From assembly GCA_013265495.1 (NCBI GenBank), contig MU057398.1, positions 434,001-498,000 on the forward strand: a stretch of DNA of 64,000 nt. The letters are read 5' to 3'. Under the pieces are notes generated by a model that saw nothing but the letters and a program-made list of their open reading frames with translations, had not been told where the DNA came from and did not search any database. The position numbers were made by a program, and so were the translations under genes. Shown here one piece after another: positions 1 through 64,000 of the stretch (within the stretch, counting starts at the first letter, position 1; the number at the start of each line of letters is the position of its first letter). The DNA is from Vicugna vicugna (lineage: Eukaryota).

Positions 1-2443
<2,443 letters not shown>

Positions 2444-2674
2444 GCCCCACTGGCGCTCTGGGCAGCTTGGGGTGGGCCCGGCTGCCCCCACCCCCCACCC
2501 CCAGTGCCTTGAGGGAAAGCAGGACAGTTCCTGCCACCCTGCGCGAGCTGCCCTCTCCCTACCCTGGTCAGCAGGGCAGACAGATGCTGGGGCCAGGCCC
2601 ACATTTCAAAATCTGTTCTGCCCTCAATCCTTACAGAGGGCACTCTGAATAAGAAGTGTGCTGTTTCTTTTCTT

Positions 2675-2680
2675 AATAAA
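2675..2680 (+). terminator. SRPK3 polyadenylation signal AATAAA
   Basis: AATAAA about 230 nt after the SRPK3 stop codon. Confidence 0.8.
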
Positions 2681-2748
2681 GTGTGACCTGAAACACCAGC
2701 GTCCTGGAGTGACAGAAACATATGGCCAAGAACTGGGGCAGAAGCTGG

Positions 2749-2754
2749 TTTATT
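2749..2754 (-). terminator. IDH3G polyadenylation signal AATAAA
   Basis: TTTATT on the + strand, 78 nt past the IDH3G stop codon. Confidence 0.8.
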
Positions 2755-2832
2755 CTGGGTCTACCCACTCAGTAGGGTGCTGGGGGAGCGAAGGGGATCT
2801 GGAGAGGGGGTGGACACAGTGCCAGAGACAGC

Positions 2833-5800
2833 CTAGGCCTCCACGGCCCGGCCGTTGATGATGCGGATGTGACGGATGATGTCCTGGATGGCTTCCGATG
2901 TGGTGCCCTGGCCCCCGATGTCCGGGGTGTGCATCTGTGGGAGGTAGGCAAGCTCGGTCACACAGCAGGGTTCCACCAATACCTGAGCCCTGCCTGGCAG
3001 GCGGCCCAGGGCTGGCCACTGTCTCCACTGGCTTACAGGGCCTGAAAGCGCCATGAGGACAGCGGTCCCAGCTAAGGCCCTGAAGCCCTCCCTTACTTGG
3101 TACCACCCTCCCCTTGGGGGCAGCAGGAAGTGCCAGGTCACCACTTCCAGAACCTCAGATGTCCTATCAGCTCAACCTGAGCTGGGGGCGGGGAGGAGGT
3201 TGCTGGGGAGGAGGCAGGTGAGGGGAGAAGAGCCTCACATTTTCATTGTCCATGGATGCCAAGACAGCCTTGCGGATGGAGGTGGCGTAGGAGTGTAGCC
3301 TAAGGAGGAAGATCAGACTTCAGGCCTCCGGGCCGCGAGGCTGGCCAGCGGCAGACAGCCCGCATCAAGAAGCTACTTACTTGAGGTGGTCAAGCATCAT
3401 GCAACTTGCCAGCAACGTTGCTGTGGGGTTGGCGATGTTCTTATTGGCGATACTCTTGCCTGTGTTCCTTGTAGCCTGGAAGAGGCAAGATGGGAGAAGG
3501 GGGGTGGTGAATATAAGAATGTTGAGTGCAGACTACATTCATGTAGAAAGCCCAGAACAGGCAAATCCACAGAGACAGAGGGTGGGTGAGTTCCGTGCCG
3601 GGGCCAGGGAAGGAGGGCAGCAGGAGACTGACGGCTAACGAGGACAAGATTTCTCTTTGGAGAGATGAAAATGTTTGAGAATTAGTTGTGATGGCTGCAC
3701 AACTCTGTATTATTCTAAAAACCACTAAATCATCCACTTTCAGCGGATGACACTGGATGCTATGTGAGCTACAGTTTACAATTCAAAGAGGCCAGCGGCC
3801 CTGGCGCCGCTAGCAGCACTCACCGTCTCGAATACAGCATACACGTGGCCATAGTTGGCCCCGGCCACGAGGCCAGGGCCTCCGACCAGCCCTGCACAGA
3901 CGTTGTTGACGATGTTGCCGTAGAGATTGGGCATCACCATGACATCAAACTGCTGGGGCCGAGACACCAGCTGTGGGGCAAGAAGGGGCCAGACAGGAGC
4001 TTGAGCACAAGAAGCCCCAGGAGCCAGGGGCAGGGGGCCGCGTGGCGTGGCAGGCTAACTACCTGCATGGTGGTGTTGTCCACAATCATATTCTCAAAGG
4101 TGATCTGGGGGTAGCCAGCTGCCACCTCCTTGCAGCACTGGAGGAAGAGCCCATCGCCCAGCTTCCTAGTGGGGGACCCAGGACACCACTTTGGCCACTG
4201 CAACCATCAGCCGGAGGGATGGGGTGTGCAGACAGCCACAGGAGGCTGGGTTCTAATCTATAACCAGTCCCATCTGCAGAATGGGCACAATCCCACCCCA
4301 CCTCCGCAAAGTGTGCATGGCAGTGAGGCCACAGCTGGGGAGTGGGCAATAGGCGCACCCCTGAGCCTGGCCCCTTGGTGGGTAGCTGGAGTCCTGGGCA
4401 CAAGTCCCTGAAAGCAGTCCCAGCTAGGCTGCTCAATCCAGCTGCCTCAGGGCTGCTTGCAGAATGGGTGGGGTGGGGTGGGGCAGGAGGCATACATGAT
4501 GTTGGCCTTGTGTACAGCTGTCACTTTCTTTCGCCCAGTTTCCTGGGCCAGTTTGAAGGCATACTCCGCAATGCGCAGGGACTTGGCCTTGGTGATGATC
4601 TTAAGGCTCTCCACCACTCCAGCCACACTCTGAGAAGGGGACAACAGAGAAGAGACCTATACCCTGTCCAAGCCTGCCCTCTAACACAAGCTTCCCTCGG
4701 GCACAGCCTTTACATCCCCGCCCCATGACCCACCTCATGCTCCAGGCTGCTGTACTCGCCCTCTGTGTTTTCCCGGACAATGAGGATGTCTATGTCCCTG
4801 TGCCGGGTCACCACTCCCGGCAGGCTCTTACAGTGGATGACGTTGGCGTACAGGTCCAGGCTGGTGCTGGGGGCACAGAGAGAAACAGCCAGTCAGTGCC
4901 AGGACTCTCTGCGGGCAACCCCCACCAGGCCATCACCCCGGGCACTTGGCTCTCACCGAAGGATGTTATTTCGGGATTTGTGGGATGGCGGCAGGTTGTG
5001 GTTTGTTTCAATATTACCTGCAGGACAGAAGCAAGGCAGGCAGGCTGGAAAGAGGGCCCCTGGCTCAGCCGTAGCACCTCAGTCCCCTTTCTGACCCAGG
5101 GAACATGTGCCGAAGGCGGCTTCAACAGCAGAGGAAGGCAGCTTCGGGTAGCAGAAATACTCCGTAGGACACTCTAGTATAACTTCCAGTGTAAGTTCCA
5201 TGAGGGCAAAGGGGGCTGTGTGCATGCATGTGGTTCGCTGATGGGTTCCAAGGATCGAAAAGAGCCCCTGGCACATAGCAGGCACTCAGTCAATACGTAA
5301 TGAATGAAAGAACAAATGAATGAATGAACAAGGATTGGCAGGCAGCCAGAAGCTCTTGCTAGACCCTGGGCAGGGAATGGCAAGGCCAGGGTGTGGCTGG
5401 ATAGAAAGTCCACTCTTGCTTACTAACAGGATGATGGCTAGGCTGGCACCAGCAAGGTGACCTTGGCCAGGGTTAGCGCCAGGCCCTGTATCAAGGCACC
5501 ACGAGAGCTCAGGGGCAGGTGGAGGTCGCCCGAAAAAGACCACCGTTTGGCCTTGGCTGGAACCAAGAGCAAGAGCAGCAGGGGGCTAGCAGCCACTGAG
5601 AGAAGGTGGTAAGGGTGCCAGGCAGAGGAGGCCTTTCTCAGGGACCCCGGGGCCACCAGCCCCTCCAAGTTACGCCCTGCCTGGGCTGACTTCACCCAGA
5701 GCGCCTTGGGCACCCTGTGGTTGGCATGTCAGCCCCTCCACTGGACTGCCAGTGCCGGGGGCTCTACCGGGGTTCATCTTTCCTCACTCACTCCTCACAC

Positions 5801-8800
5801 AGAGCAAGTGATGGGCTAAAGCCTGCTGAACGAGTGATGGAAACAGTTTAAGAACTTGGATCAAATCAAGGAAAACCCAGAGAAGGGTAGAATTCCGGTC
5901 TGTAGCATCCACAGCTGTGCCAGCTGGAGCCAAGGCAGCAGGCAGAGGGTGGGAACTGCAACTCTGTGACATTTGTATGTGCAAACTCTGGCAGGTCAAA
6001 CCTGACTTCAGCAAGGGGAGAGAGTATACAGTCAGCGGTAGAGTGCCTGCTTGGATGCACAAGGTCCTGGGTTCAATCCTCAGTACCTCCATTAAAAAAA
6101 AAATACATAAACCTAATTACCTCCCCCCCGCCGAAAAGAAACACAAACATCCACACAGACACAACCTGACTTCAGCAGAGGGGGCTGCCCCAGGAGGGAA
6201 GAAGGGCAGCCCGTCACCGGACCCGCTCCTGCAGAGCCAAGTGCCCCCGAGATCTCAGAATCACAGCACAACAGGGTCCCAGGGACAAGTGTCAGCTCAG
6301 AGGTGAAAGGAATCGCACATGATGCCCCTCCTGGCCCCCGCGCTCACCCTTCAGGGCCACGCGGTTCCGACGGATGGCCATGATAGCGTTACGGATGTCC
6401 TCTTCGTCAGCAGTGGAGCTCACGTGCACCTCTTCAAAGTCCACAGGCACACATGCATGCCTGCGGCAGAGCAGGGTCAGGACGGCGGCCCCAGGCCCCC
6501 TCCAGGAAGCCTGCCTGGACCACTGGGCACAGAGGTCTCTTCCTTGCTGCTGCCCACCTTGACCCGGCTCTGGCTGAGAGGGGACTGCACCCACCTGCAC
6601 CAACTGATGGGGATGCATTTACACCCCTCGACACCGTTAGCAGGCCTGGTTCCACCTTGCCCATGCCCAGGCCAGCCTGGCAGGATCGCAGGCACCAGGA
6701 CGAAAGGCCTGGGCTTGCAGCCCTCCTGCCATTGGCTTACTGCCCATCTTGGCACAAAGTTCTCCAGGCCCCTCCTGGGCCTGGGGCCCCGTACCTGAAC
6801 ACAGATTTGACATGCAGCATGAGCTCCGGCCCGATGCCGTCCCCAGGGATCATGGTCACTGTGTGCCGTCCACCATACTTAGCCGACGGAGGCTAGAGAC
6901 GGGGAGGATAGGCCTTCAGCTCCCTTCCTCCCACCAGCACTGACCCGAGGGGCTGGCCAATCGTGAGGCGCCAGCTAGGGGTCCCTCACCCCTGCGCCCC
7001 ACCCCACCCATCCCAGACAGGGCTGCTCGCAGGGGCTCCTCAGACAGGAGGACAGCAGCAGAAGCAGTCCCCTCCCCCACCTGGACCTGGGTCAACCCCA
7101 AAGCAACTAAAAGCCCCAAACCTAACAGGCAGATGAGAAGAATACTCACAATTGTTTGTTGCTAGAGTGGGGACAGGAAGGAAAAAGACACAGATCAGCC
7201 AAAGTCGGAGGAACAAGGGTGTGCCAGGGGAATGGGGCCTTTCCCCTGGGGACGCTGTCTAGCACAGTTCAGGTAAGGAGGGGTGGGCGAGCTCTGGAGA
7301 CTGCACCTCAAAGGGGAAGACACAGAAGGGCCAGAAGCAGAGAGACATGGCACACACAAGCATGCACACGCACGTATACAACTCTGCACACACACATGCA
7401 CGTAAACACACACACAAGCACCTGTACAGAAACACACAGACAGGCGCAAACGTGCGTAAACAAAAACATCCGTACATGCAAGCACACACACACACACACA
7501 CACATGCACACACACACCCCAGCAAGTACTTACTGAGAAGCTTCTCCCGGGGGCCTCGTGGGCACCTAGAACCTGGCAAAGAGAACCCAGATGCCCAGGG
7601 TTGTCATCCAACCCAGAAACTCAACCTGGCAAGGGCCTGCTGAGCTCTTGGCGGGGCAGAGAAGCACCCTCACCGCGCCCGGACAGGCCCTGCGCACCAC
7701 GCCCTCCACCTCCCCCAGGCACCACTGGCCAGCAAGCCACACCACACAGCAGGTGCCCGGTCGGCTCCAGAGCCGCCACTTCCCAAAGACCACCTGTTGC
7801 AGCGCCACAGAGGGCCGTAACAACCCTTTATGCCTCCTTCAGGTCCGCGCTCAGTTTTTCTTAAAAATGCTTACATCTCCCTTCCCTCCTTTCATTGTTT
7901 CTGGTCTTTTTTAGCCAATTATTCCTGCTCAGTGATGTCTGTGATTTGGAAAAGTTGGCACACTAAACACGGTACAATAGGGAAATCATTATAACCAACC
8001 ACAGGACAACTATGATGGTCATTTAATCATTTTTTTATCACGTGTCCTTATTACAAAAGCACCATATGGTCAAAACATGGAGAAAACCCAGAATGTGGAG
8101 ATCAGAAGGAAGACAGCATCCAGCCCCTGCCCACCCAGAGACGAGCGCCGCTGGGGAACGGCCCTCTAGAGTCCGAAATCGCAAGTCCAACCATTTTTAG
8201 AAGTAGAGCAGACACCATCTTTTGTAAAGCCCTGCAAAACCGCTTCGGGGCCTGTGTGGGTGACAAATGTCCTCAACCCTCTACTCGAAACAGCCACGTT
8301 TGGTCACATTGCTGCTGTGCCTGACTCTAAAGGCAGAGTCACTGTGGCCATTTTCCAAAGAGCTGTGCCTTCCTGCTATAAGTCTAGAAAGCTCAGGCAG
8401 AGGCTGACTACCTCAGCTGGCTCTCCCTGGCTGGTTCACAAGGGACCCGCCTGCACAGAGCTCAGGCAGCACAGGGGCTAGGAAGGGGCTGGTTGACAGG
8501 GCAAGAGGCCCCAGGGGTTTCTGCTGATTCAGGGGGCCCCTGGATCTGCAGCCAGAGGCACACATGGGGCTTTTCTGTTTTCCTTCTAGCAATTCTCAGT
8601 ATCTGGACTCACTTTATTTGTATTGAGAGTAGGCTCTCAAACTTGTGGAAGGTGGCTTAGACTGCCCCTCCTCCAGGAAGTCTTCCCTGATGCCCTAAGG
8701 CTGCCAAGCTATTGGTCCCCTGGACTCCCAAAAGCCTACTCACTCCCTCCCTGCCAACCAGTCTCTCTAGGTTGACACTGCCTTGCTCCCTCTCCAATCC

Positions 8801-10816
8801 CTAAGCCCCCGAGAGTGGATACCATGTTTGTTTGATTCCCTACTGTCATCCCAAGACCCACAGAATGCCTGGCCCAGAGCCAGGACACAAAAATCATTTC
8901 CAGCATGAATGAGCACACTGGAAAACGAAGGAAGATACGGTGTGCTTCAAGGCTAAGGAAACCTAGGTCCAAATCCACCGTTCACTACTCTTGGTGGCAA
9001 ACAGCTTAACCATGCTGAGCTTCCCACCCTGACCTGAAATCCACAGAATAGAGGTGCCTACTTTACCTGACTGCTGGAAAGATTAAGCGAGATGGGGTAT
9101 GTGAGCTGTTCAGTCCCCAACAAGGCACAGGGGCTGTGCGAAACCACACTCACTCCTTGACCCAACCAGCCCCTCAGACCAGTGTTCAAGGCTCATGTCC
9201 AATGAGAGGATGTTGGGCCAACCCCTGTGGCTCCCAGCAGTAATTCCTCCCAGGTTACAGCCCTCTGGAGTCCACCGGCACTAGGCAGGTAACTTGGCCT
9301 TGGTATGAGCCAGCACTAGCACCAGGCCTGGCTCTGCATCTGTACAACTAACCCCAACCAGATCTTGCATCCCATCACTACCACCAGGGCTGAACCTCTC
9401 CCTCAGCTGGTCCCAATGCTAGATGTTCCTTCCAGCTTTGGACCCACAGAGCTCTCAGGATAGCGACTCCCCTGGCCTTGCTATGGACAGATGCAGGCAC
9501 CTTCCATTAGGAGGTTCCAAAGGTTCTGTAAAGCTAACCATTAAGAGCCCAGCATGAGGCAGAAGGGAATATATGCATTGGTCTCCTGCTTGTTCACCTA
9601 GCAGGAGAGTAGACTGTTGGCCCTCATCCTTAGATAGTGTCACGGAAAGAAAGGAGTCCAGCAGGAGGGTATGTGTTCCAGGCAAAGGGCTGCCATACTA
9701 CACGTCTTAGTGAGGCTTCACTCTTCAGCATGTTTCTGTTGGATCAAGTGCTCATGGTGGCTTCCTGTTTCCACACAAGGTCCCAATTAATGGGACCAAA
9801 GATCTGGGCTCTGTCTCTAAAGGTTCCCCTACCCAGGACAACCAGTCTTAGGGCAAGGCACCGACCAGATAGCAACTGCCCACCATCCCCGCCCCAATAT
9901 GGACACAAGTACACACACAGGGAAGGTCAGAGTTGGCTAACTCCTTTGAGACAGAAACTGTAGCCCAAAGAGAAGGAGACTGCCTTAAGGTCACACAGTG
10001 GGTCGGTGGGGGCGCCAGGCCTGGAGGTACCTTTCGTCCCTCAGGGCCAGTCCTGACTTGCTGATGGTTCAGATGGCGTCCAACCCACCCAGGGACTAAA
10101 TTAGCCTCATTTACTGTGTAAAGAGAGAGAAATCAGATCTGAATAACCAAGATCCTAAACGGAGAACGACAGAAGCAAAACCCTCTCGGCCTCCCCAACT
10201 CGCCAGCTTCAGGAACCCTAGCTCCTTCCCATTCCAGGCACCTGCTGGGCGGAGGGGGAGGTAAGCATCTGGGGTACCGGCGAAGTCCGACTCTCCACCT
10301 CCACTGGAATAGGTGGCAAAGTGGTCCACGAAAGGGAAAGCAGAGGTGGAAGGGCGAGGGGGGAACAGATTCCCCAGAGGGCAAGAGCAAGGCGGGCCGG
10401 GACACGTGACAGCCTCGGGAGGGCTCCCACAAGGACACGGAAGGTGAAACTTGGCCCGCTGTGGCCCACTGTCCTCGCTTGTCAGGAGCTCTTCTGCCAC
10501 AAGATGTAGACCCCTGGGAAAGCCGGACCAGAGTCAGCTTTGGCTAACCTCTTCACTGACAGCGCAGGTGGCCAATCAACCCCGGCCGCAGCACTCTCCC
10601 CTCCCCTCTAGGGGCCCGCAACCAATCGGGCCCCAGGACGCTCCGAGAGCGGCGTCCTCCGGCCTGGCCCCGCCGAAATACGAGCACCCGTCGGCGAGCA
10701 CCCCAGCTTCCTCAGGGCCCGTTCCCCTTTCTCACCTCCCAAGGACGGCAGAGGAGGGCTGGCCTGAGCACTGCCTTCGCAGCGCCACCTGCGGCCGTCG
10801 CCACCTTCAGCGCCAT
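2833..10816 (-). CDS. IDH3G: Isocitrate dehydrogenase (NAD+) 3 gamma subunit, mitochondrial, 392 aa
   Basis: 13 coding exons: 10816-10736, 7572-7534, 7161-7150 (12-nt microexon, QQTI), 6892-6795, 6460-6348, 5017-4957, 4866-4734, 4629-4496, 4165-4063, 3970-3824, 3475-3381, 3299-3239 and 2934-2833. They total 1179 nt and all introns are GT-AG. Protein: [11 protein letters not shown]...[13 protein letters not shown]...MPNLYGNIV...[12 protein letters not shown]...GRAVEA*. Confidence 0.97.
3635..3782 (+). mobile_element. Old L1 (L1M-type) 3' end fragment in an IDH3G intron
   Basis: AT-rich island containing 'gatgaaaatgttt...gaattag...gatggctgcacaactctgta...ctaaaaaccact', typical of ancient L1 3' UTRs and similar to 39040-39105 in this window. 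Edges approximate. Confidence 0.6.
6014..6162 (+). mobile_element. tRNA-derived SINE (camelid Vic-1-like)
   Basis: A/B-box-like 'cagcggtagag...ggttcaatcc', an A-rich middle and the tail 'aacctaattacctccccc'. 15-bp TSD aacctgacttcagca at 5999-6013 and 6163-6177. Confidence 0.85.
7347..7517. repeat. Imperfect (CA)n/(TG)n microsatellite in IDH3G intron 2
   Basis: Directly visible CA-rich run between exon 2 and the 12-nt microexon. Confidence 0.9.
8930..9130 (+). mobile_element. MIR-like SINE remnant
   Basis: Degenerate MIR core 'ccaaatcc...cttaacc..ctgagctt...cctactttac...gattaagcgagat'. Edges approximate. Confidence 0.5.
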
Positions 10817-11182
10817 GACGGAAAGTGAGAAGCGCTGCACGTCCCGCCGCGCAGACACTGCTCTCGCGAGAGTTCGGCAGGGCACCAAGTACCGGGAGAG
10901 GGTGGGGGCCCGGCAGTGCGCACGCACGCGCCCGCGCCGGTTCCCACGCCCTCTTCCGGCGCCGAGAGCGCCGCCGCCGCCGCCGCCGCCATCTTGGGAG
11001 GGGGCGGCCAGCTGGGCCCCCGGTCTGGGGAGGGGACACGTCAGTGCTGCAAGTGACGTCACAGGCCCGCCCGGCCCGCCGGCTCCCGATTGGCTGCTGC
11101 GGCCGCTTACGCGTCGCGCTTCCTTGTCTGTTCCTCGTGTTCTGGGGAGTCGCTCTCTTTTTCTCTCGGCAGAGAAGAGGCG

Positions 11183-15055
<3,873 letters not shown>

Positions 15056-15086
15056 GGACGGTGCCCCTGCCCCCCTTGCTTTTTTC

Positions 15087-15092
15087 AATAAA
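15087..15092 (+). terminator. SSR4 polyadenylation signal AATAAA
   Basis: AATAAA 31 nt after the stop codon. Confidence 0.85.
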
Positions 15093-17757
15093 CAGTTCTC
15101 GGCTGTCACTGGCACCAGGGACAGGGCTCCTCGCTTGTGCTGCCGTGAGTTCCACACGTGGACAGAGCTGGGCACCCAGCATCCCTCCTTCCACCTCGAT
15201 GGCACAGGCACTGCGTGAGGATGGGGCTCCCTTCCCTCCATGTGTGCATTTGCTTCCCTCTCCTTTAGCTCTCCCTTCTCAACCCCTAGTGATGCCTTCA
15301 GGGCCCAATACCCATTGCTCACCTTCTCTCAGGGTGGCCTGCGTGGTTTGGGCTGGGCCATGGGGCTGTCCCCCTCCCCCACCGTCTTCTGGCATACAGT
15401 GGTCTTGTTCTCCTGCCTTCACTCAGCCCACCTAAGCTGGCTTAGGGAAGGGCCCTCTGACCACTTGCCACTGGGGGGGCAGCTGCTCAGGGCAAGCCGG
15501 AGGGGAGCATCCCTGCCATCCAGACGTCAGCAGGACAATGAGACGCAGCCCCACCTGCCTTTCAGATTGGCTCCCGTGTTCAGAGTCCTGGGCACAAGCC
15601 ATGCACTCAAGTACCTTCTGTGCTTTTCTTGGGAAGTGCTGTGGGCGCCGCTCTGTTGCAGATTGGACAAGCCAACACACCCAGTAGCTGTCTGGGGCGT
15701 GGTCATTCTAAGCCCTACACTCTGGCCGGTTGCCCACTCCCAGCATGCTCTCGCTTCTCGGCATCAGGTGGGGCGCAGAAAAGGGCACTAAAACGAGGAC
15801 CCAGACCCCCAAGCCAGTTGCCAGCCCTTTCCTGTTGGCCTCATACCTTCTCTCCTGGTGATGCGTCTTCCCCCAGCACCTGATGTCCTTAGGACCCCAG
15901 GTGGGCATCCCCTCGCATGCTCCATGTCACCCTGCAGCCCTCCCACCAGCCCAGTTTCCATGAGACCACCACTCGCTAGACGGGTAGTAAGGGCCCTGGG
16001 ATCCAAAGGGGCTGAGTGCAAATCCTAGGGGAGCCTTTCCCAGCTGTGTGGGCCCAGTAGGTTTGCTCAGCTGTGACGTGGTGGCTGCTTTCTCCTGGGT
16101 GTGGGTGTCAGTGAGGGCTCTTTGGGGCCAGCTAGCAAAGCCCCCGGCACCCTGGTGCTGGATCTCCATCAGCTGTTACTAACGAGAAACAGCTGTGTGA
16201 GCATGGGAAGCTTCCAGGGAGGCTGCACAAGAAAACCTGCCAGGGCGGGTGGGGTTGGGTGTGTAGAGGGGAGGGTGGCTGGTGACCCATAACTGCCCGG
16301 GGGCCCCCTCCAGACTACGGGAGGCCAGTTGCTCTCCCGCCCTCAGTGCAAGTGAAGTGGGTCCGAATGGAGTGGCCAGCAGGATGGGTGAGGCTCTGGG
16401 GAAGCAGGGGCATGACAGGAGGCTCCTGCCAGCTGATGGGGTTTCTGGGTCCAGAGCAAGCAGCTGTGGGCTCAGGAGCACCTGCTGGCCAAGATTGCTG
16501 CTCCTCATCACTAAGGAGGGAACCGTGGTGATGCAGGTGGCTCTTGGATCCTGGTGCCACCACCCTATCTGATGGTGATGGGACCTGAGCGTCAAGGCTC
16601 CAGGGCATCACTGGTCAAGGGGTTCCAGACCTCCTGCTTGTCACACCCCCCCCACCCCACCCCAGCACTGAGCCCAGGGATTCCAGGTTCTGGGCCTGTC
16701 CTGGCCCCCATCACCAGAGCCCTGGGCCTCCAGCACTCCACCAAGCAAGCTCCCAGCAGCTGGGGAGGGATGCCCAGGGAACATTCAGTTTCCAACTCTA
16801 GCTGTGGTTTTCTACATCAGGGGCCTGGGAACGCCATCTTTCTCCACAGGATCCTACATGATGTGTCCCCTCCCGAGGAATGGGCCTGGTCACAGGAGTT
16901 GATGTGCCTGGCCACCTCCAGAGGCCTTAAGGGCCGCGAGGAAGCTGGTGTATCCCATTTCCCCCTTTTCACCAACAAGACCTTTCCTCCTTTCATGCCA
17001 CTGGTATGACATACTGGGCCTTACCTCCCTAGACCAAGTACTGCCCTTTTCCTGGCCTGGCCCTCAGCTTCTAGGAACACATTCCGGTTTCTCTCACTAA
17101 GGAGAGGTCCGGTCCATGTTGCTGTTTCAAGATAATTTTCACATCACCACACCCACTTAAGCTGTTGGTAGCATCCTGTGTCGGCTTAGGAGACTGAGCT
17201 GCTACTCCAGGATAGCATGGTACCCCTGGACTTGCTGTCTTTGGAGCCCTGGCCCCACCCAGTACTTAGCAGGGTTACTGGCACTTAACGGGTGTGCCAT
17301 GGTTTGCTGTGCTGAATGAACAGTATTCGGCTGCTCCTTTGGGAGTCCCCACAGCCACGTGGGTATTCATCTATCTGGCCAGGTGTTTAATCAGCATGAT
17401 TTTAGTGCTAGGCACTGTTTAGTGGGGTCCTTAAATAGGGAAGGAAGGTGGCTTGTGCCTTCCAGAAGGCCCCTACTAGGGTTCTTCCTGAGCTGAGGGG
17501 CAGGGAGAGGGTGGAACCCGTTTTGGGGCCTCAGCCACAGGCCTCTGCCATCCTTCCTGCAGCTGGGCACCACTCCTGCGACTGTGTCAGACCTCTGAAA
17601 TGATTTAGGTGACTGTTGTGCCACTGTCACTGTTCCTCAGGGATATGCCTAGGAGGCGAGGTGCAGCTCCCAATTGACCCTCCCCACCCCAAACTAGCTC
17701 CCAGTGCAATGAGAAGGAACACAAGGAGGCCAGGAATCACCCTCAAAGGCAGCTTGC

Positions 17758-17763
17758 TTTATT
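17758..17763 (-). terminator. PDZD4 polyadenylation signal AATAAA
   Basis: TTTATT on the + strand about 1.13 kb past the PDZD4 stop codon. Confidence 0.7.
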
Positions 17764-18891
17764 CTCACAATGCCAGTAGTGGGTAGGGGTGGGCAGCCTG
17801 TCTGCCTCCAACCTGAGGCTCTTTGAGCCGAAAGGCCCCCAAGGCCAGCTCTCACTAAATGCACAGGTGCCTGAGGGCTGGCTGGTCCACTTGCAGATTT
17901 GAGGCGTAGGGCATCTTCCCAGTCAGTCTAGGCCACTCCCTAGTTCCACGTGGGTCTTGTCCCCAAGGTCTGCTGTTACTCCTGGGGCTTGGTTTCTGGA
18001 TCCCTCACTGTCTCAGCCTGCCCCTCAGGCCACTTGGGAGAGGGGCCGAGCTGGAGTCAGGTACAGCACTGGGCTCACTTACTTCTTCTTAGATGGACTC
18101 TGCCTATCAGCCCCCGCAGTCTCTCCTCTCCCTCAGTCACCGGGGAAGGAGGTGACCTCCAGAGTGGGCCTAGCCAGCCCCGTCCCCACATCTCAGAGTG
18201 GAGGCTACCTGGAAAGCTGCTTCCCATTCCTGCCTTCATTTCGCCCACCTTCCCCCGCGCCCCACCCTCCCTCTTTTCCTTCCTCCCACCCCCCTCCTTC
18301 CCAGCCATCACTTGGGGATTCCACCTTTGTCAGTCTGCCTGAAGGAGCTGCCAGCCCCAAGAGCAGGTCCACAAAACAAACAAAACCAAAAAACCCAACA
18401 ATTGGCAAGCACAAAAAGGGAGAAAAACCACAAAAATCGGGGTTGCCTTTGCAAATAATGGAGGCTCCCAATAGGGGGAGAGGAACCGGACATTCCCTTG
18501 TGCTTAGGAATCTTGGTCGCCTCTCCTTTTCAGCTTCTCTGTCCTCAAGAACCCACGCTGAGAGCGCCCTGGAGGGGTGTGCGTGTGTGCATGCTTGTGT
18601 GCACGTGTCTGGGCGCCTGTCACAAGTGCGTGCACCCACAGCTGAAGGGGGGGGCCCACCCAATACAGGCCTGCCCAAGTGCCAGCTGTTGATGGGGTCG
18701 CTGTACTTGGGGAAAAGGAAGCAGCCAATGGAGTGAAGCATCCCTTCTCTGCGGGGGCTTCCATCTGGTAACAAGTCCTGTGTACACACACAGACACGCA
18801 ATGGACTCAGGGAGAGCGGGAGGCGGGGTCCTGGGAGGCTCTCTGGACCTGGGTCAGGGCCAAGGACCCATGCCCTGGAGCACAGCTGTGC

Positions 18892-21800
18892 TCAGACGGT
18901 GGTGACGGAGAGGAGTGGGTTGTAGACCCGCGTGCCGTCAGCCGAGCGAGTGCCGTGGGCCAGCATCTCCTGGATGGTGATCCAGTTGTCCAGGATCTTC
19001 TTGTTCCGCTTCTTCATGGTTTTGCGGTGGCTCAAGGCAATGATGTTGAGCTCAGCCTTGCTTTCGCCATTCTGCTGCTCCCTCAGGCACTCCAGCCGGC
19101 TCTGCATCATGAACTCGCGCCGCTTCCGCTGCTCCCGGGCCCGGATCAGGTGCTGCTTCCGCTCCTCCTTGCTCCAATAGCGGCCCATCTTCATCTCGCT
19201 CACCGCGTCGTCGTCGGTGGTCATACCGCTGCGCTCCTCCCGGATCTTCAGGGCCCGGGCTTTCAGGAGGCGGTCGCGCACCGGTCGCTTGGCTACGTAG
19301 CGGGTCCCATCGCTGCGCACTTTGACCTTCCACTCCATGCGGGGCGCATCTGGGACTGTGGCCGCCGCCCCGCCCACCCGGGGGCCAGCAGCCAAACTCA
19401 AGGGGCCGTGGCCCAGCTCCTCCAGGCCACGAGGCGGGGCCAGTTGCATGCAGCTGTGGTAGTGCTCACCCTCCTGGCCCTGGGCACGGTGACGCCGAGA
19501 GAGGTAAGGGCTGCCTTCGGGGCCCGCCCGCTCCAGGGGCACCCCAGCCTTGGGGCTGCGACGGACACGCTCTTCTGCATGCTGCCTCCGGCCCACCTCA
19601 GGATCCCGGGAGAGGGAGCGGAACTTGGTGGGACTCCCCTGCGGGGGCGCGGCCTTGGGGTGGGTGGTGATAGGGGGTCCGGAGGGGGTCCGGTTCAAGT
19701 TGGAGTTTCCAGCCGTGGCCCGCCTCAGAGGGCTCTCCAGCAGGGGCTCCGTGAGCAATGGGGTGCTGCGGCAGCTCTCCCCCGTGTTGTAGGCGCTAGT
19801 GCTGTCCTTGTCCGACTTCTCGGGCAGCTCAGAGATGTCAGACAGCTCGTGCTTCTTGGGCTCGCTGGCCCCCAGGTCGTAGAGGCTCTCCTCCTCCAGC
19901 AGCCAGGCCTTCATGCAGCGCTCCCGCAGCTGCTGCATCTTCTGCGCCCGCAGGATGTTGCGGCACTTGAACTCCAGGTGCCGCAGCTCCTCCTCCAGCA
20001 CGGCCATCTCGTGGCCCACGCTCTCGTTGCGGTTGACGTCCAGGGCACCATGGCCGCCCGAGGCCCGAGGGAAGAGGAGGCCCAGCGGGTTGCCGTTCTC
20101 CAGGTGGCACTTGATTTCCAGTAACTCGCGGTAGCGCTCGTACTCTTCATCAGTGAGGCCCGGGACGTCGCCACCGCCGCTCCCCAGCCCTGCCCCATCG
20201 GCCAGCAGGGAGTCCATGCTGAAGTGGAAGTCGCGGCTCTGCAGGGCGTCCCCTTGCAGGCTGAACTTGCGCAGGGGCCCGGGCGTGTTGGTGGTGCTCA
20301 GGGGCTCGTCCCCCAGCAGGTCGTGTTCCGAGCTCTCCTCATTGCGGGTGCTCTCGTCAGTCCGGCCCACCCCGCTGTCCAACTCTTGGCTGTTGCTCAG
20401 GCCTGGTCCCACATCAGGAGCTCCTTTCTCCTCTTCGTTTCCAAGCTGAGGCAGACAGATGAGCCCCTCTTAGTCTGGGCCCCAGGGGTGCAGGCACCAC
20501 AGGAGGATGGTAAGGCTTTCCGGGGGTCCATCTCCCACCCCCCCCCCGCCCCTTCCCTCCTCCTCACCCTCCCCATGACTCACCCGCTCTTCCTCCTTCC
20601 TCACCTGCTGGGCAGGGGGGGACTTCAGCTTCCGCCCACGCAAATCCCCCTCATTCTCAGAGCCAAAGTCATCCAGGAAGTCATCCCGGTCACTGTCCTT
20701 CCACCGCTTGGCCAGCTGCAGAGACAGGTCTGTGCTGTCCCCACTGCCTTAAGAACCTCCCCAGACACCCCTCCAGTTGCCACTAGGTCCCAGCCCACTC
20801 AGCCGTCAGGGGCCAGAAGGGGAAACGGGCCCTGGGACACCGCCCACCCTCCATCAGCACCAGGTTGTTGGCATGTCTGTGCCCTCGTTAGCAGTTTTCA
20901 AGACAGAAAGTCTGATGTCAGGGGACCCAGGACACCCTGTGGACACACACACCTGACTCTCAGGCCGGGCCACCAGCAGGGAGATGTTGGTGTTCTCCTC
21001 CTGGCTCAGGATGGCCACTGCTTCTTCCCGGTTCTGGACGTCCACACCATTTATCTGTGGCAGGCCAAGGGACAATCAACAAGGACCACAAGGCTGGCTG
21101 TGGGGCAGGCCCCCGTTGAGCCACAGGGATCCCCTCGCAGGGCGCTCCTAACCTAACAGGCTCTTGAGTTGTGGTGAGAAGGAAACAAGGAGAAGGTGCC
21201 GGGGAAGAAGACAGCTGGGCCCGTGCAAAGGCACGAGTGCTCAGAGACCAGCTGCAGCAGGAGATGTGCTCACTTCTGGGGGACGGAGGGCAAGGCTGGC
21301 AAGGGGCCAGAGCAGCACAGGCCCTTGAGACCAGCAGATCCCACCAGCACACAGCAGCCACCCACGCAGTTGTGCAGGAGAAAGATGAGACCTAGCCCTG
21401 GATTCAGGCACGGCAGGATGCCTGGCATCCAGCTAGGCTCTCAGCAGGGGAGTGCGGGGATTGGCTAAGGGAGTTGGCGGGGCACTCAGCCTGCCTGCCC
21501 CACTCACCTGGATGATTCGGTCTCCCTCGCGGATCCGGCCATCTTTGGCTGCAATGCTATTGGGATTCACCTGCAAGGCACACGCATCACGGGGACTTGG
21601 CACCTTCCACGAAGGTGCCCTTTCGGTAGGAAGGGGTAGCCCTGCCTTGGGGACCCCAAAGCAAACTGGGGGCTGTTTTTTTAGCATGGGAAAGTATGGG
21701 AAAGTACCCAGACATCTGTCAGACAGGACGGAGAGAATGACCCCTGTGATCACCGAGAGGGCTGGCTGCAGGACGTGGGAGGGAGAACAAAGCCTGACCA

Positions 21801-24800
21801 GGACCTCATCCCGCCTGCCTGCTGCCCACTGTGGGCACAGGTCTCCTGAGGAAGACTGCCTGGCCAGACACACTGGAGCCATCGGCTGCCTTGGCCTCAC
21901 AAACTGGCATCAGGCATCCTTGTGATGCTAAGCTGGGCCCTTATGGGCAGCCTCAGAGCCCTGAGCAGTATGGCAAGGCTGTGGGGACAGGCTGGTGTGG
22001 GGATTCTTCACGTGGCAGATCCTGCCCCCACACCTGCTACCAGGGGAGCCCAGCTTCCTCCCTAGTGCTGGACAGATGGGCATCAAAGTCCCTCTGTGAG
22101 ATCCTAGCACACAACACAGGAAGGTGGCATGGAGCTCCACTACTTTTGTGAAGACCCCACTCCCGCACCCCACCTTCATACCTCCCCAACGTAGATGCCC
22201 AGGTCCTCCTCATCATCAGTGCGGTAGCAAACCATCAGGCCCAGCTTGTCCCGGTGGCTGGTTTTATATAGCTCCACCTCCTGCCACAGGGGGGGATAGG
22301 AGAAGCAGAGGAAGAAAGCCCCAGACACATGTGAGCAAGGTCACAGGCTGCAGGGGCGGCAGTTTCGGCCCAGCCCTCACTCCCAGGAGCATGTCACCTG
22401 AGCTGAGCTGAGTTTTCAAGGGCCTCTCTTCCCATCCCAAATGGTGCGTGTGTCTGGTGGTCTCCCCACCATGAAATGCTCAGACACACACAAGACACAT
22501 GGGACGCACAGGATACAGACATGTGCGGAACACAGACCAACATAGACTGACCCGACCCGTGCCCTCCCCGACTCAGCTCAACTTGACCCAGGAGCCTGAG
22601 TAATGGGCTACACACAGGAAAGGGCCACAAGGCCCAGCCTCCTGGGGGGCAGCAGGAGCCAGGCCTGAGCTGGGCTGCAGACAGCCATCCTGGGGGCCGG
22701 CTCCTGACGCTGGCCGCCCAGCTCACCTCATACTCCAGCTCGTCCATACGGTCTGCCTCCTGTGGGCCGCCCTCCATGAACTCCGCCGGGTCATAATACT
22801 CATGGCTGATGGGGGGGCTGCCCAGGAGAAGGGGGGCGTCAGGCTAGCCATCTGCTCCTTTCTCTCCCTAGCCCCAGCTCCCAGGCTGGCCAGTCCCAGT
22901 GCACTCAGCTTGGAGCCCTGCTCTGGGTGGCCCCTTGGAAGGAGGTGGCCCAGCTACCTCTTCTGGAACCCCTTCCTTCTGAGCTTCATGCATCCATGCA
23001 AAGACCGGGAATGCTTCCTGAACAGGAGTGCGAGGGCATCTGCACTGAGGACCCAGGAATGCCTAGCTCTCCCTGCCCTGTCCCACCCCACCCTGTCCCG
23101 CCCCCCAGCCCAGACTCCTCCCACCATGCCAGCCAGCAGGGACCAACTTCTCCAAAATGCGGGTACCCCTCCCACCCGGCCCTGGCCCCACTCATGCAAT
23201 GCCCCCAGGAGTTATCCAGGCCCTGGAGGACTGCTGGGGAGCGGAGGAGGACCCACTCTACCTCCAGGGATAGTCCTCCGTGTCCCGAGGCTAAGCTCGG
23301 CTGCTGCCAGCCCTGGGCCTACCTCTCTGCGGAGGAGGGATCCCGAGACAAGCTCCCTGCCGCCCGGGTTTAGACTAACAAAATGAGTCAGCGCTCACAG
23401 TCATGAGCCACCAGGACTGGATGAGAGGCCCTTCTTCCAAGTGGGCCAAAGAAAGAAGCCGAAGAGATGAAGGAAGTTCAGAGCACGGAGAGGAATGGGA
23501 CAGACAAGGATGCAAGAAGATTCAAGGGGTGATGCTTGTGAGGCAGAAGACAATGGGGCGGCAGAGGAGGAGAGAGGATGGAGGAGTAGGAGCGGAGGAC
23601 CTCAACCTTCCAGCAGCAAGGTCCCAGGATGGTACTCCCTTGGCCCTGGGGGTAGAGACAATGGGGAGCCTGTGTGTCAGACTCCCCTGGCCCTGTTTAC
23701 CAGCTGGCGTCCAGCCTGAGGCTACAGGCCCAGAGATTTCTGAGCCCTGGGGTGCCACAGTCAGCTCTGGAGGCCAAGGAGCGTACTTTCTGCCCGAGAG
23801 GGCAGCCAGTCAGGGTCTCCCCACCACACCCAGAGCTGCAACAAGGTAGCCTCTGAGTGGCATGGGGACGGCTGCGCCAAGTGGCGTGCCCTGTCTGGAA
23901 GCAGGGCCTGGGGCCCTCCTGAGGGCGACTCACAGCTCAGACAGGACATACGGCTCCAGGATGACCACAGGTGGGGTGGGCGGGTGCAGCTTGCCCAGCG
24001 CCATGATATGCTCGAAGGTGATGTCGGTCTGCGTGCCACTGTCCACCAGCTGCAGGTCATGGCAGGAGCTGTCCCCCCGGAGACGGGGACTGCGTCTCAG
24101 CACCTGGATCACCAGGGGCTCCTTGGAGGAGCGCAGGGCCTCCAGGGTTTGCTCCTGAGAGAGCTTGGAGAGCTCTTTCCCGTTTACCTGCAGCAGAGAC
24201 ACGCCCCCGTGAGGACACACCCCCATGAGCTCTAATCTTCTCAGCCAAGGAATCAGCCCTCTGCTCTGCTGACCCTGGTGCCTTCATTCCCAGGCGAATC
24301 CCACTTCTCAACCCTGCCCCAACACACTGCTGTCTGGGGTTCACAGGGCCACACCCTGAAGGCCGTGGTGACCTATGCCAGTGGGAGTCAGTCAACAAAT
24401 GGGTTCAAGTGGGAGGGTCGGAAGAGTAAGCAGACTCAAAGGATAAGATCTCTGTCCCCCAGGCAGCAGCGGCCTCACTGCAGAAGAAAGGCCAAGCCTA
24501 GGAGAGGTGCCAAGGAAGTGGGTTCCTGGTGGGCATCTCCCCTGGATCCTGACCCTGACAACCCATTTCGCAAATGAGGAGACTGAGGCTTGGCAAGACG
24601 AAAGGAGTGAGTAGGGTCATGAGCCAGGCTGGGCTGGTCAGAGTGGGAGACAGGGAAGGAGGCGGCCATCACAGGCTAGGGGCCCAGGAGAAGGCTGGAT
24701 TAGAGCAGCCTCAAGGGAAGAAGGGGTCCTCCTTGGTAGGGAGGCGAGCAGACTAAGGACGGAACAGAATTCCAGGCATATGTTATGGGGCCAGTGAGGG

Positions 24801-27800
24801 GGAATTAGAAAGCAATTCCTGGAGGAAGGGAATGGTACAGGGTCCTCTTATCCACTCATTAGCTTGGAAGGGCTGTCCTGGGCCTGGGGAGACCACACAC
24901 TATCAATGACACCCCAGATGGCCACACCCAGCCATTCAGTGCTGAAACAGACCCTCCCGGAGAGCTGCAGAGGAAGCCCAGGAAGAGGGCGGGGCAGGCT
25001 CCCTGAGCCAGGAAAAGTCGGGGAGGTTGGTTTTCAGGCAGAAGCAAAGTACCCGGACAGTCAGCACGGAAAGTACGGAGCCCAGGGACCCAGCACCTGC
25101 CCATGGAAGAGCTTCTACAGGATGAGGGGGAGAAGGGCCCCATGAGGGCAAGGGCACACGGGCACGAGTTGTCCCAGTCTTCACATCGTCACAGCGCCAC
25201 CTCCTTCCCTGGGTGTCTCGGGGTGGGGGGGGTAGGGTTCTTCTGGGCTGCAGGCTCCTAGATGTCATTCCAGGAAGCCAGGCTGCCTTAGGAAAGCACA
25301 GGGAGTCCCAGGGATCCCTGGCCAGCCAACGGCTCTTCTGAGCCATGGAACCCAGATAATCACCTTTCTGCTACTTGGTTACATCCTTGTAGGTCATAAT
25401 TGCAGTTTTTATGTCTCCCCTCTCCCCAAACTTTGCATGGTCAGAAAAGATTTTTCCAATCAATTTAGTCTCATTAAGAAAGAAACATAGGTTTGTTGGA
25501 GAACATTTGAAAAATACAGAAAACCACAAGGAAGAAAACAAAAATCACCCATCATCTCCAAGACAGAAATGCTGTTAAATGTGCAGGCACATTTCCTTCC
25601 TAGTCTTTCCCTGCATTGTGACCGCAGGCCCCGAGGCCTGGAGCACACCAGCCTGTGTGTGGACCAGCCAGTGTATTGGGTTAGTCCCTACTGTCCATCA
25701 CTAGTGGGTTTCAATTTTGTTTTATTATAAAGAAGCTTTTGCAAAGACAGATTTTTGTACATCTTGTGCATATTTTCTACATCCATCTTTGTGTAATCCA
25801 GAGTTGCTATGTTAGAGAAAATTTCTAGAACTGGAATTAATGGATCAAAGAGTATAAAGGAAACAGCTTGTCGGCCAAGAGGATCCTCATTTCCAACTAA
25901 TGGTAAGTGTAGGATTGTGGTCAGTAGAAACCAACAGGTTCCAGACAGCCGGAGAGGCTGCAGTTATAAAGGGAGTATGGGGTGGAAGCGGCGTGGCCGG
26001 GAAAGGACTGCAGATATGTATTTGGGAAGGTGTGTGAAGGGCGGTAGCAGAGGGGCCTCAAGGAGTGGCCTTGAAGGCCATAGCCAAAAACTGTTAGGAA
26101 AATTTTGAAGCAGCTGTTAAACACAGCCCTTATGAACATTTAAAGGGTACAAGCTGACAACTAAATGAATTATATTTAAAAAAACAAAAGCAATGAATAC
26201 TCCAAGCTCAGGGCTCTCTATTTTACTACACTTGCCAGTCGTCTGTGCCCTTAGGGTTCCCTGCGTCTGGAAGGACACCACATGATGCTGTGCGACTGCG
26301 CACCTCTTCCCAGCCCCACCCACATTCTGTGACATCAGGCTGGTGGCTGTGGTGGGAATATTTACACCACGGAAATCAACAAACACTGCAAAGCAGGACT
26401 TTTTGTTTCGGAACATTTACCCGCTCCGCAGTGCCTGCAGGTCAAGGGCTTCCATGAGAAATGGAAGGAGGAGCTGTCCTCAGGATCTTCGAAAGGGGAG
26501 ACATTTTGTATTTTCATCGTGTGCAGTGGGAAGCTCAGGTGACACTGAGAAACACCGTGATGTATTTCTCCCTGGAAACGTTACCCATCGGCACCGTTGC
26601 TATGGAAACTGGCCCAGGCCGTGGGGGGTGGTGCATGGTGGGCTGGGATGTCAAGAGGGGGATGGGCACACACACCACCTAAGCACGTCAGATCATAGCG
26701 TGATGCCTCTGACAGCCCAGCAGCCTTCCGCTGACCCACGTGGTGCCAAGCAGGGGCCAATGTCTGGGTGTGGAGGCTTGGAGCTCCTGGACCACTCCTG
26801 CAGGTGAGTGCACGGGCTCCTTCAGTCTCCTCTGTCCTCATCAGTCATAACTGGCCCCAAGAGCTAATGAGGGTGTGTGGGGCAGAGACAGGCCAGGACA
26901 TGTGAGAAATGAGCCCCTCCCAGAAAGGGCGAGAGTCACCAAGAAGGTGGAGGACTATAGAGCAATGAGCAAAGCATGGCGGGGCCAGGCCTTCGTGCCG
27001 GAGCCAGTTCTGCTTCTTCTCCACTGGCCTCAAGCCCTGCCCTCACCCGACCGACAAGAAGAGAAAGACACGCATGCCCTGGCAAAGCTGCCATTTGAAT
27101 GTCCCTGCTCCTGTTCTCTGTGTCTGGACCCAGGCCAGCTTCCCTTCAGAGTTCCTCTCAAGCTGCATGCAAACATCTAAACTGCCGGAGCTCTCCCTCC
27201 CACCCCTGTTCCTACTGCTCCAAACCCATGGCAGGCGATTTCAAAATGGATCCAAGTCCTAAATGGACAAAGCTTTAAAACTACCTTGGAGGGGAGAGAA
27301 CGATGCCTTTATGACGTTGAGGTAGAGAAGCAATTCTTCAGATAAATAATGGGCCAACAAGAATGGAAAAGATACACATTTAAAATATAAACTGTAAAAA
27401 TGTTAAAACTTCCGGACAACAAAAGACACCATGAATACAGCAAAAAGGTAAGACAGGCTAAGAGAAAAGCCTTACAATGCCTAGAAGTGATAAAGGATTA
27501 TCCAGAATAAAGAATTCCTACAAAACACCAGGAAAATACAGAACTCAGTAGGAAAGCAGGTTTTCAAGGAAAAAGGAACCCAAACCAACCCAACAGGCAA
27601 ACACTGGAAACAGCCCAAGGGGTGGGCGTGGGGACGCCAGAGGTCAGGGGGCTGGCCCTCAGCCCGAGCTGGGTGGGGAAGACTTCCCAGAGCTCCTGGA
27701 CAATGCAGCCCTCAGCTCTGCCGCCTTGTCAGCTCCCTGGCCAGGCTGCGGCACCTGGCTCCCTCTTCTACCCAGAAGGAATGCAGGTAGGATCCTGGGT

Positions 27801-30800
27801 AGACATAGGGCCATCAGCTGCACCCAGAACCCTTCAAGTTCGGAGAGAGCAACCCTAGCTAGCTGAGCCATTGTCAAAAAAATCTATTAGAAAATGTAAG
27901 GTTGCGGGTGGTGTGTAGCTCAGTGGTAGAGCATGTGCTTAGCCATGCACAGAAGTCCTGGGTTCAATCCCCAGTCCCTCCTTTAAAAAATAAACAAAGA
28001 AACCTAATTACACCACCCTCCCCCCCAAAATAGATGTTGCCTTCATCAAGTGTAAAACTCCTTCCTTTGGAACAATCCAGAAGAAATCCACTTTATCCTC
28101 CCAACACTTCACATACCTGAAAACCCACTTGAATTGTCCCACATCCCCCTAGCCCCTGTTCCCAGTGGCTTTCGCCTTCTCTAGGGCTCGGAGGCGGTCC
28201 CTGTTGGTCTGGCCACATGCCAGGCCCAATTCTTGGCCTCAGCTGGAAGCTACCTATGGCAGCCAATCCTGCCAGTTTCATAGGGCGCCACCCCACCTGA
28301 GACTGCGCTCTACTCAGGACTCTCCGCACAAGGGCACTCCCTACTGCTGAGATGGGCCCAAGTGGGCAGCCTTGTGGACCACAGTCCCAGCTGGGCTGGA
28401 AGTTGCTTTGCTTCCACTGAGGGCTCTGCAGAAAGGGGCCCCTGCCCTGCTGGGGACAGGGGCCATGAGCCTTAAGGTCCCAAGAGCAGTGGCCACCGCC
28501 GGACTCCGGGGCACCGGGGCACTAAGCTCCCCTCATGCTGGCCAAGCCCATCACAGAGCACGTGCTCCCGTCGGGAATCTTACCCCAGAGGATAAAACAG
28601 GCAACATTTGGGAGGAATTTGTCCATAACTATAACCTTGAAAATGTTCCTCATACCCTTTGATCCAGTAAATCTGCTCTAAGTAAGAGATCCTGAAACAA
28701 TAGGTATTACATGAATTACAAGGATGTTGAGAGCATTCATTATTTTTTTATTATGGTAAAATATACCTAACACAAAAGTTACCGTTTTAACCATTTCAAA
28801 GTGTACAATTCAGTGGCATTTAGTGCATTCACATAGGTATGCAACCATCGTGTCTATTAAATTCCAAGAAATTTTCATTCCCCCCAAAGGGAGGCCCCCT
28901 ACCCATTCTCTCCAAATTCACCCCAGCCCCCGGCACCACCTCCCCATCGCCTTTCTTCCCCTCTAGACATTTCATGTAAGTGGAGTCCGACAGCAGGCGG
29001 TCTGATGTGTCTGGCTTCTTTCCTTAGCATGGTTTCCAGGCCCATCCATATTACAGCAACTGCCAGGACACCATTCCTTTTATGCTGAATACCATTCCAT
29101 CGCATTCTACAATATTCCCTTGTGTGGATGGACCTCGCATTGTCAACAAACATTGGGTGGTTTCCACCTTTGGCGATTGTGAATCATGCTGCTATGAACA
29201 CAAGTCTTTGAATTCCTGTTTTCACATCTTTCGGGTGTATACCTAGAAATGAAGTCGCGTGGCCATATGGTCATTCTATATTGAATTTATTGAGGTATCA
29301 GCATTATTTGGGGGGGGTAATTCGGTTTATTTATTTATTCTTAATGGAGGTACTGGGGGTTGAACCCAGGACTTTGTGCATGCTAAGCATTCACTCTACC
29401 ACTGAGCTATACCTTCCTCGCCCCAGCATTATTCTTAATGCCAAAAACTTTACAACAATCTTAAGCCTGTGTCTACCTCATTTAAGTGTATAGCTGCCCT
29501 ACCAGAGTTTTCCAATAGCAAGTCTGTTTCTCAGAAGACATATAAAACGACACGTGGACTATGATGATTACCATATAAAATGCATGTTTATGGAAGAAGG
29601 CTGAGAAAGAATCCATTGATGGAAATGGAAATCTGAGATTTTTCTTTTTTCCAAACCTTATATAACATGGCTAAAAAGTCTTTTGAAAAAAATACATGTT
29701 TACAAACTTCAAAAAAAAATAGCACAGCTGGACAATTCTTGATATAAAATATTCAGCAGAAAGACCCGCTTGGATCAGCATCACCCCGATTCGGAGAGCA
29801 CGGATCTCCCAGTGGGAGGCAATCTGGCTCAGCTGGAGGCTGGGAGCGAGGTGTGAGACCACTGGGGCTTCATGCTGCCACCAGTGTGTGAGCTCCTAAG
29901 ATGCGTGGGGTTCGTGGGGCTTTTAAAACTATTTTTAATGGATGTACATGTTATGTATGTTCATTGGTATGTGTGTAAGTATAGAATATCACCCAATCAA
30001 TGCTCTCTTTTGGGGGGGGTAATTAGGTTTATTTATTTATAATTTTTTTTGAAGCCTAGGTGACATACAATGTTAGTTTCAGATGTACAGCGAAGTGATT
30101 CAGGTATACTTATACATACGTATATATTTTTTCTTCTCAGATTCTTTTCCATTGTATGTTATTACAAGAAATTAAATATAGCTCCCTGTGCTATACAGTA
30201 GGTCCTTGTCATTTATCTCTTTTATATATAGTAATGTGTGACTGTTAATCCCCAACCCTAATTTATCCGTCCCCTGCCCTTTCCCTTTTGGTAACCATAG
30301 TTTGTTTTCTATGTCCGTGAGGCTATTTTGGTTTGTAAATAGAATGTGCAAAAAAAAATTTATTTATTTAATGAAGGTACTGGGGATTGAACCCAGGACC
30401 TCGTGCATGCTAAACACATGCTCTGCCACCGAGCTTTACCCACCCCCGACCCAGTACTTTCTTTAAAGGACAGGAGGACATTCATGAGAACGGGCAGATG
30501 CTAGCAGTGGTTGGGTGTCTCTGGGAGTTAGTATTTATAAGGGGATTTTTCTTCTCTTTTTTGTTCTTTGCAGCCTTTTCTCCAATGAACATTACTTTTA
30601 CCATCAGAGAGAAGACATTCAAAAGCCACTCGCAGCCTGTGCTATGTTCTGAGTTTTTCTCACTTTCCCTGAGGACCCACTGGCTGCTTTGCGGGTCCCG
30701 GGACGCCCTGGCTGGGAGGGCAGCCTCTGGACTCAGGCCCCCCTGGGTGCTGATTCAGGGGAAACAGTGGCAATCAAGTCCCATCAGATGTCACATCCAG

Positions 30801-33800
30801 ACCTGATCTGAGGAAGCTGGGGAGGCGCTTTCTCCCTCTACTGCCTTCACTTTCCTAACCGCAAAACAGAAGGGGGCCTCCCAGGAGCTTGGGGCCCCAG
30901 AGGGAATGCAGAAGGAGACCAGGTGAGGGGGCAGGGCTTTCATGCCAGGACCGCCTGCCTGGGAGGCGAGGGGATGAATCACAGCTCGCACTCTTGGGGT
31001 AGAGGAGATGAGGCCTGCCATGACCTGCTGCTGGGCTGGGAACCACGCATCAAGGAACCAGGAGGGAGGAGGGACACCCAACAAGCACAAGATGCCCAAC
31101 AGCACTAATCATCAGGAACATACAAGTCAAAATCCACCCCTCACACCCACTAGAGTGGCTGAAATAAAAACACAGAAAATAGTGGTTGATCAGACTGTGG
31201 AGAAATGAAACTCTCATATATTGTTTGTAAGAAAGTCAATGGAGAGAAATGCAAATCAAAGCTACAATGAGGTATCACCTCACACTGGTCAGAATGGCCA
31301 TGATTAAAAGATTACAAATAATAAATGCTGGAGAGGATGTGGAGAAAAGGGAATCCTCCTACTGTTGGTGTGGATGTAAACTGGTGCAGCCACCATAGAG
31401 AACAACGTGGAGGTTCCTTAAAAAACTAAAAATAAAAGTTACCACATGATCCAGCAATCCCACTCTGGGGCGTATATCCAGAAAAAAACTCTAACTCAAC
31501 ATGCACCCCAATGTTCAAAACAGCACTATTAACAATAGCCAAGACATGGAAGCAACCTAAATGTCCATCAACATATGACTAGAGAAAGAAGTGGTGTGTA
31601 TATACGATAGAACACTACTCAGCTGTAAAAAAAAAGAATGACATAATGCAATTTGCAGCAACATGGGCGGACCCAGAGATAACACTGAGTGAAGTAAATC
31701 AGACAGAGAAAGACAAATACCATATGATAGCACTTATATGTGGAATCTTTAAAAAAAAAGGATACAAATGAACTTATTTACAAAACAGAAATAGACTCAC
31801 AGACAGAAAATAAACTTATGGTTACCAAAGGGGAAAGGGGAGGGGGATAAATTAGGAGTTTGGGATTAATATACACGCTACTATATACAAAATAGATAAA
31901 CAACAAAGACCTACTGTATAGCACACAGATCTATACTCGATATCTTGTAATAACCTATAAATGGAAGGAATCAGAAAAAGAATATAGACATGTATAACTG
32001 AATCACTTTGCCATGCACCTGAAACTAACACAACATTGTAAATCAACTCTACGTCAATAAAAAAATTAAACAATTCTAAAAAGTCACTGGAGCAGTGGAC
32101 ATGGAAAACTGTCTAGAGTTCCCATATGACCCAGCAATACCAAAAGAATTGAAAACAAGCACCCCAAAAAAACTTGTACACAAATGTTTATAGCAGCACT
32201 ATGCTTAATAGCTACAATCTGGAAGCAACCTAAATGTCCAGCAACAGATGGATAAACATAAAATGTAGTAACATTCACACAGCGAATTTAACCACGTAAA
32301 AGGAATGAAGTCCTGCTACAAGCTACAACATGGATGAAAACAGTCTGGCCGAGGAAAGAAGACAGGAACGAAAGGCCACATAGTGTATGATTCCAGAACA
32401 GGCAAAGTAGATGCCTGGTTGCCAGGGGCCAGAGAAAGGGAGTGCCTGCTGAATGGTATGAAGCTCCCCTTTGGGGTGATGAACATGTCCTGGAACTAGA
32501 GAGTGGTGATAACTGAACAACATTGTGAGTGTACTAAATGTCACTAATGGTAAACTTCATGTCATATATATTTTCCCACAAATAAAAAATTAAAACTGCC
32601 ACTCAGATCCACAGAGAGCACCAGGTTTGGGGTCAGGGTTGGGGCAGGAACTGGGGAACTGTTGGGTTTTTTTTAACATTTTTTTGTTGAGTTATAGTCA
32701 TTTTACAATGTTGTGTCAAATTCCAGTGTAGAGCACAATTTTTCAGTTATACATCAACGTACATATATTCATTGTCCCATTTTTTTCCACTGTGAGCTAC
32801 CACATGATCTTGTATATATTTCCCTGCGCTATACAGTATAATCTTGTTTATCTATTCTACATATGCCTGTCAGTATCTACAAATTTTGAACTCCCAGTCT
32901 GTCCCTTCCCACCCCACTCCCCCTTGGCAACCACAAGTCTGTGTTCTATGTCTATGAGTCAGTCTGTCAGAACTGGTTTTATTCAATGCAAATTTTTATC
33001 TCTGATTTGAAGTTCCTGAAACCTGCTGACATCCCCAGTGCCCAACTCCACCTACATGTGTCCCAAACCCAAGCTACCAAACCGGGTGTCACATGACCAT
33101 TGTTACTGAATTCTACAAGGGATTGTTGTTGAATTAAAATCAAGAGATGGAGGAGATCACCTGGGGATTGAGTGTAGACAAGATAAGAGGCTCAAGGAGG
33201 ACCCTGAGGCACCCCAACATTGAACATTTGGGGAGAGAGACTCAGAACTTAAGTCAACCAGAGAGAAAGGAAGCTGAGGAGGGAAGCTGGGTAAGTCAGT
33301 GCACTGAGGAGGGGAAGAGGTGGACTGGATCAGGATGCAGAACGACCCTCTGGACCCTATGGATTTGTTAAAAGGGGGCCGTAGGGAAGGGGGACACCGT
33401 GCTGGCCTGTAGAGACTCAGACTCAGCCTTTGAGAGCTTCTGCAGAGAATGGGGCGGAAGCAGCTTGGGGATGTGGGAGAGAGCCCTCCGTTTTGGTCTG
33501 ACCAGGATAGATGCTTGAGAGATGGATACCTGAGAATGTCTAAACGCTGATGGGAAAGGTAGGTTCAGAAACGGTAAAAATTCAAGATGCCAAAGAGAGC
33601 AAGGAAAAACCTGGAGAAGGCATGGGGCATTTGGGGGGTAAGAGAGGGGAACACAGAGGTGCAGGAGGGAGGGACACGGGGGCAGAAGGGATACCAGTGG
33701 CAGGTGAAAGACGTAGGGGTTGGATGGGGAACATGGGGACAACGAGGGGACACGGGGACAAGAGGGCAGACAAGAGCAACGCAGGAAGCTCAGCTGGCAG

Positions 33801-36800
33801 TCGCCATTGGGCAAGGGCCTGGCGGGAGACAGGGTTGGCACAGGCCACACCCCCACACCCCCGCAGCGAGGTGGCGGCCCCGGGGCTGCGGAGGGCGGGG
33901 CCCGGGGCGCTCGCCCCGCCCCCGCCGGCGCCCAGCCGCAGACAAAGAACGCGCTAAAGAGCAGGGTGCAAAAAAGGTGGCGGCGGTGCAAGAAAGGCTG
34001 GCCGTCCCGGTGCCGTCCCCATCCCGCGCTAGCAGCCGGAAAGGGGGGCGCGAATCCTCTCCGAGCTCTCTCTCTCCTCCCCTTCCGTCCCCACCGCGTG
34101 CTGGAGTGGATCTCCCCGCCCTGCTCTAGGGGGCCTGGCGCGGCTCTGCAAGGGGCTTCCCAAATATTCTGATCTGGAATCTCCGGGCAGGCGAGAAAGG
34201 GGAAGGGGAAACTGAGTAAAGAGCCCTGGCCCGGGTGACTGGGGGTCCCGGGGGTTCCTGCGCGTGGCTCCCTGGGAAGCCTGGGGAACGCTCTTTTCAT
34301 TGAGGGTAACGCGAGGAGGCGGGGCTAACTACATTTCTAAGGGCGCCCACGATTGGGTTGACTCTCCCAACCCCACTCTGCGGATCAGGACATCGAGGCT
34401 AGGAGAGAACCGACACCGGAAGTTACCCTCTGCCCCGGGGCCCACTTCCACCCGCCCTCTCAGCTCCTCAGCTCCGCTGTCAGGAGGGTCCAGGGAACAC
34501 TTTGGACGCAGCTATGTCTCTGACTACCCGGACCAGGACAAGTGTTCTGGGGACCTCCAAATCGACAGAGCATGGGCCGAGAAAGGAGAAGCCCAGAGAA
34601 GGGCAGCCAGAGCCAAGGGCAGGCATCGTGCATGCCCGTCTTTTCAGAGACCCAGCAGAAGTCCTTATTCATGTTTTTCCAAATCTGGATTTCAAAAATT
34701 GTCCACCTACAGTAAGTTGGAACGTCTGACAGTGGACATCTGCATTCCCTTCACCCACATCTCCCCAGAGTGCACGTTCTCCACACATTCACATGGAAAA
34801 GGTGGGCACCAAAGCTTTCCTTCCCTGGGGAACCACCCTTAAGATGCTCATGGATTTAGCACTGACACAATTAGCACTTCTACATCTCTCCAGTTGTACC
34901 ACAAATAGCACTTTTTTTTTCTTTTTTAACTTTCATGACATTGACCTCTTGGAGAGTCCAGGACAGTTACCTTATAGAAGAGTCTCAGACTCTGCATTTG
35001 CCTGATTCCTTCCTCGTTAGATTCAGCTTAAACGTTTTGAGGAGAGCACCACCCAGAGCATTCTGTGTCCTTCCCCCTTCCCCCTAACAGCATGAATGGG
35101 GGGCCAGGTGACTCGGTTTGATCACCTGGTCAAGGTGGTACCTGCCAGGTCTCCCCTTGTAAAGCTGCATTTTCCCTTCCCAATGCGTGAGGAATCTGGG
35201 GTCATACCCGGAGACCCTGTGACTTTCTTGTTCCCCAACAAACTTTATCGAATGCTTTTACCACCCAAGGATGCTCCCCACCTGAATGAATTGCACTGAT
35301 GGCTGCAAAATGCCTGAATTTGTAAAAATTCTAGCCGGGACACAGCGCTACACTCCATCCGCATGTGACTAGCTCAGTGAATGGCATGCCCCTAGTCAAG
35401 GCTGCTTGGGCAAGCCATATTATCCACCCCCAGAACTCAGAGCCCACTCTTTCTGTCCGGGGCAGGAATGAGAGAAGGAAGCCCAGGAGGACTTCATCTC
35501 AAAGGACTTTTTAGTAGTTTGGGGGTGGTGTGTGTCTGGTACCCATGTAAGCTACTACCCGTATGTATGTTGGTAAGGATGTGGGTGATGTCAAAGTTAG
35601 CTGCATGTGGCATGGAGGAGCAGATTATGTCCCTGGGGTCCCCAATTGGGCAGTCCTGGAAACTAACTTGATTGGTCTGAGGTAAGACCTTGTGTCTTAT
35701 TTGTAATAAACTCACCTCCTAGGTGATGTTGACATAATTTGGGGCTTCACTAATTTATCTCTAGTCCTGCCCGAGGTCCTTGCTACTCAGAGTATAGTCT
35801 GAGGACTGGCAGCATGGACATCACCTGGGAACTTGGTAATAATGCAGAATCCCAGGCCCTACTCTGGACCTGCTGCAGCAGATCCCCGCATTTTAACAAG
35901 GGCCTCAGGGTAGAGTCATGCTAGCCCAGAGTGCCCCCTGGAGGAACCAGGGAGGACTTGCACATACCTGGACAGGATTTCAACACTGCGCAAGGGCTTG
36001 GGAGAGAGTCTCTCCTCCCCTCCCCTCCCCTCCGCCTCCCCTCTTCCCTTTCCCCAACCTAAAGATGCAGACTGGGTGGGTGGTGTCTACCCAGGGTAAG
36101 GCTGAAATCTGATCCACCTGCCCTGGCCCCTGCCCCACCTTTCCAGGGACTGGCAGGCCTTTCTGAAGTCTGAAGAGACTGGGAATGAGGGATGCCCCAA
36201 AGGCTGCTCTTATGAAAAAGCAGAGCAAGTCCTGAGGTCTTCATTAAGATCAGTCTTTGGGTGTATGCTAACAGCTTCCCAGTCACCAAGGATGGCAACT
36301 GAAAACATCCTCCCATTCACCCACCCCGGGGCCAACCTGGCTGTCCCAAAGGCAGCTCCCCATCACGTAGTAATCAAAATATTCTTTATGGAGTGCTTTT
36401 CATTTCTGCTGTTCAAAGCAAGCATGAGGAAGAGAGAGACTGAACTACAAAGTCAGCTCCCAGCTCCAGCTTCTCGGTCTTCTTTTGGCTTGCTCGGCTC
36501 ATGTGCAGAAAGACCGAAAAAGACCAAATATGCCGTCACTTTGGTATCTGTCCATCTCCTAATATTGGGCATTCTTCTGTCACTGGACATTAATTGGGCC
36601 ATGTTCATGAATAATGCCTTCTCCATCCAATTTACACGCCTTGCCGACTGACCAAAAGGCCTGATAGCAGCAACTCCACCCCCACCCAAATGAGATCCCA
36701 GGAGAACCAGTGCCATGCTGATTGCCCAATGGCAATGACCCCAGGAGGCAAGTACTCTTTATTCTCACATAGCAGGTGAGGAAGCTGAGGCACTGAGCCA

Positions 36801-39800
36801 GTGAGCCATTCAGTATCCCCACATCACACTGTCTTCCCTGGCAGGGACCCTGAAGTAAAAGGAAAGAAAGATCCACTCAGCCCCACCAGGGGCCCATGCT
36901 GGGCAAAGTGGTCTCATGTGCTTTTCTTGCTTTTCTTCCTTTGGTGCATAGATTTCTTGTTTTGAAAGCTTTACTGGGACATAACTGTCATATGAACAGC
37001 TGCACATAATTAGTGTTCAGTGTGAAAAGTTTTGATATGACGTATGTATACATCTGTGAAACCATCACCTGGATCAAGATAGTGAACATTTCCAGCATCC
37101 CCAAAAGAAGTGATCTCATGCCCCTATGTCATCCCTCCCTCCCACCCATCCCTGCAAAAACTGATCTGCTTTCTGTCACTATAGATTAGTTTGCATTTTG
37201 TAGAATTTTCTAGCAATGGCTCAAGACAGATCCACGATGGGGGGGGGGCAAAGTGTCAGAGAGGACACAGGCCCTTTCCAGGAGCACCAGGAAAGGCTCT
37301 TGGCAGGGGTCCTGTGCCTCAGTGCTAGGTGACCACACTACCTCCCTTTCTGCCCTTTGTGACATGGCTCCTTCCTCCTCCTAACTCAACATGCATGACC
37401 CTGCCCCCACTCAGGGTCACTTCCAGATTTTTTCAAGCTCTCCCTGCACCCACCCCCCTGCATTGCTTACACTAGGTTAAGTATCCTTGGAGGACAGGAC
37501 TGGGATAATGGAAATGGAGCCAGAGCTCTAACTTGCTGCACTTTAAGGGCCTGGGATAGGCAGTATCGATAGAATAAAGAGCTAACACCACGTGATCATC
37601 TCAATAGCCACAGAAAAAGCGTTTGACAAAATCTAATGACACTTTATGATAAAAAAAAAAAACACTCAAACTAGGAATAGAAGGGAACGTCCTCAACCTG
37701 ATAAAGAGCATCTATTAAAAACCTACAGCTCACTTCGTACTTACTGGTCAAAGACTGGAAGCTTCCTCTTAGATCAGAAACAAGGCAAGGATGCCCACTC
37801 TCACCACTTCTATTCAACCTTGGACTAGAGGTGCTAGCCAGAGCAAATGGGCAAGAAAAAGAAATAAAAGGCATCCAGATTGGAAAGAAAGTAAAACTAC
37901 CTCTATTTATATATAGAAAATCCTGAAGAATCCACTAAGTGAAAAAACGATTGGAGCAAATAAATGAGTTTAGTAAGACTGTAAGATACATGACCAATAT
38001 ACAAAAATACATACAATAGAAATACAGTAGTAATGGGAAGGATGAAAAGGAAATTAAGTAAATAATTCTACTTACTAGAGCATCATAAAGAATAAAATCC
38101 TCACGAATAAATTTAACAAAAGTGCAAAACATCAGTGAAGAAACTGAAGATCCACGTAAAAAGACACCCCATGTTCATGGGTAGTACGTCCCCACGTTGA
38201 TATATAAATTCAATGCAATTCCTACAAAATCACAGCTGCCTTTTCAGAAACTGACTAGTTGATCCTAAAATCCATGTGGAAACTCAAGTGACCCAGAATA
38301 GACAAAACAATCATGAAAGGTACAAAGTTGGAGGACTCACACTTCCAAATTTACTTACAAAGCTATAGTAAAAGCAGAGTGTCACTGACATTTCTCTAGA
38401 AAAGACACACAAACAGCCAGAAGCACATGAAAAGATGCTCATTTGGAAAGCACAATGAGATACCACGGCAAACACGACGATGGCTGTCATCAATAAGAGG
38501 TGCAGGGGAGGATGTGAAGAAACTAGAATCCTCTTATATTGCGGATGGGAATGTAAAATGGTGCAGCTCCTGTGGAAAACAGTTTGGCAGCTCCTTAATA
38601 TATTAAACATAATTACCATATGATCCAGCAATTCCACTTCTGAACATACACCCAAAAGAATTGAAAGCAAGGTTTCAGACAGATATTTGTACACTCGTGT
38701 TCACAGCAGCATTATTTACAATAGCAAAAAGGAGGATATAAGCCAAATGTCCACCAATGGATGAACAGATAAATAGCATGTGGCATAGCCATGCAATGGA
38801 ATATCATTCAGCAATAAAAAGAAATTTAGTATTGACACATGCTACCACATGGATGAACCTTAAAAACATGATTAGGGAAAGAAGCCAGACACATAAGGTC
38901 ACATATCATATGGTTTCATTCAGATGAAATACCTGGAGAGGCAAATTCATAGAGAAGTAGATTAGTGGTTACCAGAGTCTAGGAGGTATTGGGGGAAATG
39001 GGTATATGACTGCTACTGGGTACAGGGTTTCTTTTTACAGTGATGAAAATGTTCTAGAATTAGATGCTAGTGACGGTTGCACAACTCTCTGAATATACTA
39101 AAATACACCTCTGGGGATCTGGGAAGGGGCTCCAGGGAGTCCTGGCGTTCGGGAGTTACATGGCAAGTGGCGAAAGTGTACTTGTGCGTTTCTCTGGGCT
39201 GCATTATCTCGGTGGGGTCCCCTATTCTGCTGAGATGAAGGGGCCACGGGCAGGTATGGATGAGACGGGGAGAAGCACCTCTGAAGCTAGAAAGCACCAG
39301 TGTTCGAGAAAGGAGGCAGGCCAGGGGTCCTGGAAGCTGACTGGTCTTTTGAAACAGCTTCCTTCCCCTCTAAAAAGAGGTTCAAGCCAGGAGCTGTCCC
39401 TGCTTTCCAGATTTCTTCTTATTCAAATCTCTTTCATCTCCCCTTAATTTTAAAGGATAATTCCTTTTTTAAGATTGAACTCAGTCTGTGATTCTGTCCA
39501 GACTTCTGCAAGAGCTAGAAAAGGGAAGCAGCATCCCCAGGGGCTGGCCAGCAGTGGCAGCTGGCGGACGGCAGCCCCCCTCCTGGGGCCCTACTTGCCC
39601 AGAGCTTGGGGCTCTCTCCAGAAGCAAAGCCTGGCCCAGAACTTTCCTGCCCAGGTTCACCTCAAGCCCTGCTCCAACATGGAGACTCCCTGAAGGCTGT
39701 CCCAGCCAGACCTGTGGCCGCCTCCCTCCCACTACCATGGGGAGGCCCAAGGGTCACAGAAGTGTCGCCTCCCAATCATGGTTCATTTCAGGCCTGTAGT

Positions 39801-41575
39801 GCAGGGCAGGCCGCCGTCCACCGTCCACAAACCCCGACGGGGTTTGCCTTTCACCAAGTACTACATCAGTTCCTCTCCGAGGAAGGGCCACCCGCTTTGG
39901 AATTACTTGCCATTTGATGGGATGATTCCAAGAAAAGAGGCAGTGAGGATGGGATCCTACAGCCTCATCAACCAACAAACGCAGCCCACCTCCTGCCCGC
40001 AGCTCTGGTGCCCACCACTGGGATTCCAAGGGACTGCCTGGCGGCCCCAGCCTGGGCCATTCCCGAACCCGATCCCACGAGGAGCAATGGCAACGGCCAG
40101 GAAAGATTTCCAAACAGCTGGAACAAGAGATGGGAGGAAGCACGGGGGCGGGGAGTTGGCGTGGGAGGTGTGGAGGAAAAGGCAGAAAGAAGGCAGAGGG
40201 CAGCGCGTGGGGAAAGCAAAGGGCCCCGCGCGTCCCCGGAGACCTGCCCCGGAGAGCAGATGAGGAGCGCCGCCAGATTAGGGCACGATTCCCCGTCCCG
40301 CCTCACTCCGGCTCCGCTGCCGACGGCCAGAGGAACTAGGTTCACAGCACGAATGCAGGATTCCTGCGGCCTCCCCAATCCTCGATGCACTGATCCCCAC
40401 CCCCATCGTGCCCATGCCGATGCCTGTAGGGTTCCCCCTATTCTTGTAAGGAGACTCCATCCCCCTTGCCAACACTTCTCCGGCCTGCACCAGCTCCCCA
40501 GTCGTGACCAATAAACCTGGAGTAGAAGCGCATACCTGTCCGCACCCGATTTGGCCCTGGGTACCCACTCCCTGACCGTAAACTCCCTCTACTTAGCCCT
40601 GGAGGCGTCTCAGGCCACGCCATCCGGGACATTTCTCTAGACAGCTCTCAGAGCGCACACAGAAAGTACACACTCGCGGGGCCGGAGGAGCCTCCGCGCA
40701 CACACAGACGGGGCACAGGCACGCACTCACGAAGTCACGCTACTCACAGGCAAGGAAGCCTCCGGCTAAACACTGCCCGGTCCACGGCCCCCCATCTCCC
40801 CAGGCCCCGAGGCCCTGCGGGGCATAGAGCAGGCCAGGCACAGCCGCCCGCAGACTGCCCTTCCGGCATACCCGGCCGCAAAAACTCACCCGAGGCTCCC
40901 AAGGCCTGGGAACCCACCGTTTGTTTGCGCAGGGCCAGAGCGTTGAGTAGTTGCCGGGGTAGGCACCTCGACCTTGGCTGGGTGTCCACGGGGCCCTGGG
41001 GCGGCCTGCGCGCTCCTGCACCCTTGGCCCATGGGGACCTGGGTTTGGCTCCCCCACCTCAGCACGCAGCGGGCTCCTATCTCCCTCCCCCTCCCTAGGT
41101 CCAGTGGGGCGAGCGTGTGCTGAGAACCGAGGCGGTTGCTATGCAACCCCCATCCCGCGCCGGCGCCGGCAACACAGCGTTTCCCCGCTCGCGGGCCTAG
41201 GGTGCAAGCGCACCGGACCCGGGTCGAGCCCAACTTCCCGACTCGGGCCGATCTGGACCCAGACCTCGCGTCCCAATCTACTCCGGGCGCCTAAGGGATG
41301 CGCCCCGCCCCTATCCCCACGCAGTTACCCACCCCCCATCTGTGCCTAGTTCCCACGGAGCACCAACACCCAGCAGCCCCAGAAATTGAGGGCGAGGGTG
41401 GCTCCCTATCGCTTCCTCTTCGAGCCCTCCTGCCCCTCCACCAGGCCCAGCACCCGGGCCAGCTCTTCCCCAGGTGGCGCCCACACCCCTCGCCTCACCG
41501 GCCCAGCCGCCCTACCTGAAGCATCACTTTGTACTGCTCCTCCGGTTTCTGGACCACGCACATATTACATCCCAT
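18892..41575 (-). CDS. PDZD4: PDZ domain-containing protein 4, 777 aa
   Basis: Exons 41575-41516 ([20 protein letters not shown]), 24187-23934, 22817-22727, 22280-22182, 21570-21508, 21054-20953, 20715-20605 and 20445-18892 total 2334 nt, all GT-AG. The protein has a PDZ domain (DKLGLMVCY...[21 protein letters not shown]) and the PDZRN-family C-terminus ...[10 protein letters not shown]. Confidence 0.96.
26596..26609. promoter_or_regulatory. RFX X-box motif in PDZD4 intron 1
   Basis: GTTGCTATGGAAAC matches the 14-bp X-box consensus. Confidence 0.5.
27906..28030 (+). mobile_element. Vic-1-like SINE
   Basis: 'gtgtagctcagtggtagagcatgtgcttagc...gggttcaatccccagt...aacctaatta', the same family as 6014-6162. 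Confidence 0.85.
28740..29298 (-). mobile_element. Old L1M 3' fragment
   Basis: Reverse L1 3' UTR motifs 'aagtgtacaattcagtggcatttagtgcattcac', 'gctgaataccattccat' and 'atacctagaa'. Confidence 0.75.
29309..29423 (-). mobile_element. Vic-1-like SINE
   Basis: Reverse copy with 10-bp TSD cagcattatt at 29299-29308 and 29424-29433. Confidence 0.85.
30011..30447 (-). mobile_element. Vic-1-like SINE interrupted by an L1 3'-end fragment (about 30043-30350)
   Basis: The SINE tail (30011-30040) and head (30359-30447) are separated by a reverse L1 3' UTR. tttatttattta is duplicated at 30028-30039 and 30359-30370. Confidence 0.75.
31070..32595 (+). mobile_element. Nested L1 fragments: younger L1 3' end (about 31240-32075) inside an older L1M
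   Basis: ORF2 C-terminal-like DNA ('aatgaggtatcacctcacac...agaatggcc') and a 3' UTR ending in an A-tail near 32070, flanked by more diverged L1 sequence. Confidence 0.8.
32665..32960 (-). mobile_element. L1 3' UTR fragment, lineage-specific subfamily
   Basis: Reverse complement closely matches the 3' UTR of the L1 at 49690-49890 and the fragment at 52375-52560. Confidence 0.85.
33830..34460. promoter_or_regulatory. Intragenic CpG island and candidate alternative promoter in PDZD4 intron 1
   Basis: CpG-rich, with GC boxes, ZNF143-like ACTACATTTCTAAGGGC 34328-34344, ATTGG 34352-34356 and ETS ACCGGAAGT 34415-34423. Confidence 0.7.
35778..35920. mobile_element. MER5-like hAT-Charlie DNA transposon remnant
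   Basis: 'cagcat...catcacctgggaacttg...aatgcagaatcccaggccc...gcattttaacaag' resembles MER5. Confidence 0.65.
36950..37220 (-). mobile_element. Old L1M 3' end fragment
   Basis: 'ctgatctgctttctgtcactatagattagtttgcattt..tagaatttt', a reverse L1MC-type terminus. Confidence 0.65.
37560..39110 (+). mobile_element. Degraded L1M ORF2 and 3' UTR
   Basis: A-rich ORF2 remnants ('gaaaaagcgtttgacaaaat', 'caaggatgcccactctcaccact', 'ggaggactcacacttcca') with many stops, followed by a 3' UTR. Confidence 0.85.
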
Positions 41576-42520
41576 GGTGCTGGCCGGCGAGGGAAGGAGG
41601 GCGGGAACGGGAAAACGCCTTTCACTGACCTGTGTGCGGGACCTCGGGTCCCGGGCCGGGGCCGGGGGCCATACCCTAGCGCGGGAGGCGGGCCGCCTAG
41701 CGGGGGAGGGGGGCACGCCCCCGAGAAGGGGGCAGCTCCACGCCCTTTGGGTTAACTCTTAGCTGGCTGAGGCGAGGCGCGGGCATGCTCCCTCGCACCC
41801 GACCAGGAAAAAAAAGGGCAGCGGGGGATGGGCAAGCGCGCCGGGCGTTGCTTGGCTACAGGTCCCCAGGAGGCACGGGGTCGCGCCGGGCCGCTAGGGG
41901 CCGTCAGGGGCCGTGGGCCTCGCGCCTCCCCGCCCGCGGGGCCCGCCGCTGCCGCTGCCGCTGCCGCCTCCGACTCCCGCCCATGGCCACCGGCCCCGGG
42001 AGCCTGGCCCTCGCGCTTAGCGCGGCGGCCCGATCTGACTACTGGGGGGCGGCGGCGCGGCGGCGGGCCCCGCCCCCGGCCAGGCCCGCGCCCGCGCCCG
42101 CGCTCCCGCCTCGCCCGGATCTTCAGCTCCCTCCCGGGACGACGGGCACAGCGCGCGCGCCCGCGGCGGCGGCGGCGGCGGCGGGGGAGGGGCGCGGGGA
42201 CCGGGCGCACGCGCGCGGGAGAGGGGAGCGGGGCTGGGTGGGAGAGCGAGCTGCTGGAGGCCGCGGGAGCCGGCGCGGGAGGCCGGGGGCGGGGCCTTGA
42301 CGGAGGTGGGGGTCCCTGGTTCCCCGCGATCCCCGGCGTCGGGTCTCCGAGCACCCGGCACGTTACGTGCCGCCTGCGCTGTGCCAGACTGGGAGACGGG
42401 TCCTGTTTGGTGGAGCGCCTCCCGAGATTCCCTCAGAGAGCTCGGGACCTCGGGAGGGGGCCGTGGTTTCAGCCCCTTTCCCAGGTCCTCCGCACCGCAG
42501 CCCGAATGCCTCTACCCCTC
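40600..42520 (-). promoter_or_regulatory. PDZD4 CpG-island promoter and 5' region
   Basis: Extreme GC/CpG content around the first coding exon, a (GGC)n run near 42163-42184 and X-box-like GTTGCTATGCAAC 41135-41147. Confidence 0.85.
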
Positions 42521-43314
42521 CCTCCAGCTTCATTTTAATGACTGCTTCTCTCCTTCTACGGAGCCGTTCCTTCGCTGTCGTTGAAATGAACACCTTTGTT
42601 AAAATTTTTTAAAAATTCCTTTTCAATAAGGAGAAAAAAAAAAAAGCCATGAGGTGGAGGAGGGGGTTGTGGGGAGAGTCGACCAAGCTTGGGATGCCCT
42701 GGGGCTCTCGCGTGCTCAGGACTGGCCCGAGTGGGTCTCGCTGCCTACCTGTGTCTCTCTCAGCCCCACCCTGCGCTGAAGCACATCGCTTTAACGTTCC
42801 TTCCATCTCTCCCACGACCTATCCTCCCTTCTTGGACAAGCCTGGGGAGAGAAGGACTTTGCCTGGAAAGCGGCATCGGACTGAGGGCTGGATTCCCATG
42901 GGGTGCCAGGAAGAGCTGCCAATCCCAGGCCCTCTGGCTGCAGAAGATCACTTGATTAAGTTGTTGCATGGTTCATTTCCAGGCTTTGGCAAGTGATAGA
43001 ATCATTAACCACACAGGACTGTTTAATTAGACGGCAGCGGTTGGAGAAGGCTCCTCCAAAGCCCTTCTTGCCTCCCTGACTCCTAGTTTAGAGAACAGGA
43101 AGCAGAAACTGTGGAGCTTGCCTGGGGTCCGGAGAAGTTGAGACAGGGGCTAAGGGGAAAGGTGCATATGTTAGAAAGTGGTCACAGGGGAATGAAAGCC
43201 AGTACAAGAGTACATTCTCAAATTCGTTGGCACTCGCAGCTGCTGGGACTTGACCCTGCCAGGAGCTGGCTGGATGAAGTGCATCTCAGAATTGTCTGCC
43301 TCAGACCCAAAGAG

Positions 43315-43763
43315 GGGACTGCCATACCTCAAAGGACCACAAAGCTGGTGGTTTAAAACAACAGAAATGTCTTCTTTCACAGTTCTAGAGGCCCCAAGTC
43401 CAAAATGAAGGTACTGGCAGGGCCGTGCTCCCCCTGAAGGTTCTAGGGGAGGATCCTTCTTTGCCTTGTCCTAGCTGCTTGGTGGCTCCCAACAATCTTT
43501 GGTTTTCCTTGGCTTGTAGCAGCATCACTCCATTTTTTGCCTTCATCTTCACATGGCTTTCTCCGTGTGTCTCCTCTGTGTCTGTGTCCAACTTTCCCTC
43601 TTATGAGGACACCAGTCATCAGCTTTAGGGCCCACCCAAGTCCTGCATGACCTCCTCTTAACTTGATTACATCTGCAAAGACTATAATTCCAAATAAGAT
43701 CACATTCACAGGTACCAGGGATTGGAACTTGAACTTTTGGGAAGACATAATTCTACCTGCTAC
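43315..43763 (-). mobile_element. MaLR solo LTR (MLT1-type)
   Basis: 'ttaaaacaacagaaat...cacagttctagaggc...aagtccaa...cttgattacatctgcaaagac...ttccaaataag.tcacattcacaggtacc', the MLT1 signature. Confidence 0.85.
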
Positions 43764-43999
43764 ACATAGCCAAGTCCAGATTCCAAGTCTGCAGAAATAG
43801 ACTCTGCTTCTCAATGGGAGGAGCAATAAAGTCAGGCTGTATAGTAATGTGTCTGTGCAAACCCAAATGGGAGGACTTAGTGGCCGTTTTGCCATTGACC
43901 AGAGCCTCCTCTGTCAACTAGCTTAGGTTTCCCTCGTGCTCAAATAGCATCTCTGCTAGTCTAGGTTATCTTCCTGGAAGGCTGCATCAGATCTTTCTC

Positions 44000-46450
44000 C
44001 AGTGCAGGTCTTAGCTTTACATTGCTTCCCCCTTGTTAGGCCACGACCGTACAGTTGCCTCCTTACAAAATACCAAGAGACACCCTAGTGAATCCCTGAG
44101 TTGCAGACATACTTCTAGCTCTGTTTGGAGAGCAGTAATGCTAGCTCCCGGTGAACTCAGGATCAATTGTCCTGCGAATACAGCCATCTTTTCCAGGCTG
44201 GATGGTCCTGAGTATGAGGAGACCACACTGACCAGATGGTAGGGTTCATTTCAAGTTCCACAGAGCCCTTACCGTGACCCCTTATGGAGCCAGGGCCCCC
44301 AACCTGCCTAGGAACTAGGCCCTCTAGCCCAGAAAGGCCTAAGCTTTCAGAAATGAGAAGCATACATTCCCCAAATGGGTCACTGGGGAGAGCAGCCAAT
44401 GCTATTCCCATTCCTTGGTTCACGATACCTCATATTCTGTTTACTGGGGCCACAGCATCATGCCTTAACTATTAATTCAGTGCATTTGCCACATCATGAA
44501 GTAACGTTCCCTAACCACACAGGGTTTTTTTTCTTGAGCTGCCATCTTTGCTGAGCCTTCAGTAGGCTCTGGGTGCTTCGGGTGATGCAGTATTTGGCAG
44601 GGCCAGTGGCTCCCATGGGCACATGCCTATTGTCACAACTCCTTTCTTGGAAGAAGTGCCCCTTACTCTGCAGCCCTGTTGGGTGGCATACAATGCCCAC
44701 AGTTGAGGTGTTCTGTAAGCCCTCAGGTGGATTGCTGGCAGAGATGCTGTGCAGAGAAGGCAAGTCTAAATTCAGAGTACATGCAATTATGGCTCCCTCC
44801 AGGGTAGAAGGAGCCCAGTGTAATCACCCTGCTTCCACAAGGCTGGCTGGTGCCCTTGAGTAATATCATCACATTGAGGGCTCAGTATTGGTCACTGCTC
44901 CCGTGGGTGGGGCATTCAGTGGTGGCATATGGACATCAGCCTTGGTGAGAGGCAACAGACGCTCCAGCCCTTCCACCTCAGCCACTGCCTGTGGGGGGTC
45001 CATTGCATCCTGGAGAGAAGCTGGCTGACTTCCACCAGGCAGAGACACAGGGATCCACATCCTCTTCCCGTGTACTTCCTTAGGTACACTAGTGATCTCC
45101 ACACGCCTCTTCTCCAAACCTTCTTGTCTATGACTGTGATATTGTGATTTATAATAAGAAATATATATAGTTGGTCTTCGTCCCTGTTTCTGGCACAGAG
45201 CTCCTAAAAGTCTTGGAATTTCCTAAGTGATGAAAATGATAAAAGTGTCTTTATTATGTGAATGAGGTGACTTTTAGGCCCCACCTGAGGATGGGGGTTG
45301 GTTGCCAGGGGAACCAACCATGTGATTAGAGGGTTGGAACTTTCAGTTCCACCCCCCTCCCACCTCTGGGTGAGCTGCTCTAGCAAGTTAATGGAAACTC
45401 CAGAGGGGGTTGTGGGAACCCCCCATCCATAGCTGACTCGTCAGCAGCACAGGTGATAACCTGGGCTTGCAGTTGTCATCTGAAGTGTCTGTGTGGTGGG
45501 GAGGGCAGTCTTGTGAGACTGAGCCCTTAACCTGTGGGGTCTGATGCTGTCTCCAGGGAGATAGTATCAGAATTGAGTTGAATTACAGGGCACTCAGTCA
45601 GTGTGTGAGAATTGTTTGGTGCTGGGGAAATACCCACACCGCACCTTGGAATTGGGTATGCAGACTCCTTCCTCCTGACCCCGTTTTACACCTCCTGGGT
45701 CCCTGACCAATCAGTCAAGTCATTTTCCAAGGGCATCTTTATCTCAAGCCATATCTCTCTACCAAGTGGGTAACCGAATGTACTGCTCACTGGGGAGATT
45801 TTTCCTCACCACTATCCCCAAGGGCCACCCTGAATGGGACTGTAGAGACCCATCTATGAGCCATGTCTGAGTGTTTTCCCCTCATTAGTCAGCTATAAGG
45901 AACCTCAGCCCTCAAGCCCACAGGACTGAGCAGAGGGAGAGTACCAGTGTGATGGAAGCAGGTGACCTGGGATCTTAGCTACCTGTCCATGTACCTGACT
46001 TGAGCCTTGGACCCCAGTTGGGCTGGATCCAGAAGGTGCCATCTCCCCTGGATTGCTGCTTCATTCACCTGGCCGCAGGATTCGGTGATCTGCCAATATT
46101 CATCTCATGATGGGCAGCCCCGGTCACATAGACACTTGATATCCTGTGGTCAGTCTCTAAGTCTGGACCACACGGCCCAGTAGCATGACAGCAGTTGCTT
46201 TTTGAGTGGTCTGAAGCTCTGCCACAGAAGATACATATGGCTTGGCTCCAAAACTTTCTGGGATCCTTCTGCTGAGGCTTCCCACAGACTCTGCACAGCA
46301 TCATTAGTTACCATGGACAGATCCCCTTGCACCATTAGATTGGAGCATCTTAAGGCTCTAGTGGCAGACCATCGTGTTCTGTGATCCAGACCCTCTGCAG
46401 GGCCCTTTCTTGCTCTGGGCCACACTCAGAGCAGGTCATACTTGTGCATC
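44000..46450 (-). mobile_element. Degraded ERV-L internal (pol) remnants interrupted by an LTR
   Basis: Reverse-strand fragments resemble ERVL RNase H/integrase DNA and no long ORF survives. Edges approximate. Confidence 0.55.
45135..45665 (+). mobile_element. MER21-like LTR
   Basis: Starts 'tgtgatattgtgatttataataagaaatatatat...tttctggcacagagctcctaaaa' and contains 'aaccatgtgattagagggttggaactttcag'. Confidence 0.7.
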
Positions 46451-47199
46451 CCCAGACCTGCTTGATTAGACATTCTGCCGATTTGATGATCTACCCAGCA
46501 TCATGCCAAATAAATCGCTTGTCTTGCTTAAGTTAGAATCAGTTTCTTGCTGCCATCAAAAAATCCTAACATACAAAACCCTCTGCGAGTGTGGGAGAGG
46601 AACATCAGAGACAGTCAGTTGATCCAGAGGCAACTACTTTGATCTGAGCTCAGCAGTGAGGAGGAGGGCAGATATGGCAGGTAGCTGGGCTGAAGCAGAA
46701 CAGCATGCTCAAGAGACAGACAGCTGTCACCACCAGAACTCCATGGCCACCATAGCATTCTTTAACCCTAAGGTGGGTATAAACCAGTTTCTTATCTGGA
46801 CTGGTCCTATCGGGACTCTGTGCTTCTTCCCCTCCATGCCCTGAAGCTTGGACCTGCTGAGGACACCACGTCACCCCACAGAAACATTCTACTCCAATCC
46901 ACCTCGGATGGCTGCAAAGAAGTCAGGAACCCAATCTCCTATTTTTCCACTGGTTGTACAGTCCCTGCCTGGTATCCACCCCAGCCCTGCCAGACACCCA
47001 CCGGGAAGCCCCAATTCCCAGTAGTAACTCATGACTTTGCCTACTTGCTTCCTCAAGACGGGAACTCCCAGAGGAGCAGAGGCCAGACCACAGCCCAGAA
47101 ACTCTGTCCAGCCTCTTATCTCCAGGGAGCTTTGTCATCTGTCATCCTAGAGTGAAGAGGTTGCCCTCTCCTAATGCAGCCACAACCTCTGTATTTGCC

Positions 47200-48417
47200 A
47201 CTCTATTTTCCATGGCTCGTGCCTTTCATTTTGTAGCCAGAGAAGTCATCACCAAACTCAAAGTCGCCTAGATTTTTCCCTGAGGTTATCATCTAGGATT
47301 TTATAGTTTTGCATTTCACATTTAGGTCTAAGATTCATTTCGAGTTAATTTTTGTGAAATGTGCCCTGTCTGTGTCTAGAGTCATTTATTTGCATGCCGA
47401 TGACCAGTTGTTCCAGCACCATTGGTTGAAAAGATAATCCACTTTCCATTGAATTGCCTTTGCTCCTTTGTCCAAGATCAGTTGACAGCATTTGTAAGGG
47501 TCTATTTCTGCTGTTCCATTTTGCAAAACTGAAAACCCTGTTGATGGAGTTGGGGAAGCAAATGGTGGACCCAGGGGGCTTCCCATGTTCTATATAAGAA
47601 CATGTCCTGGCTCATGGGAACATGGGTATTTATTTTTTTTTTTAAATTCAGATGCACAGAATCAGGTTACTCACTATCCATCAAGTCTGTCCACTCAAGG
47701 CCCACTTTCATTTTGTTTATTTTTAAAATAAGCTCATTAACACTTATGAAGCCACCACTCAATCCTGGCATGGTACCATTACCAGTAAGTTACATATACC
47801 ATCCTGACACCGTCTCCCCCACACCCCACAGTGACCAAGAGGCCACATTTGGATTTATCATTCTTTTGCTTTTTAAAATTGGGGAAAAGTACATATAACG
47901 CAAAATTTGCCATTTTAATCACATTTAAGTACAATTCAGGGGTTTTAATTACATTCACGGTGTTGAACCGTCATTATGTTTCTAAAACTCTTTAATCACC
48001 CCAAACAGGCTTTGTATCTATAAAGCAATAAATAGTTCCCTGTTCCTCTCCCCAACCCCTGGCAACCTGTATCCACTTTCTGTCTGTATGAATTTGCCCA
48101 GTCTAGATATCTCATATAAGTGAAATTTTATATTTGTTATTTTATAATTGGTTTATTTCACTCAGGATAATGTTCTCAAGGCTCATCCATGTTGTAGTGT
48201 GTGTATCAGAACTTCATTCCTCTTTATGGCTGAATAGTATTCCATTGTATGGATGGACCACATTGATTTGTATAGTTATCTGTCCATGGACACTTGGGTT
48301 GCTTTCCCTTGTTTTATCATGTATCTTTTCAGTTTATCTTATTTTTGAACTTTTTGTAAAAAGTATCCTGTCTGTAATCTTCTGTGAAAATGCTTTTCTA
48401 TCTTCAACATTATGACC
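47200..48417 (-). mobile_element. Old L1 fragments (several, approximate span)
   Basis: Reverse ORF2 DNA 'cagttgttccagcaccattggttgaaaaga' near 47405 and a 3' UTR at 47870-48310. Confidence 0.7.
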
Positions 48418-48434
48418 AAGATTATTTTCCATGA

Positions 48435-49891
48435 CCTAGAATTGCTAAAGCATTACTGAAGAGAAAGAAAGAGGCTGGAGGAATAACTCTCCCAGACTTC
48501 AGACAATACTATAGAGCTACAGTCATCAAGACAGCATGGTATTGGTACCAAAACAGACATATAGACCAATGGAACAGAATAGAGAGTCCAGAAATGAACC
48601 CACAAACTTTTGGTCAACTCATCTTTGACAAAGGAGGCAAGAATATACAATGGAATAAAGACAGTCTCTTCAGCAAATGGTGTTGGGAAAACTGGACAGC
48701 AGCATGTAAAACAATGAAGCTAGAACACACCCTTACACCATATACAAAAATCAACTCAAAATGGATTAAAGACTTAAACATAAGACAAGATACAACAAAC
48801 CTCCTAGAGGAAAACATAGGCAAAACATTATCTGACATACATTTCAAAAATTTTCTCCTAGAAGAAATAAAAGCAAGAATAAACAAATGGGACCTAATGA
48901 AACTTACAAGCTTCTGCAGAGCAAAGGAAACCAGAAATAAAACAAGAAGAAAACCTACGGAATGGGAAAAAATTTTTGCAAGTGAAACCGACAAAGGCTT
49001 GATCTCCAAAATATATAAGCAGCTCATACGACTCAATAAGAAAAAAATAAACAACCCAATCCAAAAATGGGCAGAAGACCTAAACAAGCAACTCTCCAAG
49101 GAAGACATACAAATGATCAAAAAGCACATGAAAAAATGTTCAATATCACTAATTATCAGAGAAATGCAAATCAAAACTACAATGAGGTATCACCTCACAC
49201 CAGTCAGAATGGCCGTCATTCAAAAATCCAAAAATGACAAATGCTGGAGAGGCTGTGGAGAAAGGGGAACCCTCCTACACTGCTGGTGGGAATGCAGTTT
49301 GGTGCAGCCACTATGGAAAACAGTGTGGAGATTCCTCAAAAGACTAGGAATAGACTTACCATATGACCCAGGAATCCCACTCCTGGGCTTGTACCCAGAA
49401 GGAAATCTACTTCAGGATGACACCTGCACCCCAATGTTCATAGCAGCACTATTTACAATAGCCAAAACATGGAAACAACCTAAATGTCCATCAACAGGTG
49501 ACTGGATAAAGAAGATGTGGTATATTTATACAATGGAATACTACTCAGCCATAAAAACCGACAACATAATGCCATTTGCAGCAACATGGATGCTCCTAGA
49601 GAATGTCATTCTAAGTGAAGTAAGCCAGAAAGAGAAAGAAAAATACCATATGAGATCGCTCATATGTGGAATCTAAAAAACAAAAACAAACAAACAAACA
49701 AAAACAAAGCATAAATACAGGACAGAAATAGACTCATGGACAGAGAATACAGACTTGTGGTTACCGGGGGGGTAGAGGGTGGGAAGGGATAGACTGGGAT
49801 TTCAAAATTGTAGAATAGATAAACAAGATTACACTGTATAGCACAGGGAAATATACACAAAATGTTATGATAAATCACAGAGAAAAAAAAA
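48435..49891 (+). mobile_element. Young 5'-truncated L1 with an uninterrupted ORF2 C-terminal frame
   Basis: The frame is open from 48435 to 49676 ([22 protein letters not shown]...[18 protein letters not shown]...SLICGI*). Perfect 17-bp TSD aagattattttccatga at 48418-48434 and 49892-49908. Confidence 0.95.
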
Positions 49892-50173
49892 AAGATTATT
49901 TTCCATGATGTTGTTTGTAGCTGTAGTTGATTCATTTTTACTGATATATAATATTTCATAATTTATTTACCCATTCTCTTGTTGCAGGGCATTTCAGTTG
50001 TTTCCAGTTGGCTGCTATTAGTCCTACCAATTTACACTCCCACTAATAACGTATAACAGATCCTTAGGGATCTACAGCTTCTTCAACTCTTGGCATTTTC
50101 AGACTTTGTTTCCACCGGGCTGGTGGGTGGAAATGGTCTCTCCCCAAGGTCTTGCATTTCCCTGATTACTGAT

Positions 50174-50715
50174 GATTAAAGAAATGTTCCCATATTGACA
50201 GCTGGGGAGTTCATTCTGGCTTTCACAGGAGTTCACTTGAATTTGATGCTAACTAAAACAGCCTGCCTACAGCCTGTCAAACATACACTGTACGTCTGCT
50301 TTAATTATTAAAGAAAAAGGCATATTGACCAGAAGTAAAGAATGCTCATGTTAAAAATAAAGATTCAATGCCCCCCTTCCTGGGACACCAGTGCTGGTCC
50401 TCCTTGGATGATAAGACTCCCTTCCCTGGTGCTTAGGCCATACTGACTCACTGCATATGCGTTGGTCTCTCTCTTTTTTTTTTTTTTCAGTTTTTGTTGT
50501 TTTTTTTTAAACCTTGAAGGAAAGTGTCCTTGACTTGTTTGATATTCTTTGTTCTGACAAGATCTAAAACTGTGCTGAAAACCATGCTTCTCCAGAGCAG
50601 TTCCTCAGTTATCTGAGAGGCTGTCTTCCAGGCTATAGTCCTCAGTTTGGCTCAAATAAAACTCTTTTTCTGTTCCTCTCAGAGACTGACTGTTTACTGA
50701 TTATTTTCCTTGACA
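50174..50715 (+). mobile_element. Older ERV1-type solo LTR
   Basis: 'ctgagaggctgtcttccaggctatagtcctcagtttggctcaaataaaactc', ending '...ttgaca'. The 5' edge is uncertain. Confidence 0.6.
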
Positions 50716-50777
50716 AGGTGAGGTGGGCCTTCTCCCGAGTGCTTTCTTGGTAATACACATTTTCTCTCCTATGTTAT

Positions 50778-51244
50778 TGTGAAGGAAAAGCCCAGCTGGG
50801 CTAACAAGCTAAGTCACAAATCTAAGTGCAACAAGTGTCGGATTACTGATCTGAGTTCTGCTGGGCTAACTCATAAATCTGAAGTTTAGTGTCAGTCTAT
50901 TGGGCTAACGAGCTCAGTCACAAATCTAAGTGTGATAAGTGTCGGTTTACTGATATAAGTTCTGCCGGGCTAACTCGTAAATCCAAGCTCAACAAGTGTC
51001 AGTAACGTGATCTGTTCCAAATTGATAAGCTCCAGTGTACTGATTCCTTGCTTTTTGTTGTTTGAACCTTATTGGCTAATAGCCCCATACTTGTAATTAA
51101 CCCTATAAAACCTCATGTGCACGTCTTGGAGGTGCTCAGAGCTTCGGAGCAGAAGCCCCTCTGAGCCCGCCGGCGTAATAAATCTGAGTACTCCAACCCT
51201 CCGAGTGGTGCTTGTTTCTTGGCTGGCCTGTCATTTCCGTAACA
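50778..51244 (+). mobile_element. Isolated 467-bp LTR of the same family as the downstream provirus
   Basis: TGTGAAGGAAA...TTTCCGTAACA termini. By eye it is identical to 55840-56353 except for one 47-bp indel. Confidence 0.95.
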
Positions 51245-51590
51245 TTTCTATTTCTGTTCTCTTCTAGGATTTAACCACTCAAACTCTAGAAAACTCACTT
51301 ACCAGGATTTTGCCACCTACTCTGTTAAGACGGCCGTTCACCTCATTAGAAATGAGAGCAAGTCCTCTGACCACGCATGGTCTTGCTCCTTTTGACCTCC
51401 GGTTTGGGAGGCCTATGAATTTTGGTCTGAGACCAAGTTCTGCGCCTGATTTAACTGAATCCTTTCATGGTCATGCTCAGTACTCAAAAGTACCCTCCCC
51501 TCCCCCTGCCTGTTCTTACAGGCATCCAGGCCATCCTATTCACAGTAGTAGGTATTTAAATTACTTTAAGGATCACATTTATGAGGCAAG

Positions 51591-51695
51591 GAGGGCATAG
51601 CTCAGCGGTGGAGGGCATGCCTAGCATGCACAAGGTTCTGGCTTCAACCCCCAGTACCTCCATCAAAAATAAGCACATAACTTCCCCCAAAAAAA
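51591..51695 (+). mobile_element. Vic-1-like SINE
   Basis: 'gagggcatagctcagcggtggag...cttcaacccccagtacctccatc', with an A-tail. Confidence 0.8.
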
Positions 51696-52365
51696 GTGTT
51701 TTAAAAAATGAGCAAACATGTAATTAGTGAAATAGTTTAATACTGGGGAAAAAATCATCCCAGAAAGCTCTCAAAGGCCTTCACTCAAGTAGGCTAGCAG
51801 CTATAAAAGAGCAGTAAGACAGCATTCTTAATTCAAAGTCACAGGACTGTTGATATCAAGGGGAACAGTTAGGTACTGGGTTAGGACTTCCGAAAGATTA
51901 AACGATGGTAATTAATAGACAAGCAGAAATCTGGCATTTGCAGACAGAAGCTCAAAAGACAGGTCTAATATGACTGGATTAACTTTAGGACACAAGCTCC
52001 CCAGATTGCAGTAGGGATGGATAAACAAAGGTTGGGCTTTTATTCCGGCTTAACATTATGATGATTATGACTATTGATTTGGACTGATGCAAGAAAAAAA
52101 GGGCCCATAGGACTGCTTTGTCCCAAGACTAAAAACAAATATGGCCATGAACTCAAACACTGAAAGTTCCATCTGTGCTCTTCGACTGGTGCCTCATAAG
52201 CCTTCGATGCTACATAATGGCCAAGAGTGTCTTTGCATTTCACATCTGAGACAGTATTTGAGAAGATGGAATTACAGAGGGACCTAAATTATCATGTAAA
52301 TGTGATGTTATTTAGATATTTGATGAAAACTCAGGAGAGATGTATTTCACCTTACAAGAAAAACT

Positions 52366-52702
52366 TTTTTTTAAACATTTTTCATTGATTTATAATCATT
52401 CTACAATGTTGTGTCAAATTCCAGTGTAGAGCACAATTTTTCAGTTGTACATGAACATATATATATATTCATTGTCACATTTTTTTCTCTGTGAGCTACC
52501 GTTAAGATCTTGTATATATTTCCCTGTGCTATACAGTATAATCTTGTTTATCTTTTCTACATTTTTTTAATTTACTTTTTTGGGGGAGAAGGTCATTAGA
52601 TTTACTTATTTGTGTATTTTTTTAGAGGAGGTACTGGGGATTGAACCCAGGACCTTGTGTGCGCTAAGAATGTGCTCTACCACTTGAGCTATTCCCTCCT
52701 CC
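52366..52702 (-). mobile_element. Vic-1-like SINE (52580-52702) joined to an L1 3' end (52366-52560)
   Basis: Both are on the minus strand, and caagaaaaact flanks the composite at 52355-52365 and 52703-52713. Confidence 0.8.
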
Positions 52703-53179
52703 CAAGAAAAACTCTTAACTGAAAGTTGAAATGATAAAACACCAGAGTTAAGCTACTCTTTAGACTTGGATTGGACAAAACTTCGTAAGGAACTTCAAAA
52801 TGATACTCAAGTCGTCAATCATTTGAAAACTCAAGTAATAAAGATGTCACACCAGCTAGTGAAAGTAACCTATGAGGAAGGAAAATGTTTGGGTGAGCTT
52901 GTGTCCTAAAGTTAATCAAGTGATATTAGACCTGTCTTTTGCAACCTCAGTCTGCCAGGAATCTGATTTAACCGTTTCACGTTGGTATCATATATTTAAA
53001 AGGTTATTCTCCCAAGGCAAATACCAAATTGTGAAATTCATCCTATTGTAATTCTGATCATTGTTTTGCTTTGCATTTTACTTGCTGGCATCTGCAACTT
53101 GCCCAGAAAAAGTTAAAAGGACAATGGAGATAATGAAATATTGTGATGTTGCTATTTCGTGGGAAGCCAGCGAGGTGGT

Positions 53180-53687
53180 TGTAAGGGCAGATACAAGTTA
53201 GGAGTAAAAACCCTCATTCTCCTGGTGGAAGATAAGGTGACAGACCCCCCCCCCAGATCTTTTCTTTCAGCATTTCTTCCTTTTGTCCTTTTTAAATATA
53301 TGTAAATCTTTTTAATGGCTGAATAAGCCTCTGGCCATTCTCACAACTCAGGAATGTTTCCTCCCCTTCAGGATCTGGGAGCACCTTTTGAAATGTAATC
53401 CAGGAAGATGTGGCCCACGAAGACCTCCCAGTTTCCAGAGACGAGAGGGGCTGACTGGAGTCCAAGTTGCAAAAGCTACCTGCTGGAAGAGGCTGTGTGT
53501 CCACATAGCTCTGTAGAGGAGACAGTTCCTTCTGTCTCTGCGTCGGTCAAATGGGCACCCCTCTTTGCCCACATCATTCGGGTACCGTGTTTGTTCAATG
53601 ATATAGATGTGTTCTTTCTTTTCTTCTATTGTGGAGAGGTGTTCTGGGTTGGGAGGAGATTTTGGTTTTAATTCTATTTCCCCAACA
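53180..53687 (+). mobile_element. Old ERV1-type LTR, preceded by degraded internal sequence (about 51250-53180)
   Basis: TG...CA termini (tgtaagggcag...ttccccaaca). An integrase-like peptide APFDLRFGRPM lies upstream at about 51385-51417. Confidence 0.5.
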
Positions 53688-53919
53688 CACTTCACAGCAG
53701 TGGGGAAAGAACCACTAGTATAAAATAGAGATGTATCCATTCACTATCCGTAGGGAGAAAAAGAAATCTCAGTGAACTTTGACTCAAGGAAAACAACCAG
53801 ACAGAAAAGGGAACAGTCACAAATGTACAACTTGATGAACTTTCACAAAGTGAACACTTCCATGGAACCAAGAGCCCATGTCCAGAGACAGAAGTCCAGT
53901 GCCTGGGAAGCCCCCAAGG

Positions 53920-54405
53920 CAAACCAGATTATGTCACCCCCTGCATTTGCTGCTGTGGCATATTGATTATTTTGAATTAAAAGCATTTAAGAACAAGTGC
54001 AAGAAGGATGCTCTGACTCTCCTTTTTCTTCCTGAAAGCAGGAACTAGCCTGCCTCTGTGGAAGTGCCCTCCCTGCACCAGAGACCAGCTTCGAGAGCCT
54101 GGAAATCTGTACCAGCAAATCTTGTTAGTTTCACACTTGTATTTCAAATTATTTTTTCACCACCTACCACCCCTTTTTCTTATCAATTCTTCACCAATTC
54201 AACATTTATTTGTCTAAAGGGTAGAAAAGCTGCCTGCTCTGGTAACTTCTTGGGGGTCTTCATTCTCTTGTGAAGGCATCCAGGCACATGTAAACATTTA
54301 ATAAAATGTGTGTGCTTCTCTCCTGTTCATATGTCTTGTGTCAGTTGAATTCTTAGGCCTGCCAGAGACCCAAAGATGGTAAAGAAGGATTTACCCTCTC
54401 CATCT
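53920..54405 (+). mobile_element. MER34-like LTR
   Basis: 'accagattatgtcacccc...tggcatattgattattttgaa...aataaaatgtgtgtgcttctctcctgtt' resembles MER34. Confidence 0.6.
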
Positions 54406-54605
54406 CTTTGGGTCACCAGCCCTCCCCAAGGATGCAGGTGCACTTGCAAAGCCATCTGCAGTACTGGTAGGAAAGATGGGGGTGGGGGAGCTAAAGACAG
54501 AAAGTTGTCAGGAGGCCAAGACTGAAGTCTGTGCAAGACAAGATGAAACCCCAAGACAGAAAGGAGAAGAGGGGTCAATTCGAAGATTGTCAAAGTTAAA
54601 GACTC

Positions 54606-55020
54606 CACAATATCCCCTCCCCAGGAACTCATAAAGATGCATTTACTCTGGGAAGCAATGGTGATCTGGCCCTTAGAATTTCCAATGGCCCCCTTACAAC
54701 TGAAAAATAACCAAGCCCCTGAAATGGATACGCAAATGCCTCTGCACTCAGAGGGACTTGCATTTCAATGCACTTTAGTTTTTTGAGGAGTGGAAAGTAG
54801 TCAAAGGGAGAGAACCCACAACATCCCCTCCCTGGGAACTCACAAAGATGCATTTACTCCTGCAGGCAATTGTGATCTGACCTGAAGAATTTCGGAGGAC
54901 TTCCCTTAAAACCTAAAAGTACCCAAGAGCCAATATGTAGAAGCAAACGCCCTGCTGCCAAAGGGACTTGCATCTCAATGCTGTGTCCTTTTAAAGGAAG
55001 AGAGTACTTTGGTCAGCTTC
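54606..55020. repeat. Diverged tandem duplication, period about 211 bp
   Basis: 'cacaa.atcccctccc..ggaactca.aaagatgcatttactc...agggacttgcat.tcaatgc' starts at both 54606 and 54817. Confidence 0.8.
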
Positions 55021-55285
55021 CTGGCATTGTTAAAAGCAACAATCAAGAAAATCAACCTGGACCTTGCAATAAGACGCTACTGAGCCTTCCTGATTCCTGA
55101 GCAACTTCAACCTGGAAGTCTTTTTTTTTTTTTTTAAGGAAAAAAATCTTGACCAGTGCTTAACATCATATGCAAACATTAATTCCAGCTGTGTTGTAAA
55201 TCTAAAAGTCAAAGGCAAAACAACCAAGCGTGTAGAAGACAACAGGAGAATGTCTCCATGGTCTCAGAGTTGAGAAAGATTTCTT

Positions 55286-55361
55286 TTTTCTTTAATGGAG
55301 TGACTGAAGATTGAACCCAAGACCTTATGCAGGCTAGGCATGAGCTATATCCACCCCCCAG
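55286..55361 (-). mobile_element. Internally deleted Vic-1-like SINE
   Basis: 'ttgaacccaagacc...tgagctatatccacccc' with TSD gaaagatttctt at 55274-55285 and 55362-55373. Confidence 0.7.
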
Positions 55362-55839
55362 GAAAGATTTCTTAAATAGGACACAAAAGTACTAACCATA
55401 GGAGAATATATTGATAAATTAGTGTTTTCTGAGCTCTGAGGGCACTCAGCCAATTCGTTATTCTTCATGTCTTCAATGCATCTCTCCCCGCCCCCTGCAG
55501 TGTGACTTCTGCTCAGTTCCCATTCTCTTTACCCTCCTCCCCACCTCCCAGCCTGCCGCCCTACATCTCCAAGCTCTTGCTTTGTGCAAGGCATGTAGAA
55601 GAACCACTACTGGATGAGTTCCTCACCTACAGAAGCATACTTTGTTTCTGGTGTTTTCTGAGATTTGCTTCCCCTTGGTTGCTTTGCTGTGCTGTTCACA
55701 TATTAATTGCAGGTATCCCCTACATGGCTTCTGTTCTGTGTCCCTCCGATGTTCCCCAGGTCCTATGGCTCTTGCTGTCTGCAAGGGAGATTGGTTATAC
55801 CACTTTAGAGTGAACTCCGTACTTAGACAAAGTTCATTG

Positions 55840-56353
55840 TGTGAAGGAAAAGCCCAGCTGGGCTAACAAGCTAAGTCACAAATCTAAGTGCAACAAGTGT
55901 CGGATTACTGATCTGAGTTCTGCTGGGCTAACTCATAAATCTGAAGTTTAGTGTCAGTCTATTGGGCTAACGAGCTCAGTCACAAATCTAAGTGTGATAA
56001 GTGTCGGTTTACTGATATAAGTTCTGCCGGGCTAACTTGTAAATCTAAAGTTTAGTGTCAGTTTACTGGGCTAACAAGCTAACTCGTAAATCCAAGCTCA
56101 ACAAGTGTCAGTAACGTGATCTGTTCCAAATTGATAAGCTCCAGTGTACTGATTCCTTGCTTTTTGTTGTTTGAACCTTATTGGCTAATAGCCCCATACT
56201 TGTAATTAACCCTATAAAACCTCATGTGCACGTCTTGGAGGTGCTCAGAGCTTCGGAGCAGAAGCCCCTCTGAGCCCGCCGGCGTAATAAATCTGAGTAC
56301 TCCAACCCTCCGAGTGGTGCTTGTTTCTTGGCTGGCCTGTCATTTCCGTAACA
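55840..56353 (+). promoter_or_regulatory. Proviral 5' LTR (514 bp)
   Basis: Imperfect inverted termini, a 104-bp tandem repeat in U3 (55859-55962 and 55963-56066), ATTGG 56180-56184, TATAAAA 56213-56219 and AATAAA 56286-56291. Confidence 0.93.
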
Positions 56354-56357
56354 TTTC

Positions 56358-56375
56358 TGGAGGCCCCAGCGAGAT
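56358..56375 (+). other. Primer binding site complementary to tRNA-Thr(UGU)
   Basis: TGGAGGCCCCAGCGAGAT, 4 nt after the LTR CA. It is the reverse complement of the mammalian tRNA-Thr(TGT) 3' end as recalled (ATCTCGCTGGGGCCTCCA). Confidence 0.85.
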
Positions 56376-57633
56376 ACAACCACGCCGGCCCCTTGAGCCG
56401 CTGGACTGGTGGCTCCGGCCGACCGGGGGACGGGACTCCGGCAGCGAACGAGGAGGCGCCACCCGACAGTATTCCGGGTTCTCTTTCGTGACGGCAACTC
56501 GGCCCCCCGGGTGGCTGGGCTACAACCAGAGCCAGACTCCGTGGAGGGACGGACAGACTCACCAGGTGGCCGTCCGGACAAGGTAGGATCCCCCGGGAGG
56601 AATCAGGTCCTGTCCCATTGGACAGAAGAGGAGGCTGATCCCCTCCTACAGGCTCTCCGTCTGATGGTAACTCAGACGGGGAAATCAGGAATCAGGTCAG
56701 GAATCAGGTCCTGTCCCAGTGGACAGAAGAGGAGGCTGATCCCCTCCTACAGGAAATAGGATATTGGTATTGGTGGGAGGAATGTTGTTAACCTCTGTGT
56801 GTGTGTGTATGTGTGAGTGAATGAGCGGCCTGTGAAGCATGCGATCAGGCTCGAGTTTGTAGCTCCACGGCATTCTGCTACGGAGTTCGAGTGAGTCCCA
56901 ACCTGCGGTTCCGTGGTGACCTCATACGGCTCAGGGCGGTATCGGTCCCTCAGGGTCCCGATCGGAGTCAGCGGCTTATACTGACCCGCCAAAGCTAAGA
57001 GGCACCTTCGTCCCCGCGAGGGGAGCGGCCAGGCGGACGCAACGAAAACCCTCCCTTGTCTTGTCTGCGACACCGGCACAGGGTGGCTACACTGGGAGGG
57101 AAAAGGACATAGCCAATGAGTCAACGCCCCTGTGCCCTTGGAGGCTAGGATGCTATTTCTTTGAGAAAGTCTCCTACCTGACTCTGTCACAGAACACCCG
57201 AGACTTATTGTTCCCCTACTGAACTGACCCAAGTAGTGCCCCTTTTGCCTAGCCCCAGACACCCAGGACGTAAGTTTAGAAGACGAATTCCTTCAGGACC
57301 GGGCTTGCCCAGCCCTGGAGGTCCCTTTTCTAGTCCATTTGTTTTGCCATCTGCCGTCAGTCCCACGCCCCTGATACGTTAGTTCAGAATATAGAGAGGA
57401 TTTAATGAAGAAAGTCCCTGAAACTGCTTGAGGCCTTGAGATCCAGAGACATCAGCTGAGACTGGAACCCAGAGTCCCTGACCAAGTTAGCCTTAAAACA
57501 ACTCATAGACCCAGCAAGAGAGCAGTCTCTCTGGGAACTCCGGTGTTTTGAAGAGTGAAGAAGAAAAAGATATAAAGGCTACCTTCCCAAACATCTAAAG
57601 CAACAGAACTATTATCCTTAAATATCTAAAAGA

Positions 57634-59220
57634 ATGGGAGGCTCTAAGTCAAAACCCACCACTCTAGACTGCATGATTAAGAATTTCAAAAAGGGGTTCT
57701 CAGGAGACTATGGAATTCGAATGACCCCTGGCAGGCTGCGCACTTTGTGTGAGCTTGAATGGACTGCCTTTGGAGTCGGGTGGCCCTCAGGAGGAACTCT
57801 GGACCTAGCAACAGTGCGAGCAGTCTATCAAATAATCACTGGAACCCCAGGCCACCCAGATCAATTCCCTTACATTGACTCCTGGCTGAATATCGCCCAG
57901 ACTCTACCCCCATGGATTCGGTTTTGCTCAAATGGACCTGGACAATGCAAGATATTAGCAGCTCAGCCAGTCCAGGCCAAAAAGACAGACAGAAAAAAAC
58001 CGATTTTCCAGGGAGACGCAGAAGACGAGATATGCCTGCCCCCTCCATATGCCCCCAAGGCACAAACACCTCCAGTCCCATTGGAGACACCACCACCCTC
58101 TGTGTCACCACCTCCCCAACCTGAGGACCCAGAGGCAGAACTCAGCCCCCAGCCTGAGCCGGTAGGAAGGAGACTCCGCTCAGCACAAGCCGTGAAGCCA
58201 GCACCACCGGCCCTCCAAATGCCGCTGCGGGAGACACAAGGGCCACAGCAAGTTGGGGAAGACGGGACTGTTCAGCCTGGGCACCCCGTACTCTACTACC
58301 AACCCTTTAGCACCACAGACCTTCTCAATTGGCGCCATCACACTCCTTCCTACTCTGAAAAGCCACAGGCTATGATTGACCTCATAGAGTCTATCTTCCA
58401 TTCTCACCGGCCCACCTGGGAAGATGTCCGCCAGCTGCTTCTGACTCTTTTCAATACAGAGGAGAGGAGACGCATTCTCACTGAAGCACGAAAATGGCTG
58501 CAGGGCCGAGCCCCTGGGGACACAATGGATGTTGAGGCGTGGGCCATGACACGTGCCCCTGACACCAGACCAGATTGGGACTTTAACACTCAAGAAGGAA
58601 GAGAAGCACTACGTGAGTACCGGGAGGCCATCCTACAAGGGCTAAAAGCAGGAGCCAAGAAGCCAACTAACATGTCTAAAACGACCACAGTGACCCAGAG
58701 GCCAGACGAAACCCCCACTGACTTCTATGAGAGACTGTGTGAAGCATTCCGAGTCTACACTCCTTTTGATCCTGAGGCCCAAGAAAACCAACGGATGGTC
58801 AACGCTGCCTTCGTAGCCCAATCATACCCAGATATACGCCGGAAACTCCAAAAACTGGATGGATTCGCAGGGATGAACGCTACACAGCTGCTGGAAGTAG
58901 CAAACAAAGTTTTTGTAAACCGAGAACGGGAAGCCCAACGAGAAGCAGACCAGCGAATGAAGCAGAAAGCCGCGCTCCTTGCAGCAGCCCTGGGGAAAAC
59001 AGGCTTCAGCCAGAACCCTGCACCACCCCGGAAGAGGGGACCCCAACCATGGATGCCCCTGGGCCGAGACCAATGTGCATACTGCCGGGAGACTGGGCAC
59101 TGGAAGAACGAGTGCCCAAACAGAAAGGATGGAAAGAGAGCACTCCCTAAAAGGCCTACTTATCAGCTGGAGCCACCAGCCAGTAATCACATCGGACTGG
59201 CTGGGGTTAACTCAGAATAG
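57634..59220 (+). CDS. gag: Retroviral Gag, 528 aa
   Basis: Myristoylation-type start MGGSKSK, PPPY late domain, major homology region (QRPDETPTDFYERL) and one CCHC knuckle CAYCRETGHWKNEC. Ends in TAG. Confidence 0.96.
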   Translation: MGGSKSKPTTLDCMIKNFKKGFSGDYGIRMTPGRLRTLCELEWTAFGVGWPSGGTLDLATVRAVYQIITGTPGHPDQFPYIDSWLNIAQTLPPWIRFCSNGPGQCKILAAQPVQAKKTDRKKPIFQGDAEDEICLPPPYAPKAQTPPVPLETPPPSVSPPPQPEDPEAELSPQPEPVGRRLRSAQAVKPAPPALQMPLRETQGPQQVGEDGTVQPGHPVLYYQPFSTTDLLNWRHHTPSYSEKPQAMIDLIESIFHSHRPTWEDVRQLLLTLFNTEERRRILTEARKWLQGRAPGDTMDVEAWAMTRAPDTRPDWDFNTQEGREALREYREAILQGLKAGAKKPTNMSKTTTVTQRPDETPTDFYERLCEAFRVYTPFDPEAQENQRMVNAAFVAQSYPDIRRKLQKLDGFAGMNATQLLEVANKVFVNREREAQREADQRMKQKAALLAAALGKTGFSQNPAPPRKRGPQPWMPLGRDQCAYCRETGHWKNECPNRKDGKRALPKRPTYQLEPPASNHIGLAGVNSE

Positions 59221-59284
59221 GAGAGACCGGGCTCCCTGCCCCTGGGCCCCCGGGAGCCCAAGGTCAAGATGTTTATAGGGGGCC
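59218..59284 (+). promoter_or_regulatory. gag-pol readthrough signal (UAG, 8-nt spacer, pseudoknot)
   Basis: S1 is GGGCTCCC 59229-59236 with GGGAGCCC 59252-59259. S2 is GGCCCCC 59245-59251 with GGGGGCC 59278-59284. Loop 2 is 18 nt. Confidence 0.88.
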
Positions 59285-62200
59285 AACCAATGACTTTTAT
59301 GGTAGACACAGGAGCAGAGTATTCTGTGGTGACCCAACCTGTAGCCCCCCTGACCAAAAAAAAGGCGACTATTATTGGGGCTACTGGGGACTCAACTGCC
59401 CGCCATTTCTGCCAACCACGATCCTGTCAAGTAGGGGGCCATCTAGTGACACATGAATTTTTATATTTGCCTGAATGCCCAATACCATTGCTTGGAAGAG
59501 ACCTTCTGTCTAAATTGGGGGCACAAATTACCTTTGTCCCCGGGAAACAGGCACATCTGACCCTACAGGGAGAGTCTATGATTCTAGCCATCTCAGTTCC
59601 CCGAGAAGAAGAGTGGCGTCTGTATGAGAGCAGAGAACTCCAGGAAAATCCTTGCAAACTCCTGGAAGAGTTTCCATTAGTCTGGGCTGAAAATGGACCA
59701 CCAGGCTTGGCACATAATCAGGCACCACTGGTGATTGACCTCAAACCTGGAGCCAGCCCAGTCAGACAGAAGCAATATCCCATGCCTCGAGAGGCCCACC
59801 TAGGAATCCAGAAGCATATACAGCGCCTCAGACAAGAGGGAATCCTAACTGAGTGCAGATCTCCCTGGAACACACCGTTGCTCCCAGTGAAGAAAGCAGA
59901 AGGAACAGATTATAGGCCAGTGCAGGACTTACGAAAAGTAAATGAAGTAGTCACTACAATACATTCAGCAGTGCCAAATCCATACACTCTTCTGGGCCTC
60001 ATTCCGGCAGATGCCAAATGGTTTACATGCCTAGACCTTAAAGATGCTTTCTTCTGTCTTCGACTCTCACCTGTGAGCCAGCCCATATTCGCATTTGAAT
60101 GGGAGGATCCCCATACAGGAGGAAAAACTCAACTGACATGGACACGTCTCCCCCAAGGCTTTAAAAACTCGCCCACCTTGTTCGGAGAGGCACTAGCCGC
60201 AGACCTTGTAAAATTCCCTGGGGAAACATTGAACTGTACTCTGCTCCAGTATGTGGATGACTTGCTGTTAGCCAGCCCCAGTGAAGAGGACTGTTGGAAA
60301 GGAACTCGAGCCCTCCTAGGGTTACTCCAAACAACTGGGTACAAGGTCTCATGGAAAAAGGCCCAGATCTGCAAAAAGACAGTCAAATACTTGGGATTTA
60401 TTATCTCAGAGGGACACCGAGCCCTAGGACCAGAACGAAAACAAGTTATTTGTGCCATACCCAGACCGGAAACAAAAAGGAAACTGAGAGAGTTCCTGGG
60501 CGCAGCTGGGTTTTGCCGGATCTGGATCCCCGGATTTTCAAGAATAGCCAAGCCCCTCTACGAAGCAACTGCTGGATCAGGAAAAGAAACCCTCAAATGG
60601 GAAACTAAACAAGAAAATGCCTTTAGGCAATTAAAGGAACTACTAACCCAAGCCCCAGCACTAGGCTTACCAGATGTAACACGAGAGTTTAATCTGTTTG
60701 TACATGAAAGAGACCAAACTGCTCTTGGAGTCCTAACTCAGAATGTGGGGCCATGGCAGCGCCCTGTGGCTTATTTATCTAAAAGACTGGACCCTGTAGC
60801 ATCAGGATGGCCACCCTGTTTACGGGCCCTCGCTGCCACAGCCCTCCTGGTCAATGAGGCAGACAAACTCACACTGGGACAGACTTTAAATGTAAAAGTG
60901 CCCCATTCTGTGGTGGCCCTGATGAATGGCCCAGGTTACAAATGGATAACTAACACAAGGATGACCCACTACCAGGGGCTTCTATGTGAAAATCCAAGAG
61001 TCCGTCTAGAGACTGTGCAAACCTTAAACCCAGCCACATATTTGCCTGAAGGGGAAGGGCAGCCTGACCACAACTGCGAAGAAATCGTTGAAGAGGTGTA
61101 TGCAAGCAGGCCTGATCTAACCGACAAGCCCCTGCAAAACCCAGACCTGGAACTTTTCACAGACGGCAGCAGTTACATGCAAGATGGACAACGGCGAGCA
61201 GGTTACGCTGTAACAACAACCCGAGAGGTAATAAAGGCAGAGTCCCTTCCCCCAGGATGGTCTGCTCAGCGAGCAGAGATCTGGGCACTGGTCCAGGCAC
61301 TAAGGGAAGGGAAAGGAAAACGAGTCAATATATACACTGATTCCAAATATGCATTTGCAACCTTGCATGTACATGGAGCCATCTATAAGGAGAGAGGACT
61401 TTTGACTGCTGGGGGAAAAGAAATCAAAAACAAAGAAGAAATTTTACAGTTACTGGAGGCAGTATGGGATCCAAAGGAAGTGGCCGTTATTCACTGTAAG
61501 GGACATCAAAGAGGAAATGACCCTGTGAGCCAGGGGAACAGGCTAGCTGATCAAAAGGCAAGAGAAGCAGCCGCCTGGGAACACTCAGTAATTAAAGTTA
61601 TGGCAGCGCCAGAGCTACCCACTGCCCCAGAATATAGTCATGATGAAAACAAGTGGGCACAGGCTGAACGAGGAGAGAAAAGAAAGGACGGATGGTGGAT
61701 CATGACGGATGGAAGGGTTTTCATCCCAGAACGACTAGCTTATCGTTTAGTCCAACAACAGCACGAAGCCACACATATGGGAAAAACAGCTTTAGAGGCC
61801 CTCTTAAAGCGATATTTCCTAATTTCTCGTCTCCCTACTCTATGTGCATCAGTTTCCCAACGCTGCTTGCTCTGTGCACAAAACAATCCAAAACAAGGGC
61901 TCACTGGGCCAATGGGAATACAACGATGTGGATTGGCTCCCTTTGAAGATTTAGAAGTGGACTTTACTGAACTTGGGCCCAGTAAGGGATATAAGTACCT
62001 GCTGGTTTTCGTCTGCACCTTCACAGGGTGGGTAGAGGCCTACCCCACCAGGACAGAGAAAGCAAGGGAAGTGACAAAGGCTCTTCTCAGGGATGTTATC
62101 CCTCGATTTGGAATGCCTACCTCCATCGGGTCTGACAATGGACCCGCCTTTGTGTCAGAAATTGTACAGCAAGTGGCAAAGGCACTGAGCATCCGCTGGA

Positions 62201-62856
62201 ACCTACACACAGCATACCGGCCTCAAAGCTCAGGGAAAGTAGAACGAATGAACAGAACTCTAAAACAAATTATAGCTAAAATCAGCCAAGAAACCCAGCT
62301 TCCCTGGGTGGACATTCTACCCCTGGCTCTGTTGCGAATTAGATGCACCCCAAGATTTAATATTGGGTACTCTCCCTTTGAAATCCTCTATGGGCGACCG
62401 CCACCTTTAGTCAGGATGAGAAACCCCACCCCAGAAATAGGAAATCTAGGGCTCCACCAACAACTGTTGGGACTAGGAAAAGTACTACGAGAAGTTTGGG
62501 GTTGGGTGATAGAGAAAACCCCCATTTCATTAGGGGTTCAAGTGCATCCCCATAAACCAGGTGACCAGGTATGGGTGAAGGATTGGAAAAAGGAACCTCT
62601 CAAACCAACATGGAAGGGACCATATTTAGTGGTATTAACTACTCCTACAGCTGTTAAAGTTGCAGGAATCGTCCCTTGGATCCACCACTCCAGAGTCAAG
62701 AGAGCAACTGCACCTCAGACAGAGGGTCCCTGGAAAATTGAGAGTGTCCCGGGAGACCCGCTCAAGATCAAGATCAAGAGGGACCAGAAAAGGATCGACG
62801 AGCCCTGCTCTAGCCACACCCGGAAGCTGGCTAGTCAACGCACGGCCGAAGCTTGA
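59221..62856 (+). CDS. pol: Retroviral Pro-Pol, in frame with gag via UAG readthrough
   Basis: Protease VDTGA, RT LPQG and YVDD, RNase H FTDGS and YTDS, integrase HHCC with D-D-E (VDFT, SDNG, VERMN), and GPY. No interruptions. Confidence 0.97.
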   Translation, partial: ERPGSLPLGPREPKVKMFIGGQPMTFMVDTGAEYSVVTQPVAPLTKKKATIIGATGDSTARHFCQPRSCQVGGHLVTHEFLYLPECPIPLLGRDLLSKLGAQITFVPGKQAHLTLQGESMILAISVPREEEWRLYESRELQENPCKLLEEFPLVWAENGPPGLAHNQAPLVIDLKPGASPVRQKQYPMPREAHLGIQKHIQRLRQEGILTECRSPWNTPLLPVKKAEGTDYRPVQDLRKVNEVVTTIHSAVPNPYTLLGLIPADAKWFTCLDLKDAFFCLRLSPVSQPIFAFEWEDPHTGGKTQLTWTRLPQGFKNSPTLFGEALAADLVKFPGETLNCTLLQYVDDLLLASPSEEDCWKGTRALLGLLQTTGYKVSWKKAQICKKTVKYLGFIISEGHRALGPERKQVICAIPRPETKRKLREFLGAAGFCRIWIPGFSRIAKPLYEATAGSGKETLKWETKQENAFRQLKELLTQAPALGLPDVTREFNLFVHERDQTALGVLTQNVGPWQRPVAYLSKRLDPVASGWPPCLRALAATALLVNEADKLTLGQTLNVKVPHSVVALMNGPGYKWITNTRMTHYQGLLCENPRVRLETVQTLNPATYLPEGEGQPDHNCEEIVEEVYASRPDLTDKPLQNPDLELFTDGSSYMQDGQRRAGYAVTTTREVIKAESLPPGWSAQRAEIWALVQALREGKGKRVNIYTDSKYAFATLHVHGAIYKERGLLTAGGKEIKNKEEILQLLEAVWDPKEVAVIHCKGHQRGNDPVSQGNRLADQKAREAAAWEHSVIKVMAAPELPTAPEYSHDENKWAQAERGEKRKDGWWIMTDGRVFIPERLAYRLVQQQHEATHMGKTALEALLKRYFLISRLPTLCASVSQRCLLCAQNNPKQGLTGPMGIQRCGLAPFEDLEVDFTELGPSKGYKYLLVFVCTFTGWVEAYPTRTEKAREVTKALLRDVIPRFGMPTSIGSDNGPAFVSEIVQQVAKALSIRWNLHTAYRPQSSGKVERMNRTLKQIIAKISQETQLPWVDILPLALLRIRCTPRFNIGYSPFEILYGRPPPLVRMRNPTPEIGNLGLHQQLLGLGKVLREVWGWVIEKTPISLGVQVHPHKPGDQVWVKDWKKEPLKPTWKGPYLVVLTTPTAVKVAGIVPWIHHSRVKRATAPQTEGPWKIESVPGDPLKIKIKRDQKRIDEPCSSHTRKLASQRTAEA

Positions 62857-63043
62857 GGAAAGCCCAACGCAGCTGTTAAATATATTTCTTTTGTGCTCCC
62901 TTGCCTCTTTCCTTGTTTTCTATACCAGTCTGCGTACTAGCAGTGGGGCTAGCTAGCGCCACCCCACCTGACTGGAACATAGGCCATAAAATCCTGATAG
63001 CTATTTTATATCTTCTTATAATTAGTGCCATCACCGCAGCATC

Positions 63044-64000
63044 ATGTCTAAGATAATCATAAGGCTGATGTTACTAATGCTAATGTCCTCACTCTCCTTG
63101 GCTGTACAGTGCACCTGCATGGAACCGGGTGACAGGTGGTCCATATACCGGCCTGTATTTTCAGCTTATACTTATCAGCCGAGTCAATGCTATGACTCCG
63201 CTTCAGAGTGCACATATCAGGGAAAATCCTACTGGATTGGCACAATTAAGGCTTATTATGTATCTAGCATCAAATGCTATGGCACACCCGGCAAGCTGGT
63301 GTGCTGGACCAAGCAAACACATTATGGGATGAGTGATGGAGGGGGCGTACAGGACCAGGCACGCCGGCAAGCAGTCCAACAAGCAGTCCAGAGGCAACAC
63401 CGGAAGTTATTACCTACCCGGAAGCCAATAAAACTTCCATCTTTAGCCGAGCCTCGGGATCTGGATCCACAAATAAATGGGCTGTTAGCCGCAGTCCATG
63501 GGATTCTCAATCATTCCAATCCAGACCTGGCTAAAGATTGCTGGCTATGCTTGCGTCCTGGCCCCATCCAGCACCTGGCTTTACCTCTGACAAACCTCAC
63601 TAAGACTTTCACCACAACTCATAGCGATGCCGTTTCTACCACTAGGAGTTCCAGGCTGAACTGGGTACAGCTCGCCTACAAGGCACCAGAATGTTATTTC
63701 AACAATGGAACTAATCCTTTAGAGGGCAATCTAACTATAAATCAATGTATTAAAACCTCTCACTGTATGGGTCTAGGGTGCCAACCCACACAAAGATGGT
63801 GTTCTAATAACGGGACTTATTTTGTATGTGGTGAATTTGCCTACCGGTGCCTCCCTGCCAGATGGGCAGGGTTATGTGCTTTGGCTTATCTCACTCCCCG
63901 AATGGACATTATGCCTAATAATCAAAGTCTGCCCATCCCTGTCATAACTCACCAGCATCCACGGAGAATAAAACGAGCTATACAATTGATCCCCTTGCTA
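63044..64000 (+). CDS. env: Retroviral Env: signal peptide, complete SU and start of TM, open to the window end
   Basis: Hand translation gives 319 codons with no stop: MSKIIIRLMLLMLMSSLSLAVQCTC...CWTKQTHYGMSDGGGVQDQAR (motif 63332-63364)...DCWLCL (CWLC 63539-63550)...RRIKR|AIQLIPLL (furin site 63965-63976). It is missing from the ORF track because no stop falls inside the window. Confidence 0.93.
   Translation, partial: MSKIIIRLMLLMLMSSLSLAVQCTCMEPGDRWSIYRPVFSAYTYQPSQCYDSASECTYQGKSYWIGTIKAYYVSSIKCYGTPGKLVCWTKQTHYGMSDGGGVQDQARRQAVQQAVQRQHRKLLPTRKPIKLPSLAEPRDLDPQINGLLAAVHGILNHSNPDLAKDCWLCLRPGPIQHLALPLTNLTKTFTTTHSDAVSTTRSSRLNWVQLAYKAPECYFNNGTNPLEGNLTINQCIKTSHCMGLGCQPTQRWCSNNGTYFVCGEFAYRCLPARWAGLCALAYLTPRMDIMPNNQSLPIPVITHQHPRRIKRAIQLIPLL

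Follow-up and report, generated by a model that had tools for sequence, protein, structure and literature searches.

Positions 55840–64000 of the window, that is, of the whole stretch of 64,000 nucleotides that was analysed, hold the 5' part of a provirus, of which about 8.2 kb is in view. The elements follow in the order LTR, primer-binding site (PBS) for tRNA-Thr, long leader, gag, UAG, pro-pol, a gap of 187 nt, and env, and every visible frame is open. The first-pass annotation had described gag (528 aa), pro-pol (1211 codons), and the visible part of env as uninterrupted, with the catalytic motifs intact; the ORF list, the Pfam matches, and the motif patterns agree with this description throughout. 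All features given below lie on the plus strand unless stated otherwise.

LTRs and Flanking Sequence

The 5' LTR (55840–56353; 514 bp) starts with TG, ends with CA, and has imperfect terminal inverted repeats; its boundaries are the positions at which identity with a sister LTR starts and stops. The U3 region carries an enhancer-like tandem repeat with a period of 104 nt, present in 2.4 copies (55858–56109; TRF score 364, 82% matches). Pattern matches mark a candidate TATA box (TATAAAA, 56213–56219) and, in R, a putative polyadenylation signal (AATAAA, 56286–56291). The junction with the host DNA is clean, TG standing immediately after unique flank (55839/55840), and the flank ends in CATTG, as had been noted earlier; its last four nucleotides, ATTG (55836–55839, read from the sequence), would form the left copy of the 4-bp target-site duplication expected here.

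The sister LTR (50778–51244; 467 bp), delimited by alignment to the 5' LTR, belongs to the same family and sits 5 kb upstream of the provirus in the same orientation. It had been reported to show no visible substitutions, which holds for all 467 aligned bases (0 substitutions), although the identity is not full: one gap of 47 bp lies in the U3 tandem repeat, which is shorter in the sister LTR, so that its copy number differs between the two LTRs. There is no matching 4-bp target-site duplication around the sister LTR (TTAT on the left, TTTC on the right), so it cannot be counted as a clean, separate insertion; its identity to the 5' LTR could stem from gene conversion. Alignment of the flanks of the two LTRs yielded no similarity, and tblastn searches of the window with the three proteins returned self-matches only, which leaves the sister LTR with no further internal region nearby. 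The five nucleotides 3' of the sister LTR, TTTCT, are also the five nucleotides 3' of the provirus U5. We also considered whether the sister LTR lies inside an old ERV, given an integrase-like stretch seen by eye near 51300; this was not borne out, as none of the 64 plus-strand ORF pieces searched between 49.7 and 55.8 kb (out of 69, the other five being those inside the sister LTR) matched Pfam at E up to 0.01.

A PDZ-domain gene lies near the provirus on the minus strand. The first-pass annotation had called this neighbor PDZD4; the gene and its strand stand, while the name serves as a lead only. The 5' LTR is approximately 13 kb from the CpG island of this gene.

Leader and CpG Content

Four nucleotides past the terminal CA of the LTR begins a PBS of 18 nt (56358–56375), complementary to the 3' end of tRNA-Thr(UGU). 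As the annotation had it, the site is present at this length; compared with the human tRNA-Thr-TGT-1-1 sequence given in PMC10359600, it is complementary to the terminal 18 nt without a mismatch. A tRNA-Thr probe contains the same 18-mer. The leader is 1.26 kb long. Inspection by eye suggests a major splice donor in it (AAG/GTAGGA, 56580–56588), and further on there are two direct repeats of 55 nt, 101 nt apart and identical at 54 of 55 positions (56598–56753).

The annotated abundance of CpG dinucleotides in R/U5 and the leader is evident from the observed/expected ratios, 0.68 in R-U5 and 0.71 in the first half of the leader, far above those of the flanks (0.15–0.19). The ratio for the whole visible provirus is 0.43, and all 13 CpGs of the LTR are retained in both LTR copies. 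In the coding regions the ratio is 0.34–0.42, a figure from which decay can be read only against a reference value.

Gag, Pro-Pol, and a Putative Readthrough Signal

The stop-to-stop ORFs span 57622–59220, 59221–62856, and 63026–64000, the last one being open at its 3' end. Gag (57634–59220) comprises 528 codons from the ATG at 57634 to the TAG at 59218–59220, and encodes MA, a PPPY late domain, CA (p30), and NC with one CCHC knuckle; Pfam matches are to Gag_MA (E = 1e-14), Gag_p30 (1.6e-59, profile positions 2–199 of 201), and zf-CCHC (2.7e-4). Pro-pol (59221–62856) continues in the gag frame for 1211 codons to a TGA and encodes PR, RT, RNase H, and IN, with Pfam matches to RVP, RVT_1 (2–205 of 205), RNase_H (3–140 of 141), Integrase_H2C2, rve (4–102 of 102), and MLVIN_C (1.6e-19). 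Motifs located by pattern are MGxxxS, PPPY, the major homology region, CCHC, DTGA, LPQG, YVDD, TDGS, HHCC, and D..D..E. Two features accord with a gammaretrovirus-like (class I) element, namely the single frame shared by gag and pro-pol with one UAG between them, and the combination of MA, p30 CA, and one CCHC knuckle in Gag with an MLV-type C-terminal domain of IN in Pol.

The putative UAG readthrough signal (59218–59285) consists of a spacer of 8 nt, stem 1 of 8 bp, and a loop C-run that pairs with a G-run 18 nt downstream, this stem 2 having been assigned by eye. The match to the Rfam family GP_knot1 spans the full model and starts on the gag stop codon, being the only one in the 14 kb searched; it scores 25.8 bits, whereas the gathering score of the family is 67.7 (E = 0.1 in the 14-kb search and 0.0022 in a 301-nt search). 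RNAfold recovers stem 1, while the fold z-score of 0.27 is no better than that of shuffled sequences. The intact pseudoknot of the earlier annotation is thus found as a full-length match in the expected place, though below the Rfam threshold.

Env and Its Surface Unit

A polypyrimidine tract followed by AG (62886–62928), noted by eye, is a candidate env splice acceptor. The first 319 codons of env (63044–64000) are open to the window end and encode a signal peptide, an RDR-type surface unit (SU), a furin site (RIKR, 63965–63976), and the first eight residues of TM; the Pfam TLV_coat match also runs to the window end. According to passages of PMC1524976 and PMC12584738, the RDR motif set comprises SDGGGX2DX2R together with PCXC, CYX5C, and CX8-9CW. 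The receptor-binding motif is represented here by SDGGGVQDQAR (63332–63364), and Env also carries CYX5C, CX8CW, and CWLC; of the cysteine motifs, the first reads QCTC, with Gln in place of the Pro of PCXC. Env residues 42–311 match the solved Syncytin-1 chains (8ouh, 8ouj) with E = 3.6e-26. By its motifs and homology, the SU is assigned to the RDR (syncytin-1/RD114-like) type.

Relationships and Other Copies

The Pol tree contains 33 rows, the window and 32 of the 120 listed matches, and is rooted at the midpoint with no outgroup. The window groups with bat ERVs as its sister group (SH-aLRT 100), beside ERVs mainly of reptiles, amphibians, and birds; a split with support 100 sets it apart from MLV, PERV, and REV, outside the clade of recognised gammaretroviruses. 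Judged from its protein sequences, the gag-pol backbone is neither MLV- nor REV-like. The exact 40-nt U5-PBS pattern gave no matches in metagenome contigs. A Pol pattern search of viral contigs gave 11 matches, with no relative among them. In metagenome contigs, Pol matched 11 loci, which are only 44–55% identical and do not belong to the family.

The best Gag matches are two Vicugna pacos RefSeq proteins, encoded on contigs of 63.3 and 38.8 Mb and approximately 99% identical to the window Gag, from which they differ at 6 of 499 and 5 of 528 residues. These 11 differences are private to the two RefSeq copies, and the window Gag carries none of them; its exact sequence is absent from a collection of 15 billion proteins. 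Among the 24 listed sequencing runs, 14 (DNA; four coded organism labels, six studies) hold 0.83–0.84 of the 31-mers of the stretch, 0.84 being the highest share in any listed run, although such shares do not distinguish the window locus from other copies of the family, and contigs drop copy-specific variants. Three further runs hold 0.25–0.29 of the 31-mers, two of them recorded as RNA and the third guessed, possibly DNA; the two recorded as RNA are labeled reproductive system and hold 0.28–0.29. The small RNA shares of runs X18–X20 (0.13–0.18) were set aside as evidence.

Discussion

Taken together, positions 55840–64000 are probably the first 8.2 kb, from the 5' end, of a class I (gammaretrovirus-like) ERV provirus in the germline of a South American camelid (alpaca or a close relative), belonging to a multi-copy family whose insertions continued into approximately the past one to two million years. 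The recent insertion and recent activity of the family, proposed in the first-pass annotation, are backed by a sister LTR free of substitutions, by CpG retention, by the Gag copies at 99% identity, and by near-identical sequence in the 14 DNA runs. A burst of LTR retrotransposons in the alpaca lineage at approximately 1–4 Mya is described in passages of the survey PMC8605555.

A stronger statement would be that this copy is insertionally polymorphic, derives from a retrovirus still invading the germline, and is complete and able to make infectious virus. The visible genes and cis signals are indeed all intact, the window Gag lacks the 11 private RefSeq differences, the two runs recorded as RNA and labeled reproductive system hold part of the 31-mers, and two otherwise identical LTRs differ in the number of U3 repeats; enhancer repeat number varies likewise in replicating gammaretroviruses. 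However, the open frames cover the visible 8.2 kb, approximately one tenth of a typical provirus (TM and the 3' LTR) lying beyond the window, and literature searches brought up no exogenous gammaretrovirus of camelids; we regard this statement as rather unlikely to hold. Of still lower likelihood, in our judgment, is a broader scenario, in which South American camelids are under ongoing or very recent germline invasion by an RDR-type retrovirus whose gag-pol belongs to a bat/reptile-affiliated lineage outside the classical mammalian gammaretroviruses, the loci being still polymorphic and transcribed in reproductive tissue, while a 418-aa anchorless camelid Env (see below) would descend from an early capture out of the same viral lineage and would by now restrict that virus by blocking its receptor.

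The youthful look might also mislead, the insertion being older and fixed, and its appearance being due to gene conversion with the neighboring LTR or to local duplication. Same-orientation LTRs just 5 kb apart are a favorable substrate for conversion, and PMC8605555 contains a table of LTR elements with gene-conversion tracts. Yet LTR conversion would account neither for the open frames across 5.2 kb of gag-pol and approximately 1 kb of env nor for a leader CpG ratio of 0.71; no similarity is seen between the sequences flanking the two LTRs, and further alpaca copies are 99% identical in Gag, all of which makes this account very improbable. Finally, the germline might have no provirus at this locus, the sequence being an assembly artefact or a somatic or contaminant integration. 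Such an origin would suit the absence of runs above 0.84 and the odd build of the sister LTR with its lacking target-site duplication; however, copy-specific words are expected to drop out of contigs of a multi-copy family, the junction of flank and LTR is clean, and the family is plainly germline, with RefSeq copies on two other contigs and 14 DNA runs, so that we give this origin hardly any credence.

For a recently inserted class I provirus, the anatomy suggests the following mode of expression. Transcription would start within the LTR, downstream of the TATA box, and reverse transcription would be primed by tRNA-Thr(UGU). Gag-Pro-Pol would arise when ribosomes read through the gag UAG, stimulated by the pseudoknot, and Env would come from an RNA spliced between a donor at about 56582 and an acceptor at about 62928. 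Because of the RDR motifs and the Syncytin-1 homology, the SU of this Env would be expected to bind the amino-acid transporters ASCT2/ASCT1 and to use them as receptors.

Young ERVs whose genes are still open offer rare natural experiments on how a retrovirus settles in the germline, and have been studied in koala, mule deer, dog, sheep, and mouse. A camelid case would add a host kept as livestock, the combination of an RDR-type envelope with an unusual gag-pol backbone, and a candidate pairing in which a young virus family coexists with a truncated env gene that is ancient and conserved, stems from the same lineage, and resides in the same hosts. On the practical side, copies of the family could mark the history of alpaca, llama, guanaco, and vicuña, and an LTR with a variable enhancer-like repeat is located at the distance given above from the CpG island of the PDZ-domain gene. 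Literature searches for a young camelid ERV yielded no published account of one, only the general survey of transposable elements PMC8605555, the figures and supplements of which may list the family among the alpaca ERV1 clusters.

Comparison With Known Retroviruses

The kind of element is well known, and the camelid family adds a member to it. KoRV is a recently active, insertionally polymorphic mammalian ERV; the same is reported for CfERV-Fc1(a) in canids (PMC6407205, PMC10727363) and for CrERV in mule deer (PMC8662619). The camelid family resembles these three in its young gamma-like state, open genes, near-identical copies, and outbred mammalian host.

With MLV and PERV the provirus shares the one-frame gag/pol, the UAG with a pseudoknot, Gag_MA, Gag_p30, the single CCHC, MLVIN_C, and PPPY, Pol identity being 50–51%. 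It differs from them in the tRNA-Thr PBS; in the 1.26-kb leader devoid of an open frame before the gag ATG (4 codons only); in the env that does not overlap pol, being separated from it by 187 nt; and in the pseudoknot, which scores far below the GP_knot1 threshold. To REV its Pol is 52% and its Gag 42% identical, and it falls outside the REV/MLV group. RD114, BaEV, and REV/SNV are retroviruses of the RDR interference group with gamma-type backbones; the likeness to this group and to HERV-W/syncytin-1 lies in the SU motifs CYX5C, CX8CW, and SDGGGX2DX2R, plus CWLC and the furin site. The nearest named relatives listed are ERVs of the bat Cnephaeus nilssonii (P0016, P0020), a Rhinolophus ferrumequinum Gag (P0127), and ERVs of squamates and amphibians; all are still distant, Pol being 62–63% identical at 57–79% coverage and Gag 66%. 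The SU of the window Env had no match in the one bat protein compared, the chimeric P0169.

The closest likeness in env within the hosts themselves is to a 418-aa "syncytin-1-like" gene of alpaca, dromedary, and Bactrian camel (P0206–P0208, one cluster at 90%), which is 72% identical to the window Env over 319 residues, with almost the same receptor-motif region. This gene occupies one conserved host locus, stops soon after CX6CC, and therefore has no membrane anchor; being common to Old and New World camelids, it is far older than the provirus.

Provirus Structure and Coding Regions

The element at 55840–64000 (plus strand, cut at the window end) is a real and young provirus of class I, belonging to a camelid family with recent activity, and is coding-intact in its visible part. 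The first-pass annotation had described uninterrupted gag, pro-pol, and env here, and the anatomy of 55840–64000 is confirmed by open frames, domains, and motifs. The ORF scan yields stop-to-stop frames at 57622–59220 (gag), 59221–62856 (pro-pol), and 63026–64000 (env, open where the window ends), all on the plus strand. The gag gene comprises 528 codons, from the ATG at 57634 to a TAG stop; only four codons are open before this ATG, and therefore a glyco-Gag-type extension is ruled out. The 1211-codon pro-pol frame opens at the codon next to the gag TAG, in the same phase; pol extends to 62856, and env begins at 63044. Pfam domains are Gag_MA, Gag_p30, and one CCHC knuckle in Gag; protease, RT (profile positions 2–205 of 205), two RNase H-like domains, an H2C2 zinc domain, the integrase core (4–102 of 102), and an MLV-type integrase C-terminal domain in Pol; and, in the env frame, a TLV_coat match reaching the window end. 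The motifs found are MGxxxS, PPPY, the major homology region, CCHC, DTGA, LPQG, YVDD, TDGS, HHCC, and D..D..E.

The 5′ LTR (TG...CA, 514 bp, 55840–56353, plus strand) contains a U3 tandem repeat (104 nt, 2.4 copies) at 55858–56109 and pattern matches to TATAAAA at 56213 and AATAAA at 56286, all on the plus strand. The 18-nt primer-binding site (PBS; 56358–56375, plus strand) starts four bases past the LTR and is perfectly complementary to the 3′ end of human tRNA-Thr-TGT-1-1 (sequence from PMC10359600); the tRNA-Thr probe of PMC12820529 contains the same 18-mer. The leader (56354–57633) is unusually long, 1.26 kb, with 1258 nt separating the PBS from the gag ATG; its first half is CpG-rich (observed/expected 0.71) and its second half is CpG-poor (0.31), and it carries two 55-nt direct repeats at 56598–56652 and 56699–56753 (plus strand). 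A donor-like AAG/GTAGGA at 56580–56588 and a long pyrimidine tract with a terminal AG at 62886–62928, both on the plus strand, are the putative splice donor and acceptor, respectively; in a predicted spliced env RNA, about 56582 would be joined to about 62929.

The Rfam model GP_knot1, of the Gag/pol readthrough family, matches 59218–59285 over its full length, with the first base on the gag stop, and in a scan of 14 kb against all of Rfam this is its sole match. Its 25.8 bits fall short of the gathering score, 67.7; the E-value is 0.1 when 14 kb is scanned and 0.0022 when the search is restricted to 301 nt. RNAfold recovers the first stem (8 bp) after an 8-nt spacer; the fold energy of the region is no better than that of shuffles (z 0.27). 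The second stem, read by eye, is formed by the C-run of the loop and a G-run located 18 nt downstream. In its architecture the region matches a readthrough pseudoknot, with a divergent sequence, and it may function as one.

Genomic Neighborhood

A PDZ gene on the minus strand is represented by a terminal exon of 525 codons at 18892–20469 and, before it, by two exons at 20857–21075 and 21436–21909, each encoding half a PDZ domain; out of 94 scanned ORF pieces, these two match a PDZ domain, in each case under the Pfam cut-offs. For the terminal exon, "PDZ domain containing 4" is the first named cluster in the Atlas (score 0.75), and PDZD4 is taken as a lead only for the identity of this gene. 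GC-rich ORFs at approximately 41.7–42.5 kb suggest its CpG island; relative to this, the provirus lies upstream at a distance of about 13 kb and points away, in agreement with the upstream, divergent position given in the first-pass annotation.

Very GC-rich stretches with long ORFs on both strands are seen at 10560–11762 and 41700–42600; both are likely promoters within CpG islands, the one at 41700–42600 probably being that of the PDZ-domain gene. Kinase-like exons lie at 678–2301 (plus strand), with a weak Pkinase match at 1438–2301 (E 2.6e-4); presumably they are SRPK-like, which would fit SRPK3 beside PDZD4. An open frame of 413 codons at 48435–49676 (plus strand) has what we take, by eye, to be a resemblance to the C-terminal part of LINE-1 ORF2. 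The tRNA-like matches at 51591–51662 (plus strand) and 52626–52698 (minus strand), scoring 25.8 and 29.4 bits, are probably host tRNA-derived SINEs.

Age and Spread of the Family

A second LTR of the same family, the sister LTR (50778–51244, plus strand), lies about 5 kb upstream in the same orientation. It had been noted as having no visible substitutions, and indeed there are none in 467 bases aligned with the 5′ LTR, yet an indel of 47 bp is present in U3, the repeat being that much shorter in the sister LTR (50796–50966) than in the 5′ LTR (55858–56109). This difference is copy-number variation of an enhancer-like repeat. With a mammalian neutral rate of 2.2e-9 per site per year, and on the assumption that both LTRs were copied independently from a single template, zero differences date the common template to at most about 1.5 My (95% upper bound), with a median near 0.3 My. 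All 13 LTR CpGs are kept in both copies, and the CpG observed/expected ratio is 0.43 in the provirus vs. 0.15–0.19 in the flanks.

No matching target-site duplication is seen at the sister LTR, as the left flank ends with TTAT and the right one begins with TTTC. The pentanucleotide TTTCT follows both the sister LTR (50778–51249 with these 5 nt included) and the U5 of the provirus, where it consists of the 4-nt spacer and the first base of the PBS; we estimate the chance of such five-base identity in a T-rich flank at about 1 in 100. The simplest reading is that the sister LTR once headed a second provirus as its 5′ LTR, and that from this provirus a deletion took the PBS onwards, the 3′ LTR, and some flank. 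A second internal region was not found in the window by tblastn.

The nearest Gag matches are two RefSeq proteins of Vicugna pacos, located on a 63.3-Mb and a 38.8-Mb contig; relative to Gag of the window they show 6 differences in 499 residues and 5 in 528, respectively. The two are distinguished from one another by 11 differences over 499 positions, all of them private to one of the pair and absent from the copy in the window, whose exact Gag sequence is absent from the protein collection searched. These relatives identify the host as a South American camelid, either alpaca or a near relative. In sequencing data, 14 of the 24 listed runs (four coded organism labels, six studies) contain 0.83–0.84 of the sampled 31-mers, a share that describes the words of the element overall and not occupancy of the locus. 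Three further rows hold 0.25–0.29; two are RNA on record, both labelled reproductive system, while the type of the third is a guess and may be DNA. The alpaca genome has 2455 ERV1 elements vs. 1142–1584 in Camelus, and a burst of LTR elements in the alpaca lineage is dated to approximately 1–4 Mya (PMC8605555). Together, the clean sister LTR, the CpGs, the Gag copies, the 31-mer shares, and this burst support the view that the family was active within the past 1–2 My and that this copy has decayed very little, if at all. Hence, of the first-pass interpretation, the part that gains support is that of a young provirus of a recently active family.

Envelope Type and a Conserved Camelid env Gene

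In the part of Env that lies within the window, a hydrophobic signal peptide is present, along with the motifs CYX5C, CX8CW, SDGGGVQDQAR, and CWLC and six sequons for N-glycosylation; after RIKR, the fusion peptide begins. In the RDR interference group, the receptor-binding domain is characterized by three cysteine motifs and SDGGGX2DX2R, and the SDGGG motif is required for binding of syncytin-1 to ASCT2 (PMC1524976; PMC12584738). The first cysteine motif differs from this definition, being QCTC instead of PCXC. Residues 42–311 match solved Syncytin-1 chains (E 3.6e-26). Given the RDR-type motifs and the Syncytin-1 match, ASCT2/ASCT1 would be the likeliest receptor.

Among 2432 candidates, only six proteins match the Env fragment, the top one being a 418-aa protein annotated as "syncytin-1(-like)". 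Its alpaca, dromedary, and Bactrian forms (P0206–P0208) share one 90% cluster and come from contigs of 25–29 Mb; by our own count, about 24 of the 418 positions distinguish the alpaca form from the dromedary one. The protein is 72% identical to the provirus Env over 319 residues, has nearly the same surroundings of SDGGG, and stops just past CX6CC, so it is without a membrane anchor. Since the gene is common to Old and New World camelids, an env of the provirus's lineage must have been captured ahead of their split, and its frame has remained open ever since. As a speculation, the protein might block the receptor used by the young family.

Relationship to Other Retroviruses

In the literature text consulted, no element of this sort is described for camelids; the figures or supplements of PMC8605555 may include it. 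Among the Pol matches listed (120 of 560 significant ones, 7999 candidates scored) there is no close full-length relative, the best full-length match listed being a Logan contig with 58% identity; one UniParc fragment is 89% identical and covers 60% of the query. ERV fragments from the bat Cnephaeus nilssonii are 62–63% identical to the provirus in Pol, lizard and gecko ERVs 53–56%, REV 52%, and MLV 50%.

In the Pol tree, built from the window and 32 of the 120 listed matches and midpoint-rooted without an outgroup, the window joins the UniParc fragment and then the bat ERVs (SH-aLRT 100), and this group adjoins ERVs of squamates, amphibians, birds, and alligator; a split with support 100 parts the group of the window from MLV, PERV, REV, and other mammalian ERVs. 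Gag agrees with this picture, being 66% identical to the Rhinolophus and 42% identical to the REV protein; a Camelus bactrianus protein is 89% identical across 30% of Gag. By the Pol tree and the Gag identities, the backbone thus resembles neither that of MLV nor that of REV, and the element combines it with an RDR-type env.

Follow-up and report, generated by a model that had tools for sequence, protein, structure and literature searches.

A young, intact-looking class I endogenous retrovirus upstream of PDZD4 in a camelid genome assembly

To our knowledge, few mammals carry endogenous retroviruses (ERVs) young enough for all genes to be open in several near-identical copies; such mammals include pig, koala, mule deer, mouse, cat and sheep. 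For PERV (pig), CrERV (mule deer), KoRV (koala) and enJSRV (sheep), insertional polymorphism, expression and particles are on record. The camelid family described here resembles these four in its several full-length copies, nearly identical and with open frames, in its identical or near-identical LTRs and in its many solo LTRs. A literature search found no published description of this specific camelid ERV family, and the accessible part of one camelid transposon survey goes no further than a “recent burst” of LTR elements, together with ERV1 clusters, in Vicugna pacos (PMC8605555).

The DNA analyzed, referred to as the window, is a stretch of 64,000 nucleotides from Vicugna vicugna (contig MU057398.1). 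It contains the first 8.2 kb (55840-64000) of a provirus of 9,245 bp, whose last 1,084 bases lie beyond the window. The provirus shows the order LTR, tRNA-Thr primer-binding site (PBS), long leader, gag, UAG readthrough pseudoknot, pro-pol, env, polypurine tract and LTR, and its features are listed in Table 1. We interpret it, with a probability of about 0.72, as a germ-line copy of a class I (gammaretrovirus-like) ERV family that was recently active in a camelid; it may mark a family still active in camelids. The LTR boundaries were set from 11 solo LTRs whose 4-bp duplications are perfect.

Table 1. Positions of the provirus features and neighboring elements. Positions are those of the window; those past 64000 are window-equivalent.
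Feature	Position	Strand	Description
PDZD4 last coding exon	18895-20469	-	100% identical to Vicugna pacos PDZD4, 99% to Camelus dromedarius
Solo LTR	50778-51244	+	same family, 5 kb upstream of provirus
5' LTR	55840..56353	+	514 bp, TGTGAAGG...CCGTAACA
U3 tandem repeat	55858-56109	+	104-bp unit, 2.4 copies (TRF)
TATAAAA	56213-56219	+	read from 5' LTR sequence
AATAAA	56286-56291	+	poly(A) signal, read from 5' LTR sequence
Spacer TTTC	56354-56357	+	4 nt, between U5 CA and PBS
PBS	56358-56375	+	TGGAGGCCCCAGCGAGAT, 18 nt, tRNA-Thr(UGU)
Leader	56376..57633	+	1.26 kb, CpG-rich
Leader repeat	56598-56652 and 56699-56753	+	55 nt
gag	57634-59220	+	528 aa, stop TAG
gag-pol readthrough signal	59218..59284	+	UAG, 8-nt spacer, then pseudoknot (read by eye)
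Pseudoknot stem 1	59229-59236 with 59252-59259	+	8 bp
Pseudoknot stem 2	59245-59251 with 59278-59284	+	7 bp; loop 3 = 18 nt
pro-pol	59221-62856	+	1,211 codons, gag frame, directly behind gag UAG
env	63044..64000 in window; ends 64597	+	first 319 of 517 codons in window
Polypurine tract	64559-64568	+	before 3' LTR
3' LTR	64571-65084	+	514 bp, past window

As assembled, all genes and cis elements of the provirus are intact and the LTRs are identical. The original prediction of uninterrupted genes with catalytic motifs was borne out by the open reading frames, by Pfam and by the translations. The Gag translation has an N-terminal MG, a PPPY late motif and one CCHC knuckle, and Pfam assigned Gag_MA, Gag_p30 and zf-CCHC. 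The pro-pol product matched RVP, RVT_1, RNase_H, rve and MLVIN_C and carries protease DTGA, reverse transcriptase YVDD, and the HHCC and D,D,E motifs of integrase. The region downstream of the window contains no inactivating lesion; env is complete at 517 aa, its terminus lying inside the 3' LTR, and is followed by the polypurine tract and the 3' LTR. Env matched TLV_coat, and the motifs CYX5C, CX8CW, SDGGGVQDQAR, CWLC, RRIKR, an immunosuppressive domain and CX6CC mark it as gamma-type, with CWLC in SU and the immunosuppressive domain and CX6CC in TM.

The 18-nt PBS was correctly called, since its reverse complement is the 3' end of three host tRNA-Thr(TGT) genes; of 53 genomic occurrences of the PBS 15-mer, 3 are within these tRNA-Thr(TGT) genes. 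Both stems of the pseudoknot proposed behind the gag UAG could be found by eye, and the Rfam family RF01073 (GP_knot1) matched at 59218-59285 with only 25.8 bits (E 0.059), where the gathering score is 67.7. In the leader, AAG|GTAGGA near 56582/56583, picked by eye, is a possible splice donor. The prediction of unmutated CpGs in R/U5 and the leader agrees with observed/expected CpG ratios of 0.52 in the LTR and 0.60 in the leader (range over the provirus, 0.34-0.60) versus 0.19 in the host flank.

The 5' and 3' LTRs were identical at 514 of 514 positions, from which we infer an age of less than about 0.6-1.3 million years. These results support a young and intact-looking provirus, and recent activity and replication competence would be in keeping with them. 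As to the suggested polymorphism of the insertion, both provirus flanks had zero depth in all 4 sequencing runs, from which a filter removes some records, and the genome contains no alternative haplotype of either flank. The “sister LTR” without visible substitutions of the original prediction is indeed nearly identical to the provirus LTR, but it is a separate solo LTR, which differs by 1 substitution and a 47-bp gap in the U3 repeats and whose flanks (ttat and tttct) show no clean duplication. The provirus does lie beside PDZD4, about 13-14 kb upstream and divergent from it, as judged from the minus-strand exon and from the G+C-rich 5' region of the gene near 41.7-42.5 kb. The protein matches of this exon also identify the host as a camelid, with alpaca the closest. 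The placement of L1CAM further along was not confirmed, as four short peptide motifs found no match in the next 20 kb.

The provirus belongs to a near-identical multi-copy family, of which the genome holds at least nine full-length copies and hundreds of LTRs. A search with the LTR gave 1,535 first-look candidates, and all 40 that were scored had at least 99% identity; the genome has 302 exact matches to the 17-nt LTR end. Across the nine full-length copies, the two LTRs differ at 0 (the provirus at 55840), 1, 1, 1, 1, 2, 3, 4 and 5 of 514 positions. All three frames are open in 6 of the 7 gap-free full-length copies. The 46 listed matches to pol comprise 7 with 100% identity and no stops (6 of them over all 1,211 residues) and 39 with 66-98% identity, every one with stops. 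The interior of the provirus at 55840 lies 3-7 substitutions from those of other copies, interior lengths are 8,214, 8,217 and 8,218 bp, and three interior “haplotypes” are distributed over the copies in mosaic fashion.

The provirus shares several traits with MLV, PERV, KoRV, GALV and REV. Gag and pro-pol share one frame across the UAG and its pseudoknot, Gag has the MA/p30/single-CCHC architecture, the integrase has an MLV-type C-terminal domain, Env is of the gamma type and the family, although not the provirus at 55840, makes a 4-bp target duplication. However, Pol is only about 50% identical to those of MLV, REV and PERV, env does not overlap pol but is separated from it by 187 nt, the PBS corresponds to tRNA-Thr instead of the Pro/Gln primers of MLV and the Pro/Gly primers of PERV, and four bases, as opposed to two in MLV, lie between the U5 CA and the PBS. 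The closest Pol matches listed were one 768-aa protein (89%), partial bat proteins (62-63%), another protein (58%) and lizard ERVs (54-56%). In a tree of 30 rows chosen from the 120 matches listed, rooted only at the midpoint and without a non-gamma outgroup, Pol, the 89% protein and two bat proteins formed one group (SH-aLRT 100), which nests among reptile, amphibian and bird ERVs in a clade of 14 rows. The classical gammaretroviruses fall into the other main clade under this midpoint root, a separate one of 16 rows with MLV, PERV and REV.

Env has other relatives. SRV, which provides one of the nearest named viral envelopes, is a betaretrovirus, and its gag-pol backbone is unrelated to that of the camelid provirus. 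The nearest Env matches, both with 71% identity, were one protein and “syncytin-1 [Camelus ferus]”, the latter over 55% of the query, followed by SRV, REV and syncytin-1-like proteins at 35-42%; the nearest named viral envelopes, those of SRV and REV, are 35-40% identical. The available part of a study of RDR (ASCT2-using) envelopes gives PCXC, CYX5C, CX8-9CW and SDGGGX2DX2R as their SU motifs (PMC1524976), and the camelid Env has three of the four exactly (CYDSASEC, CYGTPGKLVCW and SDGGGVQDQAR), with QCTC in place of PCXC. The three motifs CYX5C, CX8CW and SDGGGX2DX2R are common to the RDR envelopes (SRV/MPMV, REV, RD114, BaEV and syncytin-1) and align with those of SRV-1, SRV-5, REV and syncytin-Ory1, but in its N-terminal part the camelid SU has about 20 fewer residues than those of SRV and REV. 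This similarity suggests ASCT2 (SLC1A5) as the putative receptor, as for RD114-and-D-type envelopes. By homology of sequence alone, the lifestyle would be that of a simple gammaretrovirus. Suppression at the gag UAG would yield Gag-Pro-Pol, and a spliced mRNA would serve for Env, which would be cleaved at RRIKR, with its subunits held together via CWLC and CX6CC; receptor choice would be of the RDR type.

The left flank of the provirus ends in ...cattg, and a matching target-site duplication had been anticipated from it. Instead, the right flank begins with tttcg..., so that no 4-bp duplication is present at this provirus (attg / tttc), whereas the other full-length copies have perfect 4-bp duplications without exception (8 of 8), as do 11 of 12 solo LTRs. 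The 3' LTR is followed by TTTC, the same four bases that normally stand between the U5 CA and the PBS. The LTR end followed by TTTC and a non-T base occurs 18 times in the genome, versus about 1 expected from base composition. In the 10 such cases with a locatable LTR start, a duplication was found in none, and CATT(T/G) lies directly upstream of U3 in 5, including the provirus at 55840. These junctions are consistent with one-ended integration, a tentative explanation to which we give slightly less than even odds at this locus. The U3 end is trimmed normally and would have been joined by integrase, while the U5 end would have stayed unprocessed, retaining the TTTC that integrase should remove, and would have been attached by host end-joining, possibly aided by microhomology between the left flank (...CATTG) and the viral end (...CATTTC).

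Unmatched flanks would also be expected if two proviruses in the same orientation, one with the duplication ATTG and one with another 4-mer, had recombined with deletion of the host DNA between them, and a later small deletion or conversion had put TTTC at the 3' LTR. The surroundings lend this some plausibility, because the family has inserted at least three separate times within 16 kb and two downstream flanks are halves of one SINE in inverted order, which shows that an LTR-LTR rearrangement, or a misorientation, occurred nearby. Nevertheless, recombination explains neither the exact TTTC start of the 3' flank nor the 18 TTTC-bearing LTR ends across the genome with their CATT(T/G) left flanks, and we consider it distinctly improbable. 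The identity of the LTRs and the 3-7 substitutions separating the interior from other copies are neutral with respect to recombination. An old, fixed locus maintained by the host, in which gene conversion or selection on a co-opted env or gag (compare syncytin and restriction genes) kept the frames and the LTR identity, is more improbable still. In Camelus ferus and a large number of further mammals, Env relatives bear the annotation “syncytin-1”, and the RNA contigs described below come from reproductive-tract libraries; yet intactness is not confined to one gene but extends to all three, to both LTRs, to the PBS and to the polypurine tract, several near-identical copies exist, CpG is undepleted, and the Camelus ferus protein is just 71% identical and truncated.

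A third alternative, less improbable than these two, is an assembly composite: the real locus would perhaps be a solo LTR or a defective copy, its 8.2-kb interior would have been filled from several near-identical copies, and the frames, the LTR identity and perhaps the TTTC would be properties of the assembly. Gaps of 384, 1,314 and 4,412 N interrupt other copies, and four other proviruses, each at its own locus, share a byte-identical 8,214-bp interior although their LTR pairs differ at 1-5 sites, a pattern in keeping with repeat collapse or with gaps filled from pooled reads. Because of these signs of repeat collapse, the intact frames are not firmly assignable to the locus at 55840, and the open frames, even the structure, may belong to the family rather than to the locus itself. 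The mosaic haplotypes point the same way, as does the assembly base at positions 1999 and 8765 of L033, seen in 0 of 4 sequencing runs. In addition, four LTR-bearing elements with five LTRs lie in a 16-kb stretch, all with mismatched flanks, which could be due to misassembly. Against a composite, the same assembly gives the perfect duplications at other proviruses and solo LTRs described above, so its junctions are generally right; the window is free of N, and both flanks are single in the genome. The three interior lengths show that the copies are not all one consensus. Furthermore, DNA runs under three other organism labels hold contigs that match internal parts of the provirus with 0 differences, and the provirus sequence therefore exists in nature. 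We thus regard a composite as unlikely and retain a recently active family as the preferred reading.

One RNA-library run gave contigs on 26 of 30 provirus bins, most of them 2-5% divergent from the provirus. Most of env is uncovered, with no contig on bins 7683-8350, and the contigs include no spliced env joint. Because of this divergence, the uncovered env and the lack of a spliced joint, the contigs do not demonstrate expression of this subfamily.

If the preferred reading holds, the hosts known to have such young ERVs are joined by a domesticated animal that is kept on farms around the world and much used as a source of antibodies. The union of an RDR-type env with a pol lineage whose closest relatives are bat and reptile ERVs is a further case of envelope swapping. 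The recurrent LTR-TTTC junctions without duplication, if real, are natural failures of integration, which could be set beside the findings on integrase-defective viruses in culture. More speculatively, and with considerable doubt, this could be a South American camelid family that is still mobile or has a circulating exogenous counterpart, a deep-branching gamma-like lineage with an acquired RDR envelope, in which a U5 CA four bases from the terminus leads to frequent one-ended integrations that keep TTTC. If true, the genome would hold a natural germ-line record of aberrant retroviral integration.

The provirus that begins at window position 55840 was read on the contig past the window edge, which gives it a total length of 9,245 bp, and its gene organisation is of the simple gammaretrovirus type. 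The original prediction had described gag, pro-pol and the visible part of env as uninterrupted, and this description held for the complete element: all three frames are open, a Pfam search recovered all the domains expected in Gag, in Pro-Pol and in Env, and no inactivating lesion was found past position 64000 when the contig was read on through env, the polypurine tract and the 3′ LTR. The two LTRs, whose comparison had been proposed as a check, are identical at 514 of 514 positions. The abundance of CpG noted earlier was borne out by the observed/expected ratio, which is 0.19 for the host flank but 0.34–0.42 for the genes, 0.52 for the LTR and 0.60 for the leader.

Features of the provirus and its surroundings. 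L031 is the fetched stretch downstream of the window.
Feature	Position	Strand	Basis or remark
5′ LTR, 514 bp	window 55840-56353	+	read from sequence
Spacer TTTC, 4 nt	between 5′ LTR end and primer-binding site (PBS)	+	
PBS, 18 nt	window 56358-56375	+	
Leader, 1.26 kb	PBS to gag	+	
gag, 528 aa, stop TAG	window 57634-59220	+	ORF and Pfam
pro-pol, 1,211 codons, in gag frame	window 59221-62856	+	ORF and Pfam
env, 517 aa	from window 63044, past window edge, ending inside U3	+	ORF and Pfam
Polypurine tract AAGAGGGGGG + AA	directly before 3′ LTR	+	
3′ LTR	window-equivalent 64571-65084 (L031 571-1084)	+	contig read beyond window
Solo LTR	window 50778-51244		1 substitution, U3 repeat 47 bp shorter
LTR of inverted pair	window-equivalent 65689-66137 (L031 1689-2137)	-	U3 deletion
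LTR of inverted pair	window-equivalent 66489-66937 (L031 2489-2937)		U3 deletion, same as partner's
PDZD4 last exon	window 18895-20469	-	100% identical to Vicugna pacos protein, 99% to Camelus dromedarius

The predicted 18-nt PBS was confirmed by a T-loop-extended pattern search, in which its reverse complement proved to be the 3′ end of three host tRNA-Thr(TGT) genes. The genome contains 53 instances of its 15-mer, three of them within these genes; of the 50 remaining sites, five were scanned and none contained a tRNA gene. A readthrough pseudoknot had been proposed at the gag-pol boundary. Downstream of the gag UAG come a spacer of 8 nt, a first stem of 8 bp, a second stem of 7 bp built with the first loop, and a third loop of 18 nt, and the Rfam gag/pol readthrough family matches exactly at the UAG; the score of that match (25.8 bits, E 0.059) lies below the family threshold of 67.7.

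To place the provirus within its family, we searched the 2.03 Gb of the genome (12,405 pieces). An exact search for the 17-nt LTR end gave 302 occurrences, and an LTR search returned 1,535 first-look candidates, of which the 40 that were scored all showed at least 99% identity. Among the best 30 LTR loci, 26 could be parsed, yielding eight 5′ LTRs, seven 3′ LTRs and 12 solo LTRs; 11 of these solo LTRs have perfect 4-bp duplications and one has none. The count of genome copies called for by the original prediction thus gave a multi-copy family, from which nine full-length copies were fetched, the provirus near PDZD4 included. Their LTR pairs differ at 0 (the provirus near PDZD4), 1, 1, 1, 1, 2, 3, 4 and 5 of 514 positions; of the 11 such differences counted across the other six gap-free copies, 4 fall in a CpG context. 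All three genes are open in six of the seven gap-free full-length copies. Among the 46 pol matches listed, seven are 100% identical and free of stops, six of them spanning 1,211 residues, whereas the other 39 are 66–98% identical and all contain stops. The few identical open copies set against 39 decayed matches, together with the near-identical LTR pairs, show that the family has two layers, one old and decayed, the other small and young.

Zero LTR differences give a 95% upper bound on age of 3/(2 × 514 × rate). At 2.2e-9 per site per year, a commonly used mammalian rate, the provirus would be younger than about 1.3 My. With the 5e-9 per site per year that the available part of a camelid survey (PMC8605555) implies, it would be younger than about 0.6 My. 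For Vicugna pacos, the same part of that survey describes a recent LTR-element burst, dated by its own rate to 1.5–4 Mya, and ERV1 clusters, there without virological detail (PMC8605555). Full-text literature searches on endogenous retroviruses of camel, alpaca, llama and Vicugna returned no description of this family.

The search for a target-site duplication, proposed as a further check, had a negative outcome at the provirus, where the left flank reads ...gttcattg and the right tttcgtct..., while a perfect 4-bp duplication surrounds each of the eight other full-length copies. The TTTC of the right flank is exactly the U5–PBS spacer, which integrase should trim from the end of the linear viral DNA. 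An exact-sequence search for the LTR end followed by TTTC and a non-T base returned 18 occurrences genome-wide; against a background of at least 302 LTR ends, about 50 of them 5′ LTRs, base composition would predict roughly one by our own estimate. The solo LTR upstream of the provirus is followed by TTTCT. Thirteen of the 18 junctions were inspected, and the LTR start could be placed by exact motif in ten, none of which has a target-site duplication, either direct or after TTTC. Both the reading of TTTC as a normal duplication, with a left flank that would end in TTTC, and that of a duplication positioned after TTTC therefore fit none of the ten located cases.

We prefer to explain the missing duplication by one-ended integration with host joining. 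Integrase would have joined the U3 end, and the host would have attached the unprocessed U5 end, microhomology possibly aiding; the sequence just upstream of U3 is ...CATTT in four of the ten junctions and ...CATTG in the provirus near PDZD4, and these flanks resemble the viral end ...CATTTC. Recombination between two proviruses is a possible source of such a junction, and so is an artefact of assembly or polishing, although an error introduced by polishing or error correction is hard to square with how clean the junctions are at other places in the assembly.

The surroundings of the provirus bear on the quality of the assembly. The original prediction had noted a sister LTR without visible substitutions; an LTR is indeed present in the window, but it is a separate solo copy with 1 substitution. 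In all, five family LTRs lie inside 16 kb, representing at least three separate insertions and three U3 length variants, and the flanks are unmatched in all five; the exact 17-nt LTR end was not found elsewhere on the 820-kb contig. Either the region upstream of PDZD4 is a hotspot of integration, or the assembly is faulty here. The two LTRs that share one U3 deletion stand head to head and enclose 351 bp (L031 1689-2937), and their outer flanks are the halves of a single tRNA-type SINE in inverted order (gtat tggagattgaacc... to the right of the first LTR and, as reverse complement, ...aatgttggtac to the right of the second). Because the SINE is split in this manner, an LTR–LTR inversion or a misoriented piece must be present, and the arrangement points to one insertion (duplication GTAC) with a later inversion or misorientation. 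The left flank of the upstream solo LTR ends in ttat, which matches the ataa end of an inverted piece (604 bp) located downstream of the provirus, so that this flank may continue into that piece. In a 218-base query from the same flank, the first ~150 bases are an old repeat (1,187 candidates) that stops about 50–70 bp short of the LTR.

Other copies of the family contain N gaps in the assembly. In addition, four proviruses on four contigs (L034, L036, L037 and L038) have byte-identical interiors of 8,214 bp while their LTR pairs differ at 1–5 sites, and the interior differences among copies fall into a few shared patterns. Either the identical interiors reflect an extremely recent burst, the LTR differences being errors, or the repeats were collapsed and filled from pooled reads; with such pooled filling, the open frames would belong to the family at large instead of to the locus beside PDZD4.

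In public sequencing data, 0.86–0.89 of the words sampled from window 54000-58000 were present in 14 DNA runs under three organism labels. We mapped contigs on the whole locus (L033) from one DNA run per label (n = 3) and from one RNA-library run. In the DNA runs, 8, 7 and 7 of the eight listed internal pieces showed no differences. The summed depth of the LTR bins was ~20–50 times that of the interior, and several internal-deletion variants were visible as joints. The RNA-library run gave contigs on 26 of 30 bins, most of them 2–5% divergent, with none over the env bins 7683-8350 and no spliced joint in this one run. At L033 1999 (window 57459) and L033 8765 (window-equivalent 64225), the assembly base was found in none of the four runs, all contigs carrying another. 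The unique flanks (bins 1-334 and 9687-10000) had zero depth in all four runs, with a record-removing filter in force. Searches of the genome for a second copy or an alternative haplotype of the flanks found neither, each flank being single.

The predicted neighbour PDZD4 was verified by its last exon, whose protein identities place the host among the camelids, nearest to alpaca. L1CAM, expected further along, gave no match to four short peptide motifs within the next 20 kb, which is a weak test. Exons at window 1-2300 read like a serine/arginine protein kinase, which we take to be SRPK3 from the Xq28 gene order. An open stretch of 413 codons at 48435-49676 is of the LINE-1 ORF2 type, with similar pieces at 31.2–31.7 and 38.5–38.8 kb. 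To the right of the upstream solo LTR, a decayed fragment (51268-51600) reads like an ERV integrase region (...LAPFDLRFGRPMN...) from an unrelated and much older ERV than the provirus family. A U6 snRNA-like sequence with an A-rich tail, seen by eye at L031 about 3215-3320 (window-equivalent 67215-67320), is probably a retropseudogene.

Judged by sequence identity, Pol is distant from the classical gammaretroviruses: it is about 50% identical to MLV, REV and PERV and 54–56% to lizard ERVs, and the best full-length match among those listed, an unnamed protein, reaches 58%. Partial bat proteins reach 62–63% and one unnamed 768-aa protein 89%. In a Pol tree of 30 rows hand-picked from 120 listed (quick search, SH-aLRT support, midpoint root only), Pol falls together with two bat proteins and the 89% protein (support 100). 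The 14-row clade in which this group is nested holds reptile, amphibian and bird ERVs and is separate from a 16-row MLV/PERV/REV clade. Gag has one relative among the IMG/VR viral contigs, at 47% identity, and none closer there.

Env is of a different stock from Pol. Its top matches are two at 71%, one unnamed and one ‘syncytin-1 [Camelus ferus]’ over 55% of the query, followed by SRV, REV and many ‘syncytin-1-like’ proteins at 35–42%. The ASCT2-using interference group is defined, in the available part of one study, by the SU motifs PCXC, CYX5C, CX8-9CW and SDGGGX2DX2R (PMC1524976). The counterparts in Env are QCTC (for PCXC), CYDSASEC, CYGTPGKLVCW and SDGGGVQDQAR. In an alignment, these four line up with the SU motifs of SRV-1, SRV-5, REV and syncytin-Ory1. 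On the basis of these motifs and of its nearest relatives, Env may use ASCT2 as its receptor. The provirus near PDZD4 is atypical in its integration junction. It may be polymorphic and replication-competent, as the original prediction proposed. That it is young, looks intact and belongs to a family active until recently, as the original prediction held, is well supported by its identical LTRs, its open frames and its near-identical copies.

Follow-up and report, generated by a model that had tools for sequence, protein, structure and literature searches.

This locus raises the question of whether the retroviral genes at 57634..64000 on the forward strand of the window (the whole stretch of 64,000 nt of Vicugna vicugna DNA that was analyzed) belong to a chimeric virus. 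A previous sequence-only reading had proposed that an HERV-E/ERV3-like gag-pol was combined here with an RDR/HERV-W-like env and a Thr primer, as the result of an env capture with its junction near 62860-63040. The explanation that we favor, with a probability of roughly 60%, is that the locus holds a complete, very young camelid provirus, which is chimeric for gag-pol and env when compared with its kin and owes its env to an old exchange.

The interval 57634..64000 covers only part of the provirus: the 5' LTR begins at 55840, and env and the 3' LTR extend past the window. As a whole, the element consists of an identical LTR pair, a Thr primer site (PBS), an in-frame gag-UAG-pol and an open env, all on the forward strand. 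The 5' LTR (55840..56357, 518 bp with TG...CA ends) and the 3' LTR (L031, positions 2071-2588) are 100% identical over 518 bp. U3 of the 5' LTR contains a 104-nt unit repeated three times in tandem (55858-56123), and a TATA-like box and an AATAAA occur at approximately 56213 and 56287, respectively. The PBS (56358..56375) reads TGGAGGCCCCAGCGAGAT; its first three bases pair with CCA, and the other 15 are complementary to the 3' end of host tRNA-Thr(TGT) genes. ARAGORN placed a tRNA-Thr(tgt) gene at the PBS match in two of the four loci scanned (five such places were found). This complementarity to the 3' end of host tRNA-Thr(UGU) plus CCA bears out the proposed Thr primer. The leader that follows (56376..57633) is unusually long, at ~1.26 kb, and carries a 55-nt direct repeat with a spacing of 101 nt (56598-56652 and 56699-56753).

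The gag gene (57634..59220) encodes 528 aa comprising MA, PPPY, p30 CA and one CCHC knuckle (Pfam Gag_MA, 1e-14; Gag_p30, 1.6e-59; zf-CCHC). Its ATG at 57634 opens the N-terminus that had been read previously, MGGSKSKPTTLDCMIKNFKKGFSGDYGIRMTPGRLRTLCELEW..., and because the frame is closed upstream of 57622, no 5' extension of Gag is possible. The protein is 99% identical to one labelled Vicugna pacos by its source. A single TAG (59218-59220) ends gag and separates it from pol in one common frame. A weak match to Rfam GP_knot1 (59218..59285; 25.8 bits, E = 0.059, under the gathering score of 67.7) begins exactly at this TAG and marks a candidate gag-pol readthrough signal. The open pro-pol frame (59221..62856, 1211 codons) encodes protease, RT, RNase H and integrase, with Pfam matches to RVP, RVT_1, RNase_H, rve and MLVIN_C, the MLV-type integrase C-terminal domain; all Pfam matches of Gag and Pol exceeded their cut-offs. 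Pol is 50-52% identical to the Pol proteins of MLV, REV and PERV-B and 64% identical to that of L036, a relative from outside the camelid ERV family. It terminates, as the sequence-only reading stated, in RKLASQRTAEA, with the stop codon at 62854-62856.

The distance between the pol stop codon and the env ATG at 63044 is indeed 187 nt (62857..63043), and the contrast that had been drawn with the overlapping genes of MLV holds: of the genomes of 11 reference gammaretroviruses, nine (five MLV-type records, FeLV, GALV, KoRV and REV) have the env ATG ahead of the pol stop, and in the remaining two, RD114 (34 nt) and BaEV (66 nt), it lies past the stop. Within and just beyond this spacer, the third frame is open for 58 codons (62880..63056), and this stretch is a relic of an older env start. 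Its translation resembles the N-terminus of a frame running into SU in the sibling locus L035 (53 aa, 38% identity, E = 2.4e-12; the search was small and not corrected for composition), and its start codon is absent where two siblings have theirs. The stretch is also present in siblings L026, L033 and L034. To judge from these similarities, the 187-nt gap is probably for the most part a remnant of an earlier env start.

The spacer also has a pyrimidine-rich tract with a terminal AG (~62884-62929), a putative splice acceptor for env. When contigs from three RNA-labelled runs, and raw reads from one run, were compared with 55840-64000, no env donor-acceptor joint was found; these runs contain family members at 95-99% identity, and the label does not imply transcription. 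A joint of 57977 to 60372 was rejected as a splice, since it equals a genomic deletion variant present in nine loci.

In the window, env is represented by codons 1-319 of 517 (63044..64000), and the remaining 597 nt lie outside it (L031, 1501-2097). Env has a signal peptide, a CWLC in SU at 63539-63550 (residue 166) and a furin-type RIKR cleavage site (63965-63976); Pfam identified TLV_coat (1.8e-25). TM contains the ISD NRRGLDLLTAKEGGL, followed by a CX6CC motif (CLFLNEECC). With a CXXC in SU and an ISD and CX6CC in TM, Env is of the gamma type. By its Gag and Pol domains, the lone UAG between gag and pol and this Env, the provirus is a gammaretrovirus-like (class I) ERV.

The RDR interference group is defined by the use of ASCT2/ASCT1 and by interference among its members, and receptor use of this kind may be presumed for the present Env. 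The receptor-binding domain (RBD) of the group is characterized by the motifs PCXC, CYX5C, CX8-9CW and SDGGGX2DX2R (PMC1524976). From these motifs and an alignment to Syncytin-1, we delimited a short RDR-type RBD at 63107..63379 (env residues 22-112). Three of the four motifs are matched exactly (CYDSASEC, CYGTPGKLVCW and SDGGGVQDQAR), the last of which, at residues 97-107 (63332-63364), contains the SDGGG noted previously; in place of PCXC there is QCTC, in which CXC is retained and the proline is lost. SU residues 36-305 align to human Syncytin-1 (chain 8ouh_D, E = 3.5e-26), including an identical stretch of 13 residues, GMSDGGGVQDQAR, and the RBD aligns to residues 50-145. The best matches of TM among solved structures were Syncytin-1 (107.5 bits) and MPMV (105.4 bits). 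The RDR/HERV-W-like character ascribed to env is thus supported by the three exact motifs and the SU alignment. SDGGG begins at residue 97 here, compared with 165-209 in 12 of 13 longer motif-bearing Envs (SRV, RD114, BaEV and others) and 122 in that of Delphinus. Judging from this position and the alignment, the RBD appears to be a single short domain ahead of the SDGGG linker, of the Syncytin-1 type and not the duplicated form.

The provirus is intact and very recently inserted. Eight genomic places match its pol at 99.5-100%, in addition to older and deleted relatives, and among these near-identical copies the env frame is open in 8/8 and the pol frame in 6/8. An assembly artefact, in which collapsed or duplicated contigs give the false appearance of several insertions, would fit the difficulty of assembling identical 9-kb repeats and the lack of a matching target duplication around the window copy (ATTG vs TTTC). 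However, the flanks of five sampled copies (that of the window and four others) all differ, both of the other copies for which both flanks were captured show 4-bp target duplications, and 90-93% of the words sampled from the env stretch recur in contigs of independent public runs. We accordingly regard such an artefact as extremely improbable.

We then compared the trees of RT (residues 150-560), Gag and TM, which were built without named HERV-E, ERV3 or HERV-W gag-pol or full env sequences. In the RT tree, REV, RD114/BaEV, MLV, FeLV, PERV-B, GALV and KoRV formed a crown clade (100/100), and the camelid family (100/99) was located outside it, with L036 and an ERV of the bat Cnephaeus as its sister group (100/98). 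The Gag tree concurred in placing the family outside the crown clade (99 SH-aLRT). An AU test rejected the joining of the family with REV, an echidna ERV, RD114 and BaEV (p-AU 5.4e-6); here and below, the groups for AU testing were chosen with the trees already in view. As for the HERV-E/ERV3-like label, HERV-E uses a tRNA-Glu and ERV3 a tRNA-Arg primer, and the tRNA-Thr(UGU) primer of the element is neither; calling its gag-pol ERV3-like would follow solely from the env type of its nearest relative.

The TM trees gave a different picture. L036 carries CX7CC and all other TMs examined carry CX6CC. A preprint describes an EnvR (ERV3-1-like) supergroup of Env proteins with CX7-9CC in TM (bioRxiv 10.1101/2024.03.17.585361); the camelid element, with its CX6CC, falls outside that definition. 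Among the relatives of the L036 TM, 6 of 10 clusters looked up were named 'endogenous retrovirus group 3 member 1 Env polyprotein(-like)', and the ESM Atlas yielded no informative name for the TM of L036 itself. L036 fell within the ERV3-1-like TM clade (99/97) and the env of the camelid element outside it. A group of the family and L036 alone was rejected (p-AU 3.6e-51). In a TM tree made before ERV3-like rows were added, the same group had not been rejected (p-AU 0.27), and a group of the family and the entire ERV3-like clade was marginally disfavored, not rejected (p-AU 0.064). The TM of a snake protein (P0171) has CX6CC and forms a long branch adjoining the ERV3-like clade; its pairing with L036 in the first TM trees was distrusted because the two are only 29% identical. 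The element was likewise located outside the crown RDR clade of SRV/MPMV, REV, BaEV and RD114 (99/99), although an AU test on SU-C and TM (below) allowed its union with the RDR clade.

The incongruence among RT, Gag and TM that the sequence-only reading had suggested looking for is therefore present, in that L036 is the sister of the family in RT but not in TM. Because this RT/Gag sister has an ERV3-1-like TM, and the element has CX6CC and an RDR-type RBD, the element is best explained as a chimera relative to its gag-pol kin. The earlier proposal of a chimera stands insofar as the affinities of gag-pol and env differ, with RT and Gag outside the clade of the classical RDR-env gammaretroviruses and env RDR-like; it does not stand as a recent capture.

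The same incongruence would arise if the CX6CC RDR-like env were original to the gag-pol lineage and the lineage of L036 had acquired an ERV3-like env, in which case the element would be an ordinary member of an old family whose genes have been inherited together. All family members examined in this genome, down to 48% aa identity in env, combine the same gag-pol lineage with an env of related backbone. Furthermore, a Rhinolophus protein with 67% identity in gag and 58% in pol ends in a CX6CC TM piece (58% over 64 aa), and the env type of Pol relatives could be read in two cases only. On the other hand, both of these env-linked relatives from outside the camelid ERV family, L036 and P0171, group within the ERV3-like TM clade or next to it. 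The hosts of Pol relatives range across squamates and amphibians, which matches the host range of ERV3-like env, although this is a match of host range and not linkage within the same element. We consider an original env unlikely, and the direction of the swap that we prefer, with the camelid lineage as the recipient, is suggested by L036 and P0171.

The siblings within the genome bear on the age of the exchange. Collinearity with the element across 62860-63040 is preserved, at flat identity, in siblings that are 95%, 93% and 75% identical to it at the nt level. In the most distant of these, L032, whose env shares 95% identity with a protein of Camelus ferus, pol (75.5% nt) and the pol end, spacer and env (75.2% nt) fall in one collinear alignment, and the spacer is 69-75% identical without a break. 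In three older siblings (L033-L035), env is 48-57% identical at the aa level, and both gag (50-56%) and pol (44-73%) upstream of it have the present element, not MLV, REV or PERV, as their closer relative. Because the 75% sibling is collinear with equal divergence in pol and env, and because the three older siblings share the pairing, the swap is likely to be ancient.

A recent env capture with its junction at 62860-63040, as literally proposed, is therefore very improbable. It would agree with the lack of overlap between pol and env, which is shared with RD114 and BaEV, the two RDR-env recombinants among the references, and with the end of nucleotide similarity to L036 ~155 nt before the pol stop. 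However, identity does not drop through the interval in the siblings, and some of the interval shares homology with the start of env in the older lineage. The search that had been suggested for siblings with the same pol and a different env also found no foreign env in any of 29 other family loci: 11 have the same env, 16 have internal deletions in env, one is truncated and one (L026) has a unique N-terminal SU segment. This segment was rejected as a lineage marker, as its single genomic occurrence is L026 itself.

A further possibility is that only the RBD module is foreign. The signal peptide, short RDR domain and SDGGG linker would then have been grafted, in the stem of the young lineage, onto an older SU-C/TM backbone such as that found in Syncytin-2, Syncytin-B and several unnamed Envs. 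Module transfers of this kind are described in the preprint cited above (bioRxiv 10.1101/2024.03.17.585361). The best match of the RBD was the Env of Talpa (55% over 70 aa), and P0003, P0005 and P0037 gave no RBD match; these three were nevertheless the best matches of TM (56-62%, vs 43-50% for RDR Envs). A tree of SU-C and TM grouped the family with P0003, P0005, P0037 and Syncytin-2/-B (97/95), apart from Talpa and RDR (98/93). In L026 and L033-L035, no counterpart of the RBD was found at E values up to 10, and the spacer keeps the relic of the older env start. Relative to L032, the RBD is the best-kept part of env (80-84%, vs 67-80% elsewhere). However, the AU test on SU-C and TM did not reject a group of the young lineage and the RDR clade (p = 0.276), Syncytin-1, which has the same domain type and was not among the tree rows, is the best solved TM match, and the pattern would be explained equally by two losses, of which one occurred in the old siblings and the other in L026. 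Such a graft, which is compatible with an old env exchange, appears possible but somewhat unlikely. Over the family series, from 100% to <50% identity, the core genes and env backbone co-diverge, and the N-terminal module occurs in three forms.

Under the preferred explanation of an old exchange, tRNA-Thr(UGU) would prime reverse transcription, Pol would be made via readthrough of the gag UAG, and the gamma-type Env would be translated from a spliced mRNA with its acceptor presumably in the pol-env spacer. The core genes belong to a lineage outside the classical gammaretrovirus clade, and their nearest env-readable relative has an ERV3-1-like env. The element's own env belongs to the main CX6CC group, with a short Syncytin-1-like RDR-type RBD, and the camelid lineage would most likely have been the taker of this foreign env. 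The exchange would be older than the radiation of the family in camelid genomes, and afterwards only the N-terminal SU module would have been replaced, repeatedly.

Among known systems, HERV-W/Syncytin-1 shares with this element a gamma-type Env with a single short N-terminal RDR domain followed by SDGGGX2DX2R, and HERV-W is a class I ERV and not a classical gammaretrovirus. Unlike it, the camelid element has open gag, pol and env, identical LTRs and several near-identical copies, as well as a Thr primer and QCTC in place of PCXC. RD114 and BaEV similarly combine a gammaretroviral gag-pol with an RDR-type env whose ATG lies past the pol stop; however, their RT belongs to the crown clade, their TM to the crown RDR clade (CLALQEKCC), and SDGGG occurs at 165-166 behind a long domain, whereas neither RT nor TM of the camelid element fell into those clades in the trees, and its domain is short. 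REV resembles it in its gamma-type layout, RDR-group env and Pol (52% identical), and differs in having RT in the crown clade, TM in the crown RDR clade and an env that overlaps pol. With ERV3-1 (HERV-R)/EnvR, the connection is through L036, the RT sister of the family, whose CX7CC TM groups with ERV3-1 Env-like proteins; the CX6CC env of the camelid element itself is outside that clade. KoRV is a retrovirus caught in the act of endogenization, and the camelid element is like it in that a single genome contains several near-identical proviruses with open frames and identical LTRs, but KoRV has a crown-clade RT and a type-C env.

To our knowledge, the short Syncytin-1-type RDR RBD is otherwise known from fossil envelope genes only. 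We did not find this camelid ERV, or another of its kind from this host lineage, described in the literature searched; supplements of the bioRxiv preprints, which lay outside that search, may list camelid Envs. We tentatively raise the possibility, in which we have low confidence, that the virus is still spreading, or did so until lately, in South American camelids, and that it is the first apparently intact virus with a Syncytin-1-type RBD on an ERV3-like core, from a cassette-swapping family.

RDR-type envelopes move between retroviral lineages. One further carrier of an RDR env leaves the general picture unchanged, this type of exchange being well known. What deserves attention is a very young, open-framed ERV in the lineage of a domestic animal, together with a graded family in one genome. 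Such a family could allow the exchange of gamma-type Env modules to be dated and traced within one host lineage, and could help to explain the origin of the Syncytin-1 domain type.

The element is a complete provirus on the forward strand whose 518-bp 5′ LTR (TG...CA; positions 55840–56357) is 100% identical to the 3′ LTR located just past the window end; the 5′ U3 contains three copies of a 104-nt unit (55858–56123). The 18 bases directly after the LTR, TGGAGGCCCCAGCGAGAT (56358–56375), form the PBS. In a host genome search, the complement of 15 of these 18 bases was found at five places outside proviruses, and ARAGORN predicted a tRNA-Thr(tgt) gene ending at the PBS match in two of the four loci fetched, in agreement with the Thr primer proposed in the sequence-only reading. 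ARAGORN also called three tRNA-like genes at 27910–30443, which lie ~25 kb upstream; two of them are tRNA-Ala(agc), and for the third the anticodon was called as four bases. A very long leader of ~1.26 kb (56376–57633), containing a 55-nt element duplicated at a spacing of 101 nt, separates the PBS from gag (57634–59220), which encodes 528 aa with MA, PPPY, p30 and one CCHC. After its TAG stop, pro-pol (59221–62856) continues in the same frame; the Rfam model of gag-pol readthrough matched weakly (25.8 bits, E 0.059, compared with a gathering score of 67.7), with the match beginning exactly at the stop codon. The env gene starts at ATG 63044, 187 nt 3′ of the pol stop, and the window end falls within it. 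Followed further along the contig, the env frame stays open for 517 aa and its final codons extend into the 3′ LTR; it encodes a signal peptide, CWLC, the cleavage site RRIKR, a fusion peptide, an ISD and CX6CC. The Gag start, Pol end, 187-nt gap and SDGGG quoted in the sequence-only reading were all correct against the window sequence.

Matches to pol at 99.5–100% identity occur at eight places in the 2.03-Gb assembly, the window copy counted; the env frame is open in all eight and the pol frame in six. The flanks of four other sampled copies differ from those of the window copy and from each other, and 4-bp target duplications were present in both of the other copies for which both flanks were captured. 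The window copy lacks a target duplication (ATTG at 55836–55839 before it, and TTTC after it at 2589–2592 of L031, the contig stretch past the window end), possibly through recombination between two proviruses or an assembly mis-join. Gag shares 99% identity with a protein labelled Vicugna pacos, and weaker relatives are labelled Camelus, names that point to a camelid host. The provirus is real and very young, its frames are open, and it belongs to an ERV family of camelids. Contigs of three RNA-labelled runs matched the family at 95–99% across the stretch, which is not proof of transcription; their depth was by far greatest over the LTR, and no env splice joint was found in them.

Among 30 loci fetched around pol matches, env was like that of the element over the whole fetched part in 12, carried internal deletions in 16 and was truncated in one, and the remaining locus, L026, had a different N-terminal SU segment. 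None of the 30 carried a foreign env, so that the siblings with the same pol and a different env, which had been suggested as a check, did not appear in this set. Nine of the 16 env-deleted loci (L021–L025 and L027–L030) share a deletion of 57991–60372, from gag into RT, and one contig of run X1 contains a matching joint (57977 to 60372), although the labelling of that run as RNA is a guess. This subfamily of at least nine copies sharing gag-RT and env deletions looks like a multiplied non-autonomous derivative. Elsewhere, an env copy at G000:C3182:2581819–2583210, 98% identical from residue 54, lies within a stop-free frame of 1926 codons, a length sufficient for pol and part of gag, and may represent an in-frame fusion. 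In sibling locus L010 (5337–6520), pol is 94% identical to that of the element but the env 3′ half and LTR only 83%, which suggests recombination between family lineages.

Pol is 50–52% identical to those of MLV, REV and PERV-B across 84–97% of its length, and 53–63% identical to those of ERVs of squamates, amphibians, mole rat and bats. An IMG/VR scan yielded 12 gammaretrovirus-like and 8 deltaretroviral genomes, named by exact env look-ups and by 96–98% identity to named Pol proteins. The IMG/VR record L036 (IMGVR_UViG_2602041548_000001, 8072 nt) is a degraded ERV filling the whole viral-contig record, and its PBS region starts TGGTGCATTGGCTGGGAA. Relative to the element, its Pol is 64% identical over residues 2–1198 and its Gag 47–57%, but its TM only 31% over 132 aa. 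In a careful RT tree (36 rows by 410 columns, after removal of six rows: three MLV-type near-duplicates, a deltaretrovirus and two on long branches), the classical viruses formed a clade (branch support 100/100) with the family outside it. The family (the element, P0125, L026, L032 and L035; 100/99) was sister to L036 and the Cnephaeus ERV (100/98), and the group so formed joined ERVs of squamates and amphibians in a polytomy. Gag, in a quick tree, was split in the same way. Forcing the family with REV, the echidna ERV, RD114 and BaEV in RT was 239 log-likelihood units worse and was rejected (p-AU 5.4e-6; groups for all AU tests were chosen after the trees had been seen). The core genes are placed outside the classical gammaretroviruses, and probably belong to an ERV3-like lineage.

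The closest env relatives, one Logan protein and a Camelus ferus 'syncytin-1', are 71% identical; the remaining relatives are at 34–54%, including SRV-1, -4 and -5, REV, Galidia ERV, prairie-dog retrovirus, TvERV and Syncytin-Ory1. PMC1524976 defines the receptor-binding domain (RBD) of the RDR group by PCXC, CYX5C, CX8-9CW and SDGGGX2DX2R, for which the element has QCTC (CXC kept, proline not), CYDSASEC, CYGTPGKLVCW and SDGGGVQDQAR. Solved human Syncytin-1 (8ouh_D) was aligned by SU residues 36–305 (E 3.5e-26), with GMSDGGGVQDQAR identical, and the scores against solved TMs were 107.5 bits for Syncytin-1, 105.4 for MPMV, 85.2 for Syncytin-2, 77.1 for XMRV and 56.8 for MoMLV. The Env is Syncytin-1/RDR-like; the motifs and the SU alignment bear out the RDR/HERV-W-like env proposed earlier. 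SDGGG lies at residue 97 in the element, 76 in the Talpa Env and 122 in the Delphinus Env, whereas in SRV, RD114, BaEV, Galidia and other long Envs it lies at 165–209. The domain is duplicated in extant RDR viruses and single in Syncytin-1, according to bioRxiv 10.1101/2024.03.17.585361. Judged by motif position, the Env of the element has the short form of the RDR domain.

The TM of L036 contains CX7CC, and every other readable TM, including that of the element, contains CX6CC; according to the same preprint (bioRxiv 10.1101/2024.03.17.585361), CX7-9CC marks the ERV3-1 (EnvR) supergroup. When the whole library was searched with the TM of L036, 912 relatives were found, and six of ten long relatives looked up were in clusters named 'endogenous retrovirus group 3 member 1 Env polyprotein(-like)'. 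When nine ERV3-like rows were added to the TM tree, L036 fell within the ERV3-like clade (99/97) and the family grouped with CX6CC Envs. A constraint joining the family to L036 alone was rejected (p-AU 3.6e-51); one joining it to the whole ERV3-like clade was only marginally worse (p 0.064), and the family with L036 was not rejected when ERV3-like rows were absent (p 0.27). Because RT and TM place the family and L036 differently, one of the two lineages has exchanged env. Pol and env share one predicted protein in just one further relative, the snake protein P0171. It formed a long branch beside the ERV3-like TM clade (95/97), and we therefore lean, tentatively, toward the camelid lineage as the env recipient.

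The sibling locus L032 and the element form one collinear alignment, with nucleotide identities of 75.5% in pol and 75.2% through the pol end, spacer and env; in 200-nt windows identity ranged from 68 to 84%, with no break at 62860–63040, where a junction had been proposed. Siblings at 93% and 95% were likewise flat through this interval. L032 carries SDGGGAQDQARR, and its env is 95% identical to the Camelus ferus protein named above, indicating that the gag-pol/env pairing is common to camelid genera. In the older loci L033–L035, env is 48–57% identical in amino acids from residue 136 on, and the upstream gag (50–56%) and pol (44–73%) are nearer to the element than to MLV, REV, PERV-B or P0121. 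On these alignments, the env swap is judged not to be recent and not to be traceable to 62860–63040.

The third frame of the spacer contains a putative older env-start relic (62880–63056, forward strand; a hydrophobic stretch of 58 residues), which is homologous to the N-terminus of an L035 frame entering SU with one stop (38% over 53 aa; E 2.4e-12, from a small search with uncorrected composition). Given this homology, the 187-nt gap looks like a remnant of an older env start. The SU N-terminus takes three forms on a single backbone: an old form in L033–L035, the RDR-type domain in the element, L032 and the Camelus protein, and a unique 163-nt segment in L026 (1105–1268, reverse strand) following the same signal peptide. 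L026 (RT 84% identical in amino acids) keeps the SU C-domain and TM, and an acidic, proline-rich open stretch of 55 residues, with no second occurrence in the genome, replaces the RBD. In a by-domain comparison, the RBD best matched the Talpa Env (55%), whereas SU-C and TM best matched the unnamed Envs P0003, P0005 and P0037 (TM 56–62%, compared with 43–50% for RDR Envs). A careful SU-C and TM tree placed the family with these three, Syncytin-2 and Syncytin-B (97/95), separate from the Talpa and RDR clade (98/93). Grafting of an RBD module onto an older env backbone would account for these placements; however, the alternative was not rejected (AU p 0.276) and the tree was built without Syncytin-1, so that the graft is live yet unproven.

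The env-capture chimera was right in outline, but its timing was wrong and its junction is untraceable; the HERV-E/ERV3 label for the core genes is unproven. PMC9967133, which cites Sinha and Johnson 2017, describes the spread of RDR Env as occurring via numerous recombination events, and the RT/TM conflict fits this view. No published description of this element was found in the literature searched.

Follow-up and report, generated by a model that had tools for sequence, protein, structure and literature searches.

A syncytin-1/RDR-type envelope gene in a probably young endogenous gammaretrovirus of Vicugna vicugna

Our analysis concerns a window of 64,000 nucleotides from Vicugna vicugna (assembly GCA_013265495.1, contig MU057398.1, positions 434,001 to 498,000 of the forward strand), the last part of which holds a gammaretroviral provirus; coordinates below are those of the window, and all features lie on its plus strand. 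The provirus starts at 55840, has env as its last gene and runs off the window end; in order it comprises a 5' LTR, a primer-binding site (PBS), a long leader, gag, a TAG read-through codon, pro-pol, a candidate splice acceptor and env. The 5' LTR (55840..56357) begins TGTGAAGG, and its boundaries are the limits of its identity with a solo LTR described below; its 3' end is unsure, falling either at the AACA at 56353 or four bases on, at 56357. Its U3 carries repeats of about 104 bases (55859-56112), with a TATA-like CTATAAAA near 56213 and AATAAA at 56288. Directly 3' of the LTR is a PBS-like 18-mer (TGGAGGCCCCAGCGAGAT, 56358..56375), putatively that of threonine tRNA. The leader, as read in the sequence, spans about 1.26 kb (56376..57633) and contains a 55-base direct repeat (56598-56652 and 56699-56753, 98% identical) and a candidate splice donor, AAG/GTAGGA, with the intron starting at 56583; this donor and the candidate env splice acceptor behind pro-pol (62885..62928, a pyrimidine-rich tract with its AG at 62927-62928) are matches to the consensus only. 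A 120-aa open reading frame at 56224-56586 lies in R/U5 and the leader, and was treated as spurious.

The gag gene (57634..59220) is open over 528 codons and ends in TAG, behind which pro-pol (59221..62856) continues in the same frame for 1211 open codons, or 1195 amino acids counted from its first ATG. This is the read-through layout of gammaretroviruses: gag-pro-pol, 1740 codons long, is interrupted internally by one stop. Gag matches the Pfam families Gag_MA (1e-14), Gag_p30 (1.6e-59) and zf-CCHC (2.6e-4) and has an N-terminal MG, a PPPY at 136 and a CCHC knuckle at 481; pro-pol contains the RVP, RVT_1, RNase_H, rve and MLVIN_C domains, with the motifs DTG, LPQG and YVDD, a HHCC-type zinc motif and D..D..35E spacing at 910. 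The features of a gammaretroviral provirus are therefore present: Gag MA/p30/NC, a one-frame gag-pro-pol, PR/RT/RNase H/IN with a C-terminal domain of MLV type, an LTR and a PBS. The RT-RNase H region matches XMRV at E 6.8e-255 and MoMLV at E 2.8e-252. Among the best 120 of 685 matches (8000 scored), the identities to named gammaretroviruses are 58% for Rauscher MLV, 57% for REV and 56% for PERV-B, and the sole closer pol is an unnamed protein of 768 aa at 89%. Nearly all gammaretrovirus-like pols among the matches listed fall at 54-62% (two partial matches at 45% and 50%), and this about equal distance to all of them points to a separate lineage rather than a variant of a named virus.

The env gene (63044..64000) encodes a signal peptide, a complete SU and the first eight residues of TM. 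From its first ATG at 63044, preceded by an in-frame stop that ends at 63025, the frame runs through 319 codons to base 64000 with 0 stops, open to the window end. The initial annotation had spoken of an intact env; this stands for SU, whereas TM past its first eight residues, where the rest of the fusion peptide, the heptad repeats, the ISD, a CX6CC to pair with the SU motif CWLC, the membrane anchor and the tail would lie, is beyond base 64000, together with the polypurine tract, the 3' LTR and the target-site duplication. We consider it likely that TM, too, is open there. The N-terminus is hydrophobic, with residues 2-15 forming a helix in an AlphaFold2 model, and is followed by an N-terminal receptor-binding domain (residues 22-96, 63107..63331) with CTC at 23-25, CYX5C at 49-56 and CX8CW at 78-88. 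Next comes SDGGGVQDQAR (residues 97-107, 63332..63364), an instance of the SDGGGX2DX2R motif of the RDR group, after which the model has a helix at 102-121. CWLC (residues 166-169, 63539..63550) is the SU half of the SU-TM disulfide-exchange pair, a role known from the gamma-type Env family, and there are exactly six N-X-S/T sequons, at 156, 184, 221, 229, 256 and 293. The furin-type SU/TM cleavage site RIKR (residues 308-311, 63965..63976) falls, in alignments, on the RRAKR of a camelid 418-aa protein and on the cleavage region of syncytin-2; AIQLIPLL (63977..64000), the fusion peptide start cut by the window end, aligns with AAQRIPLL and AIHFIPLL in the same two proteins. The signal peptide, CWLC, six sequons, RIKR ending at codon 311 and fusion-peptide start listed at the outset were thus all read in the sequence.

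Homology of the env to known envelopes is far above chance, given matches to Pfam TLV_coat (E 2.8e-26, profile positions 114-403 of 560) and, in HMMER, to the syncytin-1 chain 8ouh_D of the PDB (E 3.5e-26 over residues 36-305). In the alignment to 8ouh_D the 13-residue string GMSDGGGVQDQAR is identical, and the CYX5C and CX8CW spacings are the same, which bears out the exact match to syncytin-1 and the HERV-W-like upstream cysteine spacing named in the initial annotation. The RDR receptor-domain motifs, PCXC, CYX5C and CX8-9CW together with SDGGGX2DX2R, are defined in Cheynet et al. 2006 (PMC1524976), and the last of them is used as a diagnostic in PMC12584738. Three of these four occur in the window SU (SDGGGX2DX2R, CYX5C and CX8CW), while the counterpart of PCXC is QCTC, which retains CXC but lacks the proline. 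DGGG was present in 47 of 157 collected proteins, and 22 of those 47 have the full SDGGGX2DX2R motif.

The AlphaFold2 model of the env is of moderate quality (mean pLDDT 74.6, pTM 0.47), with block pLDDT of 87-91 over residues 41-90 and below 50 at N-domain residues 24-37. Its N-domain finds as best Foldseek match 8ouh_D, the syncytin-1 receptor-binding domain on ASCT2 (E 4.1e-8, TM 0.67 on the target, 121 columns, 36% identity), and as second match suppressyn on ASCT2 (8oui_D). In a tree of SU sequences all 32 ingroup rows, the window env among them, split from the three chosen outgroup rows (100/97), and the window env falls in a camelid clade (100/99) within the motif-bearing group, apart from HERV-W. 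This camelid clade lies outside the HERV-W-like clade (99/99) and outside a REV/felid/bat clade (98/87), which it joins at 94/83, a node that is not starred. REV Env and HERV-W-like sequences are present in the tree and named RD114, BaEV and SRV envs are absent, so that the RDR label rests on the REV and HERV-W-like rows and on the motif. Clustering of SU outside the RDR group had been put forward as evidence that would speak against the assignment; the tree places it among the ingroup with the REV and HERV-W-like rows, but on a camelid branch of its own. Judged by its motifs, its homology to syncytin-1, its predicted N-domain fold and its position among the SU sequences of the tree, the window SU is of the syncytin-1/RDR kind of gamma-type envelope, as the initial annotation had it.

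Comparison with known systems sets this env apart from its namesakes. Syncytin-1 (the HERV-W Env, human ERVWE1) is likewise a gamma-type Env and shares GMSDGGGVQDQAR and a like CYX5C/CX8CW spacing, but overall identity to the window SU is low and the HERV-W-like rows form a separate clade. The solved syncytin-1 chain reads SWIC in place of the window's CWLC; SWIC is possibly engineered in the solved construct. Furthermore, syncytin-1 is a host placental gene, and nothing else in its old primate provirus is open, whereas the provirus around the window env is fully open. Gammaretroviruses with an RDR-type env include RD114 and baboon endogenous virus. REV resembles the window in combining a gammaretroviral gag-pro-pol with an Env (P03399) that bears SDGGGX2DX2R and belongs to the motif-bearing tree group; its identity to the window SU is, however, only about 30%, and in the tree this Env belongs to another starred clade.

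The age of the insertion can be approached from several sides. A solo LTR of the same ERV family lies at 50778..51248, about 4.6-5 kb upstream of the provirus. It agrees with the 5' LTR at every one of 472 aligned bases, and the sole gap in the alignment, of 47 bases, falls among the repeats of U3. Neither a PBS nor gag was found 3' of the solo LTR, and no convincing clean 4-bp target-site duplication flanks it. Duplication of one site by misassembly was considered as a source of the two copies and ruled out, their left flanks being different; gene conversion could account for the identity between the two sites. Of the 18522 single-base changes possible in the 6174 coding bases, 892 (4.8%) yield a stop, and neutral divergence of about 1% would thus be expected to leave about three stops; none is seen. 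The observed/expected CpG ratio is 0.43 in the provirus as against 0.18 in the flank, and the terminal branch of the window env in the SU tree is 0.027, as against 0.14 for a related fragment, P0005. The open gag and pro-pol and the identical solo LTR argue for a recent insertion and not a long-kept host gene. We conclude that these 957 bases are probably the SU-coding part of the env of a young endogenous gammaretrovirus that entered the germline recently, and not a host-domesticated fusogen; the ERV family is possibly still active. The initial annotation had offered three options, an infectious env, a receptor-blocking restriction factor and a placental fusogen candidate; the env of an infectious or recently infectious virus is the best fit of the three.

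Koala retrovirus and CrERV of mule deer, recently endogenised gammaretroviruses whose genomes are fully open, are like the window provirus in their open gag, pro-pol and env start and in LTR copies without substitutions; for these two viruses insertional polymorphism and infectivity are documented.

The alternative that survives best is that the provirus is dead, its env or 3' end being broken or truncated just past base 64000, with nothing functional made. The window stops eight residues into TM, no full-length env of the lineage was found in the protein collection, and the closest other copy, P0005, is a fragment of 219 aa in which conserved cysteines are changed (e.g. C241Y in window numbering). 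The lack of annotated proteins counts for little, as ERVs are often passed over by annotation pipelines. Against a dead provirus, the three genes together give a run of 2058 codons in which the gag terminator is the one stop, and if decay is uniform the approximately 250 remaining codons are expected to be open as well; we regard this alternative as unlikely.

The remaining two alternatives, in which the locus serves the host, have to be weighed against a second camelid gene. A protein of 418 aa, named 'syncytin-1(-like)' by NCBI, is found in alpaca (Vicugna pacos, XP_072809774.1), dromedary (Camelus dromedarius, XP_031298347.2) and Bactrian camel (Camelus bactrianus, XP_074212149.1). Its gene lies outside the window. 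It is the nearest relative of the window env, with 69-72% identity over all 319 residues of the latter, and its sister clade in the SU tree (100/99); the two share the signal peptide layout, CTC, CYX5C, CX8CW, the SDGGG motif, CWLC and the furin site. The 418-aa protein also contains CX6CC, but it stops 15 residues past it, at what corresponds to residue 495 of a full-length relative of 586 aa, and so is without the anchor and tail. Its equal length in alpaca and two camel species suggests that it is presumably old and has been kept. The window env is a younger relative of this protein, and the 418-aa gene is the better candidate for co-option of the two.

That the window locus is kept as a receptor-blocking restriction factor against related exogenous viruses, in the manner of Fv4, Refrex-1 and suppressyn, is very improbable in our judgement. 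Any expressed RDR-type Env should interfere at its receptor, both from knowledge of the family and according to the review PMC9967133, and in the structural comparison of the N-domain suppressyn comes second. Such interference is, however, a by-product of any young ERV; this copy has the whole provirus open and no sign of selection for the role, and the anchorless 418-aa camelid gene fits it better.

Least probable of all is that the window env is a domesticated placental fusogen, a camelid 'syncytin' that fuses trophoblast, for instance into multinucleate giant cells. Captured envs are normally the sole open gene of an old, decayed provirus. Such env-only preservation beside a decayed provirus, over millions of years at an orthologous locus, is a mark of syncytins, as are placenta-specific expression and cell-cell fusion activity. 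This preservation is not what we see here: gag and pro-pol are fully open, with an identical solo LTR 5 kb from the provirus, which disfavours the placental fusogen candidate of the initial annotation. What speaks for a fusogen is an SU homologous to syncytin-1 with the identical 13-residue motif, the presence of a furin site and CWLC, and RNA runs labelled 'reproductive system metagenome' (X15 and X16) that contain 0.29-0.31 of the sampled words of the 9-kb interval 55001-64000, a figure for the interval as a whole. Camelid placentas do have multinucleate trophoblast cells, as stated in PMC9476219 and PMC8083812, and this too would suit a fusogen; one cited work, however, by its title ascribes the giant cells of alpaca to mitotic polyploidization. 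Moreover, the much older 418-aa relative of alpaca and two camel species is the likelier domesticated copy, and it lacks an anchor.

The reading we prefer, a young gammaretrovirus with an RDR-type envelope, suggests a model for how this env would act. Env would be translated from a spliced mRNA, enter the ER by its signal peptide, be glycosylated at up to six sites and be cut at RIKR. As receptor for the N-terminal domain we propose a neutral amino-acid transporter from the SLC1A family, with ASCT2/SLC1A5 as first candidate, on account of its homology to the ASCT2-bound receptor-binding domain of syncytin-1. Binding would then lead, through the CWLC motif, to the release of TM and to class I fusion, and in a cell expressing the env the receptor would be blocked as well (superinfection interference). 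The RDR interference group is defined by use of ASCT2 or ASCT1 (SLC1A5/SLC1A4) and by cross-interference among its members. According to the review PMC9967133, every RDR Env so far tested uses a homologue of ASCT2 or ASCT1. We incline, with some reserve, to ASCT2 or ASCT1 as the receptor of the window env. The ASCT2 use and broad host range suggested by the initial annotation would likewise follow from membership of the family. Trimer modelling makes the SDGGGX2DX2R motif an occluded structural linker (Hotzel preprint, 10.1101/2023.10.07.561363), and the motif may therefore not be a receptor contact.

A bolder scenario, which we think rather doubtful, joins the two camelid genes into one history. 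The gammaretrovirus lineage would be active in camelids, or have been so very recently, with insertions that differ between individuals as in koala retrovirus and CrERV; and its env lineage would have been captured once before, in the camel-llama ancestor, as the anchorless 418-aa Env, which may be a secreted or receptor-blocking antagonist of the same group of viruses. If this were true, one genome would show both sides of an arms race between host and virus for the ASCT2 receptor. Transfers of RDR-type envelopes between many lineages of retroviruses and many hosts are known, as is their capture to serve as host genes, syncytin-1 being a case in point. If the provirus is as young as it appears, camelids would be among the few mammals in which a gammaretrovirus has recently become endogenous, which bears on camelid health and breeding, on biotechnology that uses camelid cells and animals and on the origin of receptor-blocking host genes.

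Neither a camelid RDR-type ERV nor a camelid syncytin was found described in full-text searches of the literature; the survey most likely to list one is that of Sinha and Johnson 2017. The statement that no syncytin has been described in this lineage accordingly holds for the literature found, but NCBI annotation already carries the 'syncytin-1(-like)' name in three camelids. The novelty of a camelid RDR-type ERV is modest, and the family may already be in repeat libraries. A collection of 15 billion proteins gave no full-length env of this lineage: the search for longer proteins returned one match, at 33% identity, and that for near relatives six, of which the closest reaches 87% identity across 68% of the query. 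The nearest relatives of the window env are camelid proteins, and the camelid-like genome of the initial annotation is plausible. No env relative was confirmed from 8 and 352 pattern matches in IMG/VR and JGI metagenomes, a 51-base pattern taken from the window end found no exact match among metagenome contigs, and a phage collection gave no match.

Sequencing runs were compared with the interval 55001-64000 by sampled words, a measure that does not resolve the locus or the part covered. The RNA runs X15 and X16 and the run X17, guessed to be RNA, contain 0.27-0.31 of these words; a further three RNA runs, X18-X20, contain 0.14-0.19 and were counted as no evidence. By the same measure, the share is 0.83-0.84 in each of 14 DNA runs, which come under four coded labels of organisms.

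Our analysis indicates that the open frame at 63044-64000 (+) is most probably the SU-coding half of the env gene of a young endogenous gammaretrovirus, with an envelope of the syncytin-1 type typical of the RD114/type-D interference group (RDR), in a genome that is most likely camelid. The frame encodes 319 stop-free residues and runs off the window end; because an upstream in-frame stop ends at 63025, position 63044 is its first ATG. Translation recovered all the env features listed in the initial annotation, namely a hydrophobic N-terminus at the start of the protein, SDGGGVQDQAR at residues 97-107, CWLC at residues 166-169, six N-glycosylation sequons (residues 156, 184, 221, 229, 256 and 293) and an RIKR furin site at residues 308-311, followed by AIQLIPLL. 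The window stops 8 residues past the furin site, and the fusion machinery is thus beyond view; only in calling the env 'intact' does the initial annotation go further than the sequence. The protein falls in Pfam family TLV_coat, with a match that spans positions 114-403 of the 560-position profile (E 2.8e-26). Of the solved structures, human syncytin-1 is the best match (8ouh_D; E 3.5e-26, residues 36-305), and this alignment bears out the identity over 13 residues, GMSDGGGVQDQAR, which the initial annotation had put forward; syncytin-2 aligns with no more than the final 66 residues (E 2e-14).

Cheynet et al. (2006; PMC1524976) assign four conserved features to the receptor-binding domain (RBD) of the RDR group, and by those definitions the window env carries three of the four: CYX5C, CX8-9CW and SDGGGX2DX2R. 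The fourth, PCXC, reads QCTC. Among 1.84 billion representatives, 239 relatives of the window env were found at E ≤0.001, 69 at 1e-10 and 4 at 1e-30; DGGG is present in 47 of 157 collected proteins and the full SDGGGX2DX2R motif in 22, many of the others being fragments that do not cover the DGGG part. Cluster look-ups put names to some of them, among which are the REV envelope and 'syncytin-1-like' proteins from mole, pika, cats, tree shrew and pangolin. An SU tree was built from 35 of 213 proteins: representatives hand-picked, so as to avoid near-duplicates, from the 60 rows that cover 60% or more of the query, plus five rows of lower coverage (a short fragment of HERV-W-like type, a further mole protein, a colugo protein and two of the outgroup's three envs). 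Every row was trimmed to its query-homologous part, and RD114, BaEV and SRV are not among the named rows. The tree separates 32 ingroup rows from the three chosen as outgroup (support 100/97) and resolves a HERV-W-like clade (99/99), a clade of mole, pangolin, pika, cats, bats and REV (98/87) and a camelid clade (100/99), within which the window env is placed; the node joining the camelid to the REV-type clade has support of 94/83 and is not starred.

The predicted fold points to the same class. All 319 residues were modelled with AlphaFold2 from a 46-row alignment (mean pLDDT 74.6, pTM 0.47), and the model is confident at residues 41-90 and over most of the C-domain and poor at 24-37, 123-136 and 298-319. 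Its first Foldseek match in the PDB is the ASCT2-bound RBD of syncytin-1 (8ouh_D; E 4.1e-8, TM 0.67 on target, 121 columns, 36% identity) and the second is ASCT2-bound suppressyn (8oui_D; E 4.8e-4), both entries being identified in the pertinent part of a 2026 review (PMC13709493). The subsequent matches are to filovirus GP1 at 8-15% identity, tabulated without aligned ranges, and probably stem from the C-domain of the model.

Every RDR Env tested so far uses homologues of ASCT2/ASCT1 (SLC1A5/SLC1A4) as receptor, according to the section of a review that treats them (PMC9967133), and this, together with the RBD homology, would make ASCT2 the first candidate receptor of the window env. A transporter of the SLC1A family is the likely receptor; for use of ASCT2/ASCT1 in particular our judgement falls only a little on the favorable side. 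One RBD motif deviates (QCTC in place of PCXC), and in the pertinent parts of two studies modelling RDR trimers, SDGGG is placed as an occluded linker with intrachain contacts and not a receptor contact (10.1101/2023.10.07.561363, 10.1101/2024.03.17.585361). In function the protein would probably be an ordinary gamma-type viral entry protein, and we do not regard it as a good syncytin candidate, the placental fusogen being one of the options raised at the outset.

Env comes last in the gene order of a provirus whose 5' LTR starts at 55840, begins TGTGAAGG and contains U3 direct repeats at 55859-56112 (units of ~104 bases, 83% identical). Further into the LTR, a TATA-like box lies near 56213, and AATAAA is found at 56288. 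Directly after the LTR lies a primer-binding-site-like 18-mer (56358-56375), which is presumably complementary to a threonine tRNA. A leader of 1.26 kb, with a direct repeat at 56598-56753 (55-base unit, 98% identical), separates it from gag (57634-59220; 528 aa), which comprises Gag_MA, Gag_p30 and a zinc knuckle. Past a single TAG, pro-pol continues in the gag frame up to 62856; the only internal stop in 1740 gag-pro-pol codons is this gag terminator, and the arrangement is the gammaretroviral read-through layout. The motifs MG, PPPY, CCHC, DTG, LPQG and YVDD, an HHCC-type zinc motif and the D,D-35-E spacing are all present. Candidate env splice sites are a donor GT at 56583 and an acceptor AG at 62927-62928, which closes a pyrimidine tract; the two are consensus matches only.

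The RT-RNase H part aligns with those of XMRV and MoMLV with E values of about 1e-255, and a search of a large protein collection gave 685 matches among 8000 scored candidates. Among the best 120 of these, the only relative above 62% identity is a 768-aa pol protein (P0215), 89% identical over the whole RT-RNase H part, which is probably another copy of the same family deposited as a predicted protein; nearly all other gammaretrovirus-like pols stand at 54-62% (Rauscher MLV 58%, REV 57%, PERV-B 56%), with two partial matches at 45% and 50%. The backbone is therefore gammaretroviral and forms a separate lineage.

A solo LTR in the same orientation as the provirus lies at 50778-51248 (+), and 472 of 472 aligned bases equal those of the 5' LTR, the sole difference being that it lacks 47 bases of the U3 repeat array. 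That the two are one site duplicated in the assembly is ruled out by their left flanks, which differ, so that these are two insertion sites; one young family has inserted twice within 5 kb. The identity reaches 4-5 bases beyond AACA, the expected LTR end, and inspection of the flanks revealed no clean target-site duplication around the solo LTR. The absence of differences over 472 bases limits the combined LTR divergence to about 0.6% (a rough 95% upper bound); gene conversion may be another source of the identity, the two LTRs lying close together. Stop-creating changes make up 4.8% (892/18522) of the single-base changes in 6174 coding bases, so that a neutral divergence of ~1% should have produced about three stops, and none was found. 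The CpG observed/expected ratio is 0.43 in the provirus versus 0.18 in 12 kb of flank. LTR identity, missing stops and CpG ratio agree on a young provirus, and with the usual mammalian rates its age would be at most a few million years; the proper measure is the 5' against the 3' LTR, the latter lying outside the window. A 219-aa env fragment (P0005) from a 1113-base public contig, of the same lineage as the window env and 87% identical, carries changes at conserved positions (the cysteine at window residue 241 to tyrosine, R107 of the motif to cysteine), which suggests that the family also has older copies in decay.

The window env is closest not to other proviral copies but to a 418-aa protein that NCBI names syncytin-1 or syncytin-1-like in Vicugna pacos, Camelus dromedarius and Camelus bactrianus (13 of 13 cluster members are 418 aa), with 69-72% identity across all 319 residues. 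A Camelus ferus form has 367 aa and is divergent past residue 285. The protein retains a signal peptide, the cysteine motifs, SDGGGAQDQAR, CWLC, RRAKR, a fusion-peptide-like stretch and CX6CC, and ends 15 residues past CX6CC, a point that in a full-length relative of 586 aa corresponds to residue 495, ahead of the membrane anchor. An open frame of the same length on the llama and camel sides suggests an old captured gene under selection, and we propose the product as a candidate domesticated envelope of Camelidae, possibly secreted or receptor-blocking; an anchorless Env with an RBD resembles suppressyn or Refrex-1 more than a fusogen. Full-text literature searches found no published description of a camelid syncytin, this protein included, and the passages of a camelid transposon survey that mention ERV1 counts and Gag/Env domains name no such family (PMC8605555). 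The interest of the window env thus lies in its state of preservation and in its pairing with an apparently older, conserved, anchorless relative in the host family.

When 31-mers sampled from 55001-64000 were compared with sequencing runs, fourteen DNA runs from several studies, under four coded organism labels, each contained 0.83-0.84 of them. The share was 0.31 and 0.29 in two RNA-seq runs with the label 'reproductive system metagenome' and 0.27 in a run of uncertain type, all shares referring to the stretch as a whole. The provirus or near-identical copies would thus be widespread in the host group, some of it in RNA.

Host exons are seen at 678-2300 (+) and 18892-20469 (-). The kinase exon matches SRPK1 and SRPK2 (E 1.6e-16), and the nearest Atlas clusters of a 525-aa open stretch are 'PDZ domain containing 4' (score 0.75), a lead only. 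In human this pair of kinase and PDZ-domain genes is presumably on the X chromosome (Xq28), and by analogy the provirus may be X-linked. A 413-aa open stretch at 48435-49676 (+) resembles, by eye, the C-terminal part of LINE-1 ORF2, and four tRNA-like Rfam matches (27916-27974, 29345-29416, 30372-30443 and 52626-52698) are probably tRNA-derived SINEs; together these are ordinary mammalian repeat content.

Follow-up and report, generated by a model that had tools for sequence, protein, structure and literature searches.

An open env with a syncytin-1-type receptor-binding motif in a young, multi-copy gammaretrovirus-like provirus family of a camelid-like genome

The open reading frame at 63044..64000 of the window (the whole stretch of 64,000 nucleotides analysed here) very probably represents the env of an endogenous gammaretrovirus that is complete, multi-copy and very recently inserted in a camelid-like genome. 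The open frame looks like a working viral gene and not like one adopted by the host, and the family is possibly still active. In the mechanism that we propose, env would most likely be expressed from a spliced subgenomic mRNA, and the Env precursor would be cleaved at RIKR and then carried on virions, where its receptor-binding domain (RBD) would engage a neutral amino-acid transporter of the ASCT2 (SLC1A5) type, leading to TM-driven membrane fusion.

The env frame and the provirus around it

On the forward strand, an ATG-initiated frame of 319 residues runs stop-free from 63044 to 64000 and continues beyond the window end, and this part matches Pfam TLV_coat (E 2.8e-26). The preliminary description had reported an intact env with six sequons, CWLC, RIKR at codon 311 and the start of a fusion peptide; translation and motif scanning reproduced each of these. 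It had also proposed extending past 64000 to see whether TM is intact. In the same contig, the frame ends at window-equivalent 64597 and encodes a gamma-type Env of 517 aa, whose TM has no stop or frameshift and contains the ISD (LQNRRGLDLL at 375), CX6CC (CLFLNEECC at 392), a hydrophobic anchor and a cytoplasmic tail. The landmarks of the gene are as follows.

63044..64000, forward strand, continuing to equivalent 64597 outside the window: env; the in-window part holds the signal peptide, the whole SU (to R311) and the first 8 TM residues
63107..63415, forward strand: SU receptor-binding domain, approximately residues 22-124, with CTC, CYX5C, CX8CW and SDGGGVQDQAR (from motifs and alignment of an AlphaFold2 model)
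63326..63364, forward strand: GMSDGGGVQDQAR, residues 95-107, identical to the aligned syncytin-1 stretch
63539..63550, forward strand: CWLC (CXXC), residues 166-169, in the SU C-terminal domain, partner of the TM CX6CC (motif scan)
63965..63976, forward strand: RIKR furin-type SU/TM cleavage site, residues 308-311 (motif scan)

The six N-X-S/T sequons of SU lie at residues 156, 184, 221, 229, 256 and 293. Since RIKR occupies residues 308-311, cleavage is predicted after codon 311, and the fusion peptide starts directly behind it with AIQLIPLL. All the hallmarks of a gamma-type Env are present (CXXC in SU; CX6CC and ISD in TM; furin site, fusion peptide and anchor), with none of the conserved cysteines and motifs missing. 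Judged by its sequence, the env product is a predicted standard gamma-type class I fusion glycoprotein with an SU of two domains, and we infer that it would be competent for fusion. The cytoplasmic tail is long and resembles an uncleaved, R-peptide-bearing viral tail. In related viruses with an MLV-type Env, the R-peptide tail restrains fusion until virion maturation.

The env belongs to a provirus of 9,245 bp, which extends from window position 55840 to equivalent 65084 in the order LTR, tRNA-Thr primer site, long leader, gag, UAG, pro-pol, env and LTR. The 3’ end of env overlaps the 3’ LTR by 27 nt. The remaining features of the provirus within the window are listed below.

55840..56353, forward strand: 5’ LTR, 514 bp, TG...CA, with 0 of 514 differences to the 3’ LTR at window-equivalent 64571-65084
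56358..56375, forward strand: primer-binding site, 18 nt, complementary to the 3’ end of tRNA-Thr(UGU), 4 nt (TTTC) past the LTR
56580..56588, forward strand: candidate splice donor in the leader, AAG/GTAGGA, junction 56582/56583 (RNA-library contigs)
57634..59220, forward strand: gag, 528 aa, with an N-terminal MG, PPPY at 136, one CCHC knuckle and a UAG end (ORF and Pfam)
59221..62856, forward strand: pro-pol, continuing the gag frame beyond the UAG (ORF, Pfam and motifs)
63016..63026, forward strand: candidate env splice acceptor, ...TTATAATTAG/T, junction 63025/63026 (RNA-library contigs)

The true LTR end was set from a comparison of the 3’ flanks among other copies, and in the U3 of the 5’ LTR a 104-nt unit is repeated in tandem about three times (55858-56123). 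The reverse complement of the 15 non-CCA bases of the primer site has 53 matches in the genome versus 0 for a control. No tRNA was found in the first six of these loci to be scanned, all of which are proviral primer sites; fifteen further regions yielded tRNA-Thr(tgt) genes with the match at their own 3’ end (3 of the 21 regions scanned). The gag product matches Gag_p30 (E 1.6e-59), Gag_MA and zf-CCHC, and pro-pol contains PR with DTGA, RT with LPQG and YVDD, RNase H, and an integrase with the MLV-type C-terminal domain. The shared frame suggests that gag would be read through its UAG into pro-pol; a search for a read-through structure in the 68 nt from the UAG gave no support (−26.7 kcal/mol, z 0.54 versus shuffles, by a folding model without pseudoknots). 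The provirus thus has the characters of a gammaretrovirus-like (class I) ERV, namely Gag_p30/MA, a common frame for gag and pol with one stop in between, the MLV-type integrase C-domain and a 4-bp target duplication (in 7 of 8 copies), and its Pol is 58% identical to that of MLV and 56% to that of PERV, with a maximum of 63% over the named relatives.

Copies, age and the window’s own locus

The provirus is one of a multi-copy family made up of old decayed members and a burst of near-identical copies. Of the 44 matches to the SU part at the DNA level, eight are 100% identical across all 957 bases, and 8 of the 88 Env protein matches in the genome are full length without stops, each at least 99.8% identical. 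The genome therefore has at least 8 copies with an unbroken env. Twenty copies were fetched. Eight of them are young and have env open in every case, and six of the eight have all three frames open, the other two showing one pol frameshift and one N run, respectively. In the remaining 12, env is fragmented in 11 and unreadable because of an N run in one. The Env protein is identical in 7 of the 8 young copies, and a single env difference, which leaves the protein unaltered, was found among the seven complete copies. Across their whole length these seven copies vary at 26 of 9,246 columns, differ pairwise at 2-22 positions and fall into two sub-lineages with variants in common, which implies several rounds of replication in which env was kept; we infer that the family spread by reinfection.

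Between the two LTRs of each of the seven complete young copies there are 0, 5, 1, 1, 1, 1 and 2 differences; as a coarse measure of age, 1 difference per 514 bp corresponds to about 0.4-1 million years at mammalian neutral rates. Perfect 4-bp target duplications, mutually different, flank 7 of the 8 copies read. Furthermore, 40 of the 1,535 candidate LTR matches were scored; all of them are full length with an identity of 99% or above, and 23 of the 40 lie outside the 9 fetched proviruses. The older full-length or near full-length env matches among the 88 each have 1-9 stops, and no older conserved intact env was found among these 88 matches. Meanwhile, an env-deleted subfamily is abundant, with about 18 of the 88 matches spanning only residues ~340-517 and missing most of SU. 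Runs of N occur within three other copies, and near-identity among copies could be partly inflated by gap filling in this scaffold-level assembly.

In DNA sequencing runs that come from six studies and carry three organism labels, 0.90-0.96 of the sampled words of env were recovered; one of these may be the assembly’s own source. Contamination or somatic infection of the sequenced sample was considered and rejected, because the copies have distinct flanks and duplications and env occurs in DNA runs under three organism labels.

The window copy itself is the sole one of the 8 without a target-site duplication, with ATTG on one side and TTTC on the other. Directly behind its 3’ LTR, and also behind a lone LTR nearby, comes TTTC, the same four bases that stand between the 5’ LTR and the primer site. 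A span of 16 kb contains five LTRs of the same family, including a head-to-head pair separated by 351 bp, and one is found within the window upstream of the provirus.

50778..51244, forward strand: further LTR of the same family, one U3 repeat stretch shorter, 4.6 kb upstream of the provirus

The missing duplication and the five-LTR cluster together suggest that recombination or an assembly error may have shaped this locus. In that case the family with its env would be real and the window copy a chimera, formed by recombination between two proviruses (or between tandem ones) or by an assembly join through identical repeats, so that its intactness would not be the property of one natural insertion. 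We take this to be a serious possibility and nonetheless doubt it. It would account for the lack of a duplication that all 7 other copies read possess, for the repeated TTTC and for the dense LTRs with their head-to-head pair, and the N runs in other copies betray a scaffolded assembly. However, the window copy has no N and carries lineage-specific variants common to two other copies, and recombination between proviruses is a natural process whose resulting locus would be real. A single inversion between inverted LTRs was tried as the cause of the missing duplication and rejected, since one flank pair fits (TTAT/ATAA) and the others do not.

The receptor-binding part and its relatives

In its sequence and predicted fold, and with less certainty in the tree, the SU groups with the HERV-W/RD114/type-D (RDR) envelopes, and it stands outside the core SRV/REV clade. 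The motifs SDGGGX2DX2R, CYX5C, CX8-9CW and PCXC were defined for RDR SU in the available part of PMC1524976. In the window env, the first reads SDGGGVQDQAR at residues 97-107, CYX5C is CYDSASEC at 49 and CX8CW is CYGTPGKLVCW at 78, and the PCXC position reads QCTC at 22-25, with CXC kept and the proline absent. Among the 120 homologues listed, the strict SDGGGX2DX2R is present in 53 and [ST]DGGG in 80. The 13-residue GMSDGGGVQDQAR is identical to that of the syncytin-1 chain 8ouh_D, which is also the best sequence match in the PDB (phmmer E 3.5e-26), so the exact match stated in the preliminary description holds. Its assignment to the RDR group likewise agrees with the three motifs present and with the best solved relative, both by sequence and by fold, being the ASCT2-binding domain of syncytin-1. 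Its claim of a HERV-W-like cysteine spacing stands for CYX5C and CX8CW, which are the same, but not for the spacer between them, which is 5 residues longer than in syncytin-1.

An AlphaFold2 model of the SU (pLDDT 81.8) was compared with solved structures. For residues 1-103, the ASCT2-bound syncytin-1 8ouh_D was the top match (Foldseek E 4.9e-7, TMt 0.60), and Suppressyn 8oui_D ranked 20th among the Foldseek matches. VIA-align of the predicted RBD with 8ouh_D gave Z 11.9 and rmsd 6.2 Å for 92 of 122 residues, and over 92-100 aligned positions the identity is 38-40% at rmsd 6.2-10 Å. The SU C-domain of the model fits the syncytin-2 SU 7oix_A with Z 11.2 and rmsd 2.4 Å for 103 aligned residues.

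For the tree, a quick IQ-TREE search was run on 44 rows picked from the 120 matches, with RD114 and BaEV not among the rows and with P0048 (E 2.6e-231 to syncytin-1) as the stand-in for ERV-W env. As to the SU phylogeny that the preliminary description had called for, the window env falls inside a 40-row motif-bearing clade (SH-aLRT 99) comprising ERV-W-like env, SRV, REV and Syncytin-Ory1, apart from syncytin-2 and syncytin-B, but outside the 33-row core clade of SRV, REV and Ory1 (SH-aLRT 99). It sits on a long branch whose place among the basal lineages (ERV-W-like and mole) the tree does not fix. SRV-1, SRV-4, SRV-5, REV and Syncytin-Ory1 are among the matches listed, at 35-40% identity. 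The closest proteins in a collection of 5.8 billion are ‘syncytin-1 [Camelus ferus]’ (P0004) and the Logan protein P0003, at 71% identity overall and, within the RBD, 72-73%. When only the RBD (residues 22-150) was submitted to a word-index search, just these two were returned, and no syncytin-1, RD114 or BaEV. The vicugna genome’s own copy of the P0004 lineage is 95% identical in protein to the camel entry and has 3 TGA stops. These two camel matches lend indirect support to the camelid-like genome of the preliminary description.

The RDR interference group is defined by use of ASCT2 or ASCT1 and by cross-interference with RD114, SRV and BaEV. The sequence features of the window env suggest that the receptor is probably an ASCT2 (SLC1A5)-type transporter. 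Every RDR envelope examined to date uses ASCT2 or ASCT1 in the accessible portions of PMC9967133 and PMC11536146, and an 18-residue region around the SDGGG motif is described as essential for ASCT2 binding by ERV-W env in the consulted part of PMC1524976. Alternatively, Env could function as a viral envelope with a receptor other than ASCT2 or ASCT1, the motif reflecting common descent only. The long branch outside the core RDR clade and the RBD identity to syncytin-1 of just ~38-40% would be in keeping with this, as would the variation in ASCT1/ASCT2 use and species specificity that RDR members already show (PMC11536146, same portion). However, ERV-W env is equally basal in the tree and yet uses ASCT2, the 13-residue core of the essential 18-residue region is identical here, and the record of RDR Env tested so far (PMC9967133, as above) points the same way. 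We regard a different receptor as unlikely and retain an ASCT2-type transporter as the probable one.

Transcripts, significance and comparison with known systems

The RNA evidence consists of contigs from four runs, which cover the provirus, the leader-to-env joint included, and not its flanks. At this joint, contigs of two runs from two studies link the donor to a point 17-18 nt upstream of the env start codon, shifted by one base relative to the canonical GT..AG pair. The offset would be accounted for if the source copy differed at a single base; the joint could also stem from a DNA copy of spliced RNA. Over a thin SU coverage, the contigs have fixed differences from the window env at many positions, and the spliced contig additionally skips 833 nt of SU. 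The transcripts seen in the RNA libraries are therefore those of family relatives and not of the window env itself. Two of the runs with family members are labelled reproductive system, and their contigs also differ from the window env.

Youth of the insertions by itself accounts for the open frame. The protein might already be missense-defective behind a merely young open frame, with the family spreading by complementation or within cells. The SU-lacking subfamily (~18 of 88 matches) and the SU-skipping RNA contig indicate that env-less members do multiply. Against a defective protein stand the env frames open in 8 of 8 young copies with the protein identical in 7, the lone and silent env difference among the seven complete copies, the full set of conserved cysteines and motifs, and the two sub-lineages, whose several replication rounds kept env. 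We consider it quite unlikely.

The preliminary description had left three options for the gene: an infectious-type viral env, a placental fusogen or a restriction factor. The first is upheld by the complete provirus, the identical LTRs and the at least 8 near-identical unbroken copies, and nothing points to a placental fusogen (syncytin) or to a restriction factor, there being no older conserved intact copy among the 88 matches. A syncytin is recognised by placenta-specific expression, fusogenic activity and an intact ORF long kept at one orthologous locus, and the 8 unbroken copies here, all at least 99.8% identical, lie in young proviruses. A host-domesticated env locus, whether as a fusogen or as a receptor-blocking restriction factor, is thus highly improbable. 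It would fit an intact env with an ISD and the receptor-binding motif of syncytin-1, and family transcripts in libraries labelled reproductive-system. Camelids, moreover, have multinucleate trophoblast giant cells and no described syncytin in the part of PMC8083812 at hand, and any expressed RDR-type env could block its own receptor as a side effect (receptor interference; PMC9967133, in part). But each unbroken env resides in a near-identical young provirus, the older relative annotated as ‘syncytin-1’ in camel is broken by 3 stops here, the tail resembles an uncleaved viral tail, and the RNA contigs differ from the window env. The open env with the syncytin-1 motif is, in our reading, a viral gene and not a syncytin candidate.

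To our knowledge, few ERVs of large mammals combine a full set of open genes with an LTR divergence close to zero, and each known case (pig, koala, cat and mule deer) became a model of germ-line entry by a virus. For camelids, no description of such an ERV family was found in the full-text literature, including the available sections of the camelid transposon survey PMC8605555; an excerpt of PMC4335370 lists the alpaca as one of the mammals whose ratio of recent ERV insertions to older ones is highest (176 to 96). Tentatively, an RDR-group (ASCT2-using) retrovirus might be colonising a camelid-type germ line now or very recently, with several copies able to make all viral proteins and an infectious form perhaps in circulation, and the env of some loci may already block the receptor or help to form multinucleate trophoblast giant cells. 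If true, this would be a large-livestock counterpart of the koala and mule-deer cases. For cell lines and biological products from such animals, the family raises a question of safety, for which RD-114 in feline cell lines is a precedent (PMC9046391, in part). Furthermore, as a second and independent relative of HERV-W env with a short SU, the env could help to identify the portions of the syncytin-1 RBD on which ASCT2 binding depends.

Among known systems, the HERV-W Env/syncytin-1 (8ouh) shares with the window env a short SU of ~290-300 residues that lacks the long N-terminal extension of type-D envelopes, as well as GMSDGGGVQDQAR, CYX5C and CX8CW, and the ERV-W env stand-in P0048 resembles it in the tail segment around KLQM. 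However, P0048 is 35% identical over the whole protein, and the similarity to syncytin-1 outside the motif is modest, with no sister relation in the tree. Syncytin-1 is a single old domesticated locus, whereas the vicugna gene is found in at least 8 near-identical complete proviruses with LTRs identical or nearly so. The HERV-W primer site is that of tRNA Trp, in contrast to tRNA-Thr here.

RD114, BaEV and REV likewise combine an MLV-like Gag_p30 and integrase and an in-frame gag stop with an env bearing SDGGGX2DX2R, CWLC and CX6CC; the REV env is 35-38% identical to the window env. Their SU is of the long type-D form with a PCDCxGG...CPC N-terminal region, which is absent here (RD114 and BaEV are not in the alignment), and REV lies in the core clade, unlike the window env. 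The env of SRV-1, SRV-4 and SRV-5 is 37-40% identical and has the same motifs, whereas SRV and MPMV are betaretroviruses with a long SU and the gag-pol here is gamma-type. P0004 and P0003 carry SDGGGAQDQAR. In contrast to the window env, which forms a separate and much younger branch, the P0004 lineage is old and broken here, and its camel entry is a truncated product of 367 aa.

In its genomic behaviour, the family resembles young gammaretroviruses that invade germ lines, such as KoRV, PERV, mule-deer CrERV and the cat ERV-DC/RD-114, which also have many near-identical open proviruses, 4-bp duplications, sub-lineages and env-deleted derivatives. It differs from them in host lineage and env type, and insertional polymorphism and infectious virus have been shown for those viruses.

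The env frame and its provirus

The env frame of the window, for which the preliminary description weighed an infectious env, a receptor-blocking restriction factor and a placental fusogen candidate, belongs to a multi-copy and very young endogenous gammaretrovirus whose envelope is of the HERV-W/RDR type (RDR, RD114-and-D-type interference group), and is no syncytin candidate. Translation of 63044-64000 (+) gave 319 stop-free residues with a Pfam TLV_coat match (E 2.8e-26), and the ORF listing contains this ATG-initiated frame as open at the window edge. All of the sequence details first reported for it, namely six sequons, CWLC, RIKR, the start of a fusion peptide and the motif string, were found in this translation:

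Residues 95-107: GMSDGGGVQDQAR, the 13-residue motif string
Residues 156, 184, 221, 229, 256 and 293: six sequons
Residue 166: CWLC
Residues 308-311: RIKR, with AIQLIPLL directly after

The window spans C74:434001-498000, and reading on in that contig we found the frame open as far as window-equivalent 64597, which gives a 517-aa product. Its intact TM subunit comprises LQNRRGLDLL and CLFLNEECC as well as a glycine-rich fusion peptide, a hydrophobic anchor and a ~50-residue tail. Neither a stop nor a frameshift interrupts TM, so the env called intact from the window is more complete than could be seen there. The surrounding provirus has the following parts:

55840-56353: 5' LTR, 514 bp, TG...CA
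57634-59220: gag, 528 aa, with N-terminal MG, PPPY, one CCHC knuckle and UAG at its end
In the gag frame after the UAG, to 62856: pro-pol, with DTGA, LPQG, YVDD, RNase H and an MLV-type integrase
Equivalent 64571-65084: 3' LTR, 514 bp, TG...CA

The two LTRs, whose end position was set from a comparison of the 3' flanks of other copies, show 0 differences. An 18-nt primer site begins four bases 3' of the 5' LTR; its complement occurs at 53 places in the genome versus 0 for a control, and tRNA-Thr(tgt) genes with a match to it at the 3' end were present in 3 of the 21 regions scanned. About 1,260 nt separate the primer site from the start codon of gag, an unusually long leader, and this leader contains a 101-nt tandem duplication (56590-56753; 98% alike over a 55-nt core). 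Downstream of the gag UAG, an 8-bp complementary pair sits at a distance of 8 nt; since the folding energy of the stretch 3' of this codon was no better than that of shuffles, we infer read-through from the frame alone. The env frame overlaps U3 by 27 nt, with a purine tract ahead of U3. Within U3 (55858-56123) a 104-nt unit is repeated in tandem about three times; the number of repeats varies among LTR copies, and LTR variants of 449 to 467 bp lie nearby. The RT-RNase H part of Pol (pol 59269-62853) is 87% identical to one unnamed protein and at most 63% identical to named relatives, among which lizard, caecilian and frog ERVs (60-63%) rank slightly over MLV (58%) and PERV (56%). Judged by its sequence, the provirus is gamma-type and has no close named gag-pol relative.

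Copies, locus and age

Genome searches, the counts of which are lower bounds, returned at least 44 matches to the SU DNA (40 scored of 70 candidates), at least 8 of them at 100% over all 957 bases, and at least 88 matches to the 517-aa env (83 scored of 463 candidates). Eight of the latter are full-length and stop-free, each at least 99.8% identical, and every one of the next-longest matches has 1-9 stops. A subfamily whose env lacks most of SU is also abundant, with ~18 of the 88 protein matches covering residues ~340-517 only. Among the 1,535 first-look candidates for the LTR alone, the 40 that were scored all span its full length with at least 99% identity, and 23 of these fall outside the nine proviruses fetched. 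From 20 copies fetched for comparison (8 young, 12 other), env is open in all eight young ones and all three frames are open in six, the exceptions being a copy with a pol frameshift and a copy with an N run. Among the 12 other copies (85-99% DNA identity), env is fragmented in 11, and an N run makes it unreadable in the remaining one. Within the seven complete young copies, the two LTRs are separated by 0, 5, 1, 1, 1, 1 and 2 differences in 514 positions, and in the further young copy with an N run by 4. Alignment of the seven complete copies revealed 26 variable columns of 9,246 (pairwise differences 2-22) and two groups (3 + 4) with shared variants, cleanly separated by 5 or more substitutions plus a 3-nt gag indel; 3 more sites part them with one copy excepted. 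This separation argues for two co-existing virus sub-lineages, not a single burst.

Of the 8 copies whose target duplication was read (a ninth was excluded because LTR indels shifted the fixed-length reading frame of the comparison), seven have perfect, mutually different 4-bp duplications. The window copy is the one without (ATTG versus TTTC), and five LTRs of the same young family, the provirus's two and three others, lie within about 16 kb of sequence at this locus:

50778-51244: lone upstream LTR
Equivalent 65689-66137 (-): one LTR of a head-to-head pair
Equivalent 66489-66937 (+): the other LTR of that pair

The head-to-head LTRs are 351 bp apart and 99.8% alike, no matching 4-bp duplication was found among the five clustered LTRs, and TTTC, which normally separates the 5' LTR from the primer site, follows both the 3' LTR and the lone upstream LTR. 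The cluster and its TTTC flanks suggest that the locus may have arisen by proviral recombination, as tandem proviruses, or through an assembly join across identical repeats, all of them possible. A single inversion as the cause of the missing duplication fails to account for all flanks. N runs inside three other copies indicate a scaffolded assembly, in which gap filling may explain some of the near-identity; however, duplications that differ from copy to copy, differences between LTRs and variants specific to a lineage all speak against a pure assembly artefact.

As for the age of the young family, the mammalian neutral rate is 1-2.2e-9 per site per year, at which one difference per 514-bp LTR corresponds roughly to 0.4-1 million years; most insertions would therefore be younger than about 2 million years. 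Divergence among the young copies (0.02-0.24%) would put their common source no further back than a few hundred thousand to one million years. The env protein is identical in seven of the eight young copies, and a single change between the env genes of the two sub-lineages leaves it unchanged. The open env in all eight and the conserved protein sequence are consistent with spread by reinfection, and the env-less derivatives would fit multiplication by other means alongside the reinfecting members.

Public runs and RNA contigs

Sampled words of env were present at 0.90-0.96 in 14 DNA or unclassified runs from six studies with three coded organism labels, one of which could be the source of the assembly itself. 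Alignment to the provirus and its flanks covered four RNA-type runs (three studies), each made up of contigs. Their contigs fill 27-29 of 30 bins with depth highest on the LTRs, and flank depth is nil bar one depth-1 contig in the left flank of one run. Similarities are mixed (in one such run, X17, 369 contigs at 99% or more, 559 at 95-99% and 370 at 90-95%). In contigs from two runs and two studies, leader position 56583 is joined to 63027, 17 nt 5' of the env ATG (the sequence there reads AAG/GTAGGA ... TTAG/T, the slashes marking a canonical pair one base to the left of the joint). These contigs also skip 833 nt of SU, and many SU positions in the RNA-run contigs carry fixed other letters. 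The divergent letters and the skipping make the contigs evidence for family relatives in the libraries, some of them SU-less, rather than for expression of the window env itself. Several distinct SU-skipping joints were seen (7572->8406, 7592->8490, 7641->8679 and 7514->8629 in the L010 numbering used for these joints), some with other letters in between. Two libraries with family relatives are labelled as reproductive-system samples.

Relatives, predicted fold and probable receptor of the envelope

Searching a 5.8-billion-protein collection, we found best env matches just 71% identical, an unnamed Logan protein and a 367-aa product named 'syncytin-1 [Camelus ferus]', followed by one match at 52%, a mole protein (42%), SRV-1, -4 and -5 (37-40%), REV (35-38%), and Syncytin-Ory1, possum TvERV and many 'syncytin-1-like' annotations (34-40%). 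An older env relative in the same genome (C4688:1900197-1901738) has 71% protein identity to the window env and 3 TGA stops, and shares 95% of its protein sequence with the Camelus ferus entry; the 'syncytin-1' of that annotation is therefore probably the env of a decayed ERV rather than a syncytin. With Camelus ferus as the source of the nearest named env, this 95% identity is consistent with a camelid host other than that species.

In a quick IQ-TREE of 44 rows chosen from the matches (outgroup syncytin-2 and syncytin-B; RD114, BaEV and human syncytin-1, absent from the proteins retrieved, are not among the rows), env groups with the 71% Logan protein (support 100) inside a 40-row clade (support 99) that also contains the mole env, P0048 with a deer env, and a 33-row core (support 99) of SRV, REV, Ory1 and others. 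P0048, our ERV-W env stand-in, matches syncytin-1 at E 2.6e-231. Env thus falls in the clade with ERV-W, SRV and REV and outside the SRV/REV/Ory1 core, and the 44-row tree gave no resolution of the branching order among the basal lineages of the 40-row clade.

The identity of the 13-residue string with syncytin-1, stated in the preliminary description, was confirmed against the aligned stretch of 8ouh_D (PDB chain of syncytin-1 bound to ASCT2; E 3.5e-26). The cysteine spacing described as HERV-W-like is so within CYX5C and CX8CW, but the spacer separating them is 5 residues longer. The strict motif occurs in 53, and [ST]DGGG in 80, of the 120 matches listed. According to Cheynet et al. (PMC1524976), PCXC, CYX5C, CX8-9CW and SDGGGX2DX2R are the features shared by the receptor-binding domain (RBD) of the interference group, and hASCT2 is not bound without the motif region. 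Three of these four features are present in env, and the PCXC position reads QCTC. An AlphaFold2 model of SU residues 22-311 (70-row alignment, mean pLDDT 81.8) retrieved 8ouh_D first from the PDB with Foldseek (E 4.9e-7, TMt 0.60; 40% identity over 100 columns, rmsd 10 Å), and suppressyn-ASCT2 at rank 20 with filovirus GP1 chains in between. With VIA-align, model residues 1-103 matched 8ouh_D (Z 11.9, rmsd 6.2 Å, 92 aligned) and residues 159-262 matched the syncytin-2 SU 7oix_A (Z 11.2, rmsd 2.4 Å, 103 aligned), so the predicted SU would have two domains, a syncytin-1-type RBD and a conserved C-domain. Every RDR Env tested so far uses ASCT2 or ASCT1, as far as the accessible text of PMC9967133 goes, and human ASCT2 served 5 of 5 pseudotypes, with varied species specificity, in that of PMC11536146. 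Given the identical motif core and the shared predicted fold, we regard an ASCT2-type receptor as the most likely one for the window env, and on balance a probable one.

Translation of a spliced env mRNA would yield a precursor cut at RIKR, with SU and TM linked via CWLC and CX6CC; transporter binding would fall to the RBD, and membrane fusion to the refolding TM. The tail after the anchor aligns around KLQM with ERV-W and MLV-type envelope tails, and has room for an R-peptide-like segment. In MLV-type viruses fusion is held back by this segment as long as the viral protease has not cut it off, so its possible presence would speak against the full-length env fusing cells constitutively.

A full-text literature search, with subscription journals outside its coverage, found no published description of this provirus family, nor did the accessible text of a camelid transposon survey (PMC8605555). 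Such a young family is of real interest for the study of retroviral germ-line invasion. In the alignment, neither the window env nor that of ERV-W has the long N-terminal PCDCxGG...CPC region found in type-D and REV envelopes.
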